Origin: an uncultured Methanosarcinales archaeon
Lineage (GTDB): Archaea; Nanobdellota; Nanobdellia; Woesearchaeales; CAYMBN01
Length of the DNA stretch: 64,000 nt
Reading direction: 5' to 3'
Assembly (NCBI GenBank): GCA_964388715.1
Contig: CAYMBN010000005.1
Coordinates: 3,434-67,433, forward strand
Shown here: in pieces, positions 1 through 64,000 of the stretch
How positions within the stretch are numbered: position 1 is the stretch's first letter
Layout of the letters: every line of letters begins with the position of its first letter
Notes under the pieces: generated by a model
What the model saw: the letters and a program-made list of their open reading frames with translations, nothing else
Databases searched by the model: none
Told to the model about the DNA's origin: nothing
Translations under genes and position numbers: made by a program

Positions 1-1336
1 CTGCAACAAATGTCTTAAACCATATTAATAAAGGCACATCAAATTTCAAATGTTTTCTTAGGAAATATACACTAAGACAAACCATTATAAAAAATGAGAA
101 AAACGTTGTAATAGCAGCACCAAGTATTCCTAAAAATGGAATTAAAATAAAATTAGATATTATATTAAAAATTAATGCAGCTAAAAGAATTAATGAATTC
201 AATTTAGGCTTACCAATGCCAGATAATACACTCAAGTTTATCCTAGATATTGTTACCATTATTATACCTAATGAAAGTATTCTTAAAACATTTGATGCCG
301 CAATATAATTAACTCCAAAAAATATATTTAATATAATTTCTGGAAAACAAACCATAATTAAAATAAAAGGAAATATAATAATTAGAGAATATTTATACAA
401 CATGTACATCCCATCTTTAAGTTTATCAAAACTTCCAGACGCCCAAAGCTCAGAAGACATTGGAAATATAACAGTCATCAAAGCAACACTAAAATAACCA
501 AGTATTAAAGCAGTAGGTAAAGCAACATTATACAATCCAACTGCTTCAAGCCCTTTAAAATAACTAATCATAATAGAATCAATATTTCCAAGCGCAACAA
601 CACCAACAACTGTAAACAAAGTAGGTATACTAAATGCAAACAATTTCTTTATTAAGAAAGAATCATATACTAGTTTAGATTTCCAAAATCCGATTGGCAG
701 TATCCTTCTCAAAATAATTGGAATAAATAATAAGGAAATAAACACAGGCATAAGAATATATGACATAACAGGAGCTAACACATTCAAATTTATCCTTAGC
801 ATAAAATATGCAAAAATTAAAACAAAGGTTGTTCTTGAGAAATCAAGCATTGCATAATAATTGAGCCTTTGAAAACCTTGTAGTATTGAAATTAAAATAC
901 TCATTATAGATTGTAATATAAAGTATATTGAGAATAGTTTAAGCAAAAAAGCTGAATCAGGATTATGAAAAAGTGTTAAAGATAAATAATTAGAGAAAAC
1001 AAATAATAACACTGCTAACACAATCGCAAACAAAATATTAAACAAAAAAACAAACACAACCATATTTTTCATTGAATTATATTTATTTTTAACTTGAAAC
1101 TCAGGAATAAATTTAACTAATGCTTGCCCAAGTCCAAGGTCCTTAAACACTAATAAAAAAGACACAAAAGCAAACATTGCATAAAACAAACCAAAATCAG
1201 CTTTAGTCAATTTATTTGCTAACAATAATCTAAGAAGATAACCTAAAACACCTGCAGCTATTGAAAAGACAAATATCATCCCAGTACTTCTAACAGCTTT
1301 TTTTGTGTAATTAGTTGTGTAGTCAGTCATTTTCAT
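1..1336 (-). CDS. Wzx-like oligosaccharide flippase / polysaccharide biosynthesis protein (MOP superfamily), C-terminal part cut by the window edge
   Basis: Reverse-strand translation from ATG at 1336 (MKMTDYTTNYTKKAVRSTGMIFVFSIAAGVLGYLL...) gives a continuous ORF to position 1 with about 12 predicted TM helices and a Wzx-like N-terminus. It is absent from the ORF track because it is truncated by the window edge. Confidence 0.55.
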   Translation of the reverse strand, partial: MKMTDYTTNYTKKAVRSTGMIFVFSIAAGVLGYLLRLLLANKLTKADFGLFYAMFAFVSFLLVFKDLGLGQALVKFIPEFQVKNKYNSMKNMVVFVFLFNILFAIVLAVLLFVFSNYLSLTLFHNPDSAFLLKLFSIYFILQSIMSILISILQGFQRLNYYAMLDFSRTTFVLIFAYFMLRINLNVLAPVMSYILMPVFISLLFIPIILRRILPIGFWKSKLVYDSFLIKKLFAFSIPTLFTVVGVVALGNIDSIMISYFKGLEAVGLYNVALPTALILGYFSVALMTVIFPMSSELWASGSFDKLKDGMYMLYKYSLIIIFPFILIMVCFPEIILNIFFGVNYIAASNVLRILSLGIIMVTISRINLSVLSGIGKPKLNSLILLAALIFNIISNFILIPFLGILGAAITTFFSFFIMVCLSVYFLRKHLKFDVPLLIWFKTFVA

Positions 1337-1389
1337 AATTTCCTTTTATATCTTAATAACCTTTTATAAGTTAATAAGTTTTTATAATT

Positions 1390-3297
1390 TCATAATATTT
1401 TAAACACAGTTACACCCTTATTTGAATAAGCAATATTAAAATGTTCTGAATTCTGAATCTGATTAATTCTCTCTGGTAAAAGTTCTAATGTTTTATTCTG
1501 TCCTGAAAATACAGTATGATACCTAGTTGACATCTGCCCTATAATAAGATAATCATATTTTTCCTTTTTTAATAATCCATAAAGTTGATTCGCGTCAAAA
1601 TCAAGTATATTATATCTTAAGTTAAGTGTTGTTTCACAATAACTACACATATTTTTATCATAACCAGTAACAAACTCTGGTATTGATGAGTAATCAAAAA
1701 CTTTAGTACCAATTGGTAAACTCTTTAACCAAAGATAGCCTTCAAACTCGTCTTGTGAACTCCATGCAGCACCACCTGGCCATGATGAAGTGTTTAATCT
1801 ATATTTCTGGATTCCAGCAGTCATAAACACTAAAATTATCAATATCAAAACAATTCCTAATTTCAAAAACTTACTTTTACCAAAACCTAAAATCAATGAA
1901 AATCCTAGTGAAGACAACAACACAACAGGAATTGCAAACAACATCCAAAATCTCCATGCAATCAATCCAAAAGGAAGATGAAATGTCATAGAGTTCATAC
2001 CTAAAAAAGTAAAAATAAACCAACCTAAACTAATTGTAATCCACTGATTCTTCTTCAAAACAGATTTGTATAAAACTAAAACATAAACAAGTCCTAAAAC
2101 TAATAAAATAAAAATTAACATGCCCAAACCAGGCTGATTATTAATCAAACCTTGAGACTGAGCAAAAAAATAATCTTTAAACACATAAGCTCTTGTAGCA
2201 GTTCCACCATCATAAGGAAAAGCTGTTTTCAATCTTAAAAACAAACTCTGAAAAAAACCAGTTGAAACAGCACCTTGCGAAATAGCTTCTTCTAACCTTC
2301 TTCCACCACCAGCTTTCAACATCCCACCAATTTTATTAAACCACCAAAATAATGATAAAACCAATGCACATACAAAAGCTTTTGTTTGATTAATAACTAA
2401 CTTTCGGGTATAAAAAGATTTTACAACAAGATAAATTATAATCAAACCAGACAATTTAATTGCTTGTGTTGGTTGAATAACAAAAATACTAGCCACAGAT
2501 AATAAGGCTGGTATTAACCATAATTTTTCCTTCCCACACCTTTCTAAACAATATAATGATACAAAAAATACAATTAATATTAATGAATGCGACCATATAA
2601 AATGTGTAAGAAAACATGGAACCATCAATAACAGAAATGTTGATATTAACGCTCTTTTTTTATTATTCATGAATTCTTTAGCAAAAAAATAGAAAAATAG
2701 AATTGATAGCGCAACAAAAATAGAATTAAAAAACTTCAAAGTCCACATCAAAGATCCAGATGTTTGATATAAAATTGCAAGTACAAAACTATATCCAGGA
2801 GGATAAGGATCAATATATTGATAAAGTTCTTTGCCCTCAAATGGTTCAACAAGACTTTTCTGTTCAGCTATATACTTAACACCCACTGCATATGTCCAAG
2901 GATCATCATCCTCAAAATGTGGATACAAAAATGCCCCTTTTAGACTTACGAATAAAGATATTGCAAACATTAACAAAACAATAATTATAAATATCTCACT
3001 TTTCTTTATACCTTTACCAAAAGTAACATGGTAAAAACCATTCAGAACCGATTTATAATTTTTAAAAAAATAAAAAACAGGAATAATCAAACTAATAACA
3101 AGTATTACTTTCCAATCAATAGGAATACGTAGAGAAGATAAAATAACCCCTAATATAGATAAAATACTTAATCCAATTCCAAATCGCATAATATGTTTTT
3201 CATACTTATTTTCATATATAGATTTAACAAAGAAATCAAGACTAAACCCAATCCCATAACAATACACAAAAAACAAAATTATTGTAATAATATTCAT
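1390..3297 (-). CDS. polytopic GT-C fold membrane glycosyltransferase (PMT/ArnT-like), 635 aa
   Basis: 12+ hydrophobic segments, an acidic first-loop motif (YPHFEDDDPWTYA) typical of GT-C enzymes and a C-terminal soluble domain. No WWDYG motif was found, so it is not called AglB/STT3. Confidence 0.45.
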   Translation of the reverse strand: MNIITIILFFVYCYGIGFSLDFFVKSIYENKYEKHIMRFGIGLSILSILGVILSSLRIPIDWKVILVISLIIPVFYFFKNYKSVLNGFYHVTFGKGIKKSEIFIIIVLLMFAISLFVSLKGAFLYPHFEDDDPWTYAVGVKYIAEQKSLVEPFEGKELYQYIDPYPPGYSFVLAILYQTSGSLMWTLKFFNSIFVALSILFFYFFAKEFMNNKKRALISTFLLLMVPCFLTHFIWSHSLILIVFFVSLYCLERCGKEKLWLIPALLSVASIFVIQPTQAIKLSGLIIIYLVVKSFYTRKLVINQTKAFVCALVLSLFWWFNKIGGMLKAGGGRRLEEAISQGAVSTGFFQSLFLRLKTAFPYDGGTATRAYVFKDYFFAQSQGLINNQPGLGMLIFILLVLGLVYVLVLYKSVLKKNQWITISLGWFIFTFLGMNSMTFHLPFGLIAWRFWMLFAIPVVLLSSLGFSLILGFGKSKFLKLGIVLILIILVFMTAGIQKYRLNTSSWPGGAAWSSQDEFEGYLWLKSLPIGTKVFDYSSIPEFVTGYDKNMCSYCETTLNLRYNILDFDANQLYGLLKKEKYDYLIIGQMSTRYHTVFSGQNKTLELLPERINQIQNSEHFNIAYSNKGVTVFKIL

Positions 3298-3334
3298 TTA
3301 AAGCACCTTTTATAACATATTTTATAACAATTCT

Positions 3335-4540
3335 TTATAATGAATTGTATACTTGCCTAAACCCTTTAACCATTTTGTTTTTGTTAAACCTCTTTTTTGC
3401 AAAAGAGTTATTCTCTTTTTCAAATTTGTTTGTTATATTTGAATTTTTTAATAATTTTAATATAATTGATGAAAATTTATCAACACTATAATCAACAGCC
3501 ACACCAATACCCTTAATTATTAACTCATCTAAAGGCCTAATATTACTAACTATTAAAGGTTTTCCTAGTGAAAGAGCCTCTACAAGTGCTAAAGGAACTT
3601 CTAAACGCGCTGCTGCAGCCTTCTTTGTAGGAAAAATACAAACATCACATACATTTAACAACCTTGGAAAATTATCTACAGTCCCTAAAATAATTACATT
3701 ATTTTCAATATTTCTTAGCTTAAGCTTCTCAACGAATCTTTTTTTATGTTTAATATCCTCAGGATTCCTAATTCTAAAAGGCAAGATAAATTTAACATTT
3801 GAAGATTCATTTGATACCTTCTTAATTATATCAACAAGATAATTTTCAGAATCAGATGAAACTAAAGAATTAAAATCACCAGGGAATAACACTATTTTTT
3901 CTTTTTCAATATCTAATTTCCTCCTTACATCGGAAAACTCCTGTTTAGAAAAACTAAACTCACGTGCTGCAGGATATATACATTCAACATTTTTAACTCC
4001 CTTTTTCATAAGAAATTGTTTTGAATATTCTGAAAAAACCGTAACTTTATCACCAAAAAAAAGATCCTTTATTTTTCCACCATTTCCTAGGAACTTTTTA
4101 TTTTTATAAATCAAATTATGAACCGAAGTAACTGTCTGTACTACTTTTTTTCCTTTAAAAAGTTTTTTAAAAATCCCTAAAAACCTAATTTGTGGAGTAA
4201 AAAACAAATGAACAACATCAACATTTTTCCTTAAAAAAAGACTGTTTAAGAATATAAGAAATTTATGAAAAATGCCACTTGTATGATATTTTTGATAATA
4301 AAAAGCAAGATTTACAAGCTTAAGATTTCTATTTTCTTTAGAAAAAGAAAAATCATTTTTTGCAGTAAAAAGAGTAAATTTAATATTTGGACAACCCCTC
4401 ACAACTTCATACACAATATTTTTCACACCTTCATCCAAGGGTAGCACCATAGGTAAAAGAGTAATAATAAATACTTTCTTTTTCTTCATACTTTTTGATA
4501 CTAACGTCATATCTTCCCCCTCTGCTAAAAGAGTCCTCAT
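3335..4540 (-). CDS. GT4 family (GT-B fold) glycosyltransferase
   Basis: C-terminal E-x7-E-like region (EALSLGKPLIVSNIRPLDELI) typical of 'glycosyl transferases group 1'; two-Rossmann-domain length (401 aa). Confidence 0.6.
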   Translation of the reverse strand: MRTLLAEGEDMTLVSKSMKKKKVFIITLLPMVLPLDEGVKNIVYEVVRGCPNIKFTLFTAKNDFSFSKENRNLKLVNLAFYYQKYHTSGIFHKFLIFLNSLFLRKNVDVVHLFFTPQIRFLGIFKKLFKGKKVVQTVTSVHNLIYKNKKFLGNGGKIKDLFFGDKVTVFSEYSKQFLMKKGVKNVECIYPAAREFSFSKQEFSDVRRKLDIEKEKIVLFPGDFNSLVSSDSENYLVDIIKKVSNESSNVKFILPFRIRNPEDIKHKKRFVEKLKLRNIENNVIILGTVDNFPRLLNVCDVCIFPTKKAAAARLEVPLALVEALSLGKPLIVSNIRPLDELIIKGIGVAVDYSVDKFSSIILKLLKNSNITNKFEKENNSFAKKRFNKNKMVKGFRQVYNSL

Positions 4541-4629
4541 GATTTATAAAGCTTATGTTAAAACAGAAAAGATTATAAATTCACATCCAATTATATAAAT
4601 CTAAGAAGAATAAACAAAGAATTAACAAA

Positions 4630-5817
4630 ATGATATCAAAAATAAAACCATATTACAATCTAAAGGAAATAAAACAAACACTATTTAATCTAGATAAGGA
4701 TATAATCAACAAATTTGAAGAAAAATTTGCTAAAAAAACAAATTCAAAATTTGCAATCTCAAGCGCATATGGAAGAACAAGCTTATTTTCTTTTCTCACA
4801 ACCCAAAATATCAAAAAACAAAACATAGCTATTCCAGCATTTACTTGTATTGTAGTTCCAAACACAATAATAAGATCAAATAACAACCCATTGTTTATTG
4901 ATATTTCTCTAAAAGATTATAACATGGACTTAAACAAAAACAAGGAATCACAAACAACCAAAATCATAATGGCCACACATATGTATGGTTATCCAATGAA
5001 TATAAAAAAAATAAAAGAATCATCAAAAGTAAAAGATCAAATTATTATAGAGGATGCTTGCTTAGCTCCTTTAGCAAAAGATGTTGGAAAACATAGTGAT
5101 TGTTGTTTTTATTCTCTTAACATTAACAAACATATGTGCTGCTTTGATGGAGGAATGCTTACTACAAACAATCAAGAAACATATCAAAAAGTTAAAGCTT
5201 TTCAATCAAAAAACTTCAAAAAAACTTCAATATTAAATAAACAAAGAAAAAAACTATGGTTTATTGTATCATATTGTTTTTTTAATAATATTCCTTATAG
5301 CTTAATTTACAGATTATATAATAACTCAAAAATATTTAGAAAAAAGATTAGCAATTGGAATATTGAAAAAATAAACATGCCCAAAGATTTCAAAACTTTA
5401 CTAACAAAATTCCAAGCTAGATTAGGCTTAGCTCAATTAGAAAAGCTAGAAAAAAACATAGAAAAAAGAAAAGCAATTGTAAAAGTATATGATAAAACAA
5501 TCAAAAATAACAACATTATCAAACCACCATTAATAAAAGGAGCTGTTTATTCACATTATACAATAAGAATCAAAAACAGAGAAAACCTGATAAAATATCT
5601 TGAAAAAAAAGGTATTGGAATTGGGAGAAGCTTTGATTTTGATTATTCTATACCTTCTCTTAAAATATATAATAAATACAATCAAAACAACAAAAATTAT
5701 CCAAATTCAAACATTGCAGCCAAACAAGTTGTTAACCTACCAATAAGAGCAAATCTTAAGCTAAAACAAGCTATGTTTGTATCTAATTGCCTTAATGAAT
5801 ACACTGTTTCTAATTAA
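4630..5817 (+). CDS. DegT/DnrJ/EryC1/StrS-family PLP-dependent sugar aminotransferase
   Basis: Motifs AISSAYGRTSLF, IPAFTC, ATHMYGYP, IIEDACLA and SLNINKHM (PLP lysine) match the DegT family arrangement. Confidence 0.6.
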   Translation: MISKIKPYYNLKEIKQTLFNLDKDIINKFEEKFAKKTNSKFAISSAYGRTSLFSFLTTQNIKKQNIAIPAFTCIVVPNTIIRSNNNPLFIDISLKDYNMDLNKNKESQTTKIIMATHMYGYPMNIKKIKESSKVKDQIIIEDACLAPLAKDVGKHSDCCFYSLNINKHMCCFDGGMLTTNNQETYQKVKAFQSKNFKKTSILNKQRKKLWFIVSYCFFNNIPYSLIYRLYNNSKIFRKKISNWNIEKINMPKDFKTLLTKFQARLGLAQLEKLEKNIEKRKAIVKVYDKTIKNNNIIKPPLIKGAVYSHYTIRIKNRENLIKYLEKKGIGIGRSFDFDYSIPSLKIYNKYNQNNKNYPNSNIAAKQVVNLPIRANLKLKQAMFVSNCLNEYTVSN

Positions 5818-5900
5818 ATATAACCCAATTCAAAAAAGCAAAAAATATATAAAGAGATACATAATTCTATGTATGGGGTAAAATAACAAATTAACCAAAA

Positions 5901-6230
5901 ATGAAAAACAGAACTACAATACAATTATCAGAGGACCTTAGAAAAAAGTTAAGAACATTAGCTGCAAAAAGAGATATCTCTTATCAAAAATTATTATCAG
6001 ACATGATATCTGTCTTCAAAGAGGTTGACAAAGACAAAACAATAATCTCAATTCCATCTAAACTAGCTGACAAACTTCAACAAAACATAATCAAATCGGA
6101 TTTTAACACATTAAGTGAATATGTTACATTCTTACTTAGATTACTTTTATATGAAGATACAACTTCAAAAAAAGTAAATAACGAAGAAAAAATTCGAACA
6201 AGATTAAAAAAATTGGGATATATTGGGTGA
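5901..6230 (+). CDS. small tandem ribbon-helix-helix-like protein with CysD-like C-terminal tail (…EEKIRTRLKKLGYIG)
   Basis: Two segments with the beta-strand plus two-helix RHH pattern (TTIQLSEDLRKKLRTLAAKRDISYQKLL; TIISIPSKLADKLQQNI…LSEYVTFLL); C-terminus matches the tail shared with CysD. Confidence 0.4.
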   Translation: MKNRTTIQLSEDLRKKLRTLAAKRDISYQKLLSDMISVFKEVDKDKTIISIPSKLADKLQQNIIKSDFNTLSEYVTFLLRLLLYEDTTSKKVNNEEKIRTRLKKLGYIG

Positions 6231-6234
6231 TACT

Positions 6235-7032
6235 ATGAATCATTTAGACGAACTTGAAAGCAAATCCATTTTTATAATAAGGGAAGCATATAAACAATTC
6301 AAAAAAGTAGCTTTGCTTTGGTCAATAGGCAAAGATTCAAGCTGCCTTCTTTGGCTTGTTAGAAAGGCTTTCTATGGTAAAATTCCTTTTCCAGTAGTAC
6401 ATATTGATACAAGTTACAAATTTAAATCAATGATTGAATGGAGAGATGAATATGCAAAAAAATGGAATCTAAACCTAATTGTTGGAAGAAATGAAGAAGC
6501 TATCAAAGCAGGAATGGGACCAAAAAATAAATTAGCTTGTTGTACTGCATTAAAAACAGATGCACTCAAGCAAGTTATTGAAAAATACAAATTCAGAGCA
6601 TTATTTTTAGGAATAAGAAGAGATGAACATGGAGTAAGAGCAAAGGAAAGAGTTTTCTCCCCAAGAAACATTGATTTTAAATGGGATTATAAAAATCAAC
6701 CACCAGAATTATGGGATCAATATAAAGCAAAAGCAGAGGAAGAAGAACATATAAGAGTTCATCCAATGTTACATTGGACAGAGTTAGATATTTGGTTATA
6801 CATTAGAAGAGAAAAAATACCTATTATCCCACTATATTTTTCAAAAAATGGAAAACGTTACAGAAGCATTGGATGTGAATGTTGTTGCTGCCCTATTGAT
6901 TCAGATGCTACTGATATTGACAAGGCAATCGAAGAATTAAAAACAACAAAACAAGGTGAAAGAGCTGGAAGAGCACAAGACAAAGAAGAAGCTAATGCAA
7001 TGCAAAAATTAAGAGCATTAGGTTATATGTGA
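6235..7032 (+). CDS. cysD: sulfate adenylyltransferase subunit 2 (CysD, PAPS-reductase fold)
   Basis: HLDELESKSIFIIREAYKQF…LWSIGKDSSCLLWLVRKAF…PVVHIDTSYKF is collinear with bacterial CysD; the C-terminus (…ERAGRAQDKEEANAMQKLRALGYM) resembles the E. coli CysD C-terminus as I recall it. The ORF track starts at TTG 6223; ATG 6235 is the more likely start. Confidence 0.8.
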   Translation: MNHLDELESKSIFIIREAYKQFKKVALLWSIGKDSSCLLWLVRKAFYGKIPFPVVHIDTSYKFKSMIEWRDEYAKKWNLNLIVGRNEEAIKAGMGPKNKLACCTALKTDALKQVIEKYKFRALFLGIRRDEHGVRAKERVFSPRNIDFKWDYKNQPPELWDQYKAKAEEEEHIRVHPMLHWTELDIWLYIRREKIPIIPLYFSKNGKRYRSIGCECCCCPIDSDATDIDKAIEELKTTKQGERAGRAQDKEEANAMQKLRALGYM

Positions 7033-7038
7033 TAAAAA

Positions 7039-7371
7039 GTGATTAAGACAAGAGATAAAAAAAGAAGAACCATTGTAAAAACCCTTACTTGGAGAGTAAT
7101 TGCAACACTTGTAACTATTGAAGCACTTTATTTAATTAGTGATGATATATGGATCTCAATTGTTGTTGGCCTAGCTATTAACTTTATCAAATCTATTTTA
7201 TATTTTGTCCATGAGAGATTATGGGAACATATTGGATGGGGTAGAAAAAAACATCCACTGTCAAATATATTAATAAATAATCCATTAAAAAAAGAAGATG
7301 AAAAAATTATAAAAAATAAACTTAGAGAATTAGGATATTTTGGAGGAAGTTTTCAAAATGAACCAAGATAA
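7039..7371 (+). CDS. small 2-TM membrane protein (DUF2061-like) carrying an internal/C-terminal …[13 protein letters not shown] motif
   Basis: GTG start; basic N-terminus, two hydrophobic helices ([16 protein letters not shown] / [18 protein letters not shown]), then the shared tail motif; overlaps the cysN start by 14 nt. Confidence 0.4.
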
Positions 7372-8590
7372 TTTCAAATTTGTAATAGTAGGACACATTG
7401 ACCATGGCAAATCAACATTAATAGGAAGATTACTTTTTGATACAAACTCATTACCAGAAGGAAAAATAGAAGAAATCAAAGCAATATGTACATCATTAGG
7501 AAAAGATTTAGAATTTGGTTATGTTATGGATAATCTTGAAGAAGAACGTGATCAAAACATTACAATTGATACTGCACAAATATTTTTTAGAACCAAAAAA
7601 AGAGAATATACTATTATTGATGCCCCTGGACATGTTGAGTTTGTAAAAAACATGATTACAGGTGCTTCACAAGCAGAAGCAGCAATATTAATAGTTGATG
7701 CTGATGAAGGGGTACAAGAACAAACAAGAAGACATTCTTATATCTTAAGTATGCTTGGTTTAAAACAAGTTATTGTCGTAATGAACAAAATGGACCTCAC
7801 TAATTACAATGAAGAAAGATTTCATAATGTAAAAGAAGAATTAATTAAATTTTTAGATAGTATAAACATAAAACCAACTTACATTATTCCAATATCTGCA
7901 AAACAAGGAGATTTTGTTGCAAAAAAAACAGAAAATATGCCTTGGTACAATGGCTTAACTGTATTAGAAGCACTTGATACATTTGAAGCCAATGAATCAA
8001 ACAACAAAAAACCATTAAGATTTTGTGTTCAGGATGTTTACAAATGGGATAAAAGAATCATAGCTGGTAGAGTTGAATCAGGAATACTAAAAAAAGATAG
8101 TGAGGTTACCATCTTACCATCTAATGAAAAAACAATAATAGAAAGTGTTGAAGAATTTTTAAAACAAGACATCAACGAAGCAGAATCTGGAAAATCAACT
8201 GGTATAGTTACAAAAGATAAAGTTTTTGTTGATAGAGGAAATATAATTTGTGAACCAAATAATTTACCAACAGTTACAAATCAGTTTAAAGCACATATTT
8301 TTTGGATGAGTAAAGAACCTTTGAAAAAAGGAGAAAGAGTATTTTTAAAATGTTCAACTCAAAATACAATATGTGAAATTAAAGATTTTGTAAGAATACT
8401 TAACTCCTCAACTCTGGAAGTAAAACAGAATAATAAACAAATAGAAAACAGAGAAGTAGCAGATGTAATAATTAAAACAGATAAACCAATTGTAGTAGAA
8501 AATTTTAATAAAGTTGAAGAATTAGGAAGGTTTGTATTAGAAAGACTTAACACATGTGCAGGAGGAATCATTACAGAGGTTGAAGAATGA
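7358..8590 (+). CDS. cysN: sulfate adenylyltransferase subunit 1 (CysN, EF-Tu-like GTPase)
   Basis: G1 [35 protein letters not shown] and TRRHSYI match CysN-specific motifs; GGAGG at 7342-7346 precedes ATG 7358 (the track ORF starts at an upstream TTG). Confidence 0.8.
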
Positions 8591-9333
8591 TTATTGTTTT
8601 AGCTGTTGATGCTTTAGAATTTAATAAAGTTGAAGAATTTAATTGTAGAAACCTTAAACAAGAATATTTTGGAAAAACAAACATTTCTGAATTTTCTCAA
8701 CCAAGAACAATGGTACTTTGGAGTTCATTTATGACTGGCCAAAATAAGGAAAAAGATGTCCTAAGTAATGGGAACAAAGAAATGTGGAACAAAAAATGGG
8801 ATATAAAAGAAACATTATTCTCAAACTTCCAAAACCCCATAATACTTGACCTCCCTGGATTCTCTTATAACCTAAAATCTCATGAAAAATCAAGAGAATT
8901 GCTCAAAGCTTTCTTTGAAACAGAAAATCCTGAGGAAAAACAAAAAATTAAAAATCAATATAACCAAGATGCATTTGAACATCATAAAAAAATAAAAAAA
9001 CAATTCCTTGAAACACTAAAATCAAACCAATACGACTTTGTTTTAGGTTATTTTAGTATTATTGATGTAATTGGACATTTAAACTTTGGAAACACAACCC
9101 TAATGAAAATGTTATATAAGGATATTGATGAAATTGCAGATGAAATAAGAAAAATACCAAATATTAAGCTGATTATACTATCTGATCATGGAATGAAAGC
9201 AATAGGTATGTTTGGAGATCACTCAGAATATGGCTTTTGGAGCACAAACTTTAAAAAGCTTGAGAATCCACAGATAACAGACTTTGCTAATATCATAACT
9301 GAATGTAAAAATGAAAATCAAAATCAAGGATGA
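8587..9333 (+). CDS. alkaline-phosphatase-superfamily protein, degenerate paralogue of the downstream NPP-like enzyme
   Basis: Collinear with the 9547 protein ([10 protein letters not shown] vs IIGIDGASF; LIILSDHGM vs FIISDHGF), but the metal/nucleophile positions are substituted. The ATGA overlap with the cysN stop suggests translational coupling. Confidence 0.4.
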
Positions 9334-9520
9334 AATAATAAAGAAAATACAAGATAGAATTAAAGATAATGATGAATTCAACAATGTAGAAGATTATATT
9401 AATTACATTCTTAAACAAGTTATAGAAAAATTAAACAAAAAAAACACAGACAAATCAACCTATTCAAAAAGAGATGAAGATAAAATAAAACAAAGACTAA
9501 AAAGTCTTGGTTACATGTAA
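9311..9520 (+). CDS. small RHH-like protein with CysD-like C-terminal tail (…EDKIKQRLKSLGYM)
   Basis: 69 aa; N-terminal beta-helix-helix pattern ([17 protein letters not shown]…VEDYINYILKQVIEKL) and the shared tail; overlaps the end of the previous ORF in another frame. Confidence 0.4.
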   Translation: MKIKIKDEIIKKIQDRIKDNDEFNNVEDYINYILKQVIEKLNKKNTDKSTYSKRDEDKIKQRLKSLGYM

Positions 9521-9546
9521 ATATTACATAAAAATAGGTAATCACT

Positions 9547-11079
9547 ATGGATAAAATTATAATTATTGGTATAGATGGAGCTTCTTTTAATATATTAGAT
9601 AAATGGATCAAAAAAGGATCATTACCAACATTCAAAAAATTGAAACAGAAAGGAAGCTATTGTAAATTAACCAGTACAATCCCACCTGTTACTCCACCAG
9701 CCTGGACATCTATCACAACAGGAAAAAACCCAGGCAAACATGATATCTTTGATTTCCAAAAAATTGATTCAGAACACAAATTTTCCTTAATTAACTCAAC
9801 AACAAACAAAGCAAAGGATTTCTGGGAATATACAAACAAAAAAACAATACTTATCAATTTCCCAACATACTTTCCACCAAAAAAAATAAATGGTTACATG
9901 GTGAGTGGCATGCTCACCCCAGGCATTAGTTCAAACTTCACTTATCCTAAAGAACTAAAAAAAGAAATCCTCAACATAATTCCAGATTACATCATTGAAG
10001 TTGATGAAAACCTTTACAAAGGAAGAATAAAAGAATTTTTATCTGACATTGACAAAATGACTAAACAAAGACATAAATTAATTAAACACATGCTAAAAAA
10101 AGAATGGGACATTTTTTTCACTGTAATCACTGGCTCAGATCGAATACAACATCTCGCTTGGAACAACCAAAATCTGCTAAATTATTACAAAAAAGTTGAT
10201 TCCATCTTAGATGACATAATAAAAAACCATGTTAAAGATAATGTAACCCTATTTATAATATCTGACCATGGTTTTACAGAAGTGAACAAAATATTTTACG
10301 TAAACACATTCTTAAAACAAGAACAAATTCTTTTTACAAAAGAAAAAACTAACAAAAAAATCCTAAAAAAAGTAGGTTTAACAAGAGAAACAATAATTAA
10401 TTTACTTCAAAAATTACATATTGATCTCACAAAACTAAAAATCCTTCTTCCAAACAAGATCAAAAACCTACTTCCACAAGAAGATCAAACACTTTATCAA
10501 AGTGTTAACTGGTCAAAAACAAAAGCATTTATGTTTGGTTTTGGTCAGATTTTCATTAATTCAAAAAAACGTTTTAAAAATGCTCCTTTATCTGAAAAAC
10601 AACATAATAAATTTAAAAAAGAATTAATAAAAATATTAAGTAATATTAAAGACCCACAAACAAATAAAAAAATAATAAAAAAAGTTTACACAAATGAACA
10701 AGCATACTCAGGAGATTATGCAAAAAATGGTCCTGATCTGATAATTGAACTTGAAAATGGTTATGCTTTTTCAGAAAAAATAACAAATCAACACATTGAA
10801 AAATCTGATTTTATTAATGCTGATCATGAAAAACAAGGAATTTTAATGTCTTATGGAAAACAAATTAAAGAAAATAACAATATGTCTAACAAAAATATAG
10901 TTGATTTTGCACCAACAATGTTACACATACTAAATTCAACAATTCCAAATGACATTGATGGTAAAGTTATAAAAGATATATTCAAGAAAGACTCAGAATT
11001 ATGTAAAAAAAGTGCCAAAATCAAAAAAATCACAGAAAAAGAAAATATTAGCACTGCATTGTCAGATATCAATATTTAA
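9547..11079 (+). CDS. alkaline phosphatase superfamily enzyme, type I phosphodiesterase / nucleotide pyrophosphatase (NPP)-like
   Basis: IIGIDGASFN…TSTIPPVTPPAWTSITTG (nucleophile Thr motif)…ISDHGF…DHE match PF01663-type AP-superfamily signatures. Confidence 0.55.
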   Translation: MDKIIIIGIDGASFNILDKWIKKGSLPTFKKLKQKGSYCKLTSTIPPVTPPAWTSITTGKNPGKHDIFDFQKIDSEHKFSLINSTTNKAKDFWEYTNKKTILINFPTYFPPKKINGYMVSGMLTPGISSNFTYPKELKKEILNIIPDYIIEVDENLYKGRIKEFLSDIDKMTKQRHKLIKHMLKKEWDIFFTVITGSDRIQHLAWNNQNLLNYYKKVDSILDDIIKNHVKDNVTLFIISDHGFTEVNKIFYVNTFLKQEQILFTKEKTNKKILKKVGLTRETIINLLQKLHIDLTKLKILLPNKIKNLLPQEDQTLYQSVNWSKTKAFMFGFGQIFINSKKRFKNAPLSEKQHNKFKKELIKILSNIKDPQTNKKIIKKVYTNEQAYSGDYAKNGPDLIIELENGYAFSEKITNQHIEKSDFINADHEKQGILMSYGKQIKENNNMSNKNIVDFAPTMLHILNSTIPNDIDGKVIKDIFKKDSELCKKSAKIKKITEKENISTALSDINI

Positions 11080-11117
11080 CAAATAATTTAAATAAAAAAG
11101 GGCTTTTTAACCAAAAA

Positions 11118-12521
11118 ATGCAAAAGAAAAAAGTAATCTTCATAACATGCTATATTAAAATAGCAAAAAAACAGTTTGCAATAGGTAAAAAACTACAAGC
11201 AAAAGGAATAGAAGTAATATTTGCCAACTACTCAAAAGAATGTGCAAACTTTTTCAAGAAAAATAATGCTAAATGTATATATATTCCAGACCACCTTAAC
11301 AAAATCAAACTTAAGAAACCAATAAAAGAATACCTTAAATACATTGAAAAACAATACAATACTCCTAGTTTAAACTTATTAATTGCAGGAGACATTGATT
11401 TACAAAGTATGAAACGTGAAAAAGCACTAAAGATTCTTATCAAAAATTTCCTTTTCTGGGAAAAATTCTTCAAAGAAAATAAAACAGATATCATGATTGG
11501 TGGCATAGAAAGAATATTAAATGAAGCACCAAGGTATGTTTGTAAAAAAAACAAAATAAAATACCTTGGATGGGTTAGTGCCCAGGTAAAAGACCACTTT
11601 ATGCTTAGTGAAGATCATATGGGACATTGGGATAGATTAAACAAATATTGGAACAAAAACAAAAATAGAAAATTAACAACAAAAGAAAAAAAGAAAGTAA
11701 AAGAATTCATTGACTCAATAACAAAAACAGTCAAACAAAAACATCTTGTTCAATCTATTCCAGCAACAAAACCTGCAAGAGTAAACCTTTCAAACATTAA
11801 ATTATTTTTACAAAGACTGTGGATAAACACATTTGTAGAAAAAGGAAGAAACCCTTACTCAAACATTATCAAGATAGGTTTTAAACAATTTATGAGATCA
11901 ATAAGAAAACACTTTGCTAAACACTTATATTCAAAACCAAATTATAAAGAAGATTTTATATTTTTTCCAATGCATGTTTTCTGGGATGCACAAATAATTG
12001 TTAGAGCACCACAATTCTCTAATCCAGTCTGGCTTATTGAATACATTACAAAGTGCATACCTTCTTATTATAAATTATATGTAAAAGAACATCCAAATGA
12101 CATTGGTGGCAATAAGTTAAAAACATTAAATGAAATAAGAAAAATTCCTAATGTAGTATTAATAGACCCCAATGAACCTAGTAGTAATCTCATCAAAAAA
12201 TCTAAAGCTATAGTTTGTATCAACTCAACTGTTGGTTGGGAAGGAATTTTATATGACAAAAAAGTAATCAATTTAGGCAATGTATTTTATGATATTTCAG
12301 GACTTGTATGGAAAATAAGAAATCTTTATGAACTTATTGACATTTTCAAAATAGTAGAGCAGAAAACTCTTATAACTCAAGAAAAAAAATATAGATTTAT
12401 TAACGCTGTCCTTAACTCTGTTCTTGAAGGAAGTCTTGATTTCTTTAATGACGAAAGAATTACTTTAGATGACAAACACATTACAAGTATAGCAAATGAA
12501 ATTTATAATCACTTTCTGTAA
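11118..12521 (+). CDS. capsule polysaccharide biosynthesis protein, KpsC/KpsS-like (Capsule_synth family, putative beta-Kdo-type retaining transferase)
   Basis: FFPMHVFWDAQII corresponds to the PLQVxxDSQI signature of KpsC/KpsS; C-terminal VCINSTVGWEG region also similar. Confidence 0.45.
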   Translation: MQKKKVIFITCYIKIAKKQFAIGKKLQAKGIEVIFANYSKECANFFKKNNAKCIYIPDHLNKIKLKKPIKEYLKYIEKQYNTPSLNLLIAGDIDLQSMKREKALKILIKNFLFWEKFFKENKTDIMIGGIERILNEAPRYVCKKNKIKYLGWVSAQVKDHFMLSEDHMGHWDRLNKYWNKNKNRKLTTKEKKKVKEFIDSITKTVKQKHLVQSIPATKPARVNLSNIKLFLQRLWINTFVEKGRNPYSNIIKIGFKQFMRSIRKHFAKHLYSKPNYKEDFIFFPMHVFWDAQIIVRAPQFSNPVWLIEYITKCIPSYYKLYVKEHPNDIGGNKLKTLNEIRKIPNVVLIDPNEPSSNLIKKSKAIVCINSTVGWEGILYDKKVINLGNVFYDISGLVWKIRNLYELIDIFKIVEQKTLITQEKKYRFINAVLNSVLEGSLDFFNDERITLDDKHITSIANEIYNHFL

Positions 12522-12608
12522 TAAACACTTTTATTAAACCACCTTATGAATGCACAACAAGAATAATATACAACAAGATTTATAAACCAAGAAAAAATTA
12601 GTTATTTT

Positions 12609-14057
12609 ATGAATTTAAATCAAAAAACAAATATTGTAAAAGGTGGAGTGTATTTAACAGCATCAACATTTATAGCAACAATATTGGGCTATTTATTATA
12701 CTTAATCTTAGCAAGAATTCTTGGTCCTGCAAATTTTGGAATATATGGTGTTGTAATAGGTATCTTAAGTGCAATATCAAAAATATTATTATCATCAATT
12801 CAACAAACAACATCAAAATTTGTAAGTGAAAACCAAGAAAATGCACCCAGTATAAAAAACAGATTACTTTTTATCATATTCTTAATAGGAACTTCTGTGT
12901 CAATAATTTATGCATTCTCATCAAAAATAATAGCATATTTACTCAATGACCCTTCACTAACAATACTAATTGCAATCTCAGCATTTATTATTATTCCAAA
13001 TTCACTTTATGGAGTTTTACAAGGATATCTTAATGGACAAAAACAATTTAAAAAACAAGCTTTCATAAGAGTAGTGTATGCTGTTCTAAGGGTTTCTATA
13101 ATAATTACAGCAGTATTGTTAGGTTACTCAGTAGGTGGTGCAATAGCAGGTTTCCTTATTGCTACAATACTAACTTTTCTACTAAACTATGTAATTGTTG
13201 GTGACTTTTTCGCACCTAAAAAAATCAAAATAAGAAAAAGAGATGTCCTTAAATTAGTAAGCCCTATTATAGGAACAACTGCTATCCTATACGCTCTCCC
13301 TGTAATTGGAACAGCATTTGTAAAATCCTTACTAGACGTTACCATCGCAAACACATATGCAGGGTTTTATACTGCTGCAAACTCAATTGGTCAAATACCA
13401 TTTTTAATATTAGCATCTTTACCAGTTGTACTCTTCCCAACAATAGCAAAACTAAACTATGAAAAAAATTCAGAAAAAAAAGCATTTTACGTAAAAGAAA
13501 GTTCAAGATTCACAATTATAATTTTATCTCTGTTTTGTTTCCTTATCGCTGCAACTTCAAAAAGTGTTGTAGAACTGCTTTACTCTAAACAATATTACTT
13601 AACAAGTGAAATATTGATATTCTTAATATTTGGATTTGGATTCCTTACTTTTATGAATATTGCACTAACAATATTAAATAGTGTTGGTAAACATAAAACA
13701 AGCCTTAAGATAGGTCTAACAACAATGATTATAACAATAATACTTAATTTTATTCTCATACCTAAATTTAATATAATTGGAAGTGCTTTATCATTAACAA
13801 TTGCCACATTTATAGGAGTAATATTAAGCATCCTAATCATTCAAAAAAGTATAAGTAAAGTAATGAGCATCACTAGCTTTATAAGAATCATAGCAAGTGG
13901 ATTAATTATTTTTGGAATTACAAAATTAATTGAAGTTAAAGGTCTTATGCTTATTCCTCTTTATGCAGGTATATCAATTGTTTATTTACTTCTATTAATA
14001 ATAATGAGAGAAATTAAAAAACAAGACATTCTTATTATAAAGAAAGTTTTTTCTTAA
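12609..14057 (+). CDS. polysaccharide biosynthesis protein / Wzx-like flippase (MOP superfamily), second copy
   Basis: 482 aa, about 14 TM segments, N-terminal pattern typical of Wzx/MurJ-like exporters. Confidence 0.55.
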   Translation: MNLNQKTNIVKGGVYLTASTFIATILGYLLYLILARILGPANFGIYGVVIGILSAISKILLSSIQQTTSKFVSENQENAPSIKNRLLFIIFLIGTSVSIIYAFSSKIIAYLLNDPSLTILIAISAFIIIPNSLYGVLQGYLNGQKQFKKQAFIRVVYAVLRVSIIITAVLLGYSVGGAIAGFLIATILTFLLNYVIVGDFFAPKKIKIRKRDVLKLVSPIIGTTAILYALPVIGTAFVKSLLDVTIANTYAGFYTAANSIGQIPFLILASLPVVLFPTIAKLNYEKNSEKKAFYVKESSRFTIIILSLFCFLIAATSKSVVELLYSKQYYLTSEILIFLIFGFGFLTFMNIALTILNSVGKHKTSLKIGLTTMIITIILNFILIPKFNIIGSALSLTIATFIGVILSILIIQKSISKVMSITSFIRIIASGLIIFGITKLIEVKGLMLIPLYAGISIVYLLLLIIMREIKKQDILIIKKVFS

Positions 14058-14667
14058 GATAGTTATTAATCTCCAACTGAACACTATCAAACCTTCCTTT
14101 AGTATTTATCTTCACAAAAAGACCACCTAATCTAGAATACAATCTACCAAATACTTTATCCTTAAAAATAAAATAATTAAGATTATATTCATTTGCTCTC
14201 TTAAAAGCTTGTTCTGGTTTTAGATAAAGTAAAAAAGCAACATCTGGTTTAGGCACAATACTATAAAAGAACCTTACAAATAAACTCTTCTGCTTGTTCA
14301 CCAAAAATAAATAATGTACAAGAAGATCATAAAAATATCTATCACAAACAACCACTTTCCCCGAAATCTTATTAATGAAAACAACAAAATAAAAATGTAT
14401 AATATCAAAAAACAAAGAAATCCCTCTCAAGAAATGCAACACAGATTTCAAAAATGATTTCTTTGAAACATTAAACTGTGATTTCATCACTTTTTTATAA
14501 GTTTTACTTTTTCCTTTTATCATAACTCTAGAAAAAAAGCCAAACAAAGAAAAATGTACCATATGTAATGAAGTTACTTTATAACCTTTTAACTTAAGAA
14601 AATTAATAACTTCTTTCATATGATTTGATTTCCCTGTTCCATCCACACCTGAAAAAGTAATTATCAT
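14035..14667 (-). CDS. thymidylate-kinase-like P-loop kinase
   Basis: Walker A FSGVDGTGKS, DRY motif and lid region PDVAFLLYLKPEQAFKRANE collinear with dTMP kinase. Confidence 0.45.
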   Translation of the reverse strand: MIITFSGVDGTGKSNHMKEVINFLKLKGYKVTSLHMVHFSLFGFFSRVMIKGKSKTYKKVMKSQFNVSKKSFLKSVLHFLRGISLFFDIIHFYFVVFINKISGKVVVCDRYFYDLLVHYLFLVNKQKSLFVRFFYSIVPKPDVAFLLYLKPEQAFKRANEYNLNYFIFKDKVFGRLYSRLGGLFVKINTKGRFDSVQLEINNYLKKKLSL

Positions 14668-14689
14668 TTTATTAACCTTCTAAATTTTA

Positions 14690-16201
14690 TTAACCTTTTA
14701 GTATAGCCAATGGTTTTGTCCTTGCAACTATAGATGCAAGATCATTTGATTTCATAGCTTTAATCACTTCTGAAATATCCTTAAAACAATTTGGTGCTTC
14801 TTCTTCTATTTTAGTTTTCCCTAGATGAAATAACTTGATTTTATTCTTATTCAATCTACCCATCACACTTTTCTTAGTAAATTTAACTCTTGACTTTTGT
14901 TTACTAATAACTCTACCAGATCCATGATTCACAGAATAAAATGTTTCTTTTGTACCATTTTTAGCACAACAAATAAAAGAGTTTGAACCAAACCCACCAG
15001 GAACTATAAGAGGTTGTCCGGTATATCTAAACACTTTGTGACTTTTAAAAAATGATTTAGGATAAGCAGCACTAGCCCCATTCCTATGCAAATACAACAT
15101 CTTCTTATCAATTTTTTCCTTATGTAATGAATCATGATTAACATCATATAGTAATGTAACATCATCTCTAGAAACACCTTTAATTTTTTCTAAGGACAAT
15201 CTCAAGAGATTGAACATACTTGCCCTATTTACATAACCATAATTAATTGCAGCATATTGTGAATACAAAAACATCTTTTCCAATTTTGAAGAAGATTTAA
15301 TTGATTTTATATTATTAAAATCATTTTTAAAAGAAGAATTAAATCTCCAATATAAAGTGTTAACAAAACGATTTATGAAAAAATGCATTGATTTAACCAC
15401 GTTTTTCAAAAAAGGTATTTTTTCTAACCAATCAGAATAAATTTGATAATAGGCTAATTTATAGTTATTTCTTAATGAATTGGAAAGTTTATTTGAAAAA
15501 CAATTATGAATTGATAAACCAAAAGAACCAGAATCAGAATGTATCATAAAAAGTATCTGCCCTTTCTTAATTCCTAATTTTTGTGCAATTTTCTTATCAA
15601 AAACCTTATCAACAACCTGCATTTCTAAAAAATGATTTCCAACTCCTAACACTCTTAATGAGTACTTCCCAATATTAATACAATACTTTGGAAGATAAGA
15701 AATTACTTCTTTAGCATTTCCTTTTTTATTAAACAAATTTCCATTATACTCTACATTATTTTTATAAGAACCACTAAGTCCATACTTTTTTTCAGCCCAT
15801 CCAATTCCATCTTTTATTATAGATAAAACATCATCCTTAGAAATCACAGGCTTTGCCCTTACTTTAGGAACTATATTTGATTTTAACTCTAAAAAAATAT
15901 TTTTTATATCCTTTTCTGAGATATCCTTAATATTAAGATTTGTTTTAATCAAACTCATTCCACAATTAGCATTAATAAATGAAGGAATAATAACTTTTGA
16001 AGCAACAACAACACCAGTTGGTATGTTTTTACCATACTTATAATGTAAATCAGGAAGAGCAACTATTTTTTTATGTATTAAAGGATTTTTTGCCATTCTT
16101 TTAAGAACATTAACAGAATTCTCACCAACAGGCAGCTTTTTATTTACATAAAATTCAATTTGAGCATTCATATTTTTTTCTTTTATGATTTGTAGAGCCA
16201 T
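14690..16201 (-). CDS. rtcB: RNA-splicing ligase RtcB family protein
   Basis: All RtcB metal/catalytic motifs present: ALPDLHYKYG, NANCGMS, GNHFLE, HSDSGSFG, NHGSGR (guanylylated His). Confidence 0.7.
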   Translation of the reverse strand: MALQIIKEKNMNAQIEFYVNKKLPVGENSVNVLKRMAKNPLIHKKIVALPDLHYKYGKNIPTGVVVASKVIIPSFINANCGMSLIKTNLNIKDISEKDIKNIFLELKSNIVPKVRAKPVISKDDVLSIIKDGIGWAEKKYGLSGSYKNNVEYNGNLFNKKGNAKEVISYLPKYCINIGKYSLRVLGVGNHFLEMQVVDKVFDKKIAQKLGIKKGQILFMIHSDSGSFGLSIHNCFSNKLSNSLRNNYKLAYYQIYSDWLEKIPFLKNVVKSMHFFINRFVNTLYWRFNSSFKNDFNNIKSIKSSSKLEKMFLYSQYAAINYGYVNRASMFNLLRLSLEKIKGVSRDDVTLLYDVNHDSLHKEKIDKKMLYLHRNGASAAYPKSFFKSHKVFRYTGQPLIVPGGFGSNSFICCAKNGTKETFYSVNHGSGRVISKQKSRVKFTKKSVMGRLNKNKIKLFHLGKTKIEEEAPNCFKDISEVIKAMKSNDLASIVARTKPLAILKG

Positions 16202-16204
16202 TTC

Positions 16205-17503
16205 TCATCTCCCAACACCAATATAATTAAAACCAAACTCTTTCATTTCTTTTGGATCCCACATATTTCTTCCATCAATTATATTCGGCTCTTTTAACAA
16301 AGACTTAATCCTAGCCTTGTCCAACTGCCTAAACACATTCCATTCTGTAACAAGAACCAAAGCATCAGCATTTTCAACAGCATCATAAGGATTTTCTGCA
16401 TAATTGACACCTGACAAAATCTTTTTAGCATTCTCCATTGCAATAGGATCAAAAACCTTTATTTTAGCACCAAACTTAATTAATTCATTAATAATTAACA
16501 AAGATGGTGCATCCCTTATATCATCTGTTTTAGGTTTAAACGCTAAACCCCATACTGCAATTAACTTCCCATTTAAATCAGGAACTAATTTTTGTATTTT
16601 TGGTATTAAAGATAATTTTTGTTTTTGATTTACTTCTTCAACAGCATTCAATATCTTAGCTTCACAACCATTCTTTTTTATAGTTTGTATAAGTGCCTGA
16701 ACATCCTTTGGAAAACAACTACCACCATAACCAATTCCAGCTTGTAAAAATCTTGCACCAATCCTTTGATCCAAACCAATTCCCTGGGCAACTTTTTTTA
16801 TATCAGCTCCAATCTTTTCAGATAAATGAGATAATTCATTCATAAAAGAAATTCTTGTTGCAAGCATTGCATTCGAAGCATATTTTATTAGTTCTGCACT
16901 CTTAATATCAGTATGTAATATTGGTTTACCAGTTCTTACCATTGATTTATAAATCTTATTCATCACTTTTTTTGCTTTATCAGAATCAGATCCAACAACA
17001 ACCCTATCTGGTGCCATAAAATCCTTAATTGCAGAACCTTCTCTCAAAAACTCAGGATTTGAAACAACATCAAATTCAGTTGGAACTTTTTGATTTTTTT
17101 GAATAATTTCTTTAACCATATCAGCTGTACCAACAGGCACAGTACTCTTATTTACGACAATTTTATATCCATTCATAAAAACACCAATATCTTCTGCAAC
17201 TGCCTTTACAAACCTCAAGTCGGCTTCATGATTTTCACCCATTGGTGTACCAACTGCAATAAAAATAACAGAAGAATCCTCAATTGCTTTTTTCTTATCT
17301 GTAGTAAAAATTAATCTACCTCTATTTTTGTTCCTCTTAAACAACTCATCTAAACCAGGCTCATAAATAGGAAGAACATCATTGTTAAGATTTTCTATTT
17401 TAGTTTGATTAACATCTAAGCAGATCACATCATTACCTAATTCTGCTAAGCAAACTCCAATTGTTAATCCAACATATCCTGTTCCAATTATGGCTATTTT
17501 CAT
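16205..17503 (-). CDS. UDP-glucose 6-dehydrogenase (nucleotide-sugar dehydrogenase)
   Basis: N-terminal MKIAIIGTGYVGL Rossmann, catalytic Cys region GGSCFPKD, C-terminal UDP-binding domain. Confidence 0.85.
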   Translation of the reverse strand: MKIAIIGTGYVGLTIGVCLAELGNDVICLDVNQTKIENLNNDVLPIYEPGLDELFKRNKNRGRLIFTTDKKKAIEDSSVIFIAVGTPMGENHEADLRFVKAVAEDIGVFMNGYKIVVNKSTVPVGTADMVKEIIQKNQKVPTEFDVVSNPEFLREGSAIKDFMAPDRVVVGSDSDKAKKVMNKIYKSMVRTGKPILHTDIKSAELIKYASNAMLATRISFMNELSHLSEKIGADIKKVAQGIGLDQRIGARFLQAGIGYGGSCFPKDVQALIQTIKKNGCEAKILNAVEEVNQKQKLSLIPKIQKLVPDLNGKLIAVWGLAFKPKTDDIRDAPSLLIINELIKFGAKIKVFDPIAMENAKKILSGVNYAENPYDAVENADALVLVTEWNVFRQLDKARIKSLLKEPNIIDGRNMWDPKEMKEFGFNYIGVGR

Positions 17504-17578
17504 TTTAATACCTTATTTCCCCCTTTATTTGCTCTAAAAAATCATAATATTTAAATATTACTACTTAATCTTCAGTAA

Positions 17579-17694
17579 TTGGACGGTCATAGGGGCTTGG
17601 TTCACCTGTTCCCATTTCGAACACAGAAGTTAAGCAAGCTTCCGTTCTTAGCTGTACTGTACTTATGTACGGGAAACTAAGAAAGCTGTCCACC
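17579..17694 (+). rRNA. 5S ribosomal RNA, unlinked to 16S/23S
   Basis: GGACGGTCATAGGGGCTTGGTTCACCTGTTCCCATTTCGAACACAGAAGTTAAGC… matches the universal 5S loop/helix pattern. The 5' GGACGG pairs with the 3' CTGTCC. GC-richer than its surroundings and followed by T6. Confidence 0.8.
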
Positions 17695-17700
17695 TTTTTT
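17695..17700 (+). terminator. oligo-T archaeal terminator after 5S rRNA
   Basis: TTTTTT directly after the 5S 3' helix. Confidence 0.4.
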
Positions 17701-18443
17701 TAAGATTTTTCTTGGAAAATTTTATTCACTTCTTCCAACTGTTCTTTATTACCTATATCCCACCATTTTTCACTAGAAATCATTGCATAAACATTTGTTT
17801 TATTCACAAGATACCTAATTACTTCTCCAATATTATCGGGCCTATCTTTAGAGGTTATGAAATCTTTAAACAACACTAAATCATGTTTTTTAAATATGTA
17901 ACAAAGAGTCGCAGCAAAACTAGTTTTTGGGTTTTCTGGTTTTTCTTCAAAACCAATTATTTTATTATTCTCATCAACCTCAACAACACCAAACTTTTTA
18001 GCAAGCTTTTGTTTTTCTATCAAATCATATATTGCAATAACAGAAGCATTATTTTTATTTGAGATCTCATTCAGCACAGCCAAGCTAAATTCAAACAAAT
18101 TGTCACCACCAATTATCATTAAGTCATCATTTATATCTTCTTTTTCAATAACAAAAGCCATATCACCTACAGCACCAAGTCTGTCTTCATTAGTTAAAGT
18201 ACCATCATTAATAATCTTAACCTTCTTATCAAAATTCAAATTATTCTTCCATTCTTCAAAAACACTAAAAAACTTATTATTTGTAACAATAAAGATTTCA
18301 TCAATTTCATCAACCAATTTAATTTTATCAAGAATATGTTCCATCATAGGTTTTTTACCAATCATAAGAAGAGGTTTTGGTTTATTTAATGTTAAAGGAT
18401 ACAACCTTGTTGCATAACCAGCAGCTAATATTATACATTTCAT
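17700..18443 (-). CDS. sugar-1-phosphate nucleotidyltransferase (NDP-sugar pyrophosphorylase)
   Basis: MKCIILAAGYATRLYPLTLNKPKPLL signature of the NTP_transferase family. Confidence 0.75.
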   Translation of the reverse strand: MKCIILAAGYATRLYPLTLNKPKPLLMIGKKPMMEHILDKIKLVDEIDEIFIVTNNKFFSVFEEWKNNLNFDKKVKIINDGTLTNEDRLGAVGDMAFVIEKEDINDDLMIIGGDNLFEFSLAVLNEISNKNNASVIAIYDLIEKQKLAKKFGVVEVDENNKIIGFEEKPENPKTSFAATLCYIFKKHDLVLFKDFITSKDRPDNIGEVIRYLVNKTNVYAMISSEKWWDIGNKEQLEEVNKIFQEKS

Positions 18444-19519
18444 TTTATCTCAACAATCACACTCTTTTCTTTACTATTAACTTCTTTAACAACTTCATGC
18501 TTTTTTAATTTTTCCTTAATTTCCTTAAAAGAAAACTTTTTTCTTGCTTTTTTAAGTTCTAAAAGAATTTCCTTAATGATTTGATAATTGTTATAAATAG
18601 TCTCACCTTTTTCTTTATTCTCTTTTTCAGAGTTTTTTAGTTTTTTAATGGTTTTTTCTTGATCAACAATAATCCTCTTTAATTTAGTAATTTCTTTATT
18701 TTCCATCTGAGGTTGAATTACCTGTTTTGATAAAACATAATCTAGTGCTTCATTATAACTCTTAAAAAGTTCTTTTTTTTCTTTTTCATAAACTTTTAAA
18801 TTAAAGGGAATAATATCTCCCTTAACAACTTGAGCACTAATCTTTTCTTTTGTAATTTTCTTAATTTCTTTTAATATTTTCTTAATATCCTTCACTTGTG
18901 AAGGTTTATTATTCTTATCAATATTTAATCTTAAACATATTTCTTCTGAATAAATTCCACCCAAACCTAATTCAAGGGCAAGAGATTTTACTAAATTTTC
19001 TTTATTTGATTTTCCCAACAATTCTTTTAATGTCTTTTCAGTCAATTTAAAAAAATTATATTCTCTTCTAGGAGATTTATATAACTCATTAGGTTTAATT
19101 GTTCTATCTTTCCATTTTTTATATTCAATTGCACTCAAAATCTTATTATCTTTTAATAAAATTAAGTTACCTTTTCCAAACAATTCAACAATTAAATTAA
19201 ATTTTTCATCCTTTGTTTCAATCTCAATATTAACAACCCTTTCAGAATCAATCTGCTTTACTTCTCTAATTCTTCCACTAGTAAGTTTTTTTCTTAAAAA
19301 CATACAAAAACCAGTTGGAGAATCATATTTTCCTTTCTCCTTGGTCAAATAAATAAAATTTCCAGATATTCTCAACAATTTTTTACCTTTATTAGGAACA
19401 TGCAACTGGAATAAAACATTAACTTTATCATGATAAATTTTATCTATTTTACTACCTACTAAAATCTGAAGTTCATTTACAATATAATGAATTTCAATAC
19501 TTGATAAGTTTCTTTTCAT
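18440..19519 (-). CDS. NFACT-N domain protein (truncated Rqc2/NEMF/FbpA-like) with K/E-rich coiled-coil tail
   Basis: FCMFLRKKLTSGRIREVKQIDSERVVNIEIE…LIVELFGKGNLILL matches the NFACT-N core; no NFACT-R/DUF814 region. Confidence 0.55.
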   Translation of the reverse strand: MKRNLSSIEIHYIVNELQILVGSKIDKIYHDKVNVLFQLHVPNKGKKLLRISGNFIYLTKEKGKYDSPTGFCMFLRKKLTSGRIREVKQIDSERVVNIEIETKDEKFNLIVELFGKGNLILLKDNKILSAIEYKKWKDRTIKPNELYKSPRREYNFFKLTEKTLKELLGKSNKENLVKSLALELGLGGIYSEEICLRLNIDKNNKPSQVKDIKKILKEIKKITKEKISAQVVKGDIIPFNLKVYEKEKKELFKSYNEALDYVLSKQVIQPQMENKEITKLKRIIVDQEKTIKKLKNSEKENKEKGETIYNNYQIIKEILLELKKARKKFSFKEIKEKLKKHEVVKEVNSKEKSVIVEIK

Positions 19520-19610
19520 AACAACAAAAAAAACATTATTGATATATAAATCTACTCAAATTTGAAGATAATCACATTACCTAATCTTCCTCAAAAAAAA
19601 GACCACAACC

Positions 19611-19620
19611 TTTATAAATA
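19611..19620 (+). promoter_or_regulatory. TATA box (TTTATAAATA) candidate distal promoter of the ribosomal-protein operon
   Basis: Same decamer recurs upstream of rpl34e and tyrS; would give an about 130-nt structured leader. Confidence 0.35.
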
Positions 19621-19776
19621 AGCCCCATTTTTTAGACTTAAAGTGTTTAAATATGGGGTTTGAACACGTGTAAACCAATGCCTGAAAAGAAGCTTTTCAG
19701 TACAAGTTTTTTCTATTGAGAGGCTTCAATAAAAGGTGTATTTTAAAAAAGAGGCAATACAAGGAGCTAATTTAAT

Positions 19777-20754
19777 ATGCCAACAACAAGAAGTCCAAGA
19801 AAAGGAAGTTTACAATTTTGGCCTCGTAAGAGAGCCAAAAGACATTATGCTAGAGTTAGATCTTGGATTACAAAAAAAGAGGTTAAACCACTAGGTTTTA
19901 TTGGCTATAAAGCAGGCATGACACATATTATAGCAATTGATAACAGAGCAACAACAAAAACCAAAGGCTCAGAGATTTTCATTCCAGTGACAATTATCGA
20001 ATGCCCACCAATTAAGGTGCTTGGCATCAGATTCTACAAAAAATCCTATCATGGATTACAACCTCTTTCTCAAATTCTTGCTCAAAAAAATGACAAAGAA
20101 CTTATAAGAAAAATAAAATTACCTAAATCCCAAAAATTAAAGATAGAAGATATTAAAGAATTTGACGATCTAAAAATATTAGTTTATTCACAACCTAAAT
20201 TAACTGGTATTGGAAAGAAAAAGCCAGAAATAATTGAAGTTGCACTTGGTGGTTCAAAAGAAGACAAATTAAAGTTTGCCAAAGAAAATCTTGGAAAAGA
20301 ATTACTTGTTAACAATGTTTTCAAAGAAGGACAACAAGTTGATATTCACTCAATTACAAAAGGAAAAGGGTATCAAGGCCCTGTAAAAAGATTTGGCGTT
20401 AAAATTAGATCACACAAATCAGAGAAAACAAAGCGTGGTCCAGCTAACTTAGGTGCATGGACAGGAAGTAGAACATGGACAGTTGCACACGCTGGTAAAA
20501 TGGGTTTTCATCAAAGAACTGAATATAATAAATGGTTATTAAAAATTAGTGATAAACCTGAAGAAATAAACCCAAAAGGTGGTTTTGTTAATTTTGGATT
20601 TGTAAAAAACAATTATCTTATGTTAAAAGGTTCTATTGGTGGGAGTAAGAAAAGAGCAGTCATTATTACTGATACAATAAGACCAAACAAAAAAATTTTA
20701 AACAAAGTACCTGAAATTAAATATATCAGTTTAGAATCAAAACAAGGTAAATAA
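19777..20754 (+). CDS. rpl3: ribosomal protein uL3
   Basis: Sequence and position at head of conserved archaeal cluster; AGGAG 11 nt upstream. Confidence 0.9.
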   Translation: MPTTRSPRKGSLQFWPRKRAKRHYARVRSWITKKEVKPLGFIGYKAGMTHIIAIDNRATTKTKGSEIFIPVTIIECPPIKVLGIRFYKKSYHGLQPLSQILAQKNDKELIRKIKLPKSQKLKIEDIKEFDDLKILVYSQPKLTGIGKKKPEIIEVALGGSKEDKLKFAKENLGKELLVNNVFKEGQQVDIHSITKGKGYQGPVKRFGVKIRSHKSEKTKRGPANLGAWTGSRTWTVAHAGKMGFHQRTEYNKWLLKISDKPEEINPKGGFVNFGFVKNNYLMLKGSIGGSKKRAVIITDTIRPNKKILNKVPEIKYISLESKQGK

Positions 20755-20756
20755 AG

Positions 20757-21563
20757 ATGAAAATAAGATTATTAGACATTGAAGGGAAGGAAAAAGCCAC
20801 AAAAGAATTACCTAAACAGTTTAAAGAAGATATAAGACCAAATTTAATATTAAGAGCGGTTTTAGCTATTAAAAGTCATAAAAGACAAAAGTATGGTTCT
20901 GATTCAAGAGCAGGTAAAAAAGTATCAGCACAAGTTTCCAAAAGAAGAAAAAAATACAGAGGATGTTATGGTTTTGGAATTTCAAGAGTTCCAAGAAAAA
21001 TTTTAAGTCGAAGAGGAACAAGAATGAATTGGGTTGGTGCACTTGTTCCAGGTACTGTTGGTGGTAGAAGAGCACATCCACCAAAAGCTGAAAAAAATTG
21101 GGAACAAAAAATAAACAAGAAAGAAAAAAGAAAAGCTATTAGAAGTGCAATTAGTGCAACAATTAACAAAGAATTAGTAGAAAAAAGAGGACATAAAGTT
21201 CCTAATAATTATCCATTTATAATTGATTCAAAAATTCAAGAAATTAACAAAACCAAAGAAGTAAAAAAACTTTTAGTCAAACTAGGACTAAAAGAAGAAC
21301 TTAAAAGGGCAAGTAGCAAAAAAATAAGGGCTGGAAAAGGAAAATTAAGAGGAAGAAAATATAAAAAAAAGACCGGTCCGTTAATAGTTGTGTCTGAAGA
21401 TTGTAAATTAACAAAAAGTGTCAGAAACATACCAGGTTGTAATATTATTAGTGTCAAAAATTTGAATGCAGACATATTAGCTCCTGGTGCAAATGTAGGA
21501 AGATTAACAATATTTTCAGAAGATGCTATCAATAAAATGGAAAAGGAGAAATTATTTTTATAA
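20757..21563 (+). CDS. rpl4: ribosomal protein uL4
   Basis: Conserved order and sequence. Confidence 0.85.
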
Positions 21564-21571
21564 GGTGTAAA

Positions 21572-21832
21572 ATGGATCCATACAAAATAATCAAAAACCC
21601 ACTTGCAACAGAAAAATCAATTAGATTAATGGAATCTGAAAACAAATTAATTTTTGTAGTAGATCAAAAAGCAAAAAAGAAGGATATTAAAATAGCTGTT
21701 GAAGAAATTTTTAAAGTTAAAGTAGAAAAAGTAAATACTTTTTTAACACCAAAAGGAGAAAAAAGAGCTTATGTTAAGTTTAACAAGGATAACCCTGCAA
21801 TTGACATTGCAACACAAATGGGGTTAATGTAA
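21572..21832 (+). CDS. rpl23: ribosomal protein uL23
   Basis: Conserved order; 86 aa. Confidence 0.85.
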
Positions 21833-21844
21833 CGGTGATTAAAT

Positions 21845-22561
21845 ATGGGTAAAAATTTAATACAACAAGCACGTGGAAAAGGAGGCCCAAGGTATAGGGC
21901 ACCAAGTTTTAGATATAAAGGTAAAGCAACCCATAACAAATTCACTGATAAAATAATCAAAGGTATTGTCATAGATATAATTCATTGTCAAGGTCATTCA
22001 GCACCTCTTGCAGAAATCAGGTATGAAAATAATGAAAAAATATTAATGATTGCTCCTGAAGGCATAAAAGTTGGTGACAGTGTAGAATCAGGGGGAAAGA
22101 ACATTAATAATGGTAACATTCTTGCACTAAAAGATTTACCAATTGGTACACAAATATATAATATTGAATCAAACCCTGGAGACGGTGGAAAATTCGTACG
22201 TTCTTCAGGCACATGTGCTAGAGTTATAGGAAAAATAGGAAATGAAATTAATGTAGAATTGCCTTCTAAGAAAAAGAAAATGTTTAATGAAAAATGTAGA
22301 GCATGTATTGGATTAATAGCAGGTGGTGGAAGAACAGAAAAACCATTACTAAGAGCTGGTACAATGTTCTTTAAGATGAAAGCTAAAAATAAATTATGGC
22401 CAAAAGTAAGTGGTAGTGCCATGAATGCAGTTGATCATCCATTTGGAAATGCACGTTCATCTAGAAAATCAAAAGCAAAACCTATGCCAAGAAACGCTCC
22501 ACCTGGTAGAAAAGTTGGTATGATTGCTGCAAAAAGAACCGGAAGGAGGAAGAAAAAGTAA
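21845..22561 (+). CDS. rpl2: ribosomal protein uL2
   Basis: GGKFVRSSGTCARVIGK, DHPFGNARSS motifs. Confidence 0.9.
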   Translation: MGKNLIQQARGKGGPRYRAPSFRYKGKATHNKFTDKIIKGIVIDIIHCQGHSAPLAEIRYENNEKILMIAPEGIKVGDSVESGGKNINNGNILALKDLPIGTQIYNIESNPGDGGKFVRSSGTCARVIGKIGNEINVELPSKKKKMFNEKCRACIGLIAGGGRTEKPLLRAGTMFFKMKAKNKLWPKVSGSAMNAVDHPFGNARSSRKSKAKPMPRNAPPGRKVGMIAAKRTGRRKKK

Positions 22562-22567
22562 ACTAAA

Positions 22568-22951
22568 ATGGCAAAAAAAGAATTCACATACAAAGGAAAA
22601 ACATTAGATGAATTAAAAAAGTTAAGCTTAAAAGAATTTATTGAATTAGTTCCAACAAGGATTAGAAGGACACTTAAAAGAGGTTTTACAGATCAACAAA
22701 AAATATTGATTGAAAATATAAAAAAGGGTAAAAAAACTATTAAAACACATTGTAGAACTATGATAATTTTACCATTTATGGTTGGATTAACTATTAATGT
22801 TTATAACGGAAAAGAATTTGTTCCAGTAGCAATTCAAACAGAAATGGTTGCTCATCGTTTAGGAGAATTCACATTAACAAGAAAAGGAGTTAAACATAGT
22901 GCACCTGGTATTGGAGCAACAAGATCAAGTGCAGCTATATCAGTGAGGTAA
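22568..22951 (+). CDS. rps19: ribosomal protein uS19
   Basis: [22 protein letters not shown]. Confidence 0.85.
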
Positions 22952-22953
22952 TT

Positions 22954-23526
22954 ATGACACAATACAAATATTCAACAAAAAATTATAACAAAGAGCTCAT
23001 GGCAAGAGCAGTTGGGAGAGATTTATCTATCTCAACAAAACAATCTGTTGAAATTTGTAATTTTTTAAGAAATAAAAAACTTGAAACAGCAAAGAGTATA
23101 TTACAAGGTGCAATTCAAAAAAAGAAACCCATCCCATTCAAAAGATACAATAAAGATATGGGCCATAAAAGAGGTAATATTGCAGCAGGACGTTATCCTG
23201 TAAAAGCATGTGAACAAATATTAAGTTTAATAGAAAGTGTTGAAGCAAACGCACAATTTAAAGGATTAAGCACTGGAAATCTAGTTTTAAAATTCATCAA
23301 AGCTAGTAAAGCAAGAAGACCTTGGCATTTTGGAAGAAAAAGAAGAAGAAAAATGAAAAGATCACATATTGAAGTAATTGTTGAAGAAGGAGTAGAAAAA
23401 AAGAAAGAAGTTCCAAAAAAAACAAAAGAAGAAGCACCTAAAAAAGAAACTAAGCCAACAGAACAAAAAAAAGACAATAAAACTCAAAAAACTCCTACAA
23501 AAACTAAAGAGGAAACCAAAAAATGA
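22954..23526 (+). CDS. rpl22: ribosomal protein uL22 with K/E/T-rich C-terminal extension
   Basis: Core matches L22; about 60-aa low-complexity tail. Confidence 0.8.
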   Translation: MTQYKYSTKNYNKELMARAVGRDLSISTKQSVEICNFLRNKKLETAKSILQGAIQKKKPIPFKRYNKDMGHKRGNIAAGRYPVKACEQILSLIESVEANAQFKGLSTGNLVLKFIKASKARRPWHFGRKRRRKMKRSHIEVIVEEGVEKKKEVPKKTKEEAPKKETKPTEQKKDNKTQKTPTKTKEETKK

Positions 23527-24293
23527 TCGAGCGAAACCTAGTTAAACAAAAGAAAAAGGAATTTCAAGTACATAAATTTATTTCAGATAATTTAAACAGA
23601 GTTGGTCATTCACATACTAAAGTACAAAGAACACCTCTTGGAGAAAAAATTATAATTTTCACTTCAAGACCAGGATTAGTCGTTGGAAGTAAAGGTTCTA
23701 ACATAAAAAGACTTACAGGATTACTTAAAACAAAATTTGGTTTAGAAAATCCACAAATCGAAATTGCGGAAGTTGAAAACGTTAATTTAGATGCAAATAT
23801 TGTTGCTGAAAGAATTACTAACTCACTAGAAAAATATGGCACAGGAAAATTTAAGGGTGTTGGACACAAAGTAATGGGAGATGTTATGAATTCCGGTGCT
23901 CTTGGAATAGAAATAATAATGAGTGGAAAAATTCCTGGTGCAAGAGCAAGAAGTTGGAGATTTTATACCGGTTATCTAAAAAAATGTGGTGAATTAGCAG
24001 TAAATGATGTTTTAATCGCTTACAAAACAGCACAGCTTAAAACAGGTAGTATAGGTATTAAAGTAAGTATAATGCCACCATGGATAAAAGAAAAATTACC
24101 AGATAATATTCAATTCATAGATGAAATTAAAGAAGAAGTTACTGAACAACCTAAGGAAGAAAAGGAAGTTATTAAACAAGCAAAAGATAAGAAGAAATCT
24201 TCAAAAAAACTTCCAAAAGAAGAAACACAAAAAGAAAAAAATACAAAAAAACAAAGTAAAAAGGAGCAAGAAGATGGTAATACTAAAAAGTAA
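23523..24293 (+). CDS. rps3: ribosomal protein uS3 with K/E-rich C-terminal tail
   Basis: KH domain (IIIFTSRPGLVVGSKGSNIKRL) and S3 C-domain. Confidence 0.85.
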   Translation: MIERNLVKQKKKEFQVHKFISDNLNRVGHSHTKVQRTPLGEKIIIFTSRPGLVVGSKGSNIKRLTGLLKTKFGLENPQIEIAEVENVNLDANIVAERITNSLEKYGTGKFKGVGHKVMGDVMNSGALGIEIIMSGKIPGARARSWRFYTGYLKKCGELAVNDVLIAYKTAQLKTGSIGIKVSIMPPWIKEKLPDNIQFIDEIKEEVTEQPKEEKEVIKQAKDKKKSSKKLPKEETQKEKNTKKQSKKEQEDGNTKK

Positions 24294-24474
24294 AGACATT
24301 AAAAGTATGACAAAAGAAGAATTAGAAGAAAAATTAAGAGAACTAAAAAAAGAGATTATGAAAGAAAGAGTCCAAATTTCAACAGGTACTGCTCTTAAAA
24401 GTCCTGGCCAGATTAAAGCTACAAAAAAAACAATCGCCAGAATCTTAACACATTTGAATCAAAAAAAATTATGA
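24274..24474 (+). CDS. rpl29: ribosomal protein uL29
   Basis: MVILKSKDIKSMTKEELEEKLRELKKEIMKERVQ… Start taken at ATG 24274 after AAGGAGC; the track ORF 24121-24474 is an upstream spurious extension through the S3 tail. Confidence 0.75.
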   Translation: MVILKSKDIKSMTKEELEEKLRELKKEIMKERVQISTGTALKSPGQIKATKKTIARILTHLNQKKL

Positions 24475-24482
24475 GGAGGAAT

Positions 24483-24791
24483 ATGTCAGAAATATGTACA
24501 CAATGTGGCTTACCAAAAGAACTTTGTGTTTGTGAAACAATAGCAAAAGAAAGTCAAAGGATCAAAGTAACAACAACTAAAAGAAAATTTGGAAAAATAT
24601 ATACTGAAATTGAAGGAATTGACGGAAAAGACATTAACATGAAGGATCTCACAAAAAAACTTAAGTCCAAATTTGCGTGTGGAGGGACATGGAAAGAAAA
24701 CAAAATTGAGTTACAAGGAAATCACAAAAACAAAGTAAAAGCAATTTTGATTGAAATGGGCTTTCCAGCCGAAACAATTGAAGTGAAATAA
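24483..24791 (+). CDS. translation initiation factor aSUI1 (eIF1 homologue)
   Basis: SUI1 fold motifs (KRKFGKIYTEIEGIDGKDIN…KFACGGT); GAGGAGG precedes ATG 24483. Confidence 0.75.
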   Translation: MSEICTQCGLPKELCVCETIAKESQRIKVTTTKRKFGKIYTEIEGIDGKDINMKDLTKKLKSKFACGGTWKENKIELQGNHKNKVKAILIEMGFPAETIEVK

Positions 24792-24826
24792 AAAAATTTC
24801 AAAAAAGCTTTGGTGAGCTAAAAAAA

Positions 24827-25081
24827 ATGAATATCAAAGATATCATTAAACATGAATTGATTGGATTAAACATTGAAATAATCAATTCAAAAAATAAAAG
24901 TAACATTGGAATCAAAGGAAAAATAATTGACGAAACAAAACACACATTAAAAATAAAAAAAGGTGATAAGATCAAAACAGTTTTCAAAAAAAACATTATT
25001 TTGAAAACAAAAGTTAACAATCATTCAATCAAAATTGATGGTTACAAATTAGTAAAAAGAAGCTATGAACGGGTGAAATGA
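24827..25081 (+). CDS. RNase P protein component 1 (Rpp29/Pop4)
   Basis: Conserved position between SUI1 and S17; Sm-like barrel-sized basic protein. Confidence 0.65.
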   Translation: MNIKDIIKHELIGLNIEIINSKNKSNIGIKGKIIDETKHTLKIKKGDKIKTVFKKNIILKTKVNNHSIKIDGYKLVKRSYERVK

Positions 25082-25525
25082 ATGAAAAATATTGGAATTA
25101 AAACAAATGTTCCAAAGAAAAAATGTGAAGACAAAAACTGTCCTCATCATGGTAGTTTGAGAGTTAAAGGAAATATTATTACAGGAACTGTTGTATCAGA
25201 TAAAATGCATAAAAGCATTACTGTTAAATGGGGCAGAAAAATTTTAATCCCAAAATATGAAAGATACGAGAAAAGAATTACTAAAATTAAAGCTCATAAT
25301 CCAACATGTATTAATGCAAAAGAAGGAGATATTGTAAGAATAATGTTATGTAAACCACTAAGTAAAACCAAAAATTATGTGGTAATTGATATTTTAGGTA
25401 AAGAAAAAGGATATATTGAAAGAAAAGAAGCATTAGAAGAATCAAAATTTAAAGAAAAACCTTTAATCAAAAAGGAAGAAGGGGAAAAGGAAGAAAATGC
25501 AAGCGCTAAAAGCAAAGATCAGTAA
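25082..25525 (+). CDS. rps17: ribosomal protein uS17 with K/E-rich C-terminal extension
   Basis: CPHHGSLRVKGNIITGTVVSDKMHKSITV. Confidence 0.8.
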   Translation: MKNIGIKTNVPKKKCEDKNCPHHGSLRVKGNIITGTVVSDKMHKSITVKWGRKILIPKYERYEKRITKIKAHNPTCINAKEGDIVRIMLCKPLSKTKNYVVIDILGKEKGYIERKEALEESKFKEKPLIKKEEGEKEENASAKSKDQ

Positions 25526-25898
25526 AGGACTCCAAATAGGATCATGGTTATCAACATGTGATAATTCAGGAGCTAAGATAATTAAAGTTATATCAGTTAA
25601 AGGCCAAAAAACTGTTAAAGGAAGAAAACCAAAAGCAGGAGTTGCCGATCTTATACTAGCTTCAGTAAAAAAAGGTAAACCAGAGATGAGAAAAGAAGTT
25701 GTCTTTGCTGTAATTGTGAGACAAAAAAAAGAGTATAAAAGGGCTGATGGTACAAGAATTAAGTTTGAGGATAATGCAGCAGTTGTATTAAAAGATGACA
25801 AAGGAAACCCAAAAGGAACCATATTCAAAGGTGCTATTGCAAAGGAAGCATGTGAACGATGGCCAGGCGTAGCAAAACTTGCTAATATAATTGTATAA
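25497..25898 (+). CDS. rpl14: ribosomal protein uL14
   Basis: GSWLSTCDNSGAKIIKVISV. Confidence 0.9.
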   Translation: MQALKAKISKGLQIGSWLSTCDNSGAKIIKVISVKGQKTVKGRKPKAGVADLILASVKKGKPEMRKEVVFAVIVRQKKEYKRADGTRIKFEDNAAVVLKDDKGNPKGTIFKGAIAKEACERWPGVAKLANIIV

Positions 25899-25906
25899 GT
25901 GATAAA

Positions 25907-26275
25907 ATGAGAAAAAAATTTTCAAAATCATGGGAAAAAAGTAAAAAAACAAGAAAACAAAGGAAATATTTAGAGAACGCTCCATTACATATTAAACAAA
26001 AATTTATGGGATGTCACCTTATAAAGGAACTAAGAAAAAAATATAATAAAAGATCTTTAAGTGCTAGAAAAGGAGACAAAGTTAAAATATTAAGAGGACA
26101 ATTTAAAGGACAAATTGGAAAAATTGATAGAATGGATATAAAAAAATCAAAAATATTTATCCAAGGGATTGAAATAATAAAAAAGGATGGTACTAAAACC
26201 AATTATCCAATACACCCATCAAATGTTACAATCATGGAAATTTATTTAGATGATAAAAGAAGGTTAAAAAAATGA
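25907..26275 (+). CDS. rpl24: ribosomal protein uL24 (KOW)
   Basis: KGDKVKILRGQFKGQIGKI. Confidence 0.85.
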   Translation: MRKKFSKSWEKSKKTRKQRKYLENAPLHIKQKFMGCHLIKELRKKYNKRSLSARKGDKVKILRGQFKGQIGKIDRMDIKKSKIFIQGIEIIKKDGTKTNYPIHPSNVTIMEIYLDDKRRLKK

Positions 26276-26958
26276 AACAACATATCAAAAGATTAAATAC
26301 ACCAAAAACATGGAACATTAAAAGAAAAGGTATTTGCTGGATTACAAGACCTAAACCCGGTGCACATCCCCTTAAATTTGGAATGTCCATTAATTCAGTA
26401 CTTAAAGAAATATTAAAGTTAACAAAAACAACAAAAGAAAGTAAAAGAATTATTAATAATAAAAATATTTTGATTGATGGTAAAATTATAAAGGAACATA
26501 GATTCCTTGTCGGATTTATGGATGTTATATCTCTTCCTTCAATAAAAAAATATTATAGGATAATTTTTGATAAAAAGGGTAGATTAAGTCTAATTGAAAT
26601 TGATGAAAAAGAGTCCAAAATGAAAATATGTAAAATTTTAAACAAACATACTCTTAAGGGTAAAATACAAATCAATTTTACCGACTCAAGAAATATAATC
26701 GTTGATAAAAATAGTTACAACACAAGTGATTCTTTACTTATTACCTTACCTGATCAAAAAATTAAAGATCATATAAAATTCGAAAAAAATTCAACTATTT
26801 ATTTAATTGGTGGAAAACATATTGGAATAATTGGGAAAGTTGAAGAAATAAAAGGAAATAAGTTCATATTTAAAACACAAAAAGGTGAAACATACGAAAC
26901 ACTCAAAAAATATGCCTTTGTAATTGGTAAAGATAAACCTATAATGAAACTAGAATGA
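26272..26958 (+). CDS. rps4e: ribosomal protein eS4
   Basis: MKQHIKRLNTPKTWNIKRKG…. Confidence 0.85.
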   Translation: MKQHIKRLNTPKTWNIKRKGICWITRPKPGAHPLKFGMSINSVLKEILKLTKTTKESKRIINNKNILIDGKIIKEHRFLVGFMDVISLPSIKKYYRIIFDKKGRLSLIEIDEKESKMKICKILNKHTLKGKIQINFTDSRNIIVDKNSYNTSDSLLITLPDQKIKDHIKFEKNSTIYLIGGKHIGIIGKVEEIKGNKFIFKTQKGETYETLKKYAFVIGKDKPIMKLE

Positions 26959-27467
26959 ATTCCATGAAAAAAATTAGGATTGAGAAATTAACACTAAACA
27001 TTGGTTCAGGTAAAGAACAGAATATTCTAGATAAAGGTATGAAATTAATAAAAAATATTACTGGAACAACCCCAGTAAAGACAATTACACAAAAAAGAAT
27101 CCCTGGATGGGGATTAAGACCAGGATTACCTATTGGATGTAAGCTTACTTTAAGAAGGAAAAAAGCAGAAGAACTCTTATTAAGATTACTTGACGCAAAA
27201 AGCTTTACCTTAAATGAAAAACAGTTTGATTTATTTGGTAACATCTCTTTTGGAATTCCAGAATATATTGATATTAAAGATGCAAAATATGACCCAGAGA
27301 TAGGAATTATGGGTTTACAAGCATGTGTTACTCTTGAAAGACCAGGGTTTAGAATAAGAAAAAGAAAAATCAAACAAAAAAAAGTTCCTTTAAAACATAG
27401 AATAAAAAAACAGGAAGCAATTGAATTTATGAAGAAAAAATATAATATTAAGATGGGTGATGAATAA
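26955..27467 (+). CDS. rpl5: ribosomal protein uL5
   Basis: Conserved order and sequence. Confidence 0.85.
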
Positions 27468-27699
27468 AATGAGTTATGGTAGTCACGATAAAGTTTTCAA
27501 ACAACTTAAAATAAAACCTGCAAAACTAAAGAAATACATAAAACATAATGCACCTAAAAAGAGAAGTTGTGGTAGATCATTAAGAACATGTGAAAGGTGT
27601 GGTCGTGTTAGGGGACACATTCGTAAATATGGATTAAATTTTTGCAGACAATGTTTTAGGGAAATTGCTACCAAAATAGGATTTAAACAATATTCATAG
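27457..27699 (+). CDS. rps14: ribosomal protein uS14 (zinc type)
   Basis: [25 protein letters not shown]; the N-terminus may start at a later Met. Confidence 0.8.
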
Positions 27700-27710
27700 A
27701 GGGTAAAAAA

Positions 27711-28103
27711 ATGTCAATGAACGATCCAATCGCAAATGCTTTGTCAAAAATTTTGAATATGGAAAAAGTAGGAAAACATGTATGTTTAATTAGACCTAGT
27801 TCAAAAGTATTAAACAAAATACTTGAAATTATGAAAAATAACCTTTATATTGGTGATTTTACTATTATTAAAGATTCAAAAGGAGATGTTATAAGATTAA
27901 AATTAATTGGAAGAATTAACAAATGTGGTGCAATTAAACCAAAATACAGTGTCAAAAAAGATGAATATGAAAAATTTGAAAAAAGGTACTTACTTGCTAA
28001 AGACTTTGGTTTAATGATTGTTTCAACACCAAAAGGTATTATGATTCATACAGAAGCAAAAAAGAAAAACTTAGGAGGTAGGCTTTTAGCTTATTGTTAT
28101 TAA
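27711..28103 (+). CDS. rps8: ribosomal protein uS8
   Basis: Conserved order; MSMNDPIANALSKI…. Confidence 0.85.
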   Translation: MSMNDPIANALSKILNMEKVGKHVCLIRPSSKVLNKILEIMKNNLYIGDFTIIKDSKGDVIRLKLIGRINKCGAIKPKYSVKKDEYEKFEKRYLLAKDFGLMIVSTPKGIMIHTEAKKKNLGGRLLAYCY

Positions 28104-28104
28104 G

Positions 28105-28638
28105 ATGGAAGAAAAATTAATTATTCCTGAAAAAATAGAAGTAAAATTTGAAAAGAACATCCTAATAATTAAAGGTAAAAATGGTGAAGTAACCCGTGAA
28201 TTTAGGTATCCAGGAATAAATATTAAGATTAATACAAATGAAATAAGTATCAGTTCAAAAAAAGATAAAAAAAACAATAAGAAGATTATTGGATCATTCA
28301 AAGCCCACATTAAAAATATGTTTAAAGGGGCTAGTGAGGGGCATTTATATAAATTAAAAGTATGTGCAGGTCATTTTCCAGTAAATATAAGTGTGAAAAA
28401 CAATGAATTAATTGTTAAAAACTTCCTGGGGGAAAAAGTACCCCGAGTACTTAAACTAAAACAAGGTGTAAATGTTAAAATTGATGGTGAAATTATCACT
28501 GTTGAAGGCAGTAACAAAGAATTAACAGCACAAACAGCTGCTGACATTGAATTACTTTCAAAAGTTAAAAATCGTGATTTAAGAATTTTCCAAGATGGAA
28601 TATATATTGTTCATAAGGATGGTAAAGATCTAAAATGA
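28105..28638 (+). CDS. rpl6: ribosomal protein uL6
   Basis: Conserved order; two L6 repeats. Confidence 0.85.
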   Translation: MEEKLIIPEKIEVKFEKNILIIKGKNGEVTREFRYPGINIKINTNEISISSKKDKKNNKKIIGSFKAHIKNMFKGASEGHLYKLKVCAGHFPVNISVKNNELIVKNFLGEKVPRVLKLKQGVNVKIDGEIITVEGSNKELTAQTAADIELLSKVKNRDLRIFQDGIYIVHKDGKDLK

Positions 28639-29249
28639 ATAAGTTATTAGAACACAGAAAGAAAATTAAAAGGAAAAAACCTAATTTTACTAGACAAGAC
28701 TCTCACAAGAAAGCAATGACTTCTGGATGGAGGAAACCTCGTGGTCTTCAATCAAAAATGAGAAGAGGTATTAAAGGATATAAACGAAAAGTGGAAATTG
28801 GTTGGGGTTCACCTAAAAAAATAAAAGGATTAACAAAAGAAGGGTTAAAAATAATTTATATCACAAATCAAAGTGATATTGATCAAATAACAGGAAATAA
28901 TGAATGTGTATTATTATCCTCTTCACTAGGAACAAAGAAAAAGTTAAAAATAGTTAAAAAATTAAAAGAAAAAAATATTAAGATCCTAAATATTAAAAAC
29001 ATTGAAGAATATATCAAAAAGATTGATGAAAAAATTAAAAATAAGAAAGAGAAAAAATCTAAAACTGAAAAAGAAAAAGTTAAGAAAAAAGAAGAGTTAA
29101 AGAAAAAAGCAGAAGAAAAAGCAAAAAAAGAACAAGAAGAAAATAAAAAGGAAGATGAAGAAGATTTAGCACAAAAAATAGAACAAGAAGAAGAAAAAGC
29201 TAAAGAAGAAAAAAAGGAAAAAGATAAAGTTTTAATCAAGAAAAAATGA
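28635..29249 (+). CDS. rpl32e: ribosomal protein eL32 with about 90-aa K/E-rich C-terminal extension
   Basis: L32e core followed by KEKKSKTEKEKVKKKEELKKKAEEKAKKEQEE…. Confidence 0.8.
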   Translation: MNKLLEHRKKIKRKKPNFTRQDSHKKAMTSGWRKPRGLQSKMRRGIKGYKRKVEIGWGSPKKIKGLTKEGLKIIYITNQSDIDQITGNNECVLLSSSLGTKKKLKIVKKLKEKNIKILNIKNIEEYIKKIDEKIKNKKEKKSKTEKEKVKKKEELKKKAEEKAKKEQEENKKEDEEDLAQKIEQEEEKAKEEKKEKDKVLIKKK

Positions 29250-29695
29250 AAATTAAACATCAAAAAAGACTTGCAGGACAAATATTGAAATGTTCCAAAA
29301 ATAAAATTAAATATGATTTATCTAGAATAGATGATATAAAAGAGGCTATAACTAGACAAGATATAAAATCCTTAATAAAAGAAAGAGCAATTATTCAAAA
29401 ACCAACTAAAGGAACTTCAAAATTTTGGGCAAGGAAAAAAAAGAAACAAAAAAGTAAAGGTAAAAGAAAAGGACATGGTTCAAGGAAAGGTAAATCTACT
29501 GCAAGAACCCCTAAAAAAAGAGAATGGATCAATAAAATTAGAGCACAAAGAGGATTACTTTCAGAGTTAAAAGAAAGAGAAAAAATTACTAACAAAGTAT
29601 ATAAAAATCTTTATTTAAAAGCAAAAGGTGGTTTTTTTAGAAATAAGAGACACATAAAATTATACATAAAGGAGCATGATTTACTTAAAAAATGA
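29246..29695 (+). CDS. rpl19e: ribosomal protein eL19
   Basis: MKIKHQKRLAGQILKCSKNKI…. Confidence 0.85.
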   Translation: MKIKHQKRLAGQILKCSKNKIKYDLSRIDDIKEAITRQDIKSLIKERAIIQKPTKGTSKFWARKKKKQKSKGKRKGHGSRKGKSTARTPKKREWINKIRAQRGLLSELKEREKITNKVYKNLYLKAKGGFFRNKRHIKLYIKEHDLLKK

Positions 29696-29720
29696 AAAGG
29701 ATTTATAATTTTCGAAGAAA

Positions 29721-30284
29721 ATGATAAAAAGAAAAAAATATACTATAAGGTATAAAAGAAGAAGACAAGGAAAAACAAATTATAAGAAAAGATTAAAGTT
29801 ATTACTAGCTAAAAAACCTAGATTAGTTATTAGAAAGTCACTTAATAGTATTATAATCCAAGTTATTGAGTATAACAAGAAAGGAGATATAACCAAAGTT
29901 TGTGCACATAGTAAAGAACTTAAAAAGCTTGGCTGGAAATTAAAAAACAAAAATTTACCTGCAGCATACTTAACTGGTTTAATTTTAGGTATTAAAGCAA
30001 AAAAAGCAGGTATCAAAGAGGTTATACTTGATATTGGTCTTAACACACCTGTAAAAGGATGTAAAATTTACAGTGCATTAAAAGGTGTTTTAGATGCAGG
30101 CATAGAAATTCCACATTCAAAAGAAGTACTACCTCCTGAAGAAAGAATCAAGGGAACACACATAGTAAACTATGCAAAAGAACACAATGAAAAATTTTCA
30201 GAATACTTAAAAAATAATATTGATACAAACAAAATACCAGAACATTTTGAAGAAATCAAATCAAAGGTGCTAAAGAATGGTTGA
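29721..30284 (+). CDS. rpl18: ribosomal protein uL18
   Basis: Conserved order and sequence. Confidence 0.8.
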   Translation: MIKRKKYTIRYKRRRQGKTNYKKRLKLLLAKKPRLVIRKSLNSIIIQVIEYNKKGDITKVCAHSKELKKLGWKLKNKNLPAAYLTGLILGIKAKKAGIKEVILDIGLNTPVKGCKIYSALKGVLDAGIEIPHSKEVLPPEERIKGTHIVNYAKEHNEKFSEYLKNNIDTNKIPEHFEEIKSKVLKNG

Positions 30285-31122
30285 AGACATAAAAGAGAAA
30301 GAAGAATCTAAAATTATTGAAGAACCAATTAAAAAAGAAGTTGCTGAACCAATCGAAACAGAAGAATCAACAAATGCTAAAAAAGTTGTAGAAGAAAGTA
30401 AGAAACTTAAACCAGAAATTGGAGGATGGCAACCTAAAACTAGTATTGGTAAACAAACAAAAGAAGGAAAAATAACTAAAATAGATCAAATACTTGATAA
30501 TGGTTTCAAAATAATGGAAGCAGAAATAGTTGATTTCCTTATTCCAGATCTTAATAATGATTTATTGTTAATTGGACAATCTAAAGGAAAGTTTGGTGGT
30601 GGTCAAAGAAGAGTATTTAGACAGACACAAAAAAAGACATGCGAAGGAAATAAACCCAAGTTTGCTGCTTATGCAGTAGTTGGTAACAATAATGGATATG
30701 TAGGAATTGGCTATGGAAAAAGTAAAGAAACAGTTCCTGCACGTGAAAAAGCATTCAGAAATGGTAAACTAAACCTTATCAAAATTAGACGTGGTTGTGG
30801 AAGTTGGCAATGTGGATGTGGTGAACCACACTCAATTCCTTTTTCTATTAGTGGAAAATGTGGTTCTTGTGTGATTACAATTATGCCTGCTCCAAAAGGA
30901 ACTGGCCTTTGTATTGAAAAAGAATGTGGTAAAATTTTAAAGATAGCTGGAATCAAAGATGTTTGGTCAAAAGTAAAAGGACAAACAAAAACTAAAACCA
31001 ACTTAATTAAAGCTTGTATGAAAGCTTTAAAACAATTAAGTGAGTTAAAAATTTCTGATAATGAATATAAAAATTTAGGAATAATTGATGGAGAAATAGC
31101 TAAGGTAAAAAATGAAGAATAA
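30277..31122 (+). CDS. rps5: ribosomal protein uS5 with acidic N-terminal extension
   Basis: S5 dsRBD and C-domain (GQRRVFRQTQ…GNNNGYVGIGYGKSKE). Confidence 0.85.
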   Translation: MVEDIKEKEESKIIEEPIKKEVAEPIETEESTNAKKVVEESKKLKPEIGGWQPKTSIGKQTKEGKITKIDQILDNGFKIMEAEIVDFLIPDLNNDLLLIGQSKGKFGGGQRRVFRQTQKKTCEGNKPKFAAYAVVGNNNGYVGIGYGKSKETVPAREKAFRNGKLNLIKIRRGCGSWQCGCGEPHSIPFSISGKCGSCVITIMPAPKGTGLCIEKECGKILKIAGIKDVWSKVKGQTKTKTNLIKACMKALKQLSELKISDNEYKNLGIIDGEIAKVKNEE

Positions 31123-31498
31123 AATTGCAATTATTAGGATTCGAGGAAATGTTGGACTAAATCAAGGTATAAAAGAAACCTTAAAGAGATTAAAACTTCA
31201 TAAAAAAAATTATTGTACTGTTATTGAAAATAATGTAAATAACAGTGGAATGATAAAAAAAGTTAAAGATTATGTTACATATGGTTTTATTAATGAAGAA
31301 ACTTCAAAATTACTTAAAGAAAAAAGAGGAGAAAAAACTAAAACCAAAGATGGAAAAGCAGTAGATAAAAAATTTTTCAGGTTACACCCACCAAGAAAGG
31401 GATTTGAAAGAAAAGGAATCAAAGTTTCTTTTGGTTTGGGTGGTGCTTTAGGTAATAGAAAAGAAAAAATCAATGATCTTATTAAGAGGATGTTATAA
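31112..31498 (+). CDS. rpl30: ribosomal protein uL30
   Basis: IAIIRIRGNVGLNQ…. Confidence 0.8.
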   Translation: MKNKIAIIRIRGNVGLNQGIKETLKRLKLHKKNYCTVIENNVNNSGMIKKVKDYVTYGFINEETSKLLKEKRGEKTKTKDGKAVDKKFFRLHPPRKGFERKGIKVSFGLGGALGNRKEKINDLIKRML

Positions 31499-31947
31499 TG
31501 GTATTTAGAAAACATAAAAAAGTTAAAAAGTATCGAGGATCAAAAACACATGGTTGTGGCTCTATGAAAAAGAGAAGAGGAGCAGGCAATCGTGGTGGAA
31601 GAGGTAAAGCAGGCTCTGGTAAGAGGGGGGATTGTAAAAAACCCGCTATTTGGAATAATAAAAAATATTTTGGAAAACATGGTTTCACACATTCTAAAAA
31701 GAATATTAAAATTGTAAATATTGAATTCATTAATGAAAAAATAAACAAACTAGCTGAAAAAAAAGGAGATGTTTATCATATTGATTTAGGCAAACATGGT
31801 TATAATAAATTATTAGGTAAAGGTAAAGTTATAAATAAGTTTGAGATTAAAGTAGATAGTTGTTCTGTAAAAGCTAAACAAAAAATAGAGGCTGCTGGAG
31901 GAAAAGTTAATGTCCCTTTGGAACAAAATATTAATGAATCTTCCTGA
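31498..31947 (+). CDS. rpl15: ribosomal protein uL15
   Basis: GAGNRGGRGKAGSGKRG. Confidence 0.85.
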   Translation: MVFRKHKKVKKYRGSKTHGCGSMKKRRGAGNRGGRGKAGSGKRGDCKKPAIWNNKKYFGKHGFTHSKKNIKIVNIEFINEKINKLAEKKGDVYHIDLGKHGYNKLLGKGKVINKFEIKVDSCSVKAKQKIEAAGGKVNVPLEQNINESS

Positions 31948-33304
31948 GGTTGCAGGACCTCAGCAAAGAAGATTATCATTTAAAGAAAAATTAAAGTGGA
32001 CTGGTATTATCCTTGTTTTATTCTTTGTAATGGGTCTTATTCCTTTATTTGGTCTTGGTGAAAACGCATTACAACAATTTGAGTTTTTATCTATAATTCT
32101 TGGTGCTAAATTTGGAAGTATTATTTCATTAGGTATTGGTCCTATTGTTACAGCATCCATTGTATTACAATTATTAAACGGTTCAGGTATTGTAAAGTTT
32201 GACTTAACTAGTCATGAAGGAAAAAGAAGATTTCAAGGAGTACAAAAACTATTAGCAATATTCTTTATTGTATTTGAAGCTGCAATTTATGTTTTTATGG
32301 GTGGTCTTGCACCTTCAAGTGTTTATGCTGGAACTAATTTATTTTTCCAACTACAATTGATGCTTGTTATTCAATTAACATTAGGTGGTTTGATTATTTT
32401 ATTTATGGATGAAGTTATTAGTAAATGGGGTTTTGGCTCTGGTATCAGTTTATTTATTGCAGCAGGTGTTTCAGAAAGTATGTTTATAAGAGCATTCAGC
32501 TGGTTACATCCTGCAACAAACCCAAATGCATATGTTGGTGCAATCCCAGAACTATTTAGGGCTTTAGCCCAACAAGATCCAATCACAGCTGGATTAAAGA
32601 TTGCAACTTTAGTTTCAACTGTTTTAGTATTTGTTATTGCTGTTTACACACAGGCAATGAAAATAGAAATTCCATTATCATTTGGAAGAGTACGTGGTCA
32701 TGGTATTAGATGGCCTCTTGCATTTATTTACACATCAAATATTCCAGTTATATTAGTGGCAGCATTAATGGCAAATGTACAATTATGGGCGCGATTGCTC
32801 CAAAAATGGGTTGGCCACCCTACTTTTTTAGGAGGATTTACATCGGCAGGTACACCAACAGGTTTTGTCGCTCTATTAAGTTCACCTGACATTGTAAGAA
32901 AAATCATTGATGGAACATTAATGGGTTCTGATTTAACTAATGCTGCTGTTTACATCATATTTATGATTATAGGTGCTGTTATTTTCAGTATTTTTTGGGT
33001 ACAAACAGCTGGAATGGATGCAAGATCACAAGCAAAACAAATAATGAGTTCAGGACTACAAATACCTGGTTTTAGAAAAGATCAAAGAGTACTTGAAACA
33101 TTACTTAATCGTTACATATGGCCATTAACAGTAATGGGTGCAATAACAGTTGGTTTCTTAGCAGCCCTAGCAGACCTAACAGGAGCCTTAAGTAGAGGAA
33201 CAGGTATATTACTAACAGTTATGATCGTCTACAAACTATACGAAGAAATAGCAAAACAACATATGATGGATATGCATCCTATGATGAGAAAGTTTATGGA
33301 GTAA
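31910..33304 (+). CDS. secY: protein translocase subunit SecY
   Basis: FKEKLKWTGIILVLFFVMG, 10 TM, conserved position. Confidence 0.9.
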   Translation: MSLWNKILMNLPEVAGPQQRRLSFKEKLKWTGIILVLFFVMGLIPLFGLGENALQQFEFLSIILGAKFGSIISLGIGPIVTASIVLQLLNGSGIVKFDLTSHEGKRRFQGVQKLLAIFFIVFEAAIYVFMGGLAPSSVYAGTNLFFQLQLMLVIQLTLGGLIILFMDEVISKWGFGSGISLFIAAGVSESMFIRAFSWLHPATNPNAYVGAIPELFRALAQQDPITAGLKIATLVSTVLVFVIAVYTQAMKIEIPLSFGRVRGHGIRWPLAFIYTSNIPVILVAALMANVQLWARLLQKWVGHPTFLGGFTSAGTPTGFVALLSSPDIVRKIIDGTLMGSDLTNAAVYIIFMIIGAVIFSIFWVQTAGMDARSQAKQIMSSGLQIPGFRKDQRVLETLLNRYIWPLTVMGAITVGFLAALADLTGALSRGTGILLTVMIVYKLYEEIAKQHMMDMHPMMRKFME

Positions 33305-33308
33305 AAAA

Positions 33309-34058
33309 ATGTTTGAAACACTATTAAATCCAATATTTAACCCATTATTAGAATTAGGAAACTTTTGGGCACTTATGATAATCTCATTCATCGTAGCTTT
33401 AATCATGACATTAATCTATAAATGGGCCACTGATCAAGTTAAAATGAAAGATCTCAAAGATAAAATGAAACATCATCAAAATACAATGAAAGAACATAGA
33501 CATGACAAAGACAAGATGATGAAAGCACAAAAAGATGCAATGTCACTTAACATGGAATATATGAAACATAGTATGAAACCAACCCTTTTTACATTCTTAC
33601 CAATTATAATCATCTTTGGTTGGCTCAATGCACATCTTGCATATGACCCTTTAATGATTAACACAGAGTTTAGAACAGCTATGTTATTTGAACCAGGTAC
33701 AACAGGACAAGTAACACTAAATATTGAACCAGAAGGAATAATATTCTTAAACAATCAAACTCAAATAATCACCGAAGATAAAGCAGTTTGGATTTTAAAA
33801 GGTCAAAAAGGTGAGTACATACTCAACTATCAATTCAAAGATAAAAAATATGATAAAAATATTATTATTTCAAATAAACAAGAATATGCTAATCCAATAA
33901 AACCAATAAAAAATGATGTCGTAAAAGTAATTCAAACAAATAACAAACCAATGAAAGTAATGAACTTGTTTGGTTGGCAAATAGGTTGGCTTGGTTCTTA
34001 CATTATATTCTCAATAATATTTAGTTCTATTCTAAGGAAAGTTATGAAATTACATTAA
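33309..34058 (+). CDS. DUF106 family membrane protein (archaeal Oxa1/YidC/EMC3-like insertase) with C-terminal extension
   Basis: 3 TM plus coiled-coil pattern and conserved location immediately downstream of secY, as for the MJ0480 orthologues. Confidence 0.6.
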   Translation: MFETLLNPIFNPLLELGNFWALMIISFIVALIMTLIYKWATDQVKMKDLKDKMKHHQNTMKEHRHDKDKMMKAQKDAMSLNMEYMKHSMKPTLFTFLPIIIIFGWLNAHLAYDPLMINTEFRTAMLFEPGTTGQVTLNIEPEGIIFLNNQTQIITEDKAVWILKGQKGEYILNYQFKDKKYDKNIIISNKQEYANPIKPIKNDVVKVIQTNNKPMKVMNLFGWQIGWLGSYIIFSIIFSSILRKVMKLH

Positions 34059-34185
34059 TTTTGTCCTTAATTAAGTACAAAACCGTAAAATATTGGCACA
34101 ACATTTATAAACAATTTACCATTCTTAAAAAATGAAAAACTGGTGATTTCTTTTATATTTGAATAATTAAAATGGGGGGAAAATA

Positions 34186-36438
34186 ATGAAAAATAAACTT
34201 TTATTTAGTATTGCAATTATTATAGCTTTGTTAATAACAATAAGTTCTGCTCTTAGTGACGAACCTATTCCAGCACCAGAACCAGTTCCACCAAGTTCCG
34301 GTGGAAGTGGAGGAGGTAGCTCAGGAGGAGGTTCAAGTTTTGGTATTGAAATTGAACATATGAGAATTGAATACCCAATAATCCTTAATGCTGAAAGTGA
34401 ATGTAGATTATATTTATGGAATAATAAGAATGAAGAGGTATATAATGTTACATATACAATCTATGAAGAAATTGAAAATGGAAATACAATAATTAGTAAC
34501 CAAATTGCACATGGAACTATTGAAGAAATTGAAGAACATGATGGCAAAACCGTATTATTCAATTGGATCCCACATTCAGTAAACACTAAAAAATTAATTG
34601 TTATTGTTAATATTAATGGTACAGAAAGTTCTTATGAAAGAGAAATCTATCATGTTTCAAGCGAAACAGGCTATGATTTAGATATTAGCAGTGAAATGAT
34701 ATCTGATGAAGAAGAAATATTTGTTAATCAAAATTTTTTCATGAACTTGACCATTAGAAACAGAGGTCCTGATACATCAGATTATGAAACACTTAATATA
34801 TACATACTAGAAAACATGATGCAATATTGGGGTGAAAACGAAGAAGAAATAACGTCTCACTTAGAATTTGTTGAATCAGCTAATCTAAACCAATTACAAC
34901 CATATGAAAGAGTTAGTTACACCTTATCTCCAGAATTTGATTCTCCAGGATTTCATTTAATCTATTTCAACTTATCAAATGGAAATGATTTATTTAGAGG
35001 CAATAGTGAAGAAGGAGAAGAAATTATTGTAAGAACACATGGAGCAGATGTATTAGGTTTCATAGATTTACATGGAAGACTTACAGTAGGATATGAAAAT
35101 GAAATTGAAGTTGAATTATTAAACATTGGTGACCAAGATGCTGAGAGTATTATTGTAAGTCTATATGATGGAACAACATTGATTGGAACACAAACTCTTG
35201 AAGAAATTGAAGAAATGGACCATGATGAAGTTGAATTTAGTTGGACACCTCAATCTACAGGTGAACACACATTAAGACTTATGGTAACTTGTTATAATGA
35301 TGCTTATTTAGAAGACAATGAAATGTCAATAACAGTACAAGTACAGGAACCAGAATTCCCTGTTGATGAATTTGAACCAGATAATACATGGCAACAAGCA
35401 ACAACAATATCAACAAACAATGTTGTACAAGAACATACTAATTTTCCAAACCGAGATGAAGATTACTTTAATTTTCATGCAGAACAAGGAATTACCTATA
35501 TAATGGAAACATTGGAAATTAGTGGTGATACTTATATGGAATTATTTGATACTGATGGTGAAACAAGATTAATAAGTAATGATGACTATCAAGGATTAAG
35601 ATCAAGAATTGAATGGACATGTGATCAAACAGGAATGTATTATGTAATGATTAGACAACTTGGTTCAAGGATGAACGGTGATTACAAGTTTACAATTTAT
35701 CCAATAAATTTCAACCAACCAAAAATGGATTGGTTCGATGGTGATACAACTGATTTATCACAAGCAGACTTATCTAATGTTGATAATTTAGTTTTAGAAA
35801 ACACACAAAATGGTAAAATTGACTTTTCAGGTAAATCTCTAGACTTAAGCAAAACACTTAACATAAATGATTATGTTAAAATTACCGAGGCAACAATATT
35901 TATTGATTCAAACAACATACCTGCTTTAAATCAACCAGCAAGATTAACAATGTACAATCTAAAATTTACTGAACCTAAAATCATGAAAGATGGTAAAGAA
36001 TGTAGTGAATGTTCAATCATAAGTTATGAAAATAATCAATTAATATTTGATGTACCACATTTTACAACGTACCAAGCTGTTGAAGGAAGACAAAATGTAG
36101 GAAGCTACAGCAGAAAATTTGGTCCAAAACAACATGTTAAAATGAATAAAGTAACTATGAATGATCAATTTGAACAAGGTGAAGATCTACAAGTAAGAGT
36201 AACTATGAACAATGATGGTGAAACTAAATTAAAAGACGTTTCAGTAACAATTGTAATACAAGAACTTAATGTTAGAAGGAAAATTGGACCATTTGATCTT
36301 AAGAAAGAAGAAGATATAAACCAATTAGTATTAGCAGAAATGCCAGAAAATGTTAAACCTGGAGATTATGATGTTAGAATCACAATCAGCAACGACTTTA
36401 TGAAGAGAGTTAAATATAGAACAATTACTATCATATAA
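34186..36438 (+). CDS. secreted/N-anchored surface protein with G/S-rich linker, CARDB-like beta-sandwich repeats and a PPC (pre-peptidase C-terminal)-like domain
   Basis: N-terminal hydrophobic anchor, SSGGSGGGSSGGGSS linker, repeated xNxG-type segments and an EPDNTWQQATTI…YYVMIRQLG PPC-like region. Confidence 0.5.
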   Translation: MKNKLLFSIAIIIALLITISSALSDEPIPAPEPVPPSSGGSGGGSSGGGSSFGIEIEHMRIEYPIILNAESECRLYLWNNKNEEVYNVTYTIYEEIENGNTIISNQIAHGTIEEIEEHDGKTVLFNWIPHSVNTKKLIVIVNINGTESSYEREIYHVSSETGYDLDISSEMISDEEEIFVNQNFFMNLTIRNRGPDTSDYETLNIYILENMMQYWGENEEEITSHLEFVESANLNQLQPYERVSYTLSPEFDSPGFHLIYFNLSNGNDLFRGNSEEGEEIIVRTHGADVLGFIDLHGRLTVGYENEIEVELLNIGDQDAESIIVSLYDGTTLIGTQTLEEIEEMDHDEVEFSWTPQSTGEHTLRLMVTCYNDAYLEDNEMSITVQVQEPEFPVDEFEPDNTWQQATTISTNNVVQEHTNFPNRDEDYFNFHAEQGITYIMETLEISGDTYMELFDTDGETRLISNDDYQGLRSRIEWTCDQTGMYYVMIRQLGSRMNGDYKFTIYPINFNQPKMDWFDGDTTDLSQADLSNVDNLVLENTQNGKIDFSGKSLDLSKTLNINDYVKITEATIFIDSNNIPALNQPARLTMYNLKFTEPKIMKDGKECSECSIISYENNQLIFDVPHFTTYQAVEGRQNVGSYSRKFGPKQHVKMNKVTMNDQFEQGEDLQVRVTMNNDGETKLKDVSVTIVIQELNVRRKIGPFDLKKEEDINQLVLAEMPENVKPGDYDVRITISNDFMKRVKYRTITII

Positions 36439-36448
36439 AGTGTTAAGT

Positions 36449-36491
36449 TTTAGGAAACAAAATTTCCTAAACCGTTTCGACTTTGTCGAAA
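36449..36491 (+). terminator. two consecutive hairpins after the surface-protein gene (9-bp and 7-bp stems)
   Basis: TTTAGGAAAcaaaaTTTCCTAAA and TTTCGACtttGTCGAAA; no long oligo-T, so terminator function is uncertain. Confidence 0.3.
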
Positions 36492-36493
36492 AG

Positions 36494-36503
36494 TTTATAA
36501 ATA
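36494..36503 (+). promoter_or_regulatory. TATA box (TTTATAAATA) of rpl34e-rpl14e, near-leaderless
   Basis: About 22 nt upstream of ATG 36525; identical decamer to the sites at 19611 and 52041. Confidence 0.45.
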
Positions 36504-36524
36504 CCCCAAAATTTCAGGTATAAC

Positions 36525-36779
36525 ATGGTTAGTGGAAAACATAAATCAAGAAGTTTAAGAAGAGTATATGTAAAAACACCGGGTGCTAAGGTTAAATTAC
36601 ATTACAGGAAGAAAAAACCTAAAGCAACTAGATGTGGTATGTGTAAAAAACCTTTAAAAGGTATTCCAAGAGATGTATCAAAATTACCTAAAACAAAGAA
36701 AAGACCACAAAGACCATTTGGTGGTTTATTATGTTCTAAATGTATGAGAATAACAATTAAAAAAGGTATTAAAAAATGA
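36525..36779 (+). CDS. rpl34e: ribosomal protein eL34
   Basis: CxxC…CxxC zinc ribbon (RCGMCKKP…CSKCMR). Confidence 0.75.
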   Translation: MVSGKHKSRSLRRVYVKTPGAKVKLHYRKKKPKATRCGMCKKPLKGIPRDVSKLPKTKKRPQRPFGGLLCSKCMRITIKKGIKK

Positions 36780-37147
36780 TAGAAATTGGTAGATTATGTG
36801 TAAAAATTGCAGGAAGAGACGCAGGTAAGAAAGCAATTGTGATTGATATTCTGGATAAAAACTTTGTTATGATAGATGGTGAAGTAAGAAGAAGGAAATG
36901 TAATATTACACACATAGAACCACTTAATAAAGTATTAAAAATCAAAAAGAATGCAACACCCGAAGAAGTCAAAAATGTGCTTAAAACAGAAGGTATTGAA
37001 GTAAAAACAACAAAACCAAAGAAAACACCAGCAAGACCAAGAAAAGTAAGAAAAAAGAAGATAAAACCAGTAGAAACCAAAGAAAAAAACCCACAAATAC
37101 CAAAAAAACAAGCAACAAAACAACAAGAAAAAGAAGTTAAAAAATAA
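36776..37147 (+). CDS. rpl14e: ribosomal protein eL14 (KOW) with K-rich tail
   Basis: MIEIGRLCVKIAGRDAGKKAIVIDILD…. Confidence 0.75.
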   Translation: MIEIGRLCVKIAGRDAGKKAIVIDILDKNFVMIDGEVRRRKCNITHIEPLNKVLKIKKNATPEEVKNVLKTEGIEVKTTKPKKTPARPRKVRKKKIKPVETKEKNPQIPKKQATKQQEKEVKK

Positions 37148-37150
37148 TAA

Positions 37151-38812
37151 TTATTTATTCTTGATTATTTCAAACAATTCACTTACATTTAATTCAAAAG
37201 CAGCCACAGGCATTTCCAATCCCCAATTTTCTAGAACAGCAGGATGTATTTCACCAACATAAGCAACATCTTTTCCTTCAACAGAAACTCTTGCCACTCT
37301 TCCATTAACAAATGATTTGTGCTCAACACTTTTCATTTCATATTTAATATCAAATGCACACATCAAAGCATCAAAAATTTGTTTTATTGTTGTAAAATCA
37401 ACAACAGAAGATGAAATAGTAATTCCTAATCTAAAAAATTCTTTAACATTAATTTCTTCTGAATCATCTTTCTTAAAAACAGTCGTAGTCTCAAATATCT
37501 TTTGAGGATAATCATGATGTTTATTCTTAGAAAGGACTTTAATTAAACTTGGAGTTATCCAACTTCTCAAATAATTATATTCTTCAGGAGCATTCCCTAC
37601 CTTAATTGCAGGCATATTAATAAGCATCTTATCATTTAACTCTTGTTTAGAAAGTAAGTGATATGTGTTCACTTCTTGTATTCCCAAACCTACCAAAATC
37701 TCAGAGATTTTGTTTACAAAACTATTGAATGGGGACAGTTCTGCTACTGTTGCAACATTAGGAATTATTTCTTTAAAATTTTCATAACCATAAGCAATTG
37801 CAATATCTTCTATTAAATCAACTTCATGTAAAACATCTACACGATAACCAGGGATTAAAACCTTTTTATTTTTATATCCATAACCCATTTTTTCAAGTAA
37901 CTTTTTAATATCATTCTCTTTTAATTCTAACCCTAACATCTTATTTACATGAATTATATTAATTTTCATTTCTTTTGGTTGAAGATTAGGTGCAACAACC
38001 TTCTTAAATTTATAAGAACCAGGATAAATTAAATCAATTGAATAGATTGAACCACCCATATCTGCTAAAGAAGTTACTAATATGTTAAGTGCTTTCATCA
38101 GAATATTAAGATCAGTTCCAGTAGCTTCAATAAATACATCCTTTGTTGTTGTATCAATTTTACCAACAGTGTGTGAATTAATTATTGGTGGCATTGACAT
38201 AATAATTCCTTTTGCATCAACAAAAACAGGAAATTTTTTCCAATTTTTACATATATTTGCATACTCTCTCCCTGTTGGATGTTTTGAAAGAATCTGTTTA
38301 CCAGTAATTTCCTTAGAAAATTCTAATGGTTGAAATTTAATTTTGTCTGGATCCTCTCCTTTAAATGTTACAGGGAAAGTTATTTTTTCCAACGGATATA
38401 AACCTAAACCACCTTTTTTTCTTCTTCTAAGAAGAGTCATACCTAATTTTTCTTGAATTTGGATTATCTCTCTTATTTTTTCATCATCAAACTTTAACCC
38501 TTTTACAATACATGCTACAACATAAGGCCATTCTTTAGGAAGATTTTTTACAAATATTTTATTTAAACTTTTTTTAACATCATATTTTCTTAAACCTTTT
38601 TTTAATCCTATAAACGAAGAAAATGCCCTTGCAAATCCTTGCTCAGACAACATGTCTGGTCGATTTGGAAAAATTTCTACAGTAATTTCACTTCCATCAA
38701 CCTTTTCTAAATCTGTTCCAAGCATTGAAATTCTTTCTTTCAATTTTTCAATAGGTAATTTCTTTCCAACAAGTTTTTCAAACACTTTTTTATTTAATGT
38801 TACAGTTGGCAT
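37151..38812 (-). CDS. pheT: phenylalanine-tRNA ligase beta subunit (archaeal type)
   Basis: Archaeal PheT N-terminus and B3/B4 and catalytic-like domains; adjacent to pheS. Confidence 0.8.
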   Translation of the reverse strand: MPTVTLNKKVFEKLVGKKLPIEKLKERISMLGTDLEKVDGSEITVEIFPNRPDMLSEQGFARAFSSFIGLKKGLRKYDVKKSLNKIFVKNLPKEWPYVVACIVKGLKFDDEKIREIIQIQEKLGMTLLRRRKKGGLGLYPLEKITFPVTFKGEDPDKIKFQPLEFSKEITGKQILSKHPTGREYANICKNWKKFPVFVDAKGIIMSMPPIINSHTVGKIDTTTKDVFIEATGTDLNILMKALNILVTSLADMGGSIYSIDLIYPGSYKFKKVVAPNLQPKEMKINIIHVNKMLGLELKENDIKKLLEKMGYGYKNKKVLIPGYRVDVLHEVDLIEDIAIAYGYENFKEIIPNVATVAELSPFNSFVNKISEILVGLGIQEVNTYHLLSKQELNDKMLINMPAIKVGNAPEEYNYLRSWITPSLIKVLSKNKHHDYPQKIFETTTVFKKDDSEEINVKEFFRLGITISSSVVDFTTIKQIFDALMCAFDIKYEMKSVEHKSFVNGRVARVSVEGKDVAYVGEIHPAVLENWGLEMPVAAFELNVSELFEIIKNK

Positions 38813-38813
38813 T

Positions 38814-40346
38814 TTATTTATTCCAAATCCTCATTTCTCTTAATTGTTTTAAATCATTCCTATACAAATCACGAATATCGGTTATTTTATAATACTCAGC
38901 AATAATACGTTCCATTCCTTGACCCCAAGCTAATACAGGCACATCATATCCTAACAAAGGCACCACAACTTCTGGCCTAAATATACCGGCTCCACCAAGT
39001 TCAACCCACTCATTTTTCACTGGATGTAAAACCTCCACTTCAACACTTGGTTCAGTATATGGAAAATGTGCTGGCCTTAATCTTACATCAGGATAACCCA
39101 TTTTCTTGTAAAATTCCCTTAAATAACCTTTAAGATGTTGAAAATTTGCATTAGGATCAATAACAATACCTTCAACCTGATAAAATTCAAATAGATGTTT
39201 CCAACTAAGTGTTTCATTTCTAAATACTTTTGCAACAGAAAAAAACTTTGCAGGTAAATCATCCTTCTTAAGAGCAGCAATTGTTTGTGCACTTAATACA
39301 GTTGTATGAGTTCTAAGTAAAAGTTCTTTAGCTTTTTCTTCATCAAATTTACATTGCCAACCCAAACTACCTGTCTTACCACCATTTTCATGAACATCTT
39401 TAATTTTACTGTAAAATTCTTTAGAAAACCGTCCATATTTAGGGTCAGATAAATAAAAAGTATCCTGCATATCCCTAGCAGGATGATCTTGTGGTACAAA
39501 CAAAGCATCCATATCCCAAAAAGCTGTTTGTACTAATGATCCAGTCATCTCCTTAAAACCTAAATCAAGCCATATTTGTTTAATATAATTCACAGCTTGG
39601 TTAACAAAATGTCGTTTTGCTGGATAAATTTTTGGAACATTAACACTTACATCATAGGCTCTAAATTTTTTCTTTTTCCATAAACCAGACTTAATAACTT
39701 TAGGAGTTAATCTCTCAATAACATCACCTTGTTTCATATCAAGTTTAACTAAAGTTTTACCTAGCTCAGTTAATTCAACAAATTTTTTCTTGATTAAATC
39801 AACTTTAATTATACTTCTTCTTTTCTTAAGCTCTTTTAATGCAAATTGTTCTTCTGACTTTAAATCTTTTACATCTACAGGAAAACTTTTATTAAGAAAT
39901 TGTTCTTCTAATAATTCTTTTTTCAATAATGATTCACCATAATCACTTAATTTAACCTTAATTTCTTTACCTGGTAAAACCATAACAGCAGCTTTTTTCT
40001 TTAATAAACCTAAAGAAACATTTACTTCATCTTTTTTGAGATTTGCTTTTTTTATAAGTTGTGATAATGTTAATTCTTTGTTTTTCAATGCAAGAATAAA
40101 TCTTCTCTCAGGCAATCCTTCTTTAAAATAAATTTCTCCATTTTTATCAAGTTGAACAATTTCCTTAACATTTTCTTTAATAGCAATTACTTTTTTATTT
40201 TGTAACCATTGTAATGCTCGCATAACTTCGACTTCTTTTAATTTAGTTATTTTTACTATGTCTTCAAAAGAAGAAAATTTATCTAAATGAATCAAAACAG
40301 TACGTTCCAACGGATGCAATGTTGATATTAATTTTTGTAAGTCCAT
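38814..40346 (-). CDS. pheS: phenylalanine-tRNA ligase alpha subunit
   Basis: Class II motifs (FRPEVVVPLLGYDVPVLAWGQGMERI). Confidence 0.85.
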   Translation of the reverse strand: MDLQKLISTLHPLERTVLIHLDKFSSFEDIVKITKLKEVEVMRALQWLQNKKVIAIKENVKEIVQLDKNGEIYFKEGLPERRFILALKNKELTLSQLIKKANLKKDEVNVSLGLLKKKAAVMVLPGKEIKVKLSDYGESLLKKELLEEQFLNKSFPVDVKDLKSEEQFALKELKKRRSIIKVDLIKKKFVELTELGKTLVKLDMKQGDVIERLTPKVIKSGLWKKKKFRAYDVSVNVPKIYPAKRHFVNQAVNYIKQIWLDLGFKEMTGSLVQTAFWDMDALFVPQDHPARDMQDTFYLSDPKYGRFSKEFYSKIKDVHENGGKTGSLGWQCKFDEEKAKELLLRTHTTVLSAQTIAALKKDDLPAKFFSVAKVFRNETLSWKHLFEFYQVEGIVIDPNANFQHLKGYLREFYKKMGYPDVRLRPAHFPYTEPSVEVEVLHPVKNEWVELGGAGIFRPEVVVPLLGYDVPVLAWGQGMERIIAEYYKITDIRDLYRNDLKQLREMRIWNK

Positions 40347-40397
40347 TTTAATATCTACCTAATTCATTTATTTAATAAAAAATAAAAAAGAAAAACC

Positions 40398-41204
40398 TTA
40401 TTTGGTAGGTTTCATATCTTTCCATGCTAGTTCAAACATGTTATTTAGCGCGCTGGCAAAAAATGGTGTATTTACCCATATACCTACGTCATATGTTGGA
40501 TGAACCTCTTTGTCGTCAAGCACCATAAAAAGTAATTCCTTCCCATCAACAACACAGAATCTTGCACTGATATTCTTCACGTTTCTTACTTCTGCAACAT
40601 TACCTACATCTTTAGCAGCAGCCATTGCTTCTTTTGTGACAGGAGCTGCTATTCTAATCTTAACACCACGTTTTTTTATTTTTTCAAAAGTTGGTTTCAA
40701 TCCTTCAACTTTTCTTATTAAACCTTGTGTGGTTGTCATAATGTTTACAGATTTTTCAGCATTTCTTATTGTTAATTCAAGATGATTATACAAATTATGT
40801 CTACCTCTTAATGATCCTGCTAGATCAGTTGGTTCAACAAGTTCAACACCTTGAGAATGTAAAGTATTTAATTCATTTAATACTTCAGTATCTTTTAGTT
40901 CATCTAATCTCTTTATCTTTTCATCAGCATTATTTCTCATATTCTTTTTTACTCTCTCAACAACTTCAGCAGGTGGAACAGCAATATACTTAATTGGTTT
41001 TCCAAGTTTCATTATTACAAAACCTTTTTTCTCAAGACTTTCAAGAACATCATAACTTCTTGATCTTGGAACATTTGCAATATCAGAAAGTTCACCTGCA
41101 GTTGAAACACCTCGACTTAATAATGCTGTCCAAATCTTTACTTCATACAGATTCAAAGAAAAAAATCGTCTTAATTTACTTAAAAATTCATCTTTAACTA
41201 TCAT
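40398..41204 (-). CDS. TrmB-family transcriptional regulator (wHTH plus C-terminal effector domain)
   Basis: LYEVKIWTALLSRGVSTAGELSDIANVPRSRSYDVLESLEKKG winged helix. Start placed at ATG 41204, preceded by GGGGGGAGG; the track ORF extends to 41330. Confidence 0.6.
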   Translation of the reverse strand: MIVKDEFLSKLRRFFSLNLYEVKIWTALLSRGVSTAGELSDIANVPRSRSYDVLESLEKKGFVIMKLGKPIKYIAVPPAEVVERVKKNMRNNADEKIKRLDELKDTEVLNELNTLHSQGVELVEPTDLAGSLRGRHNLYNHLELTIRNAEKSVNIMTTTQGLIRKVEGLKPTFEKIKKRGVKIRIAAPVTKEAMAAAKDVGNVAEVRNVKNISARFCVVDGKELLFMVLDDKEVHPTYDVGIWVNTPFFASALNNMFELAWKDMKPTK

Positions 41205-41465
41205 GTAATCCTCCCCCCTTTTGCTTTTAGGTGAGTTTTCACCTAAATTTTTAGTAAATATGTAGTACCACTTTAAATATGTTACGCTTTTGTATTCATC
41301 AGCAGTACTTTCATTTTTGCGGGATGACAATAAGTTTCAACTCTTGAGTTGAAACACTTACAAAATATAAACAATAACTAATATTTAAAGCTTTTGTAAG
41401 TCTAAAATATAAATTTAAAGAGTATAGAGCTTTAAAGAATTAAATTGTACACAACAGGGACAAAA

Positions 41466-42530
41466 TTAGTAATTTAATTTATATCTTAAAACAGCACCAA
41501 CCCCACCAAGGCCATCTAATTTTTTCCCAGCTTCATGATCAGAACTAATTATAAAGATGTGTCCTTTCATTTGATCAACAAGCCGCATAATATAATCAAT
41601 TTGAGCATAAGTATTTTGTTGTCTTGACTTTTGTATTAAAGTATCTGTGATCAATAATTTTTCAACAGCACCTGCATCAGCAACATTTCTTATTTGTTTT
41701 AATCCATATGCTGATTTCCCATTAACAGCAATCTGCTTAAAAAGTTCCTCAACAAGATTTACTTCCTTTGTAACTCTATCTTTTTTAAGAACTAATTGAA
41801 CTTCTGGTCTTTTAAGAACTTCATTAATTGCATTTTCTTTTACAGATGAACACGTTGCAAGTACAATTTTCTTTTTCAGTTCTTGATTTTTTAATTGTTT
41901 TATCAAATCTTCTTTAAAAAAAGCAGGACTTGCCACCACAATATTATTGGGATTATATTGTTCATTATATTTCTCAAGTAACTTAATAATTTCAGAATAA
42001 AAGGGATTCCTTATTTGTGTTTTCATTTCCTTTTTTTGCACTTCACCTTCAAAAGATGTCAAAAGTTGATAACCAAACTGTTTACTTAAAGCAAAATAAA
42101 CCTCTTCCCTATCAAGAACACATATTAATATCTTTGATTGTTTTAATGATGATGCTTCTTTTAAACGATCAATTTGATATTTCAAAAAATTATCCTTCTT
42201 CAAACCAATAACAGTATTTTCATCCAAATTAAATGTATGATAACTTGCTAAACTCACATCATCAGGTCCTTTTGTTATTTTACCAGAAACCCTCAATATA
42301 TTGGAATATTTATGAAATTCTATCTTTTCCACTTTAATTTCCAAAAAAATTGACCTCTTAGAAATAGCTGTTTTTCTATCTCCTTCTTTATTTATCTTAA
42401 TTTTTCTTATAGTTTTACCCCTAATTAAATCTCCAGGTTCAATTATATTGCTAAGGTACCATAAATCATCAAGATTAGTGATTTTAACCTTAACAACACC
42501 CTTCTTAAAATCCCTATTAATTATCTTCAT
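41466..42530 (-). CDS. pelA: Pelota/Dom34 mRNA surveillance protein
   Basis: N-terminal Sm-like domain, central domain and eRF1-like C-domain pattern (MKII…DDLWYLSNIIEPGDLI). Confidence 0.8.
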   Translation of the reverse strand: MKIINRDFKKGVVKVKITNLDDLWYLSNIIEPGDLIRGKTIRKIKINKEGDRKTAISKRSIFLEIKVEKIEFHKYSNILRVSGKITKGPDDVSLASYHTFNLDENTVIGLKKDNFLKYQIDRLKEASSLKQSKILICVLDREEVYFALSKQFGYQLLTSFEGEVQKKEMKTQIRNPFYSEIIKLLEKYNEQYNPNNIVVASPAFFKEDLIKQLKNQELKKKIVLATCSSVKENAINEVLKRPEVQLVLKKDRVTKEVNLVEELFKQIAVNGKSAYGLKQIRNVADAGAVEKLLITDTLIQKSRQQNTYAQIDYIMRLVDQMKGHIFIISSDHEAGKKLDGLGGVGAVLRYKLNY

Positions 42531-42614
42531 TTTACTCTATAAAAACAGAAACATATTTAAATATATATATTTATTCAATATTTAAGTAATATTCATACTA
42601 AAAAGGGTGATTAG

Positions 42615-43802
42615 ATGAAAAAAAAAGCTCAAGAAACAGGTGGTATGGCTGCAGCTCTTGTTGCAATAATTGCCTTATTAATTGTTTTATACATATTATT
42701 TCTTCCTCCTGAGGACAGGAGAGATATTTTAGAAGAAGGTAGTATTGATTCAGGTACAAGTAGTAGTGGTGATGACAACATTTCAATTCTACTTGAAAAA
42801 AATCCAGGAAAATTAACATATTTATCACAAAATAAAATTGAACATGACATAAACACAATCAATTTGTATAGTATGACAGAAGGCAAAATAATAAAAGAAG
42901 AATTATTAGTTAATCCACAAAGAAGTGTTTTCAACGAAATTAAAGCTGAAATTACCTTTAAATTGGATAATATTGAGAACACAGATAATGTACTTTTCAC
43001 ATTCAATGTGGACGAAGCTATCGGAAAACTTATTATTACATTAAATGGGAAACAGATTTTCAAAGAAAAGTCAGATTCTTCCACAATGGGCCCAATAAAA
43101 CTCTCAAAAGAATTATTAAATGTTGATAATACCCTTGAATTTGGAGTTTCAAGCCCAGGAATTGCATTTTGGAGAACAAATGAATACACTTTAAAAAATG
43201 TCAAAGTAATTGCTGACATAACAGATTTATCAGGATTAAAAAGTAAATCAACATTCTTTTTAACAGAAGAAGAAAAAGTTAATCTTGAAAAAGCTAGATT
43301 AAGATACTTTGCCAATTGTGAAGTTGGAAAAGTAGGTAAATTAAAAGTTTCAATAAACAGTTTCCAAATATTTAGTGGAATTCCAGATTGTGGTTCACTA
43401 AATCCAATTGAATTTTCTCCAGACTACTTAAACATACACGAAAACAATCTTGAATTTGAAGCTGACTCAGGAACCTATCTCCTTGACAGAATTCAAATAA
43501 AAACAGAATTAAAAGAATCAGTTGACTTGATATATGACTTTGATATCAACAAATCAACTTATGAAGATCTTGATGAAAATTATGTAAGAATTAAGTTTGA
43601 ATTTGCTGATGATACAGAAGATAAAGAAGCAGAAGTTATTGTCAATGGCCACAGAATGCAATTTAGTACAAGCGAGGAAAGTTACGAAAGAAACATCAAC
43701 AATTATGTTGAAGAAGATATTAACACAGTAAAAATAGTCCCAAAGAAGACAATGTACATCAGAAAGTTAATTGTTGAAGTTGTTGAAAACGACGAAGATT
43801 AA
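42615..43802 (+). CDS. N-terminally membrane-anchored hypothetical protein with S/G-rich linker and extracytoplasmic domain
   Basis: KKK…MAAALVAIIALLIVLYILFL signal-anchor, then a 330-aa domain with no recognised motifs; first gene of a five-gene same-strand cluster. Confidence 0.5.
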   Translation: MKKKAQETGGMAAALVAIIALLIVLYILFLPPEDRRDILEEGSIDSGTSSSGDDNISILLEKNPGKLTYLSQNKIEHDINTINLYSMTEGKIIKEELLVNPQRSVFNEIKAEITFKLDNIENTDNVLFTFNVDEAIGKLIITLNGKQIFKEKSDSSTMGPIKLSKELLNVDNTLEFGVSSPGIAFWRTNEYTLKNVKVIADITDLSGLKSKSTFFLTEEEKVNLEKARLRYFANCEVGKVGKLKVSINSFQIFSGIPDCGSLNPIEFSPDYLNIHENNLEFEADSGTYLLDRIQIKTELKESVDLIYDFDINKSTYEDLDENYVRIKFEFADDTEDKEAEVIVNGHRMQFSTSEESYERNINNYVEEDINTVKIVPKKTMYIRKLIVEVVENDED

Positions 43803-43838
43803 TTTTTTTTATTTTTTTGTGAAAGAAAGAGAGGGAAA

Positions 43839-46529
43839 ATGGATTTGTTTCTAAAAAGGATGGGGAAAAAGGCAGGGTTGTCTCCTAATGTTTTCTCATT
43901 TAAAAAAAAAGACAAAAACAAAAGTTTAACAGTAAAAGATATTGAAAAGTTAATAAAGTTAGCTATTTCTGAACTTGCAAAAATTCAAAAATCACATTCT
44001 AAAATAGAACAAGCACCAGCAAATATACAAAAACAATTTGATAATCTTAATAAAAGGATAACAGAACTTCAAACAATTAAATCACAACCAAATCTTCTTA
44101 ATAACAAAGCTGTTCAAAAAAATTTATCTATCTTACTCCAAGGTTTAGCTCAAAAACAAGAAAAAGAATTTGAGGAATTTGAAGAAAAAAGAGATAAAAA
44201 GATAAGAAAACAGAAACAAAAAGATGACCAAGCAAAACTAAAAGGAAAACTATCAGAAATTCATAAAGAAAGAGAACGTAGGAAAAGGGAAGGAACCTGG
44301 CAAGGTTATGGAAATGAACAAAAGGGGACTGAAGCTGTGATTAAAACATTACAAGAGAATAGAGATTTAGCATACAAATTAATGATGTTATCAAAAAAAG
44401 AAAACAAAAAAGAAGATATTAATTACTACAAAGAAAAATTTAACAAATTTCAAAGAGATTTACAAAAAAAACAAAAAGAATACAGAGATAAAGGTGGAAA
44501 AACAGGCATGCGTAAGCTAAAAGAAAAAGAACTTGAACTCGAAAAAGTTAAAATCAAAGAATTAGAAAAAGAAGGTGAATTAACAAAAGAAGAAAGTGAA
44601 GTTCTACAAAAAGAAATTGAAGAAAAAGAACAGAAAAAATCAAAATTTTGGGGTAAAGCTAAAGCATGGGCACGTATGGATGCTACTGAAGGTGTAAAAA
44701 AAGGTTCAAAAGCTTTTGGAGGTTGGCTTGGAAAAGGTATTGAAAAAGGTACTGGATTACAAGTTAATAAATGGGGCAATTATGCTGCAAACAAACTCGG
44801 AAAAGCTACAAATGCTATTAAAGGAGCTGGAAAAGCTCTTGATAAAGGAACAGATACTTATACACCAACACTTAAGAAATGGAGTAAGAACATTCTTAGT
44901 GGAATAACAGGTGCTGGGGGCCTTATGGGTGGTGTTGCACAAGAAGGTGTTAAAAACATGTTCAGTGGTGGCCATAATACACTTATATGGTTAGGATTAT
45001 TCTTATGGTGGATTGATTGGAAAGCGTATGCTTTTAGGATAGGTAATCAAGGAAGCTTTATCAAACTATTTGGTGTAAAACTATTTTGGCCAATTGGAAG
45101 TGTACAACTAGATTTCTTTGTATTAATCTTTTTAGTAGTATGGTTAGTATTAGCAGAAAGCCATTGGCAATCATTCTTTTACATTTTAACAGCATTTGCA
45201 CTAGAAGTATTCTTACCAGGATTAGGAAAACAATTTGGTTTATTAAGCACACCAATAGTTCAACACATATTTAACAATGCAATCTGGCCTTGGTGGTTGT
45301 TAATTATGGGTATTTTTTATAATAAAAGACGTGGTAATGAATCCAAATTAATAACTTTTGTTTTTGTTTCGTGGGCATTATTTTGGATATTTATAATTAT
45401 TTCATCAACATGGGTTGCAGGATTAGCAGACATGACAGAACAATTAACAATAGAAGAACAAAACGAATTACAAGATGCAATAACAGAAAGATGGTATGAT
45501 ACTTGGGGAAGTGACTTTAAAATGTTTTGGGATTGTTATATTAGTATGGATACAATAGTAGGAACCATATCAGGTGGAGAAACACCTGAACAATGTTTAA
45601 ATCGTTTGAAAAAAGAAGCAGAACAAACAGTTGAAGGTGAAGTAGACCAGGAAATAGAAGAATATGTTTCACTTAAAGTTGATTTCAAATCAGGACAAAA
45701 TACAATTTACTTTGCTAACCAACCAATCTCAGTTTTAATCCAAGGAAAAGATCCAACAGTCCAGGAAGATACAGAATCAACAGAAAAGATTCCACCTATT
45801 AAATTTGGTTGTGTATTTATTAAAGAAGGAAACAACCAAAACACAATTAATTGTAAACCTACTCCAGAAACACTTGAACTAGGAAAAGATGAAATAACAG
45901 AAACAATACTCTGCAAACCTGAAGAACCTTTAACTGATGGCAAGTACACTATAAAATTCTTTGCTAAATTAGAAAAAGTAAAAACAAATACTAATTTAAT
46001 AAGATTATTTACTGGCAAAAACAATTATGGAAAAATGACAATGGAAGAAAGAGCAAGAAAACTACTTCAAAAATTTCCTAGTACAGATTACAGTTCAAAA
46101 TCAGAACCAGAATTTGTAAGACTTAATCTAGCAACAGAAAAACCATTAATTCCTTTAGGAGAAAAAGGATTTGTATTAGAAAGTTCAGTTGAAAATATGG
46201 ATAATGGAAAAATATTAAAAATAAATGAAATTAATGTAGAATTACTCAAGTTAAAATTTAATGATCAAGAACATTCACTAGAAATCACAAATCAATGTTT
46301 ATATGAAGAACAAGATAACAGATTAGTTATAACAAACTTTGAAAGAGACTTCAGTTTGATCAAAAAAGGTAATCAAATCAAATTACCACCATGTAGATTA
46401 ACTGCAGCTAATTTTGAGGATTTAAACGTTGTAAGAGTAGTTAAGATTGATTCATTCATTAATTATGATTATGAAATCACAAAAAAACATGATTTTAATG
46501 TATTAGGAGGACAATCAGAAATAGAATGA
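43839..46529 (+). CDS. 896-aa hypothetical polytopic membrane protein: about 370-aa K/E-rich coiled-coil N-region, G/K/A-rich amphipathic segment, about 6 TM core, 370-aa C-terminal domain
   Basis: Composition and hydropathy read from the translation; no recognised catalytic motifs. Confidence 0.5.
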   Translation: MDLFLKRMGKKAGLSPNVFSFKKKDKNKSLTVKDIEKLIKLAISELAKIQKSHSKIEQAPANIQKQFDNLNKRITELQTIKSQPNLLNNKAVQKNLSILLQGLAQKQEKEFEEFEEKRDKKIRKQKQKDDQAKLKGKLSEIHKERERRKREGTWQGYGNEQKGTEAVIKTLQENRDLAYKLMMLSKKENKKEDINYYKEKFNKFQRDLQKKQKEYRDKGGKTGMRKLKEKELELEKVKIKELEKEGELTKEESEVLQKEIEEKEQKKSKFWGKAKAWARMDATEGVKKGSKAFGGWLGKGIEKGTGLQVNKWGNYAANKLGKATNAIKGAGKALDKGTDTYTPTLKKWSKNILSGITGAGGLMGGVAQEGVKNMFSGGHNTLIWLGLFLWWIDWKAYAFRIGNQGSFIKLFGVKLFWPIGSVQLDFFVLIFLVVWLVLAESHWQSFFYILTAFALEVFLPGLGKQFGLLSTPIVQHIFNNAIWPWWLLIMGIFYNKRRGNESKLITFVFVSWALFWIFIIISSTWVAGLADMTEQLTIEEQNELQDAITERWYDTWGSDFKMFWDCYISMDTIVGTISGGETPEQCLNRLKKEAEQTVEGEVDQEIEEYVSLKVDFKSGQNTIYFANQPISVLIQGKDPTVQEDTESTEKIPPIKFGCVFIKEGNNQNTINCKPTPETLELGKDEITETILCKPEEPLTDGKYTIKFFAKLEKVKTNTNLIRLFTGKNNYGKMTMEERARKLLQKFPSTDYSSKSEPEFVRLNLATEKPLIPLGEKGFVLESSVENMDNGKILKINEINVELLKLKFNDQEHSLEITNQCLYEEQDNRLVITNFERDFSLIKKGNQIKLPPCRLTAANFEDLNVVRVVKIDSFINYDYEITKKHDFNVLGGQSEIE

Positions 46530-47557
46530 AAAAAATAATATTTTTAGTTATAATTGTACTTTTAATAACTTCCTGTGGTAATTTAAAAGATTTTTATACA
46601 ACAGACAGAACAACCACCCCCACTATTACCGGTGACCAAGATATCACAAGACAAATTCCAGAAAGACCAAACTTTAGACAAGGCACTTCTGGACTTAAAC
46701 TCAACTTTGTTCAAAATAAACCAGAAAATGAAATTAAGTTTGGTGATTCATTTATCATTGCCCTTAAAATTCACAACCAAGGAGCAACAGACATAATAAA
46801 TGGAAAAATTAGTATTGAAGGATTACTTGATCAGCATGACGCAGTAAACATGGTAAAATCAGAATATGTTGACATCTATGAGTTCCAACCATTTGATGTA
46901 AAAGGAAAAAGCATGATATATTTTGATGGACAAAATATTGAATTAAAAGTCAAGGCAAAAGCAAAAAGCATTGATCCTAAAAAGGAGAAAACACCTGTGA
47001 GTTTTGAATTAATTGCAAAATATCCTTATGAAACAATAGCAGCCATCCCAATCTGTATTAATCTTGATTCAATTGAAGATAACACACATGAATGTAAAAG
47101 AAATACTATTTATACCTTATCAGGTGGTCAAGGTGCGCCTGTTGCTGTTACACAAATTGAACAAGATCTAATTGATAAAGGAGAAATCAGTGAAAAACAA
47201 AACAAAATCAATTTAAGATATACAATCACTGTTGAAGATAAAGGGAATATTGGTGAACGTATTGATGGTGATATAAATATCAAAGTATTCTTATCCAAAG
47301 ATAAAGAAATAACTCAACATTGTGAACCATTAAAAGTTAAAGAAAGAATTATACTGGATAAAGAAGGAAAACCACAAAAAGCAGAAACCAAAGTAAAAAA
47401 ATGGGTATGTGAACTTGAAGATGTTTATAATGATAAAGATATTCAAAAAACAGAATATACTTCCTTAATAAGAGTAGAATTAAAATATAATTATGTAACT
47501 ACTACCACCAAATCATTATATATTATAAAATCAAAGGATAGCACTGATACTACCTAA
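46526..47557 (+). CDS. lipobox lipoprotein, paralogue 1 of 3 (GQGAPVAVT family)
   Basis: Signal peptide plus LITSC lipobox; shares GLxxNF, CxnC…GQGAPVAVT, NxGEG, CEP and LKYNY blocks with the next two genes. Confidence 0.55.
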   Translation: MKKIIFLVIIVLLITSCGNLKDFYTTDRTTTPTITGDQDITRQIPERPNFRQGTSGLKLNFVQNKPENEIKFGDSFIIALKIHNQGATDIINGKISIEGLLDQHDAVNMVKSEYVDIYEFQPFDVKGKSMIYFDGQNIELKVKAKAKSIDPKKEKTPVSFELIAKYPYETIAAIPICINLDSIEDNTHECKRNTIYTLSGGQGAPVAVTQIEQDLIDKGEISEKQNKINLRYTITVEDKGNIGERIDGDINIKVFLSKDKEITQHCEPLKVKERIILDKEGKPQKAETKVKKWVCELEDVYNDKDIQKTEYTSLIRVELKYNYVTTTTKSLYIIKSKDSTDTT

Positions 47558-47604
47558 AGTATACCGAAAAACTTATATACTCAAAAAAAGAACACTATTG
47601 TAAA

Positions 47605-48627
47605 ATGAAACTTTTGAACAAGAGTGAAAAAGGTTTAGAAAAAAGGGATAGAAAACTTATTCTCTCTGTAATTCTTATAGCAACACTACTAATCACAGCT
47701 TGTGGCCAAATAGGAGATACTGGTGATTCCACAAGAGTAGAAGGTGCTGAAAGAGGTGGTGGCATTATTGCTGAAAAGGTTTACACAGGTACACAAGGAT
47801 TAACAATGAACTTCTTAGAAAATACTCCTCCTGATTTTATATATGAAGATGATAAAATGACTGTAGGTGTTGAAGTACGTAATTTAGGTGCACGTAAAAT
47901 TGAAAGCGAAAGTGATGGTTACCTTTACTTAAGCGGTTTTGATCAAAAATTATTTGGAGACCATAAACCAGATGGAGAAAGTTTAAGGGGTTTAGAACCA
48001 AAATCCGAATTTAATCCAGAAGGTGGATATACAGTGCGAACATTCACACTTGGTGAAGCAATACTTCCAAAAGGTGTAGATGTATATCCAGCCAAAATGA
48101 GAGTTACTTTGTGTTATAATTATCAAACAATTGCAAACCCAATTGTTTGTGTTGATCCAACAATATATGATCCAACCATTGTAAGAGCAAGTGAATGCCA
48201 AATGGGACAAGTTAATGTTGGTAATGGTCAAGGTGCACCTGTTGCTGTAACAGCTGTACAAGAAAAAATGGTTGGAAAGGATAAAGTACTATTCACAATC
48301 CAAATAAGCAATGTTGGTGAAGGAACAGTATTATTAAATCAAGGAGATTGCCAACCAGGTGCAAAAATAGATAGAGAAGATTTAAACAAATTACATGTTG
48401 ATTTTATTAGGTTCAAAGGAGTTAATATTAGGGATAATTGTGAACCAATTAAAAATATGGAAACAAAATATGAATTAAGATTAACAGATGGAACAGCAAC
48501 ATTATATTGTAATGCTGATATCGCACGAGATACATCTGCTTACACAACCCCATTAGAAATTGGATTAGGATATGCTTATACTAATTATATTGAAAAACAG
48601 GTAGAAGTAAGAAATTTACCTGAATAA
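47605..48627 (+). CDS. lipobox lipoprotein, paralogue 2 of 3
   Basis: LITAC lipobox; same conserved blocks (NGQGAPVAVTAVQEK, SNVGEGT, DNCEP, LGYAY). Confidence 0.55.
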   Translation: MKLLNKSEKGLEKRDRKLILSVILIATLLITACGQIGDTGDSTRVEGAERGGGIIAEKVYTGTQGLTMNFLENTPPDFIYEDDKMTVGVEVRNLGARKIESESDGYLYLSGFDQKLFGDHKPDGESLRGLEPKSEFNPEGGYTVRTFTLGEAILPKGVDVYPAKMRVTLCYNYQTIANPIVCVDPTIYDPTIVRASECQMGQVNVGNGQGAPVAVTAVQEKMVGKDKVLFTIQISNVGEGTVLLNQGDCQPGAKIDREDLNKLHVDFIRFKGVNIRDNCEPIKNMETKYELRLTDGTATLYCNADIARDTSAYTTPLEIGLGYAYTNYIEKQVEVRNLPE

Positions 48628-48645
48628 AAAGGAGGGTAATTTAAA

Positions 48646-49683
48646 ATGGTAAACAAAAAATTAACAATTGTTTTAACATTATTTGTATTAATTATGTTCT
48701 TAGCAGGATGTGATGGTAGTAGAGAACCAAGCGGAGATACTAGTACAAGTACTGCTTCTGGTGGACAAGGAAGATCTTTTATTGGGGGAGATGAAGGAAT
48801 TGATGTAAGATTTATGACAGGCGCACCTCCAAGAGAAGTATATGATACAGATTATTCATTTGGCATCAATGTAAGATTAGAAAATGTTGGTGAATGGGAT
48901 ATAAAAGATGCTGATGAAGATGGTAATGTTGACGCAAGAATGAAAGTTACAGGTATTGATCCATCTGACTTTGGTAAAACAAGTTCTGATTTAATTAAAT
49001 ATAGTTCAGATGAATTAATTGGTGCACATCTTGATTCAGAAGATAATGAAATTGATGGAGTAATCACAAACATAGATTTCCAAGATTTAAAATATTCAGG
49101 AGAAGTAACAGGACAAGTTGAATTCATTGTAAGAGCAGATCTCTGTTATGAATATGGTACAAAAATTAACTCAAAAGTATGTATATTAAAAGATTTAATT
49201 GGAAAAACAAGAAAAAGCGGAGAAGACCCATTCTGTGAACCTACTGAAGATAAAACAAGATTAACAGAAAATAGTGGAGCTCCTGTACATGTAACATCAT
49301 TTAAACAAAGTGTAATGGGAACAGACAAAATTTCTGTAAGATTTGACATTGAACATGTAGGAGAAGGTTATATCTACAAATCTAACACAGACTGTCAACC
49401 AACATTAGAAGATAAAAATAAAATAAAAGTAATAGTAGATGCAGGTTTACAAGATATAACATGTAGTGGATTACAAAATGGTGCTCAAGCCACCGACAAG
49501 GAGAGTTATAGCGGAGACATTAAATTACATGGTGATCAAGGAAGTGAAATAAACACAATCCTTTGTACAATTCCCTTACCAGCTGATGGTAGAGAAGACT
49601 ATGAAAAACAAATTACAATAACATTAAAATATGCATACGAAGACTTTATAGACCAGCCATTATTAGTTAAACATACTGAATAA
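48646..49683 (+). CDS. lipobox lipoprotein, paralogue 3 of 3
   Basis: FLAGC lipobox; conserved blocks (NSGAPVHVTSF, HVGEGY, DCQP, LKYAY). Confidence 0.55.
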   Translation: MVNKKLTIVLTLFVLIMFLAGCDGSREPSGDTSTSTASGGQGRSFIGGDEGIDVRFMTGAPPREVYDTDYSFGINVRLENVGEWDIKDADEDGNVDARMKVTGIDPSDFGKTSSDLIKYSSDELIGAHLDSEDNEIDGVITNIDFQDLKYSGEVTGQVEFIVRADLCYEYGTKINSKVCILKDLIGKTRKSGEDPFCEPTEDKTRLTENSGAPVHVTSFKQSVMGTDKISVRFDIEHVGEGYIYKSNTDCQPTLEDKNKIKVIVDAGLQDITCSGLQNGAQATDKESYSGDIKLHGDQGSEINTILCTIPLPADGREDYEKQITITLKYAYEDFIDQPLLVKHTE

Positions 49684-49753
49684 ACTCTTTCTTTCTTTTT
49701 TATTATTTTACTATCACTAAATATATAAATAAGTAAATATTTCTTATACCAAC

Positions 49754-50710
49754 ATGGAAAACACTATATGGACTGAAAAATACAGACCAAAAACATTCAC
49801 AGAAGTAAAAGGACAAAAAGATATAGTGAAAAGGGTTAAAGCTTTTGTTGAACAAAAAAACATGCCCCACCTTATGTTTGCAGGTCCAGCTGGTGTTGGT
49901 AAATCAACATTAGCAATAGTAATTGCAAAAAAGCTATTTGGTAGCACATGGCACAATAATTTTGTTGAGTTAAATGCTTCTGATGAACGTGGCATTGATG
50001 TTATTCGAATAAAAGTTAAAGATTTTGCAAGAACAAAAGCAATAGGAGATGTTCCTTTTAAAATTATTTTTCTTGATGAATGTGATGCCTTAACACGAGA
50101 AGCTCAACAAGCATTACGTAGAACAATGGAAAATTATACTCAAACATGTAGATTTATTTTATCATGTAATTATTCCTCAAAAATAATTGATCCAATACAA
50201 TCACGATGTGCTGTATTTAGATTTAAGTTATTAGATAAAAAAGAAATAAGATCTATTACTGAACATATTGCTAAAGAAGAAAAACTAAAAATAGATGAAC
50301 AAGCTGTTGAAGCACTCTATCAAGTTTCTGATGGAGATTGTAGAAGAGTAGAAAATATATTACAAAGTTGTGCTGCTATGGGTAAACACATTACAGAAGA
50401 ACTTGTTTATTCAATGGCATCTGTTGCACAACCAAAAGAAGTTAAAAATGTTCTTGAATTAGCACTAGAAAACAAATTTGTTGAGTCACGTAACAAATTA
50501 CTTGATACAATGCTCAATTATGGTTTAAGTGGAATTGACATAATAAAACAAATTCAAAAAGAAGTATGGAATCTCAAAATTGACAATAAAAAGAAAGTAT
50601 ATTTAATTGATAAATGTGGCGAGATCGAATTTAGAATGACAGAAGGTAGTGATGAATTTGTTCAATTAGAAGCATTATTAGCACAAGTTGTTCTAGCTGG
50701 TTCTCAATAA
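49754..50710 (+). CDS. rfcS: replication factor C small subunit
   Basis: Walker A GPAGVGKST, DECD, SRC motifs (IDPIQSRCAVFRF). Confidence 0.85.
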   Translation: MENTIWTEKYRPKTFTEVKGQKDIVKRVKAFVEQKNMPHLMFAGPAGVGKSTLAIVIAKKLFGSTWHNNFVELNASDERGIDVIRIKVKDFARTKAIGDVPFKIIFLDECDALTREAQQALRRTMENYTQTCRFILSCNYSSKIIDPIQSRCAVFRFKLLDKKEIRSITEHIAKEEKLKIDEQAVEALYQVSDGDCRRVENILQSCAAMGKHITEELVYSMASVAQPKEVKNVLELALENKFVESRNKLLDTMLNYGLSGIDIIKQIQKEVWNLKIDNKKKVYLIDKCGEIEFRMTEGSDEFVQLEALLAQVVLAGSQ

Positions 50711-50734
50711 AAATTATTAATAAAAAAATAAAAA

Positions 50735-50998
50735 TTAAACAATATCTTCTTCTGCAATAACCATAAAGTCTCCCATTGCTATTACAGCACTAAAAGGAAT
50801 CAATATATGTCCTTGTTTATCCTTTTCTAATTCAAGCTTTTCTGTGTAAGATGTTGGATTAGTAATTACTAAATGTATTAACTCACCAGAACGTGTTTCA
50901 AAAATAATATCACCAACTTCACCAAATCTTTTTCCTGTTTTGCTAACAACTACTCTTCCTAGTAATTCTCTTGCAAGTTTTTTTTCATCATCTGCCAT
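50735..50998 (-). CDS. PRC-barrel domain protein
   Basis: 87 aa; LLGRVVVSKTGKRFGEVGDIIFETRSGEL pattern typical of archaeal PRC-barrel proteins. Confidence 0.5.
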   Translation of the reverse strand: MADDEKKLARELLGRVVVSKTGKRFGEVGDIIFETRSGELIHLVITNPTSYTEKLELEKDKQGHILIPFSAVIAMGDFMVIAEEDIV

Positions 50999-51070
50999 AG
51001 TAAAACCCCTCTTTAAATTATATGTTTATAGAGAATATATTTATATTTAAATCTTTTGTTTTTAAGAGAA

Positions 51071-51931
51071 TTATTTGATGTCCTTAATTGGGGACAGATT
51101 ATCAATCTTTTCTTTCAATAATCTGTCGTCATAGCAAATCTCTTTTAATCCACAGACATTACATTTATTTTCATTAGCACAAAAGTCAGGTAAATCATGT
51201 GATAACAAAAGAGTATGCACTCTTTGCGTAGTTTCTTTTATTTCATCTTTAAGTGCAGGATTAATTATTACTTCACGTTTTTCATCTGTATCAAGATAAT
51301 GTACATAACCTTTGTTTAGCTCAAGATTAAATTTTTCATTTAACATCATAACATAAGCACCAATTTGAATTCTATGTGAAGGCCAAACACCTTCTTTAGG
51401 TATTTTACCTGTCTTTAATTCCACAGGCACACATTTATCAGGAAAAACTTCTAAACGATCAATAATCCCTCTAAGTTGTAATTCTTCTGACTGTACTGAA
51501 ACCTCTGACTTTATTTTAGGAACAAGCACTTCCCAAAGTTTATCACCAAAAATATCGTGTTTCAATATTGCATTATGAATATTAATTGCTCTCATTTTAG
51601 CTTCTCTAATAAAGTAAGGCCATGTTTTATTAAATGCATCAATTAAGGGAAGCTTTACTCTTCTTAATGCTGATTTATTTGCAATAATTGTATTACGTAA
51701 CAATCCAGAATATTTTTGAGTATAAATCCTTTCAATTTGTTCATAAGCAAGTTTAGTTTTAATTGATGTTACAATAAATTGTTCAATCTTATTTATATTA
51801 TCATAAGTTTGATGTCTTATTGAACCTTTAACAAGTGCTTCCTTTGGAATTTCAACCAATCTGAGAACTCTTTCCAAAAAGATCTTTCTCTTACAATAAA
51901 TATAAGCTGATAATAAGGTAACTGCTATCAT
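51071..51931 (-). CDS. Cas4-family PD-(D/E)xK nuclease with 4Fe-4S cluster (DUF83), stand-alone
   Basis: N-terminal YCKRK Cys, GIIDRLEV…VELKTGK (D…ExK), QIGAYVMM (QxxxY), C-terminal C-x5-C-x2-C-x5-C. Confidence 0.6.
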   Translation of the reverse strand: MIAVTLLSAYIYCKRKIFLERVLRLVEIPKEALVKGSIRHQTYDNINKIEQFIVTSIKTKLAYEQIERIYTQKYSGLLRNTIIANKSALRRVKLPLIDAFNKTWPYFIREAKMRAINIHNAILKHDIFGDKLWEVLVPKIKSEVSVQSEELQLRGIIDRLEVFPDKCVPVELKTGKIPKEGVWPSHRIQIGAYVMMLNEKFNLELNKGYVHYLDTDEKREVIINPALKDEIKETTQRVHTLLLSHDLPDFCANENKCNVCGLKEICYDDRLLKEKIDNLSPIKDIK

Positions 51932-52040
51932 AAAAACAATATAATTTTTTGATTTATTTATATTTTTAGTTAAAATATAGAAAAGTTTTAAAAATTTGAA
52001 TAATTTTTAAACCGTTTGGAAATTTTTAATTTCCAAAACT

Positions 52041-52050
52041 TTTATAAATA
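52041..52050 (+). promoter_or_regulatory. TATA box (TTTATAAATA) upstream of tyrS, preceded by an A/T-rich hairpin
   Basis: About 35 nt upstream of ATG 52085. Confidence 0.4.
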
Positions 52051-52084
52051 TCAACACTCAAAATACCATTAAAAGGTGATATTA

Positions 52085-53161
52085 ATGGATACTCAAGAAA
52101 GATTTAATCTCATAAAACAGGTTGGAGAGGAAATTATAACAGAAAAAGATTTAAAAGAACTTCTTGAAACTAAGGCACATCCTATTGCTTATGATGGTTT
52201 TGAACCTTCTGGACAGATTCATATTGCACAAGGTATTCTAAGAGCTATTAATGTTAACAAAATGATCAAAGCAGGTGTTAAGTTTAAAATGCTTAGTGCT
52301 AACTGGCATGCTTGGGCAAATAGAAAATTTGGAGGAGATTTAGATAAAATAAGGATAGCAGGTAAATACCTTATTGAAGTTTGGAAACAATGTGGTATGA
52401 AACTTGACAAAGTAGAATTTGTATGGGATGATGATATTAAAGGAGATCCTGATTATTGGAAAGAAATTATGAAATCTGCAACATCAACAACAATAAAAAG
52501 AGTATTAAGATGTTCACAAATAATGGGAAGAAAAGAAAGTGAAACACAGTATTCCTCACAAATCATTTATCCATTAATGCAATTAAATGATATATTTAGA
52601 CTAAAATGTGACATAACCCAACTTGGAATGGATCAAAGAAAAGTAAATATGTTAGCAAGGGAAATGGGTCCACAATTAGGTTATTGGAAACCCGTTGTAG
52701 TAAGTCACCATATGTTAATGGGATTAGGTAAACCAAGTTCACAGGCAAAAGATGCTGTTGAAAAAGCAATTGACCTTAAAATGTCAAAATCTAAACCAGA
52801 CACAGCTATATTTATGACTGATTCAAAAGAGGATGTTAAGAGAAAAATCAATAAGGCATACTGTCCTGAAAAAATTGTTGAAGAAAATCCAATTATGGAT
52901 TATTGTAAACATATTATCTTTGAAAAGTTTCCTATCTTGGAAATCAAACGGCCAACTAAATTCGGCGGTGATTTAAATATTGAAGGTTACGAACAACTTA
53001 CAAAAGTTTATTCAAAAGGAGACCTTCATCCAATGGACTTAAAACAGAGTGTTGCAGAAAATATTAACCAACTGATTGAACCAGTGAGAAAACATTTTGA
53101 AAAAAATAGTAAAGCAAAAAAATTACTTGAACAAGTTAAAAGTTTCAAAGTTGTAAGATAA
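52085..53161 (+). CDS. tyrS: tyrosine-tRNA ligase (archaeal type)
   Basis: GFEPSGQIHIAQG, ANWHAW, KMSKS and KKAYCP…NPIM match archaeal TyrRS; track ORF begins at GTG 52076. Confidence 0.8.
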   Translation: MDTQERFNLIKQVGEEIITEKDLKELLETKAHPIAYDGFEPSGQIHIAQGILRAINVNKMIKAGVKFKMLSANWHAWANRKFGGDLDKIRIAGKYLIEVWKQCGMKLDKVEFVWDDDIKGDPDYWKEIMKSATSTTIKRVLRCSQIMGRKESETQYSSQIIYPLMQLNDIFRLKCDITQLGMDQRKVNMLAREMGPQLGYWKPVVVSHHMLMGLGKPSSQAKDAVEKAIDLKMSKSKPDTAIFMTDSKEDVKRKINKAYCPEKIVEENPIMDYCKHIIFEKFPILEIKRPTKFGGDLNIEGYEQLTKVYSKGDLHPMDLKQSVAENINQLIEPVRKHFEKNSKAKKLLEQVKSFKVVR

Positions 53162-53162
53162 A

Positions 53163-54521
53163 ATGTTCAACAAAATCAACTCTATTCTTAAAAAAGAGTC
53201 AAAAGTAAAGTATTGGGAATATAGACAAGAAAACACACAAACTAATTCTGTTTCAGCATGGAATAATCATATCAAAGATTTAAATTATGGAAACAAAATT
53301 AGTTATTCGATAAGAATTTTATATGGGAATGCCTGGGGTTTTGTTTATAGTGATAAAGAAGATATAAAACAAATCACAAAAAAAGCATTAAACATAGCAA
53401 AAGCTCTTGATAAAGAAACCAAAATTAAAAAAAATATAACTGAATATAAAACAATAAAAGACAACAAAAAATCATTACTCAAAATAAATCCTTCAAATAT
53501 AGGAATAGAAGAAAAAAGAAATTTAGTCCTAAACCTATCAAAGCCTCAAAATAAAAAAATAAAAAGTGCATTGATAAGTTATAGTGATACAAACAAGAAA
53601 ATTATTTTTATTAATTCGGAAGGCTCAGAAATAAAACAAGAATTAATTTACACATTGTGTGGGGCACAAATAACTGCAAAAGATTCAACAATTGAAGAAT
53701 ATTCAAAAAGAATAGGGGCACAAAAAGGATATGAATTAACAAAACAATTACCAGAAGCAGTTGAATTTGCATCAAAAAAAGCAATTGATCTACTCAAAGC
53801 AAGTGTGCCAAAAGGAGGAATTTTTCCAGTAATATGTGATTCTGTTCTAACAGACGTTTTTATTCATGAAGCATTAGGTCATGCAGCAGAAGCAGATCAT
53901 GTAATAACAAAAAACAGTTGCCTTTATAATTTAGAAAAAAAGAAAATTGCAAATGATATTGTAAATGTTTATGATGATCCCACTCAAAAATATGGTTGGG
54001 GCAGTTTTTTTTACGATGATGAAGGTATTAAAACACAAAGAACACAACTAATTAAACAAGGATATCTTACTAGTTTTATGCATAGTAGGGAAACAGCTGC
54101 TTTAATGAACAAAAAACCAACTGGAAATGCAAGAGCACAAAGTGCAGCTCATATTCCATTAGTAAGGATGAGCAATACATATATACAAAAAGGGGACCAT
54201 AACAAAGAAGAAATGTTTAAGAAAATTAAAAATGGCTTTTACCTTATTGGAAGTAAAGGTGGACAAGTTGATCCTACAAAAGGTAATTTTCATTTTAATG
54301 CAGAGGAAGGATTTGTAATTAAAAATGGAAAATTAAAAGAACAACTAAAAAGTGTATCATTGTCAGGAAATACGCTTAAGATATTAAAAAATATACAAGC
54401 AATTTCTAATAAATATGAACCAGGTATGCCTGGTTATTGTGGAAAGGGTGGACAAAGTGTACATGCATTAGGGCATTGTCCATGTATTTTAATAAAAAAT
54501 GCTATTGTTGGTGGAAAATGA
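53163..54521 (+). CDS. tldD: TldD-family metalloprotease
   Basis: HEALGHAAEADH (HExxxH…E). Confidence 0.75.
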   Translation: MFNKINSILKKESKVKYWEYRQENTQTNSVSAWNNHIKDLNYGNKISYSIRILYGNAWGFVYSDKEDIKQITKKALNIAKALDKETKIKKNITEYKTIKDNKKSLLKINPSNIGIEEKRNLVLNLSKPQNKKIKSALISYSDTNKKIIFINSEGSEIKQELIYTLCGAQITAKDSTIEEYSKRIGAQKGYELTKQLPEAVEFASKKAIDLLKASVPKGGIFPVICDSVLTDVFIHEALGHAAEADHVITKNSCLYNLEKKKIANDIVNVYDDPTQKYGWGSFFYDDEGIKTQRTQLIKQGYLTSFMHSRETAALMNKKPTGNARAQSAAHIPLVRMSNTYIQKGDHNKEEMFKKIKNGFYLIGSKGGQVDPTKGNFHFNAEEGFVIKNGKLKEQLKSVSLSGNTLKILKNIQAISNKYEPGMPGYCGKGGQSVHALGHCPCILIKNAIVGGK

Positions 54522-55753
54522 TTAAGTATTTAGATAAAAATACAGATCATTATCAAGTAAATTATATTCAAACCCAACAAAAATCAATAAAAGTTAAAGA
54601 CAATAACATTGACAGCTTTGATCAAGGTAAAAAAGAATTATGTATTATTAAAGTTTGGATAAATGGAAAACAAGGCTTTGCTTATTCTAATGCTCTTAAC
54701 AAAAAAACAATTACTCAAGCAATTAAAATTGCCAAAATTAATAAAAAAAAAGAGTATTTTTATGGTCTTCCAACTAAACAAAAATATCAAAAACCTGAAT
54801 TTGATAAAAAAATTTCAAATCTCACTATCAATAATTTAATAAAATATTCCAAACAACTCATTAAAGAGTCTAAATCTAATATTACTAAATTAAATCAACT
54901 AAAAATTTCAGCAAATACAATAAACACACAAATAATAAATTCTAATGGTATTAACTGTAAAGATAAAAGTACAGAATTATCCCTTTCCCTATTAATTACA
55001 GCAAGAAAAAATAACAAAGTCTCCACTTATTGGGATTCAAAAGAGGAAAAATTTTTATTTAACATAAATGGATTAGGAGAACATACAAAAAACAAAGCAA
55101 TTGAATTCTTAAATGAAAAACAACTAAAAACAAAACCAAAAATAATTATATTTAAACCAGAACCTTTATCAGAACTATTAATGTACGGGTTAATAAGTAA
55201 TTTCAATGGGAAAAACGCTGAAAAACATAAATCATTATTCTCAGATAAGCTTGGAAAAATGATTTGTAACAAAAACATCTCTTTATTTGACAATGGAATC
55301 CTAAAAAAAGGAATTAGTTCAGCAAAAACAGATTATGAAGGAACACCTATGAAAAACACATGTTTAATTAAAAATGGAATATTAAACAATTTTATTTATG
55401 ATCATAACACTGCAATACACAATAATACCAAATCAACAGGTAATGCAACAGAAGATTCAATTGGATTCACAAATATTATGTTAGAAGCACCTTATTCAAA
55501 AGTAAAAGAAGCATTAATTGTTGAAAGTATTATTGGTGCACACACATGCAATTCCCTAACAACAGACTTTTCAGTTAAAATGGAACAAGGTTATCATTAT
55601 AAAAATAATCAAAAAACACCTGTTAAAGGAGTTATGTTATCAGGAAAAGTAATCAATATTTTAAACAACATTATTTCAATGGATAAAAGAATTATACAAA
55701 AAAATGGAGTTTATGCTGGTTCTATTGCTTGTTCTGGAGTAAATATAATTTAA
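54518..55753 (+). CDS. TldE/PmbA-family protein (TldD partner)
   Basis: Collinear PmbA/TldD fold without HExxH; ATGA overlap with the tldD stop; track ORF starts upstream at 54437. Confidence 0.65.
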   Translation: MIKYLDKNTDHYQVNYIQTQQKSIKVKDNNIDSFDQGKKELCIIKVWINGKQGFAYSNALNKKTITQAIKIAKINKKKEYFYGLPTKQKYQKPEFDKKISNLTINNLIKYSKQLIKESKSNITKLNQLKISANTINTQIINSNGINCKDKSTELSLSLLITARKNNKVSTYWDSKEEKFLFNINGLGEHTKNKAIEFLNEKQLKTKPKIIIFKPEPLSELLMYGLISNFNGKNAEKHKSLFSDKLGKMICNKNISLFDNGILKKGISSAKTDYEGTPMKNTCLIKNGILNNFIYDHNTAIHNNTKSTGNATEDSIGFTNIMLEAPYSKVKEALIVESIIGAHTCNSLTTDFSVKMEQGYHYKNNQKTPVKGVMLSGKVINILNNIISMDKRIIQKNGVYAGSIACSGVNII

Positions 55754-55987
55754 ACTTCTCCACACATTACATATTAAGTAATTAAATAATAAACAATTAA
55801 CTTATTTTTCTTCTAAAAATAAGCAATATTTATAAATGATTATTACATATTAAGTATTTACCAATAATTTTTAAGTATTGAGGAAGTAAAACTGAAAACC
55901 AGCAGAAAAAGAGGTAAAAATACAAATAATTTAGATAGAACTCCTTCTCTTTCAGAAAAACAACTTCTAAAAACAATCCATTACTTT

Positions 55988-56434
55988 GTGGATATATTAA
56001 AAAGTGATTTTGATTATTCATATGAAAAAATTCTTTCATCAATCAATCGAAAAGAAATATTAATTCCACTAAAAGTATTCAAAACAAAACTAAGTCCTGC
56101 TGAATCACTTGTTAAATACTTAAAAGAAAATTGTAATCTAAAATTATCACAAATTGCAGCATTGACTAATAGAGATCAAAGAGGAATCTGGCTCACATAT
56201 AATAATTCAGTGAAAAAACATAAACAATTATTTATTATTCAAAATCCAAAATACCTAATCCCAATTTCTATTTTTTCAAATCGTAAACTAAGCATTCTTG
56301 AAAATTTAGTATTTTACTTAATCAAAACTTATAATCTCACAATCAAACAAATTACTGAATTACTTACTAAAAAATCTAGCACTATTTGGAGTATTAAGAA
56401 TAGAATTAAAACAAAATTAAAAACAAATGAATAA
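55988..56434 (+). CDS. small protein with two tandem GerE/LuxR-type (sigma-70 region-4-like) HTH motifs
   Basis: LSPAESLVKYLKENCNLKLSQIAALTNRDQRGIWLTYNNSVKK and LSILENLVFYLIKTYNLTIKQITELLTKKSSTIWSIKNRIKTK both fit the LuxR HTH pattern; GTG start, so the start is uncertain. Confidence 0.45.
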   Translation: MDILKSDFDYSYEKILSSINRKEILIPLKVFKTKLSPAESLVKYLKENCNLKLSQIAALTNRDQRGIWLTYNNSVKKHKQLFIIQNPKYLIPISIFSNRKLSILENLVFYLIKTYNLTIKQITELLTKKSSTIWSIKNRIKTKLKTNE

Positions 56435-59400
56435 AAAATTCAAAAAACAGGATAGAGAAATAAGAGATTTACATAATAAGATTATTATTTGTAAAAAATA
56501 CAAACAAGAAATACAAGCAAATACAAACAAAATAAACAAATTATTATTTGAAAATAAAATAAGTGAACAAGAGCATAAAGATTTAATTTACAAATATTTA
56601 CAAGGAAAAACACAACAAGAATGGATCAATATATACAACAACCACATTAAAACATGTCAACAAAAAATACATGAAATAGAATTTAACAAGAGTAAATTCA
56701 AAAGCATAACACTAATAACTTTAATGTCTTTTATTTTAATATTTGGATTAATTTATAATGGTATAAATCCAATAACAGGATTAACAACATTTGAACAACA
56801 AACAATTCAAGCAGAATCATTAAGTAATAATTGGGTCATAGTTGAAAATTCAGAATATAATAATAATCAAGCAATTATGTCTGCTTTTATAGGAGACAAA
56901 TTTGAATATACTTTTAATGGAACATCAATAAGCTTGATTACACAAAACAGATATGATTTTGGTATAATTCAAATAACAATTGATAACACAGTACAAGAGA
57001 TTGATTTGTATAATAACAATACACAATTTAATATAATCCATGAACTAGCAACAGGCCTAGAAAATAAACAACATAATCTCACAATAGAAGTTTTAGAGAA
57101 CAAAAACAATAATTCAGAAAGCCATTTTGTAGTAATAGATGGATTTATAATAACATCACCAGAAGAACCAACACAACAAGAAAATATCACAAATATAACT
57201 ATAAACCAAACAATCTTTATTGAAAACACAACAAATATTACACAACCAACAGAGAACATAACCAACATTATTCAACCAACACAAAACATTACAAATATAA
57301 CAATAAATCAAACAATCCATACTGAAAATATAACTAATATTACTCTTCCACAAGAAAACACAACAACCACCGTAGAAAATACAACAAACATTACAACTCC
57401 ACAGCAAAATCAAACAAACATAACATCACAAGAAAACATTACAATAATAATCAATGAAACAACTGAAAACATTACAACACAAATCAACACAACAATCAAA
57501 GAAGAAATAACACAAGGTTTTGCAGAAATTAACAAACCAGTTAAATGGGTTAAAAAGATTGAGAATACAACAAAAACAGACTTACCAAAACAAGCATTTA
57601 ATATAAGTGTCTTTAAAACAGAAAAAAGAAAAGGATTAGGTATTGCATCAACAAAAAGAACAAAGATAAAGAAAGTAAAAATCAATGATTCAGGTGTTTT
57701 AAAAGAATTATCAGCATACAAATACAAGAAAAAAGGCATTGGAAAGATCACAGGCGCTGCAATAGGTGGTGAAATCAATGTTTTCAAACAATTCTGGTAC
57801 TGGTTATTAAGCTTAAGAAACTCAATAACAGGATACGCTGTTAGTGATGTTAATGAATTAGTTATTGAAGAAAATGAAACCAAGTTTGAAATAGAATACT
57901 TCACAGACGCACCAGTTGCAACTGAAAATGAAATCACTTATTATAAAAAACAAATAACAATCTCAAGTGAATTACATTATGAAAACATTTTAGCTTATAC
58001 AAATATCACAGAAACAAACCAAAATAACATTAAATTATATCATCTTATCAACAACACAAGAGAATTAGTAACAAATATAACTTATATTGATCAAAACAAT
58101 AACAATCTCATTGACAAAATTCAATGGATAGTTCCACACTTAAGCAATGAAAGTTATGAAATAGAAATAACAATCCTCAATGTTCAATCATATCCTACTG
58201 TTGGCGGAAACTGGACAGTAATGTTCAACACAACAGGAAAAGCTAACCTAACAATAAAAGCAATCAGAGATACAACATGGAGTAACAGTAATGAAAACCA
58301 TGATCTAAAATTCTTAGAAATCAAATGTAACAACACAATCCTTAATTACACCTGGACAAACAATTCTGTATTTATAGAAAATTATACTTGTAACCAAACA
58401 AGTTATGAAACAAGCAAAGTAATCACATCAGGAGTTCATGATTTATTATTCCAATTCGGCAATCAATCAGCAGAAGCACATAATTTTGCTTCAATCAATT
58501 TATCCAACTCAGATGCATCATGGTATGGGGAAGCACCTTCAGATGTTCTTGGACATTTTATTATGGGTTCGGGCGATATTAATAATGACAGTTTTAGTGA
58601 TCTTATAATTGGTGCTTATGCAAATGGTTATGGCGGTGGAACTTCCGGTAAAACTTATTTAATATATGGTCCAGTAAATGAAAATAATGTTAATATAAGT
58701 AATGCTAATGCATCATGGCATGGGGAAGCAGCTGGTGACAATTCAGGAATAACTGTTGCAGGAGTAGGTGATGTTAACAATGATGGATTTGGTGACATTG
58801 TAATTGGAGCTTCATCAAATGATGATGGAGGAGATTCTTCAGGTAAAATATATTTAATTTATGGGCCAACTTATGATACAAATATTAATTTAAGTAATGC
58901 TAATGCTTCTTGGTATGGAGAATCTGGAGGTGATTTCTTAGGTTGGTCACTCTCAAAAGCAGGTGATGTTAATAATGATGGGTTTGATGATATTATAGTT
59001 GGTGCTAATGGAAATGATTATGCAAGAAATGGTGCTGGTAAAGCTTACTTAATTTATGGGCAGGATTACACTGGAACATTTAACATAAGTACTGCTAATG
59101 TATCATGGCATGGAGAAGCAGATGACAAATTAGGCGATTTTGTTTCAAATGCAGATGATGTAAACAATGATGGATTTGATGATATTTTAATTGGAGCTCC
59201 TAATAATGATAATGGTGCTACCTGGACAGGAATGATATATTTAGTTTATGGGCCTGCAAATGGTGTAAATAATAATGTAAGTACAGCCAATGCTTCATGG
59301 TATGGGGAAAACACACTTGATAATGCTGGTAGTACAGGAGAAATCGCAGCAGCAGGTGATGTTAATAATGACGGATTTGATGATATTTTAATTGGAGTAA

Positions 59401-62400
59401 AAGTTAATGATGATTATGGAAATAATATTGGTAAAGTATATTTGATTTATGGACAGAATTATAATACAACAAACGTTAATTTAAGCACTGCTAATGCTTC
59501 TTGGTATGGTGAAGCTGCTGTTGATAGGTTAGGAGACGCTGTTACAGGTGCAGGTGATTTTAATAATGATGGATTTGATGATATTTTAATAGCTTCTCTC
59601 CGTAATGGCTTTGGAGGGAACCTAGCAGGCAGAATATACTTAATTTATGGGCCAGCAAGTGGAAAAAATATGAACATAAGTAATGTTACAAATATTTCAT
59701 GGTATGGAGAAAACCAAACAGATGGTGCTGGTAAAGTCCTTTCAAGTGCAGGAGATGTTGATAATGATGGTTATAATGATATTTTAATTGCTTCTGGCAA
59801 TGATATGGGTGGAACTGGTGCTGGAAAAGTATACTTAATCTATGGAAGTAGTCCATTCACAAGTCCAACATTAACAATAAACAAAAATATTACACAAGTT
59901 AATGAAAGTTATAATACAATTCAAATTAATTGGACAGCATCACACAATTCTCCTATAATAACTGCTTTATTTAACATAACTTTCCCTAATGGAAGTTTAC
60001 TTAGCAATTCAACTTTAAGTTCAGGAAATGTAAGTTTAAACCTCACCAATCTTACAGCATTAGGTACATATACAATAAATTTATGGGCAAATAATACCTA
60101 TAATTTAACTAATGTAACAAGTGACACATTCAGTGTTAATGATACAAATCCTCCAAACATCACATTAATTATACCAACAAACAATACTAAAAATTACACA
60201 CATTATAATATAAATTTTTATTATAATGTTACTGATGTTTTATCAAATGTAAACAATTGCTCATTAATTATAAATAATATAATTAATCTAACAAACATTA
60301 CAATTGATCAATCACTAAGTAGTTTACATTTTAATCAAACATTTACAGATGGACAATACAACTGGTCTATTAATTGTACTGATAATGCTAGTAATATTGG
60401 AGAAAGTAATATTTTTAATTTAACAGTTTTAATGGACACAACTTCTCCATCTGTAAATTTAGATAATCCAACAAATAATTTTAACGCAAATCAAATAAAT
60501 ATTTCTCTTAACTGTTCTGCTACTGACAATGAACAATTAAAAAATGTCACCATTTATACAAACATGACAGGATCATGGCAAGCTAATTATACAGGCAGTG
60601 TTAGTGGAATAAGTAATTCAACTAATGTAACACTCACAGGATTAGGTGATGGAACTTACTTATGGAACTGTCTTACATATGATAGTGCAGGTAACAATGC
60701 ATGGAACAATACTAATTACACATTTAATATTGATGCAACCCCACCAAACATCTCATTAATGTCGCCTGCTAATAATTCAAATTGGACAGATAATACACTT
60801 GTTGTTTTTGTTTACAATACAACTTCAACTGATGTTACCAATTGTTCATTAATCATAAACAATAAAACATACAAAACAAACTCAACAATAACACAGAACC
60901 AAATCCTAAATTTTTCTAACATAGTAAACAATGGACCAAACAATTGGAGCATTAACTGTACTGATAATTTTAGTAACACAATCAGTTCAAAAACATGGAT
61001 AATTAATGTTAATTATACAAAGAATCACACTTTGTATAAAGTTTGGGATACTGGCACAATTGATCTTTCACTTGCTTCCTTAGATATATTTGATTATTCA
61101 CAAGATAATAACAAGAATGAAATAATAGTTGGAGGATTTGGAGATTTGTTTGCTTACTATGCAAACGGAACACAAATCTGGAACAGTACTGATCCTGTTG
61201 GATTTATTCGAGACATAGAAGTATTTGATATTGGAAATGGTTTTAATGATACAATAGCTGTTGCAGATTCAACAGCAGGATTCAAAATATATGATAAAGA
61301 TGGAAACAAGTTATGTAATAATTCCTACACTTCTAGTGCAGAACAAACAATAAGTGTCGGAGATTTTGATAGAGACAATCAAAGTAGGGAAATTGTTTTA
61401 CTAAACTGGATATTACCTAACACATTCAAATTAAAAGCATTCAATTCAAGCTGTAACTTATTATGGGAATACTCATTAACATCTATAACAACAGAAACTG
61501 AAACAGGTGACTTTGATGGTGATGGTTACAAAGATGAAGTTGCCTTAATAAGTAATGGTACATTATATATATTCAATAGTACAGGTGGAGTTAGATGGAA
61601 CACAAGTTATTTAGGAGATGCAACAATGTCATTAGAAGTATTTGATATTAATAATGATACAGATGATGAAATAATCATTGGTGTAAGATATGCCAAAACA
61701 ACACACATGATAATGGCATACAATGGTTCTGGTACTGTAATGTGGAACAACACAGATGTTTCTGGTCAAATACACGAAATAAGATTTGATGATTTTGACA
61801 ATGATGGAAGAAAAGATGATATTGCTTCTGCAGACACTGATAATGCCTTAGCTGTTGTCATAGATAGTGAAGGAAATACTCTATGGAGCCATGATTTTAG
61901 TAGTGGTACAACTGTTTATTCTCTTACAACAGGAGATATCAATAATGATAATAGAACAGATATTGTAACAACAGAAGGTACAAATGCCAATATTTATGGA
62001 ATTGAGGATGGAGGAACAATTGCTACTTTCACAGATCCAACTACTAATATTGGATTAATTGACTCTGACGGAAGCATAGTAACAGCTGATTTAGATGGTG
62101 ATGATTATTTGGATATAATTGTTGCAGAAATAAGCGGAATATTATATTTACTAGAAGCAAGACCTGAAAATAATACAGCACCAAATATAACACTAAATAG
62201 TCCAACACACAATAACAACATAAGTAATTCCACAATTAACTTTAATTGGACTGTGATTGATAATTTAGATTTAAATTTACTTTGTAATCTAACAATTGAT
62301 GATATAGTAAATGCTTCAAGTATTAAATCCTTAAATAATACACCAAATAATTATACAGTTGATAACTTTAATGATGGGTCACATAACTGGAGCATGACTT

Positions 62401-64000
62401 GCTGGGATTATGATGGAAATTCTAACACATCACAAACAAATAATTTTACAATAGATTCAACACCACCAACAATAACACTCATCAACCCAAATAACAACAC
62501 AATCAACTACACAAACACAAACATTGATTTCTACTATAATGCAACAGATACACTCTCAGAAATATCTAACTGTTCATTAATCATCAACAATGTAATAAAC
62601 CAAACAAACACATCAATCAATAAATCCTTAAGCAGCTTACATTTTAATTTAACTCTAACCACTAATAATTATACTTGGTCAATTAATTGTACAGATAATA
62701 TAGGTAACCTAAACACAAGTCAAACAAGAAGTTTAAACATAATACACCTTAACATCTCACTAAACATCACTCCAAATTCAACAAATATCAATTCTATTGT
62801 TAATGTTAGTGGAAAACTTAACTTTAGCAATGGTACTAATATTGCTAATACCAACATAAGTATATTCCATGATGGAACACGTTTATGGTATAATGAAACA
62901 TTAAGAACACTAGTAAACTATGAAACACCAAATTCAACAAGAACAGATACTAACGGAAATTATAATTACAATTTTACCACTTCCACAACACTCAGCACAC
63001 ACCAAATAATAGTAAACACAACCTTCCAAAGTTTAACAGCCGAAACCACTAAAAATTATTTTATATCTCCTTTATGTGGTGATGGACTATGTAATGGTCC
63101 AGAACTATGTTCAACTTGTGAAGCAGACTGTGGAGCATGTTCCGGAGGAGATGATGGTGGTGGCGGAGGAGGTGGATTTATCTTACCAGAAGAAGATGAA
63201 TATAATGAAACACAACAAGAAGAAGTTATAAATGAAACCCAGGAAGAACCAGTTATAAATGAAACTCAAGAACAAAATGAAACAACTGAAGAAGAAACAC
63301 CAACTGAAGAAGAACCTAGTGAACAACCACAACCTGAACAAGAAATACCACAACAAGAACCAATTGAAGAACCAATTACTCCAACTCCAGAGGAAGAAGA
63401 ACCTATTGAAGAAGAACCAATCCTTCCTTCACCAGTAAAACCAAAAAATCCAATCTTATATATATCAATTCCAGATGAAATCAAAGCAAATCAAGAATTT
63501 GAAATAAAAATATTCCTAGATGATATTAAAAACTTAAATAACCTTGAATTTGATCTTGAATATGATTCATCCTACTTAAGTTTAATAAATGTAGAAAAAG
63601 GAAGTTTCATAAGAAACTTAGATTTTAGTTATTCTATTAATGAATTAGAACAAGAAACTTTTATGAGTAATATTCAAAAATATGTTACAAATACTGATTC
63701 ATACATTTCTATTCAAAGTACAGGACAACCATCAACAATATTAAGTGGTTCAGGACAAATTGCAACTATTAAATTCCAAACACTTCAACCAGGAGAAACC
63801 ATATTAAATCTTAATAAGTTAATATTCATTAATACAAGCGATGAAAAGATTGATACAGAATCAAGAGATACAAACATTGAAATTATTGGAGAAACCACAA
63901 TTGTAATTAAAAATAATAAATCTATTAATAAATACACAGAAAAAGAACTTTTCTTAATATCTGATAATAACTGGCAAAAGATATTTACATTTATACCAAT
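56427..64000 (+). CDS. giant type-II-anchored cell-surface protein (>2,524 aa, runs off the window end). Domains: cytoplasmic coiled-coil N-region, single TM, sequon-dense stalk, 7x FG-GAP propeller, Ig-like NCSLIINN repeats, second Ca-loop propeller, Cys knot, acidic linker, cohesin-like domain
   Basis: Frame (positions = 0 mod 3) verified at 56427, 58767, 58962 and 63552. No + strand ORF is reported in the track because the ORF has no stop inside the window. The start ATG overlaps the stop of the HTH gene. Confidence 0.7.
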   Translation, partial: MNKKFKKQDREIRDLHNKIIICKKYKQEIQANTNKINKLLFENKISEQEHKDLIYKYLQGKTQQEWINIYNNHIKTCQQKIHEIEFNKSKFKSITLITLMSFILIFGLIYNGINPITGLTTFEQQTIQAESLSNNWVIVENSEYNNNQAIMSAFIGDKFEYTFNGTSISLITQNRYDFGIIQITIDNTVQEIDLYNNNTQFNIIHELATGLENKQHNLTIEVLENKNNNSESHFVVIDGFIITSPEEPTQQENITNITINQTIFIENTTNITQPTENITNIIQPTQNITNITINQTIHTENITNITLPQENTTTTVENTTNITTPQQNQTNITSQENITIIINETTENITTQINTTIKEEITQGFAEINKPVKWVKKIENTTKTDLPKQAFNISVFKTEKRKGLGIASTKRTKIKKVKINDSGVLKELSAYKYKKKGIGKITGAAIGGEINVFKQFWYWLLSLRNSITGYAVSDVNELVIEENETKFEIEYFTDAPVATENEITYYKKQITISSELHYENILAYTNITETNQNNIKLYHLINNTRELVTNITYIDQNNNNLIDKIQWIVPHLSNESYEIEITILNVQSYPTVGGNWTVMFNTTGKANLTIKAIRDTTWSNSNENHDLKFLEIKCNNTILNYTWTNNSVFIENYTCNQTSYETSKVITSGVHDLLFQFGNQSAEAHNFASINLSNSDASWYGEAPSDVLGHFIMGSGDINNDSFSDLIIGAYANGYGGGTSGKTYLIYGPVNENNVNISNANASWHGEAAGDNSGITVAGVGDVNNDGFGDIVIGASSNDDGGDSSGKIYLIYGPTYDTNINLSNANASWYGESGGDFLGWSLSKAGDVNNDGFDDIIVGANGNDYARNGAGKAYLIYGQDYTGTFNISTANVSWHGEADDKLGDFVSNADDVNNDGFDDILIGAPNNDNGATWTGMIYLVYGPANGVNNNVSTANASWYGENTLDNAGSTGEIAAAGDVNNDGFDDILIGVKVNDDYGNNIGKVYLIYGQNYNTTNVNLSTANASWYGEAAVDRLGDAVTGAGDFNNDGFDDILIASLRNGFGGNLAGRIYLIYGPASGKNMNISNVTNISWYGENQTDGAGKVLSSAGDVDNDGYNDILIASGNDMGGTGAGKVYLIYGSSPFTSPTLTINKNITQVNESYNTIQINWTASHNSPIITALFNITFPNGSLLSNSTLSSGNVSLNLTNLTALGTYTINLWANNTYNLTNVTSDTFSVNDTNPPNITLIIPTNNTKNYTHYNINFYYNVTDVLSNVNNCSLIINNIINLTNITIDQSLSSLHFNQTFTDGQYNWSINCTDNASNIGESNIFNLTVLMDTTSPSVNLDNPTNNFNANQINISLNCSATDNEQLKNVTIYTNMTGSWQANYTGSVSGISNSTNVTLTGLGDGTYLWNCLTYDSAGNNAWNNTNYTFNIDATPPNISLMSPANNSNWTDNTLVVFVYNTTSTDVTNCSLIINNKTYKTNSTITQNQILNFSNIVNNGPNNWSINCTDNFSNTISSKTWIINVNYTKNHTLYKVWDTGTIDLSLASLDIFDYSQDNNKNEIIVGGFGDLFAYYANGTQIWNSTDPVGFIRDIEVFDIGNGFNDTIAVADSTAGFKIYDKDGNKLCNNSYTSSAEQTISVGDFDRDNQSREIVLLNWILPNTFKLKAFNSSCNLLWEYSLTSITTETETGDFDGDGYKDEVALISNGTLYIFNSTGGVRWNTSYLGDATMSLEVFDINNDTDDEIIIGVRYAKTTHMIMAYNGSGTVMWNNTDVSGQIHEIRFDDFDNDGRKDDIASADTDNALAVVIDSEGNTLWSHDFSSGTTVYSLTTGDINNDNRTDIVTTEGTNANIYGIEDGGTIATFTDPTTNIGLIDSDGSIVTADLDGDDYLDIIVAEISGILYLLEARPENNTAPNITLNSPTHNNNISNSTINFNWTVIDNLDLNLLCNLTIDDIVNASSIKSLNNTPNNYTVDNFNDGSHNWSMTCWDYDGNSNTSQTNNFTIDSTPPTITLINPNNNTINYTNTNIDFYYNATDTLSEISNCSLIINNVINQTNTSINKSLSSLHFNLTLTTNNYTWSINCTDNIGNLNTSQTRSLNIIHLNISLNITPNSTNINSIVNVSGKLNFSNGTNIANTNISIFHDGTRLWYNETLRTLVNYETPNSTRTDTNGNYNYNFTTSTTLSTHQIIVNTTFQSLTAETTKNYFISPLCGDGLCNGPELCSTCEADCGACSGGDDGGGGGGGFILPEEDEYNETQQEEVINETQEEPVINETQEQNETTEEETPTEEEPSEQPQPEQEIPQQEPIEEPITPTPEEEEPIEEEPILPSPVKPKNPILYISIPDEIKANQEFEIKIFLDDIKNLNNLEFDLEYDSSYLSLINVEKGSFIRNLDFSYSINELEQETFMSNIQKYVTNTDSYISIQSTGQPSTILSGSGQIATIKFQTLQPGETILNLNKLIFINTSDEKIDTESRDTNIEIIGETTIVIKNNKSINKYTEKELFLISDNNWQKIFTFIP

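Follow-up and report, generated by a model that had tools for sequence, protein, structure and literature searches.

Within the 64-kb window (the whole stretch of DNA analysed), a run of genes on the plus strand appears to form one sulfate-activation operon, in the order putative operator, gene of the probable tandem ribbon-helix-helix (RHH) repressor, cysD, DUF2061 gene, cysN, small alkaline-phosphatase-fold (AlkP-fold) gene, single-RHH gene and large AlkP-fold gene:

5857..5874, + strand: operator-like 18-bp palindrome ATACATAATTCTATGTAT, 44 nt before the tandem-RHH ATG
5901..6230, + strand: tandem ribbon-helix-helix protein, 109 aa; tail residues 94-109 at nt 6180-6227
6235..7032, + strand: short-form CysD, 265 aa from ATG 6235; tail DKEEANAMQKLRALGYM at nt 6979-7029
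TTG 6223, + strand: alternative start of CysD, giving 269 aa
7039..7371, + strand: DUF2061 two-helix membrane protein, 110 aa; motif at about nt 7288-7341
7340..8590, + strand: CysN, EF-1alpha-like GTPase subunit, start at TTG 7340 or ATG 7358
8587..9333, + strand: small alkaline-phosphatase-fold protein, PF01663-like, 248 aa (Phosphodiest 30.7 bits); without the tail
9311..9520, + strand: single-RHH protein (S69), 69 aa; tail at nt 9470-9517
9547..11079, + strand: phosphodiesterase/nucleotide-pyrophosphatase-family protein, 510 aa (PF01663 146.6 bits)

The 3' end of the DUF2061 gene overlaps the start of cysN. The start of the S69 gene overlaps the end of the small AlkP-fold gene, and we found no promoter or operator of its own for this single-RHH gene (9311-9520). 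CysD matches PAPS_reduct (148.6 bits) and NCBIfam PRK05253 (361 bits versus a cut-off of 195) and scores under the stricter cut-offs of TIGR02039 (271 versus 397) and PRK12563 (291 versus 413). Hence, it is a divergent short-form CysD. It aligns with PDB 1zun_A (E 5e–66) with a deletion of ∼32 residues and, when called from ATG 6235, is 100% identical to database protein P0121. CysN scores 360.1 bits for TIGR02034 (cut-off 336.1), and its match to PDB 1zun_B (281.5 bits) nearly equals that to archaeal EF-1alpha (1jny, 280.8 bits). We compared the window with cysD loci from 80 other genomes (81 loci in all). Homologues of cysN are present in 72 of the 81, after cysD by at most one or two genes, and those of the small AlkP-fold gene in 34, mostly directly after cysN. 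The 510-aa phosphodiesterase is the last conserved member of the cluster. Such clusters lie amid glycan-synthesis genes and adjoin aglB in Ferroglobus.

CysD and three of its small neighbours have a core peptide in common, K-L-R-x-L-G-Y-M/L. We verified the four open reading frames and their tails: the tandem-RHH protein ends …NNEEKIRTRLKKLGYIG, CysD …DKEEANAMQKLRALGYM and the 69-aa RHH protein …DEDKIKQRLKSLGYM, while in the DUF2061 protein 10 further residues follow the motif to the C-terminus. A six-frame translation of the window contains exactly 4 matches of [KR]L[KR]xLGY, all on the plus strand and all in these four frames, versus 0.01 on average, and never more than 1, in 100 nucleotide shuffles of the window. 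An earlier note on this DNA had claimed that the four tails are alike and that the peptide rather than the DNA is conserved, and both claims stand. Tail DNA is identical at 20–31 of 48 nt in pairwise comparisons, and about half of the identical residues are encoded by different codons, which speaks against a recent DNA repeat. The tails also outdo chance in orthologous loci: across the 81 cysD loci (366,184 residues) L-x-x-L-G-Y-hydrophobic was found 143 times at C-termini and 7 times internally, versus 0 matches in the reversed sequences. Most of these loci code for at least two carriers and, in line with the earlier note, small ORFs ending in LGY[MIF] recur beside cysDN in related genomes. 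The full motif takes up 12–16 residues: acidic positions lead into an amphipathic helix of three turns, which is closed by a Gly cap and followed by Tyr and a hydrophobic residue; the hydrophobic stripe of the helix is narrow (V/I/M, L, L), with the pattern [IVM]-x-x-[KR]-L-x-x-L-G-Y-hydrophobic.

In CysD the tail is characteristic of the family, with D249-K-E, M256, K258-L-R and L262-G-Y-M invariant in 50 homologues. In the AlphaFold monomer model the core has pLDDT >90 and the tail (residues 249-265) <50; the tail is modelled as an undocked helix at 250-261. The resemblance to the end of canonical bacterial CysD holds only in part: P. syringae CysD (1zun_A), ending …SMEEKKRQGY plus one residue, shares Met, a run of basic residues and a final G-Y-aromatic with the tail but has neither of the two leucines of the motif.

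The carriers had been described as unrelated. For the two RHH proteins this is incorrect, as they are paralogues, S69 aligning with the second half of the 109-aa protein. Both belong to a family built of an RHH domain, a linker and the tail, whose linkers are variable and charged and whose tail is nearly invariant. An alignment of 60 small motif carriers supports one RHH-tail family, and the family profile finds 4,947 database proteins, those of cultured Thermococcales and Archaeoglobales among them. L63, G67 and Y68 are invariant in the alignment of S69 with 35 family members, and so are L102, L105, G106 and Y107 in ∼100 homologues of the tandem-RHH protein. S69 alone has no Pfam match, its membership coming from the family alignment; Pfam RHH_1 is matched by 8 of 36 single-RHH members (best E 8e–06). 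The first unit of the 109-aa protein reaches 21.3 bits for RHH_1 (cut-off 20.5), but no individual stretch passes, and its matches to DUF7557 and CopG_antitoxin stay under the cut-off. Secondary structure predicted for this protein by AlphaFold with low confidence (pLDDT 60; strands at 4-8 and 48-52, helices at 11-23, 28-38, 53-64, 71-87 and 94-104) gives two beta-alpha-alpha units followed by a linker and a tail helix, consistent with a tandem RHH that binds one palindrome as a pseudo-dimer. Together these results place the family among the RHH (CopG/Arc/MetJ) regulators, whose domain is a beta-strand and two helices in about 45 residues. Homologues of the tandem-RHH gene lie directly upstream of cysD-cysN in 3 of 3 look-ups. 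Near-identical 75-aa proteins are encoded by Ferroglobus, Pyrococcus, Aciduliprofundum, Archaeoglobus, Thermococcus and Methanocaldococcus, in cultured archaea the operon starts with the RHH-tail gene, and some RHH proteins have two tandem tails.

Three RHH subfamilies have palindromes or repeat arrays between a TATA-like box and the start codon. ATACATAATTCTATGTAT, its sole match in the window at ≤2 mismatches, is directly downstream of an A/T-rich, TATA-like stretch. The corresponding ATACATA-N4-TATGTAT is upstream of 13 of the 13 tandem-RHH genes found (11 perfect, 2 with one mismatch) and adjoins a TTTATA(T/A)A box in most other loci. Promoters of the 75-aa type contain TAATTA-N4-TAATTA (≤1 mismatch) in 65 of 76 cases versus 0.95% of background 90-nt windows, and their putative operators are arrays of 2–4 TAATTA sites, one every 10 bp. 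Upstream of the 70-aa subfamily we found a third palindrome, CACTC…GAGTG. Since each subfamily has its own conserved putative operator in its own promoter, these proteins are likely autoregulators; the tandem-RHH protein is probably the autorepressor of the operon, and for the family we infer DNA binding and repression from sequence. The earlier view of the small proteins as mere mimics of the CysD tail has to be revised: the two RHH proteins represent one family of likely autoregulators defined by its tail.

We also sampled RHH-tail genes independently of cysD and found Sat in 55 of 80 loci, CysD in 9 and CysN in 4; the family mostly heads Sat/APS-kinase operons without CysN. Where the sequence extends 3 kb or more downstream, every RHH-tail locus (38 of 38) contains sulfate-activation or sulfation genes, and sulfate-activation operons headed by repressor-type RHH-tail proteins occur in many archaea as well as in some bacteria. 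In many bacterial loci the CysD tail is kept and the RHH gene is absent. No tail-less family was present in all loci. As RHH-tail operons mostly lack CysN, this subunit is not a general receptor of the tail.

We sorted the carriers into families by Pfam. The DUF2061 protein of the window matches PF09834 (52.3 bits versus 23.1) at residues 12-63, and its tail extension (KHPLS…) lies outside the profile. Many DUF2061 representatives of ∼100 aa have the extension …KHPLSxLPV…ED…I[KR]xKLKELGY[LIM] in common, so DUF2061 plus tail is, as judged from sequence, a recurrent subfamily. Two further members, P0350 and P0381, sit between a cysD whose product ends …LGYM and a CysN-type GTPase; the extension is absent from ten other DUF2061 neighbours of cysD. 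Between cysD and cysN we also found a TauE permease with the motif inside a cytoplasmic loop; there are six NDTEH-type copies of this loop, those of cysDN loci included. PAPS_reduct paralogues in these loci end …KLKKLGYL. On AlkP and sulfatase proteins the motif is sporadic: homologues of the 510-aa phosphodiesterase have the tail at three loci (L004, ending …EDEKRIKEQLKALGYLD, L018 and L022), and the window copy lacks it. Some sulfatases with the motif have lipoprotein or transmembrane N-termini and are predicted to be extracytoplasmic, which would place their tails outside the cell. In APS kinases of solved structure (8a8h, 7yq0) the chain ends …LMELGYL or …AQKLGYL, and this ending is the fold's ordinary terminal helix. 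Hence, some of the similarity may reflect structural convergence on a helix with a Gly cap. The ending is only loosely conserved, distant APS kinases having looser forms (…DLKY, …KEGF).

Overall, we suggest, with confidence evenly balanced, that the tail is a portable docking motif of the sulfate-activation pathway that is also carried by the pathway's own repressor. The RHH proteins would be CopG/Arc-type autoregulators heading sulfate-activation and sulfation operons of both the CysDN and the Sat/APS-kinase type, and the motif would have been added time and again to members of a single pathway (CysD, PAPS-reductase paralogues, sulfatases and phosphodiesterases, DUF2061 proteins, the TauE loop and the RHH regulators). 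As a protein-protein docking peptide, it might dock its carriers at one shared site of the sulfate-activating machinery or to each other; a common receptor for the tails is possible, with CysN a candidate in cysDN-type loci only. Through docking of the repressor, transcription of the operon would follow the assembly or occupancy state of the machinery, in much the way that an RHH antitoxin ties repression to its toxin by means of its tail. Both the docking function and this feedback logic are what we infer for the tail. A broader version is possible but on the whole doubtful: the LGY tail may be a pathway-wide address tag for a membrane-associated sulfation complex, with the tagged RHH repressor titrated by free docking sites. 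The complex would comprise a sulfate transporter or membrane anchor, ATP sulfurylase (CysDN or Sat), APS kinase and sulfatase/AlkP-type enzymes, its assembly state would set transcription, and the arrangement would be common to many archaea and several bacterial phyla.

The earlier note had named CysN as the most plausible partner: the CysD tail would bind CysN, and the small proteins would mimic it as regulators or adaptors; membrane carriers, in this model, might serve as tethers. The CysN of cysDN-type loci is conserved and, as in the window, never has the motif itself, the genes for the DUF2061 tail and the TauE loop copies sit between cysD and cysN (in many cases overlapping cysN or directly adjoining it), and the monomer model shows the CysD tail undocked from the rest of the protein; the aP1 C-terminal helix, which binds the CysN homologue EF-1alpha, offers a precedent (PMC4267659). 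However, the same tail (RLRALGYL versus KLRALGYM in CysD) is found on RHH proteins of mostly Sat-type operons, with CysN in 4 of 80, some carriers would, by prediction, be located outside the cytoplasm, 72 CysN sequences do not preserve the domain-3 half of the aP1 cleft and canonical CysD lacks the two leucines. Docking on CysN thus fails as a general function and is a live option only within cysDN-type loci; as an account of the tail we consider it rather unlikely.

The tails might instead associate with one another, the paired helices making RHH dimers cooperative on repeated operators, as likened to the C-terminal helix of the Mnt repressor, and letting bivalent RHH proteins cross-link tail-bearing proteins. 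The lack of a universal tail-less partner, the two or more carriers in most loci, the 2–4 TAATTA sites at 10-bp spacing, the tandem tails of some RHH proteins and a hydrophobic spacing (i, i+4, i+7) that suits a short coiled-coil register agree with such pairing. Still, we judge it clearly unlikely: ∼11 residues make a very short helix for a stable bundle, the tail is kept in the tandem RHH with its putative single palindrome, and the invariant G-Y suggests specific recognition or capping rather than a generic zipper. It is very unlikely that the tails have no common function and are a convergent ending, that is, an amphipathic last helix with a Gly cap (Schellman-type L-x-x-L-G-aromatic) packing on its own domain. 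The last helices of the solved APS kinases and the motif on extracytoplasmic sulfatases fit this reading, but the RHH tail comes after a variable, highly charged linker and exceeds it in conservation, the CysD tail is unpacked in the model, the motif occurs as an insert in a permease loop and as an appendage of DUF2061, and chance would hardly produce both the exact 8-residue identity of CysD and RHH tails and the confinement to one pathway. Membrane targeting, in which the basic amphipathic helix would concentrate the pathway on the cytoplasmic membrane near the sulfate transporter and lipid-linked glycan acceptors (the C-terminal helices of MinD and FtsA bind membrane), is hardly credible, since despite the flexible linker, the glycan-synthesis surroundings (aglB in Ferroglobus) and the membrane-protein loops and tails among the carriers, the hydrophobic face is narrow, the invariant L, L, G and Y are far stricter than in usual membrane-targeting helices and a DNA-bound repressor would need to quit its operator.

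Sulfate activation belongs to textbook metabolism, yet hardly anything is known to us of how archaea and candidate-phyla organisms regulate and organise the process. Our analysis links sulfation operons with a family of small RHH regulators numbering in the thousands, for which it gives concrete putative operator sequences, and provides a short conserved peptide that marks pathway proteins and can be used to find new members. It also raises the idea that a metabolic repressor and the enzymes under its control share a docking peptide. Hosts are cultured and partly genetically tractable (Pyrococcus, Thermococcus, Ferroglobus, Aciduliprofundum).

PAPS/APS reductases have a mobile C-terminal active-site tail, ECGLH, and the CysD tail is at the same position in a homologous fold. 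However, the LGY tail lacks the catalytic cysteine, and its non-homologous carriers cannot use it as an active-site lid. The RHH-tail genes have a documented relative in Pyrococcus yayanosii: in PMC8268124, PYCH_17520 is annotated as a putative copG regulator of an archaeal ATP sulfurylase/DHH pAp phosphatase/phosphodiesterase/APS kinase cluster, the same gene family and operon type as here. The Ferroglobus (ferp_2428-2433) and Aciduliprofundum (aboo_0230-0235) clusters listed there were recovered by us as well; the passages there that deal with the copG gene make no mention of a tail motif, operators, cysDN-type relatives or other carriers. Sulfur assimilation offers a precedent for a docking peptide, the C-terminal tail of CysE, which inserts into CysK and is mimicked by the CdiA-CT toxin (PMC5562914), an enzyme's C-terminal peptide copied by unrelated proteins. 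The CysE tail is a few extended residues ending in Ile and bound in the active site; the element described here is an amphipathic helix capped by Gly-Tyr, belongs to an earlier step of the pathway and has many carriers.

The C-terminal helix of aP1, the archaeal ribosomal stalk protein (L100, L103, L106, F107 and C-terminal G108; PMC4267659) binds EF-1alpha, EF-2 and IF5B (PMC4267659, PMC5887453). It resembles the LGY tail in its flexible linker, short C-terminal helix, L-x-x-L with a terminal aromatic residue, and a target GTPase of CysN's family; the LGY motif, however, also occurs in operons without any such GTPase. The aP1-type EF-1alpha-binding cleft is not preserved in 72 CysN sequences, where I384 is replaced by E/D and L359 by E/N/K, and K324 is K/R in only 37. 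The F129 position is Y/F in 68 of the 72.

The RHH antitoxins CcdA, RelB and ParD have toxin-binding C-terminal tails and show conditional cooperativity. The present operon differs in having no toxin and coding for metabolic enzymes, and its tail is short, nearly invariant and also found on enzymes and membrane proteins, with partner binding putative. The two systems are alike in a small N-terminal RHH domain and a palindromic operator, here putative, in the gene's own promoter. In antitoxins the flexible C-terminal segment folds into a helix on a partner from the same operon, so that repression reports the state of that partner, and the RHH-tail regulators may work in a comparable way.

The C-terminal peptide [KR]L[KR]xLGY (hereafter the tail) is common to CysD and three small neighbours encoded in the following cluster.

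Genes of the cysDN cluster in the window
5901-6230, + strand, 109-aa RHH-type protein (weak Pfam matches)
6223/6235-7032, + strand, CysD (PAPS_reduct; PRK05253, 361 bits)
7039-7371, + strand, DUF2061 membrane protein (Pfam / NCBIfam assignment)
7340-8590, + strand, CysN (TIGR02034, above cut-off)
8587-9333, + strand, alkaline-phosphatase-fold protein, 248 aa
9311-9520, + strand, 69-aa protein (no family match in Pfam or NCBIfam)
9547-11079, + strand, type I phosphodiesterase-family protein, 510 aa

The cluster is flanked by glycan-synthesis genes (DegT aminotransferase, capsule-synthesis-like, flippase-like). Neither a Sat-type ATP sulfurylase (Sat) nor an APS kinase, DHH phosphatase or sulfotransferase was found within the 64-kb window, and CysDN is partnered there solely with the two alkaline-phosphatase-fold proteins. 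A PF01663-family gene is present alongside most short-form cysDN loci; in a paper on Pyrococcus yayanosii, the PF01663 enzyme is speculated to remove pyrophosphate (PMC8268124). A 76.6-kb JGI metagenome contig encodes identical proteins, with gene calls that agree as well, and the closest cysD relatives belong to uncultured archaea and Woesearchaeota. Operon packing is very tight around cysD-DUF2061-cysN. At 7027-7041, cysD and its DUF2061 neighbour share one reading frame and are separated only by two successive stops (…LGYM, stop, stop, KVIKTRD…); the latter gene starts with GTG, and its 3' end extends 14-32 nt past the cysN start. CysN is deep-branching and EF-1alpha-like. Its 7358-8587 segment scores 280.8 bits against 1jny (archaeal EF-1alpha) versus 281.5 bits against 1zun_B, the only solved CysN.

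The four ORFs and their C-termini agree exactly with the earlier note, and comparison of the tail coding regions showed that the underlying DNA is not a recent repeat. In a six-frame translation of the 64 kb, [KR]L[KR]xLGY matched four times, solely at the four C-termini (0.01 expected from shuffling). We then scanned 366,184 residues from 80 loci retrieved with the CysD protein as query, which span Woesearchaeota, Thermoplasmata, Methanoperedens, Altiarchaeota, Omnitrophota, Acidobacteriota, Patescibacteria, Chloroflexota and others. The relaxed form L-x-x-L-G-Y-hydrophobic occurred 143 times at most 12 residues from a C-terminus and 7 times internally; the reversed sequences of the same loci gave no match. 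The tail exceeds chance. Carriers other than CysD are concentrated in two places relative to cysD, upstream within a few hundred bases and downstream at 2-5 kb. Overall, the motif is real, conserved and pathway-restricted. Its carriers fall into six or more unrelated families, besides APS kinases with a looser version. Neither a description of the motif nor a statement on the CysD C-terminus turned up in the papers searched. Readings as an HbYX proteasome activator or a PIP box were rejected on sequence: Gly precedes Tyr, many tails extend past the motif, and the spacing is wrong.

In short-form CysD the motif always forms the very last residues, with DKE, M, KLR and LGYM invariant. Canonical CysD (1zun_A, …SMEEKKRQGY plus one residue) retains just the Met, a basic stretch and the G-Y-aromatic end. 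An AlphaFold2 model of the window CysD (50 homologues) has a core with pLDDT >90 and a C-terminal segment (residues 249-265), helical at 250-261, that stays below 50; the tail is therefore not packed in cis against its own CysD chain in this model. The 50 homologues also share invariant cysteines, …LACCTALK… and …SIGCECCC(C/S)P… (C102, C103, C214, C217 and C218 counted from the ATG). They form the CC…CxxC pattern by which assimilatory APS reductases hold their [4Fe-4S] cluster. P. syringae CysD is without these cysteines, and the short form is without ~32 residues of 1zun_A. Short-form CysD may be an iron-sulfur CysD subfamily. In one locus (L096, 5047-7122), a 691-aa ORF has a CysD-like start (…NEYLDDLESRSI…) and a CysD tail end (…MQKLRALGYM), hence ~420 additional internal residues, which may represent an intein or an inserted domain.

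One group of carriers, small proteins of 63-131 aa, can be aligned throughout as a single family. Its members consist of an RHH module (…TTVSIPxxLxxKIKxxIxGTGFxSVSEYVTFVLREIV), a charged linker that varies, and a tail with the consensus [ST]xE[ED]ExxK[VI]KERL[RK]xLGY[LI][DE]. The window 69-aa protein belongs to this family and the 109-aa protein is the same module with a second RHH unit in front, so two of the three small proteins that had been described as unrelated are paralogues. The AlphaFold model of the 109-aa protein (mean pLDDT 60, for which reason we used its secondary structure alone) comprises two beta-alpha-alpha units followed by a linker of low confidence and a helix spanning 94-104. 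Some RHH proteins of 103-113 aa (P0001, P0004 and P0006) carry two tandem tail motifs (…RKRLRALGYLPDE…EEKIRKRLKDLGYI), with Pro after the first, as in the TauE loop version described below.

The third small protein represents a ~100-aa DUF2061 subfamily whose members share the conserved extension …KHPLSxLPV…ED…I[KR]xKLKELGY[LIM]. The gene order of the window recurs for two members that we looked up, each with a tailed cysD (…LGYM) on one side and the gene of a CysN-type GTPase on the other; other DUF2061 proteins of cysDN loci are without the extension. Ten tail-less cysD-linked homologues had suggested a tail peculiar to this lineage, an idea dropped when exhaustive search found the whole tailed subfamily. 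TauE/SafE permeases encoded between cysD and cysN carry the motif in an internal loop (…NDTEHxIVKRLGKLGY[FLM]P[RK]S). The DUF2061/TauE slot is occupied at several loci by a ~148-aa protein with an HxHxHxx (HIT-like) motif (…SQSVNHFHIHMIPR…; L053 4555-5001, L055 11010-11450, L071 3968-4414, L021 3528-3998). Further carriers are sulfatase-family (PF00884) and phosphodiesterase-family (PF01663) proteins of 400-610 aa, some with lipoprotein-type or transmembrane N-termini and hence predicted extracellular tails. PAPS_reduct paralogues of 197-221 aa terminate in …KLKKLGYL; those at L016 6683-7276, L020 2747-3412 and L049 12978-13637 (~200-220 aa) end in …KLKKLGYL or …RLKALGYI. PAPS/APS reductases have the catalytic ECGLH tail at the corresponding end, and the paralogues are unlikely to be reductases. 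Many APS kinases of related operons terminate in …VEKVLKKLEELGYI, which forms the usual final helix of the kinase fold (solved structures 8a8h, …AQKLGYL, and 7yq0, …LMELGYL); distant APS kinases have a looser form. An internal motif also occurs in two large bacterial proteins, L012 7451-9469 (672 aa, …EALERLQSLGYVSSG…) and L074 7783-10029 (748 aa, …TREKLASLGYIQGT…), where the sequence continues past it.

A profile search with the RHH-tail family returned 4,947 proteins; those of cultured Thermococcales, Archaeoglobales, Methanocaldococcus and Aciduliprofundum are near-identical across 75 residues. To avoid selection by cysD, we fetched 80 metagenome loci via the RHH-tail protein itself (query, a 9-sequence subset of a 36-sequence alignment). 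Sat was nearby in 55, cysD in 9 and cysN in 4. Sulfate-activation or sulfation genes are present in every one of the 38 loci that extend 3 kb or more downstream, and no single tail-less family is common to them all. The usual order is RHH, Sat, DHH phosphoesterase, (phosphodiesterase), APS kinase, then sulfotransferase, TauE or Na/sulfate symporter. The tandem-RHH proteins (~100 clusters; cysDN-operon setting in 3/3 look-ups) are the one subfamily specific to cysDN operons.

In every RHH subfamily, the stretch from a TATA-like box to the gene's own start codon holds a conserved DNA element. The element ATACATAAT(T/A)(C/T/A)TATGTAT precedes 13/13 tandem-RHH genes; the window carries this palindrome once, as ATACATAATTCTATGTAT at 5857-5874. 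Arrays of TAATTA-N4-TAATTA (at most one mismatch) occur in 65/76 promoters of the 75-aa type, against 0.95% of background 90-nt windows and 1.8% of shuffled promoters; the spacing is N4, and N5 showed no enrichment. Window matches to the TAATTA pattern at 61000 and 63904, in a stretch without a listed ORF (possibly a long one that continues past the window end), were taken as chance. A CACTC…GTAGTAC…GAGTG palindrome lies upstream of the 70-aa subfamily, itself upstream of cysD in Methanoperedens-type loci. The gene of the window 69-aa protein starts inside the one before it and so lacks its own promoter. These three predicted operator types form a clear phylogenetic footprint, and the RHH proteins are very probably autoregulatory DNA-binding factors, to judge from these elements. 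The tail defines a large family of such putative autoregulators.

The earlier note had proposed that the small proteins mimic the CysD tail and could dock on the same partner, most plausibly CysN. CysN-specific docking is the alternative that we rank first of four. The RHH tail (RLRALGYL) is nearly that of CysD (KLRALGYM), yet it resides mostly in operons without CysN, which rules CysN out as the general receptor. We also took the EF-1alpha residues contacted by aP1, the archaeal ribosomal stalk protein, and located their counterparts in the window CysN and in 71 relatives; F129, K324 and I384 are essential in that docking (PMC4267659). Domain-1 contacts are retained (Y/F in 68/72) in CysN, which holds for the GTPase family at large; those of domain 3 are not (I384 to E/D, L359 to E/N/K, K324 as K/R in 37/72), leaving an aP1-type mode unsupported. 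Docking on other CysN surfaces is possible. Association of the motif-bearing proteins with one another through their tails ranks second and structural convergence on the motif third; we give least credence to membrane targeting by the motif.

The motif reads as a three-turn helix with hydrophobics at i, i+4 and i+7, flanking basic residues and an acidic stretch ahead; Gly would close the helix and Tyr fold back in a Schellman-type cap. We suggest that the tail is a docking peptide that would bring the sulfate-activation enzymes together with the regulator and the membrane proteins, and that the putative repressor's copy might couple transcription to the state of the sulfate-activation machinery. 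The Sat-type operon described above is also present in Ferroglobus placidus, Pyrococcus sp. NA2 and Aciduliprofundum boonei, adjoining aglB in Ferroglobus and glycosyltransferases in Ferroglobus and Pyrococcus. Such an operon has been described in Pyrococcus yayanosii, where its first gene is annotated as a putative copG regulator (PMC8268124), and the DHH enzyme of one such cluster is a proven pAp phosphatase (PMC10322725).

Follow-up and report, generated by a model that had tools for sequence, protein, structure and literature searches.

The plus-strand genes at positions 5901–11079 of the window (the whole 64,000-nucleotide stretch of archaeal DNA that was analysed) appear, from sequence comparison, to form a conserved archaeal module for sulfate activation that lacks a kinase, and we see an even chance that it serves PAPS-independent sulfation, in which threonine-type alkaline-phosphatase (AP)-fold enzymes would use APS. 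The sequence-only reading had suggested that APS feeds surface sulfation and not sulfur assimilation; this stands as the best reading, since sulfate is activated here without a PAPS or sulfite route, within a glycan island and beside AP-superfamily partners. The features are:

4630–5817 (+): DegT/PseC-like sugar aminotransferase (PF01041, 165.6 bits), context
5846–5853 (+): TATA-box-like TATATAAA, candidate operon promoter 48 nt 5′ of the RHH start codon
5901–6230 (+): double ribbon-helix-helix (RHH) protein, 109 aa, ending ...RLKKLGYIG, probable operon regulator
6235–7032 (+): CysD, short archaeal-type PP-loop catalytic subunit of ATP sulfurylase, 265 aa (PF01507, 148.6 bits)
7039–7371 (+): DUF2061 two-helix membrane protein, 110 aa, with an added LGY tail (PF09834, 52.3 bits vs. 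23.1)
7358–8590 (+): CysN, archaeal-type GTPase subunit, 410 aa (TIGR02034, 360 bits vs. 336)
8587–9333 (+): AP1, minimal AP-superfamily enzyme, 248 aa (PF01663, 30.7 bits)
9311–9520 (+): single-RHH-like protein, 69 aa, with an acidic linker and the tail ...RLKSLGYM
9547–11079 (+): AP2, NPP-like AP-superfamily enzyme, 510 aa (PF01663, 146.6 bits), candidate glycan-modifying transferase
11118–12521 (+): Capsule_synth (KpsS/KpsC-like) glycan transferase (PF05159, 61.6 bits), context
12609–14057 (+): Wzx/MurJ-type polysaccharide flippase (PF01943, 86.8 bits), context

The genes run in the order RHH, CysD, DUF2061, CysN, AP1, small RHH and AP2, with neighbours overlapping or separated by 4–26 nt, and we therefore treat them as a single operon; a search for an operator palindrome within 5760–5930 found none that was clear. 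The start of AP1 overlaps the stop of CysN by 4 nt, and −4 nt is also the commonest value of this gap among related loci (29/77). CysD, DUF2061, CysN, AP1 and AP2 had all been called in the sequence-only reading and were all found on the plus strand where it placed them; two genes had been overlooked, the RHH gene directly 5′ of CysD and the 69-aa reading frame in the AP1–AP2 interval. The glycan-biosynthesis island that it saw around CysDN is borne out by sugar genes on both sides, with the DegT aminotransferase, GT1 and PMT_2 in the 5′ flank and the Capsule_synth/KpsS-like gene, the flippase, UGDH and an NTP-transferase in the 3′ flank.

CysD falls within the NCBIfam CysD subfamily NF003587 (361 bits, cut-off 195), scores under the cut-offs of the CysD equivalog models (291 vs. 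413; 270.6 vs. 396.6) and aligns with PDB 1ZUN_A (E 3.6e-65), of which residues 232–263, a 32-residue segment, have no counterpart. Its identity to genuine bacterial CysD/NodP is 40–52% over the whole core and every conserved motif is kept (S30, G32, K33, D34 and S35 are invariant); its AF2 model has a confident core and a flexible stretch of the last ~25 residues, with a short helix at 255–261 and the tail ...MQKLRALGYM. CysN has no APS-kinase domain, carries an EF1A-like P-loop (GHIDHGKST) and invariant G1, G3 and G4 motifs, and scores nearly equally against 1ZUN_B (281.5 bits) and aEF1A 1JNY (280.8 bits); contig C9 encodes the housekeeping EF1A, which is 37% identical to CysN. Like bacterial CysD-CysN(-CysC) and rhizobial NodP/NodQ (PDB 1ZUN), the pair sets the gene for a PP-loop CysD beside that for an EF1A-like GTPase, with conserved PP-loop and G motifs and a CysD C-terminus of the form ...GY[FM], and NodPQ offers a further likeness in that it reserves the sulfate it activates for a secondary glycoconjugate. 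Unlike those systems, however, it belongs to a separate archaeal-type lineage with a 265-aa CysD devoid of 1ZUN residues 232–263, an EF1A-like CysN P-loop (GHxDHGKST), a CysD tail in LGY rather than EGY that is common to accessory proteins, and an AP-fold protein as the product of the third gene, CysC being missing both as a domain and as a gene.

The description of CysD and CysN as bacterial-type did not survive phylogenetic analysis, which placed both in an archaeal-type lineage that long, 100%-supported branches set apart from the canonical CysD/NodP and CysN/NodQ of bacteria. Nor is CysDN unexpected in a reduced archaeon, as had been supposed: such genomes commonly carry the module, and short CysD is found widely among archaea, including DPANN, Thermoplasmatota and Methanosarcinales. 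The suggestion of lateral acquisition is plausible, as 10/60 of the sister families sampled have CysD and tree topology departs from taxonomy, but the transfers were among archaea and, because GC content is unremarkable, not recent.

The gene order tail protein, CysD, TauE or DUF2061, CysN, AP1 recurs at 79 loci in more than 10 archaeal phyla, and at all 79 loci fetched, as far as the contig extends, AP1 lies downstream of a short CysD and of a CysN without CysC; no other partner accompanies archaeal-type CysDN as constantly. Glycan genes are frequent around these loci (epimerase/dehydratase at 26, flippase at 25, UGDH at 14; also GT4, DegT and NTP-transferase), and the module is also seen in unrelated contexts, as among the unrelated genes of the Thermoplasmatota locus L026. 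DPANN relatives that carry a CysN-CysC fusion have no AP1, and AP1 and the CysC domain appear mutually exclusive; APS kinase was detected in 12/50 module-bearing genomes and was missing from 38/50. AP1 is not indispensable to CysDN, since two relatives (G010 and G005) carry this CysDN type but no AP1. Sister CysD/CysN lineages are fused to APS kinase and adjoin sulfotransferases, and the module hosts include many methanogens or ANME with sulfite reductases of their own. The 2-TM DUF2061-like protein reported earlier between cysD and cysN is confirmed by its PF09834 match and two hydrophobic helices, and the proposed survey of its co-occurrence with cysDN placed DUF2061 in the CysD–CysN slot of 15 related loci. 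A TauE/SafE permease fills that slot in 24 others, a link to sulfur oxyanions that we count in favour of sulfation.

The RHH protein at 5901–6230 (Pfam RHH_1, 21.3 bits vs. a cut-off of 20.5, plus CopG-type matches) has orthologues of 57–64% identity directly 5′ of CysD in relatives, and its second half is homologous to the 69-aa protein, which weakly matches the NikR RHH domain in a profile comparison and has orthologues at 58/79 loci with L63, L66, G67 and Y68 invariant. RHH, CysD, DUF2061 and small RHH share a C-terminal helix, [KR]L[KR]xLGY, and are the only proteins of the genome with such tails; the pattern [RK]L..LGY occurs 7 times in the 754,822 ORF residues of the genome, 4 times near a C-terminus, all four within the operon's 3.6-kb stretch. 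The tail is kept on orthologues (tailed DUF2061 forms are also present as P0392 and P0393), is found elsewhere on AP2 and on sulfatase-like AP-fold proteins, and persists in genomes without CysN and in genomes without AP1; no accessory tails were seen at loci where CysD ends in EGY. We propose that this helix may be a transferable docking element through which the regulators, the membrane protein and the AP-fold enzymes attach to LGY-type CysD, either by docking on the CysD core or by bundling with CysD's own tail. In the CysE-CysK cysteine synthase complex of the sulfur pathway, one protein docks on the other enzyme by a short C-terminal tail, which a regulator and further unrelated proteins mimic at the same site; the proteins here differ, and the tail with the proposed docking role is an amphipathic helix of ~12 residues.

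AP1 had been thought degenerate, possibly through loss of its metal ligands, and turned out to be complete: D8, T41, D160, H164, D200, H201 and H212, corresponding to the six metal ligands and the Thr41 nucleophile, are invariant in 23 orthologues, and the AF2 model reaches a pLDDT of 94.7. VIA-align gave Z scores of 18.5 to ENPP7 and 18.1 to Xac NPP, and hhalign matched AP1 to AP2 at 97.8% with the catalytic residues aligned. AP1 shares with NPP-type enzymes (Xac NPP, ENPP1/4/6/7; Z 17–18.5) the fold, the two-metal site and the Thr nucleophile at the same sequence positions. Unlike them it is cytoplasmic, some 150 residues shorter than even the smallest solved member and genetically locked to ATP sulfurylase, and it has a helical hairpin with invariant H99, R103, H132 and H133, which with R40 make up its further invariant cationic residues. 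It belongs to a conserved archaeal family of ~240 aa whose cross-phylum identity (57–76%) is unusually high for glycan tailoring and suggests a universal small substrate, for example PPi or APS plus water. AP2, rightly called an intact NPP-type protein, retains a complete site (D10, T49, D198, H202, D240, H241 and H427; conservation examined over 14 orthologues), its N-terminus aligning with PhnA and ENPP1 at their ligand Asp and nucleophile Thr; it is present at 13/79 related loci, two of the copies bearing a true LGY tail. This CysD lineage has further partners from the sulfatase family in which W-T-x-P-S-H replaces C/S-x-P-x-R; they are Thr-type enzymes, some fused to GT2. Genetic work in Halobacterium salinarum found that the AP-fold, sulfatase-like proteins Agl30 (VNG1056C) and Agl31 (VNG1057C) are required for N-glycan sulfation, with neither a CysDN link nor a sulfate donor given (PMC11980604). 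The likeness is at superfamily level, AP-superfamily proteins in an archaeal glycosylation cluster being implicated in adding glycan sulfate and not in removing it, and Agl30/31 are of about the PF00884 type, unlike the NPP-like AP1 and AP2 (PF01663). Our literature search found no paper linking CysDN to AP-fold partners.

The earlier observation that the window holds no APS kinase, sulfite reductase or sulfotransferase extends to the whole 1.3-Mb genome (95.8% complete), where the proposed search for cysC, cysH and sulfotransferases found no APS kinase, no classical sulfotransferase (Sulfotransfer_1, Sulfotransfer_3), no NIR_SIR sulfite reductase and no APS/PAPS reductase, the sole other PP-loop match being the tRNA thiolase TtuA/NcsA. 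The genome likewise lacks a soluble family-I PPase and encodes a membrane H+-PPase (950 bits). Methanothermococcus thermolithotrophicus also pairs archaeal sulfate activation with atypical downstream enzymes, and the authors raise non-canonical sulfotransferases in methanogens (PMC10322725); unlike here, it has a homo-oligomeric Sat-type ATP sulfurylase, APS kinase, PAPS reductase and a DHH-family PAP phosphatase, all of which are missing from our genome.

AP1 might instead be a product-clearing pyrophosphatase, hydrolysing CysD's PPi and so pulling the unfavourable ATP-sulfurylase reaction, with free APS passing to AP2 or sulfatase-like transferases in DPANN and to APS reductases in methanogens and ANME. 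We regard this as rather unlikely, even though strong conservation in any genomic context points to a universal small substrate, the module occupies glycan islands and unrelated contexts alike, the invariant cationic residues would suit a polyanion, soluble family-I PPase is missing, and PPi removal was rate-limiting in a coupled ATPS assay of the M. thermolithotrophicus study (PMC10322725). Against it, the membrane H+-PPase is already available, G010 and G005 dispense with AP1 while using the same CysDN type, the nearest AP1 folds are NPP-type diesterases and not PPases, and AP1 stands at the position of APS-consuming CysC, with which it is apparently mutually exclusive. That same placement would also fit an AP1 that makes PAPS without an ATP-dependent kinase, transferring a phosphoryl group (for example from released PPi) through phospho-Thr to the 3′-OH of APS and thereby clearing both CysD products; AP-superfamily members do pass through phospho-Thr/Ser intermediates, and phosphomutases and phosphotransferases are among them. 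This is nonetheless very improbable, as the genome searches turned up neither a sulfotransferase nor a PAPS reductase to use PAPS, and we know of no such PAPS-forming activity.

It is also improbable that the module does not serve sulfate at all, the 'other nucleotidyl chemistry' of the sequence-only reading, in which a different oxyanion or substrate would be adenylylated by the CysD-like enzyme, leaving a nucleotide diester for the NPP-like proteins to act on. The sub-cut-off equivalog scores, the missing 1ZUN segment and the closeness of the AP1 and AP2 folds to nucleotide pyrophosphatases would allow this; however, core identity to bacterial CysD/NodP with every motif kept, the sulfur-oxyanion permeases inside the operon at 24 loci, and the APS kinase fusions and adjoining sulfotransferases of sister lineages all argue for sulfate. 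Ordinary assimilatory sulfate reduction is what is assumed for ANME and methanogen CysDN, archaeal CysDN being treated as assimilatory in the literature (PMC6286981), and many of those hosts own sulfite reductases. Here, where unrecognised enzymes would have to perform the reductive steps, it seems quite improbable, because the nearly complete genome has no APS/PAPS or sulfite reductase and the operon lies among glycan genes, coupled to AP-fold enzymes without redox chemistry.

In the PAPS-independent sulfation that we favour, GTP hydrolysis on CysN would drive CysD to convert ATP and sulfate into APS, as strong family membership predicts, and APS is taken as the working intermediate because APS kinase, APS/PAPS reductase, sulfite reductase and classical sulfotransferase are all missing from the genome. 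Thr-nucleophile AP-fold enzymes would consume it, namely AP1, probably translationally coupled to CysN and filling the place of CysC in cysDNC operons, and its larger NPP-like paralogue AP2: the active-site Thr would attack the sulfur of APS to give AMP and a sulfo-enzyme, and the sulfuryl group may then pass to a sugar or lipid-linked glycan made and flipped through the flanking genes. The membrane component (DUF2061 here, TauE in other genomes) could provide either sulfate entry or membrane anchoring, and the two RHH proteins would regulate the operon. To our knowledge no APS-dependent O-sulfotransferase has been described, and AP-fold enzymes are mostly hydrolases; we also count against APS-dependent sulfation the high cross-phylum identity of AP1, the L026 context, the AP1-less G010 and G005, and the 12/50 genomes with APS kinase. 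The module probably marks an unstudied route for sulfating cell-surface sugars.

The operon lies in an AT-rich stretch (GC of the window ~28%) on contig C5 of a 1.3 Mb genome that is 95.8% complete. By listing open reading frames (ORFs) and scanning them against Pfam and NCBIfam, we defined a run of genes that all share one strand:

5901-6230, + strand, RHH protein (RHH_1, 21.3 bits)
6235-7032, + strand, CysD (Pfam/NCBIfam)
7039-7371, + strand, DUF2061 protein (Pfam)
7358-8590, + strand, CysN (Pfam/NCBIfam)
8587-9333, + strand, AP1, a 248-aa PF01663 protein
9311-9520, + strand, 69-aa ORF, a small RHH-like protein
9547-11079, + strand, AP2, a 510-aa PF01663 protein
11118-12521, + strand, Capsule_synth/KpsS-like gene
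12609-14057, + strand, flippase

Up to AP2, neighbouring genes overlap or lie no more than 26 nt apart, which indicates a single operon, and sugar-modifying genes are found on both sides of it. The listing and the scans bear out the sequence-only reading in placing a CysDN/AP-fold gene set within a glycan island; the genes it named are all there, and two had been omitted, the RHH gene and the 69-aa ORF. The RHH_1 match of the former is marginal (cut-off 20.5 bits), the profile match of the latter to the NikR RHH domain is weak (E 0.29-0.4), and a search upstream of the RHH gene found no operator-like palindrome. The DUF2061 protein matches PF09834 at 52.3 bits (gathering score 23.1) over the full profile (positions 1-52); a word-based homologue search with it returned just three proteins, and we found no description of DUF2061 function in the literature.

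CysD has the PAPS_reduct/PP-loop fold (PF01507, 148.6 bits; E 3.6e-65 against 1ZUN_A), and the S-x-G-K-D-S motif residues S30, G32, K33, D34 and S35 are identical in all 46 sequences compared. It scores above the cut-off of the subfamily model NF003587 (361 vs. 195) and below those of the equivalog and strict models (NF009214, 291 vs. 413; TIGR02039, 270.6 vs. 396.6). CysN, which starts 326 nt downstream of CysD in the same operon, matches PF00009, PF03144 and PF22594 (the GTPase and beta-barrel domains II and III), exceeds the TIGR02034 cut-off (360, cut-off 336) and carries invariant G1, G3 and G4 motifs (GHxDHGKST, DAPGH and NKMD); the housekeeping EF1A is encoded by a separate gene on contig C9. 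From these features we infer that the CysD of the operon would be the enzyme that converts ATP and sulfate into APS and PPi.

The pair had been described as bacterial-type, a label that did not survive phylogenetic analysis: both proteins fall in an archaeal-type group apart from the canonical bacterial sequences. In the CysN tree this group is approximately equidistant from canonical bacterial CysN and from aEF1A; its scores to 1ZUN_B and 1JNY are nearly equal, and its P-loop is EF1A-like. Bacterial CysD proteins are only 36-42% identical to the CysD of the window, and in the CysD tree a 100/100 branch parts the canonical bacterial sequences (NodP, Acinetobacter, Streptomyces and Ralstonia) from a supergroup made up of DPANN CysD paired with CysNC, a short Skermanella plasmid CysD, a clade whose members have no CysN and the AP1-linked clade, to which the CysD of the window belongs. 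The AP1-linked clade has short branches that do not follow taxonomy, and among 60 sampled sister families CysD was found in 10 and AP1 in 2. This pattern fits repeated transfer among archaea and does not fit recent import from bacteria, and the GC content is also unremarkable; the lateral acquisition suspected earlier is thus plausible as spread among archaea, not as a recent bacterial gain. Two genes of this CysD lineage each contain an intein that bears a LAGLIDADG homing-endonuclease domain, and the two inteins lie at different positions in the PAPS_reduct domain (L034:4484-6607, in a Euryarchaeota MAG, and L111:4658-6700, in a MAG labelled Saccharibacteria). The Skermanella rosea plasmid pSR-1 (L113; NZ_CP086112.1) encodes a short, 265-aa archaeal-type CysD with the tail RLRSSGYL, followed by a CysN-CysC fusion, with a classical sulfotransferase gene close by.

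AP1 had been read as a degenerate member of the AP superfamily, and checking its metal ligands overturned that view. In an alignment of 23 members, D8, T41, D160, H164, D200, H201 and H212 are invariant, so that, as judged from the alignment, all six ligands of a full NPP-type two-metal site and the Thr nucleophile (Thr41) are kept; R40, H99, R103, H132 and H133 are likewise invariant. The AlphaFold2 model (pLDDT 94.7) adopts the AP-core alpha/beta fold, and its nearest solved folds are ENPP7 (5udy, Z 18.5, 211 aa aligned, 3.1 A) and the Xac NPP (7mw8, Z 18.1), followed after the NPPs by alkaline phosphatases, iPGM and sulfatases. The intact site in the 23 members, together with the confident model, rules out a degenerate or truncated pseudogene. 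A homologue search returned 531 proteins of ~240 aa with 57-76% identity, from Woese-, Pace-, Aenigm-, Undin-, Alti- and Micrarchaeota, Methanofastidiosa, Methanosarcinales (ANME-2, Methanoperedens, Methanothrix), Thermoplasmatota and Hadarchaeota. No fused form was present among the best 150 matches of a profile search over 1.84 billion representatives, which also recovered a sister family of ~285-320 aa, one member of which lies in a glycan cluster.

AP2 matches PF01663 at 146.6 bits (profile positions 2-331 of 342), and its D10, T49, D198, H202, D240, H241 and H427 are conserved among orthologues. Alignment of AP1 with the AP2 family by hhalign gave a probability of 97.8%, with every catalytic residue aligned. 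Both proteins have Thr at the nucleophile position, the formylglycine motif C/S-x-P-x-R being absent.

A scan with the AP1 alignment, in which each GTDB species was represented by a single genome, yielded 79 loci. Wherever the contig permits, a ~266-aa CysD and a CysN of ~410 aa that has no kinase domain lie ahead of AP1, and the commonest distance from the CysN stop to the AP1 start is -4 nt (29/77 loci). Between CysD and CysN, 24 of the 79 loci have a TauE/SafE permease and 15 have DUF2061. The co-occurrence of DUF2061 with cysDN in the window recurs elsewhere, and the shared slot links DUF2061 to a role at the membrane or with sulfur oxyanions; our own genome encodes a TauE permease on another contig (C10). 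Genes near the module include NAD epimerase/dehydratase (26/79 loci), flippase (25/79), UGDH (14/79), AP2 (13/79), NTP-transferase (11/79), methyltransferase (9/79), GT4 (9/79) and DegT (7/79). Sulfatase-family proteins are also recurrent in related loci, and in them W-T-x-P-S-H replaces the C/S-x-P-x-R of true sulfatases, which makes them Thr-type AP-fold proteins like AP1 and AP2. Adjoining the module at L057:301-2790, L107:1-2750 and L089:9531-13232 are proteins of 829-1233 aa in which a Thr-type sulfatase-family domain is apparently fused to a GT2-type glycosyltransferase, the fusion being deduced from the way these proteins cluster with GT2 proteins.

Of 50 module-bearing genomes, 12 yielded an APS kinase and 38 did not, and relatives with a CysN-CysC fusion have no AP1. 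The two observations together indicate that AP1 takes the operon position of CysC, and plausibly also its role as consumer of the product. The link is one-sided, as AP1 is missing beside the same type of CysDN in G010 and G005, both sister genomes. In G010 the gene that follows CysN in place of AP1 (L016:6199-7347) encodes a radical-SAM/SPASM protein that resembles the anaerobic sulfatase-maturating enzyme, and a GT4 gene comes next.

We then consider the canonical fates of APS in our own genome. The best match to the APS kinase family PF01583 reached 18.1 bits, below the cut-off; NIR_SIR (sulfite reductase) and PF00884 (sulfatase) had no match, nor did PF00685 (Sulfotransfer_1) and PF13469 (Sulfotransfer_3), for which the controls responded. 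PF03567 (Sulfotransfer_2) and PF09037 (Stf0) also had no match, and there the controls were silent as well. Hence, what had been claimed for the window, the lack of APS kinase, sulfite reductase and sulfotransferase, holds genome-wide for PF01583, NIR_SIR, PF00685 and PF13469. The only other PAPS_reduct-like gene (contig C1) was rejected as an APS/PAPS reductase, being the tRNA thiolase TtuA/NcsA. A 210-aa P-loop protein at 14035-14667 (- strand) was rejected as a hidden APS kinase: it matches thymidylate kinase alone, and weakly (Pfam 37.9 bits; TIGR00041 34.5 vs. cut-off 83), and PF01583 does not detect it.

At the level of sequence and genomic context, the analysis establishes that the CysD/CysN pair and the Thr-type AP-fold enzymes are intact, that they are coupled in an operon, that the setting is one of glycan genes and that there is no PAPS or sulfite route. 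We propose that CysD and CysN would make APS, and that APS would serve the AP-fold enzymes directly as the donor for sulfation of a glycan or a lipid-linked sugar. In Halobacterium salinarum, genetics shows that N-glycan sulfation requires the AP-fold, sulfatase-like proteins Agl30 and Agl31, which makes AP-fold sulfotransferases credible, the donor not being addressed in that work (PMC11980604). The known likeness of Agl30/Agl31 (VNG1056C/VNG1057C) to AP1 and AP2 consists of superfamily membership and glycan-cluster context only. Haloferax Agl7 was set aside as a precedent, its family not being stated in the main text of the paper concerned.

The main rival to direct use of APS is that AP1 serves as a dedicated pyrophosphatase, a role in keeping with its extreme conservation and with the occasional non-glycan context of the module. 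However, our genome already has a membrane H+-PPase (C8:48524-50482; no soluble family-I pyrophosphatase, PF00719, was found in it), and AP1 sits in a CysC-like position. Assimilation by a hidden route appears less likely than direct sulfation, and a complete assimilatory pathway elsewhere in the genome was looked for and not found. We give similarly less weight to PPi-driven synthesis of PAPS and to a substrate other than sulfate.

Operon proteins also share a C-terminal helix: the sequence [KR]L[KR]xLGY[MIF] (the LGY tail) closes the RHH protein, CysD, DUF2061 and the 69-aa protein alike. Across all 5,956 ORFs of our genome that reach 50 aa, [RK]L..LGY occurs seven times, and the four copies within 10 residues of the C-terminus are all in this operon. 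One or two small tailed proteins are present in 58 of the 79 loci, 69 of these proteins directly upstream of CysD and 13 directly downstream of AP1; their tail consensus is EDEEKVKERLRALGYLD, or ...KIKxRLKxLGYL, and they appear to consist of an RHH domain joined to the tail by an acidic linker. Some AP2 and sulfatase-like enzymes have the tail too, as do other DUF2061 proteins. In most AP2 proteins the C-terminus is a basic motif particular to them, K-I-x-x-L-K-x-x-G-K-I, with spacing like that of the LGY tail, and two orthologues have a true LGY tail; the AP2 of the window (11008-11079) ends in ...ISTALSDINI. The basic end may be a diverged form of the same docking helix.

As to what the tail binds, the docking of the ribosomal stalk tail on aEF1A had suggested CysN. 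We dropped CysN as a general receptor: tails are kept, on CysD and on its AP-fold partners, in three sister genomes (G059, G026 and G047; loci L019, L021 and L023/L105) that belong to a sister CysD clade with the LGY tail, and in which CysN was not found and the housekeeping EF1A is the only such protein. A complex prediction for CysN with a small tailed protein scored 0.00 and weighs neither for nor against binding. AP1 is an unlikely receptor, as G010 and G005 have tails without it. The sole constant companion of the tail is a CysD of the LGY type, and where CysD ends in EGY, the loci showed no accessory tails. We therefore favour, as candidate receptor, the CysD core, on which the tail would dock, or CysD's own tail, with which it would bundle; in the AlphaFold2 model the last ~25 residues of CysD are flexible with a short helix.

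In the homologous PAPS/APS reductases, the sulfur of (P)APS is attacked by a Cys that sits on a mobile tail at the C-terminus. The Tyr in the tail of CysD, or of a small RHH 'carrier', might likewise take the sulfuryl group from APS in the CysD site to form sulfotyrosine, and the Thr-type AP-fold enzymes, presumed to resemble arylsulfatases in their chemistry, might pass it on to glycans or else remove it, which would act as a regulatory signal for RHH repressors. We regard such a protein-borne, PAPS-free relay as a long shot.

In the literature, archaeal CysDN has been treated as assimilatory (PMC6286981), and we found no paper that links it to AP-fold partners. Our comparison suggests a system of CysDN sulfate activation in which the kinase is replaced by AP-fold enzymes and the components share a portable tail. 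Archaea have sulfated glycans and lipids, the biosynthesis of which is mostly unknown, and to our knowledge textbook biological sulfation proceeds entirely via PAPS. Here, a widespread module appears to couple GTP-driven APS synthesis directly to AP-fold enzymes in hosts that mostly have no APS kinase. The portable LGY tail offers a concrete handle on how the pathway connects its enzymes and its membrane component with its own repressors. If direct use of APS is true, sulfation would have a second, PAPS-independent route and the AP fold a catalytic role that is new for it, and the 'cysDN' genes in DPANN, ANME, methanogen and Thermoplasmatota metagenomes, now taken as evidence of sulfate assimilation, would have to be re-read.

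Follow-up and report, generated by a model that had tools for sequence, protein, structure and literature searches.

Gene content and layout of the cluster

The cluster described here occupies positions 42615-49683 of the window, that is, of the whole 64,000-nucleotide stretch of archaeal DNA that was analysed. As had been claimed for this region, five open reading frames follow one another on the plus strand: g1 (42615-43802, 395 aa), g2 (43839-46529, 896 aa) and the genes of three paralogous lipobox-containing lipoproteins, g3 (46526-47557, 343 aa), g4 (47605-48627, 340 aa; the most conserved of the three) and g5 (48646-49683, 345 aa). The tight packing with ATGA-type overlaps attributed to these genes applies to a single junction, that of g2 and g3, where the start codon of g3 overlaps the stop codon of g2 by 4 nt (ATGA); the remaining gaps measure 36, 47 and 18 nt. 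An A/T-rich, TATA-like element read from the sequence (TTTAAATATATATA, 42557-42570, plus strand) precedes the g1 ATG by 45-58 nt, within the 84-nt intergenic region that separates g1 from the divergently oriented Pelota gene, and is a candidate archaeal promoter; a Shine-Dalgarno-like GGGTGAT (42606-42612, plus strand) is also found upstream of g1. Directly 3' of the g5 stop codon, a T-rich run (CTTTCTTTCTTTTTTATTATTTT, 49686-49709, plus strand) can be read off the sequence. Because archaeal transcription termination uses oligo-T tracts, we regard this run as a candidate oligo-T terminator. A scan for sigma-70 promoters and intrinsic terminators yielded hits at background level, these models being inapplicable to archaea, and codon adaptation was discarded as a proxy for expression because all reference genes lie on the plus strand, which leaves the measure confounded by strand and uninformative.

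None of the five proteins carries an annotated name in the source records. In agreement with the original prediction, which saw no recognisable family and no ATPase, protease or transporter motifs among them, searches against Pfam and NCBIfam produced nothing above cut-off for any of the five, and no ATPase, protease or transporter was recovered in these family searches. Furthermore, PDB sequence searches gave nothing at threshold, the anti-phage defence models of PADLOC gave 0 matches for all five proteins, and the S-layer models of Pfam and NCBIfam matched neither the five proteins nor members of their families. The remote-homology and fold comparisons that had been suggested as a check likewise assigned none of the proteins to a known family of transporters or S-layer proteins.

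Domain architecture of the encoded proteins

The product of g1 is signal-anchored, as predicted, by a single N-terminal hydrophobic helix (residues ~4-32), which is followed by an acidic, Ser/Gly-containing linker and then by putative beta domains, internally repeated, that carry LNG and NxLxF motifs, the whole being encoded on the plus strand at 42615-43802. We identified 262 homologues at about 40% identity, none of them named; an AFWRTNEY motif and two cysteines form invariant alignment columns in this family. A class-III-like [KR][GA] motif directly precedes the hydrophobic helix in 111 of 120 g1 homologues, 97 of which have Q at +1, and the window protein has K-A-Q at residues 4-6. Beyond the helix, where a pilin-type protein would extend the helix and pack it on its globular head, g1 has a PP break together with an acidic, flexible linker. 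The internal repeats are readily related to each other by hhalign (R1 to R2, 97%, E=2e-11; R2 to R3, 52%, E=1.5e-4), and in 6 of 57 members they produced sub-threshold Pfam matches to CBM-like, GH2_N and CBM_35 domains (best E=8e-4), so that the repeats may weakly resemble galactose-binding-like carbohydrate-binding jelly rolls. Comparison of the g1 and lipoprotein profiles revealed no relationship.

The g2 protein consists of four parts. Residues 1-270 (43839-44648, plus strand) are rich in K, E, L and Q (22% K, 13% E), matching the long K/E coiled-coil region of the original prediction, and display a hydrophobic periodicity of 3.5 residues that was reached by only 3 of 500 shuffled sequences; this part is probably a cytoplasmic coiled coil. 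It is lineage-specific, being absent from two of the orthologues (L002 and L004), and among family members the cytoplasmic N-terminal region as a whole measures between 5 and 414 aa. The adjoining positively charged cytoplasmic segment (residues 271-380; 44649-44978, plus strand) is the G/K/A-rich region noticed before (21, 15 and 12% G, K and A, respectively, over residues 270-380) and is predicted to be disordered (pLDDT <50 in the model); similar G/A/K-rich tails occur in many g2 homologues. The membrane anchor (residues ~381-534; 44979-45440, plus strand), with the family motifs FFLDxG and PWWxLxG, had been expected to comprise about 6 transmembrane helices. The model instead shows 5, at core positions 56-77, 96-113, 118-140, 147-172 and 178-209 (pLDDT about 70), with a predicted N-in/C-out topology. 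No invariant residues are found in this membrane domain, and in the most divergent lineages (L031 and L032) a single helix takes its place, in proteins whose ectodomain still matches the g2 profile (83%, E=9e-6). These comparisons indicate that g2 does not have its functional core in the membrane domain.

The best-conserved and best-modelled part of g2 is one that the first reading had overlooked, namely a C-terminal ectodomain of ~360 aa (residues ~535-896; 45441-46529, plus strand), predicted to be extracellular and composed of two long helices and two beta-sandwich domains. It is modelled with pLDDT >90 and contains four invariant cysteines, an IENxGxG motif and a terminal YDY strand; a Foldseek search with this ectodomain resulted in generic tandem beta-sandwich matches only. 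Its second domain is distantly homologous to the second domain of the lipoproteins (hhalign 76%, E=2e-5, against 3-5% for controls), and the models of the g2 ectodomain and of the lipoprotein share Foldseek match lists. This signal emerged only in profile-profile comparison of domain slices, one g2 C-terminal sequence searched against the lipoprotein profile being not significant, and the first domains of the two families showed no detectable relationship. The g2 homologues (57 representatives) were collected by an exhaustive search with the core of the protein (residues 326-896), the full-length search having matched only g2 itself because words from the coiled coil swamped the candidates. 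A lone PDB profile match to TatC (E=0.0019) was rejected given its accuracy of 0.52, bias of 8 and gappy alignment; the Pfam TatC model matched 0 of 49 members, and the lipoproteins have no twin-arginine motif.

The predicted paralogy of the three lipoproteins is borne out by direct comparison (g3 to g4, E=3e-17; g4 to g5, E=4e-17; g3 to g5, E=1e-3), and so is the presence of a lipobox in each: ITSC in g3, ITAC in g4 and LAGC in g5. All three have an N-terminal signal peptide that ends in [LVI][ASTVI][GAS]C. Under a relaxed criterion, the lipobox is present in at least 91 of 96 homologues, most of the others being near-matches, and its cysteine is an invariant column; g3, g4 and g5 are accordingly predicted to be lipid-anchored. 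In g4, for which 96 homologues were collected, two Ig-like beta-sandwich domains come after a flexible linker; the protein has a GGQGAPVAVT motif and six conserved ectodomain cysteines. The AlphaFold2 model of this protein (pLDDT 88.6, pTM 0.79) retrieved from the PDB, through Foldseek, only generic matches with TM about 0.2, among them integrin alpha legs, the C-terminal domain of AglB and VPS26. Similarity to the Pfam CARDB family is weak: g4 reaches 12.4 bits where the cut-off is 22.7, and CARDB or Integrin_A_Ig_3 is matched by 4 of 92 family members at E<=0.1, below the curated cut-offs. On the basis of modelling, each of the three lipoproteins is predicted to carry, on a flexible linker, two Ig-like beta-sandwiches in tandem that contain disulfides. 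Lipoproteins have been predicted to be prevalent in DPANN archaea (PMC12462473).

Co-conservation of the cluster in Woesearchaeota

The comparison set comprised 28 species-level loci of Woesearchaeota/Nanoarchaeota, the additional locus L002 and the window; the related loci were collected with a narrow g1 alignment and the single pattern AFW[RK]TNE[YFA], which covers part of the g1 family. Within this set, 20 loci possess the order g1-g2-lipoprotein-lipoprotein-lipoprotein between the genes for Pelota and RFC. Thus, the co-conservation check proposed with the original prediction turned out in its favour, the genes being strongly co-conserved and syntenic in relatives. Cross-genome best matches of the lipoproteins were concordant in position in all cases (60 of 60; for g3, position-specific orthology in 20 of 20), which indicates that the three are ancient paralogues with fixed positions. 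The g2/g3 junction is overlapping or at most 6 nt long in 25 of 26 loci. In four genomes the cluster is divided into g1-g2-g3 and g4-g5, so a single operon is not obligatory. The flanking genes for PheRS, TrmB, Pelota, RFC, PRC and TyrRS are as syntenic as the cluster itself, and g1 diverges only slightly faster than Pelota (median identity 36.7% vs 45.5%). Taken together, these comparisons point to a vertically inherited, single-copy operon of Woesearchaeota (MAGs of the GTDB Nanoarchaeota/Woesearchaeales type), of which we found no description in the searchable literature.

A putative surface complex and its relation to known systems

Collectively, the signal anchor, the lipoboxes, the conserved pairs of cysteines and the beta-sandwich ectodomains provide good support for an extracellular, membrane-tethered assembly; in the g4 and g2 models, low-confidence linkers precede the confident beta domains. 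To this extent, the original reading is upheld, but the coiled coil and multi-helix membrane domain, which had pointed to an envelope-spanning complex, are not conserved. The five proteins probably form an undescribed cell-envelope complex. More specifically, and with some reserve, we favour a housekeeping, membrane-tethered, glycan-binding scaffold of several different subunits, a proposal that may well be correct while still falling short of an even expectation. All five proteins are predicted to be held at the outer face of the cytoplasmic membrane, where they would assemble into one complex, in which the g2 ectodomain, g3, g4 and g5 would act as four related tandem-sandwich modules co-assembling in fixed proportions, with the conserved translational coupling of g2 and g3 helping to set the subunit ratio. 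The g1 protein would bind glycan, either the surface glycans of the cell itself or its S-layer, and the complex would be a scaffold or spacer in the gap that separates the outer surface layer from the membrane, and not a motor. Since the conserved part of g2 is its ectodomain, whereas its coiled coil and its multi-helix membrane domain vary between lineages, the evidence argues against a channel, a transporter or an enzyme.

The main rival, which we consider unlikely but by no means negligible, is an apparatus for attachment to a host or partner cell, in line with the cell-cell contact apparatus of the original prediction, with the beta-sandwich ectodomains serving as adhesins or receptors that dock the archaeon onto another cell. 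Host-specific adhesins are usually variable in copy number and fast-evolving, whereas this cluster is single-copy, belongs to the core genome and retains a fixed order and ancient, fixed paralogues across many species, and g1 is conserved at a level near that of housekeeping genes. Because of the single-copy status, the core-genome position and the fixed ancient paralogues, a housekeeping envelope role fits better than a host-specific contact device; moreover, a separate giant FG-GAP protein in the window is more like a typical DPANN adhesin. On the other hand, Ig-like and CBM-like domains are typical building blocks of adhesins, the Foldseek lists include integrin legs, RbmA, antigen I/II, SdrD and pilus adhesins, the putative glycan-binding g1 could recognise surface glycans of a host, and Woesearchaeota have been inferred to depend on hosts (PMC11606122). 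It appears improbable that the five proteins are themselves a lattice-forming, multi-component S-layer, despite the predicted surface tethering of all five. In archaea, S-layer proteins often take the form of chains of Ig-like beta-sandwiches and can have a lipid or a helix as anchor, which would suit this possibility. Against it, however, stand the lack of any S-layer family match, the conservation of g1, too high for a typical exposed lattice protein, the one or two proteins of known S-layers as opposed to five here, and the presence in Woesearchaeota MAGs of separately annotated, highly expressed S-layer genes (PMC11606122).

Rather more doubtful is an uptake or shuttle device in which the ectodomains would pass hydrophobic or glycan cargo, such as host lipids, towards the membrane in the manner of Lpt or Mce systems. 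LptC is a helix-anchored jelly roll and LptF/G a multi-helix membrane protein with an ectodomain, and the layout of the cluster may be seen as a loose parallel to LptC, LptF/G and lipoprotein partners; yet no ATPase or transporter component lies within or adjoining the cluster, the membrane domain of g2 is poorly conserved and dispensable, and the Foldseek lists contain no match to an Lpt, Mce or LolA-type fold. Many DPANN do lack lipid synthesis (PMC11606122), which would suit such a device. A similarly slender chance attaches to the view that there is no functional unit at all and that unrelated surface-protein genes are adjacent through a generally frozen gene order. In small, slowly rearranging genomes, gene order can indeed persist without a functional link, and both the equal synteny of the flanking housekeeping genes and the breaks between g3 and g4 agree with this view, but four of the five proteins have a homologous domain in common, the coupling of g2 and g3 is conserved, and the splits leave coherent sub-blocks instead of scattered genes. 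The least probable alternative makes the cluster an accessory to a type IV filament or bindosome-like system, with g1 as a class III substrate of prepilin peptidase on a pseudopilus and the other proteins as accessory components. The motif before the g1 helix speaks for it, as do a different surface protein, from a related genome, whose N-terminus is clearly of class III type (MQKKGQQSF...), and the class III signals known on non-pilin binding proteins (bioRxiv 10.64898/2026.04.22.720090). Neither the window nor the annotated neighbourhoods of four loci (L001-L004) contain, however, an ATPase, a platform protein or a prepilin peptidase, and the PP break and flexible linker of g1 are at odds with this role.

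Beyond the membrane-tethered scaffold favoured above, we can imagine, as a bolder and rather unlikely extension, an order-wide envelope machine of five subunits, with lipids and a pilin-like helix as its anchors, that would organise the region separating membrane from surface layer and might double as a conserved platform for docking or for glycan or lipid capture, by which these reduced cells would engage their partners. Were this so, it would establish three protein families not recognised before and an archaeal surface assembly of a new type. Woesearchaeota, an abundant and as yet uncultured group of genome-reduced archaea, are almost uncharted as regards their cell envelope and the way in which they interact with other cells. 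The present analysis identifies a core five-gene surface module across this lineage, defines three unannotated protein families (those of g1 and the lipoproteins with hundreds of members, that of g2 with dozens) and provides confident models for two of the five proteins, the lipoprotein g4 and, for g2, its ectodomain. It also separates the conserved parts, the ectodomains, from the decoration, namely the coiled coil and the multi-helix anchor, and supplies targets that could be sought by metaproteomics, labelled for cryo-ET or expressed heterologously. Archaeal lipoprotein biology has become experimentally tractable only recently, and the complex, if it forms, would be a new example of the structural use of lipoproteins in archaea.

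Among known systems, the SlaB-type S-layer anchors of Sulfolobales offer a conceptual likeness only, that of membrane-anchored beta-sandwich ectodomains between the membrane and an outer layer; the proteins resemble SlaB neither in sequence nor in any specific fold, the anchor is an N-terminal helix or lipid here but a C-terminal helix in SlaB, and five components stand against one. The class III bindosome substrates of Sulfolobus resemble g1 in the [KR][GA]-type motif, the hydrophobic helix, the flexible linker and the large ectodomain, but the ectodomain of g1 does not appear to be a solute-binding fold and no genes for bindosome or type IV filament assembly are located nearby. A tentative likeness to the galactose-binding-domain-like CBMs (CBM-like domain III of PL4, GH2_N, CBM_35) is suggested by the LNG...NxLxF pattern of the g1 repeats and, in some members, by the weak sub-threshold matches described above. 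The models of the lipoprotein and the g2 ectodomain have in common with CARDB and integrin-alpha-leg Ig-like (E-set) domains a tandem beta-sandwich fold, and the top Foldseek matches, the integrin alpha thigh and calf, AglB C-terminal domains and VPS26, indicate at their TM of about 0.2 a general fold class only. The archaeal lipoproteins known to date are, for the most part, enzymes or substrate-binding proteins. The AliA/AliB-dependent lipobox lipoproteins of Haloferax volcanii (PMC12462473) are matched by g3-g5 in the n-h signal region ending in a lipobox cysteine; compared with the known archaeal lipoproteins, however, g3-g5 are family-less tandem Ig-like sandwiches, three paralogues that keep fixed places in an operon which also encodes two helix-anchored partners.

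Gene layout and conservation of the cluster

The five genes studied here lie on the plus strand, exactly at the coordinates of the original prediction: g1 (42615-43802, 395 aa), g2 (43839-46529, 896 aa), g3 (46526-47557, 343 aa), g4 (47605-48627, 340 aa) and g5 (48646-49683, 345 aa). The ATGA-type overlaps described for the cluster exist only between g2 and g3, the other junctions being gaps of 36, 47 and 18 nt. The surroundings are low-GC archaeal core genome (window GC ~29%), with PheRS, TrmB and Pelota upstream on the opposite strand, and RFC small subunit, a PRC-barrel gene, a Cas4-like nuclease and a class Ib tRNA synthetase (called from Pfam tRNA-synt_1b in the orthologue at the related locus L002) downstream. 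A TATA-like A/T-rich element lies 45-58 nt ahead of g1, and an extended T-rich run comes immediately after g5; as candidate promoter and terminator read from sequence, the two would fit one transcription unit. A T7 run between the g1 stop and g2 (43812-43818, plus strand) might, speculatively, be a partial archaeal terminator yielding more g1 transcript than transcript of the downstream genes. No obvious Shine-Dalgarno sequence is seen at the start of g4 (47605-47640, plus strand); g1, g2, g3 and g5 have one. In the family alignment, most g4 homologues begin ~10 residues after the called ATG, and the true g4 start may therefore differ.

Searches retrieved 262 homologues of g1 (~40% identity) and 96 of g4 (best non-self E = 1e-57), with all g4 matches that carry a source name coming from Woesearchaeota or Nanoarchaeota MAGs and termed hypothetical. 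Full-length g2 matched only itself because coiled-coil words dominated the search; an exhaustive search with residues 326-896 yielded 57 representatives, typically of 550-690 aa. Locus L002 has the identical five-gene layout from Pelota to RFC, with a g1 40% identical to that of the window (E=1e-93) and a g2 alignable only from residue 326 on (E=6e-17). The CG10 Woesearchaeota genome carries a split cluster, g1-g2-g3 standing beside Pelota (L004) and g4-g5 beside RFC (L001), ~24 kb apart; in L003, g4-g5 likewise adjoin RFC. A 273-aa Bro-N domain gene lies between g1 and g2 of this CG10 genome (L004, 9325-10146, plus strand); such genes are typical of mobile elements and viruses.

Synteny was assessed in 28 loci from distinct GTDB species, fetched by a g1 pattern, with genes mapped using HMMs of the three families. 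In 20 loci, including the window and L002, g1 and g2 are followed in order by exactly three lipoprotein genes; four genomes keep only g1-g2-g3 at the site. The best cross-genome lipoprotein matches are position-concordant in 60 of 60 cases, and g3, g4 and g5 are therefore three ancient orthologous groups in fixed order. Thus co-conservation in relatives held up: the Woesearchaeota genomes sampled widely keep the module, in single copy and in a fixed order. Judging from the junction sequences, g2 and g3 appear translationally coupled: in 25 of 26 loci the start of g3 overlaps the stop of g2 or lies at most 6 nt from it, the overlap being exactly 4 nt in 15. Across 17 genomes, median identity between pairs is 36.7% for g1, 33.6% for g4, 30% for g5, 28% for g3 and 24.7% for g2 (with only partial alignment coverage), compared with 73% for TrmB, 67% for RFC, 51% for PheRS and 45.5% for Pelota.

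The RFC gene is on the plus strand in the window (49754-50710), whereas all 21 other loci with a detected RFC ORF (e.g., L002, L007 and L009) have it on the minus strand, in convergent orientation to the cluster; this points to a local inversion in the window's genome. In L014 (15929-18814, minus strand) this ORF has 961 aa versus ~318 aa elsewhere, suggesting an intein or other large insertion. Beside RFC, an 87-aa PRC-barrel protein (50735-50998, minus strand) recurs at the equivalent position in 18 other loci; PRC-barrel proteins (CdpB) are linked to archaeal cell division.

Architecture of the encoded proteins

All five products are predicted, from sequence and structural models, to be tethered to the outer side of the membrane. 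The g1 protein is signal-anchored, as had been proposed, by a single N-terminal hydrophobic helix. The family consensus reads K[KR][GA]Q, hydrophobic helix, PP break and acidic/Ser-Gly linker, and 111 of 120 homologues carry the [KR][GA]x motif, which is of the archaeal class III signal-peptide type. Neither type IV filament genes nor a prepilin peptidase were found near g1 in the window or in the neighbourhoods L001-L004. The ectodomain contains internal repeats (R1 to R2, 97%, E=2e-11; R2 to R3, 52%, E=1.5e-4) and shows LNG and NxLxF motifs; the FW inside AFWRTNEY and two Cys are invariant. Sub-threshold matches link 6 of 57 members to a CBM-like domain (PL4 domain III) and isolated members to GH2_N, CBM_35 and other galactose-binding-like domains; a PDB profile search with g1 gave no match, and no relationship to the lipoproteins was detectable. 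A subset of homologues of 550-600 aa (P0128, P0158, P0179 and P0185) bear an additional Cys-rich segment of ~170 aa, inserted after the second repeat and before the third (columns ~390-560 of the g1 alignment A4), in which CGDDxDxxCPxGC...DxDCCF motifs recur.

The g3, g4 and g5 proteins are indeed paralogous and all have a lipobox (pairwise E=3e-17, 4e-17 and 1e-3); the lipobox Cys is invariant in the family, which also shares a GGQGAPVAVT motif and six more conserved Cys. For g4, AlphaFold2 gave a confident model (pLDDT 88.6, pTM 0.79) made up of a signal helix, a disordered linker (residues 37-53) and two beta-sandwich domains. Foldseek against PDB matched only tandem Ig-like structures of a generic kind (integrin alpha legs, the AglB C-terminal domain and VPS26; TM ~0.2), BFVD gave no match at E<=0.001, and member-by-member Pfam scans produced weak Integrin_A_Ig_3 and CARDB matches in 4 of 92 members each.

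In g2, the K/E-rich N-terminal stretch noted originally spans 270 aa with a 3.5-residue periodicity (reached by 3 of 500 shuffles); a G/K/A-rich stretch and hydrophobic helices come next. The core model (pLDDT 77 overall, >90 in the C-terminal half) shows, after a disordered G/K/A tail, five membrane helices rather than the approximately six proposed, two long extracellular helices and two beta-sandwich domains. The modeled N-in/C-out topology agrees with the charge distribution (+37 in the N-terminal regions, -19 in the C-terminal region) and with four invariant ectodomain Cys. Foldseek matches of g2 overlap those of the g4 lipoprotein, none covering the membrane domain. In profile-profile comparison, domain 2 of g2 matches domain 2 of the lipoproteins (76%, E=2e-5; cross-domain controls 3-5%; whole profiles 28%, E=6e-4), and g2, g3, g4 and g5 share a common tandem beta-sandwich module.

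The cytoplasmic N-terminal region of g2 ranges from 5 to 414 aa across the family, the window's being the longest, and the membrane domain alignment has zero invariant residues. In the two most divergent lineages (L031 and L032), the gene after g1 encodes a single-helix protein of ~460 aa, and the ectodomain of this protein fits the profile of the g2 ectodomain (83%, E=9e-6; single-sequence comparison with g2 was not significant). It follows that the conserved, functional portion of g2 is its ectodomain, with a variable coiled coil and a variable multi-helix anchor; by these sequence comparisons, the multi-helix membrane domain appears dispensable. Downstream of these two genes in L031, where lipoproteins normally stand, a 724-aa protein (5656-7830, plus strand) is rich in N-glycosylation sequons and has a textbook class-III-type N-terminus (MQKKGQQSFLSVFAILLFF).

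Possible role and relation to known systems

We infer that the five proteins may join in a heteromeric complex, in which g1 would bind glycan, and that this assembly could have a housekeeping role as a scaffold or spacer lying between membrane and surface layer. The strongest competing reading is a device for attachment to a host, which the core-genome, single-copy and slowly evolving character of the cluster makes less likely. A multi-component S-layer is less likely because S-layer genes of Woesearchaeota are annotated separately and highly expressed (PMC11606122). A transport or shuttle role is opposed by the lack of any energising or channel component, and no enzymatic, ATPase or transporter component was found in g1-g5. 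A TatC lead from a PDB profile match (E=0.0019) was dropped, the alignment being biased and of low accuracy, with no Pfam support.

The window holds further surface and glycan genes. A giant ORF of at least 2,526 aa running off the 3' end (56421-63998, plus strand) is rich in FG-GAP repeats of the integrin-alpha beta-propeller (E=4e-48 over 7 stretches, with FG-GAP_3 also matched) and probably encodes a very large surface protein or adhesin of the DPANN kind. Immediately after SecY and an EMC3/YidC-like gene, a 750-aa secreted protein (34186-36438, plus strand) contains an unambiguous CARDB domain (E=3e-17) and, at 26.2 bits, falls just short of the cut-off of 28.4 for the Nup98-type S59 autopeptidase domain. 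Positions 1-19500 form a surface-glycan biosynthesis neighbourhood encoding a PMT_2 glycosyltransferase, GT1/GT4, a DegT aminotransferase, a capsule-synthesis protein, a Wzx/MurJ-like flippase, UDP-glucose dehydrogenase and a sugar nucleotidyltransferase. The same stretch includes a 5S rRNA gene (17579-17694).

For none of g1-g5 did a Pfam or NCBIfam model score above threshold; PADLOC gave no match, the source annotation leaves all five unnamed, and our literature search found no published description of the cluster, which at family and system level has no Pfam/NCBIfam family and no solved relative. The folds themselves belong to ubiquitous classes, Ig-like sandwiches and probably jelly-roll CBM-like domains. 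Hence, of the proposed undescribed envelope-spanning system, we retain that it is undescribed, co-conserved and envelope-associated, but "envelope-spanning" rested on non-conserved parts of g2, and "categorically new" would go too far, given that no new mechanism has been shown. The cluster, with its inferred function, is a solid, well-delimited target for experiments on the DPANN envelope. By their lipoboxes, g3-g5 qualify as predicted archaeal lipoproteins and fit the prevalence of lipoproteins recently predicted for DPANN (PMC12462473), and the cluster as a whole belongs with archaeal membrane-tethered surface protein assemblies.
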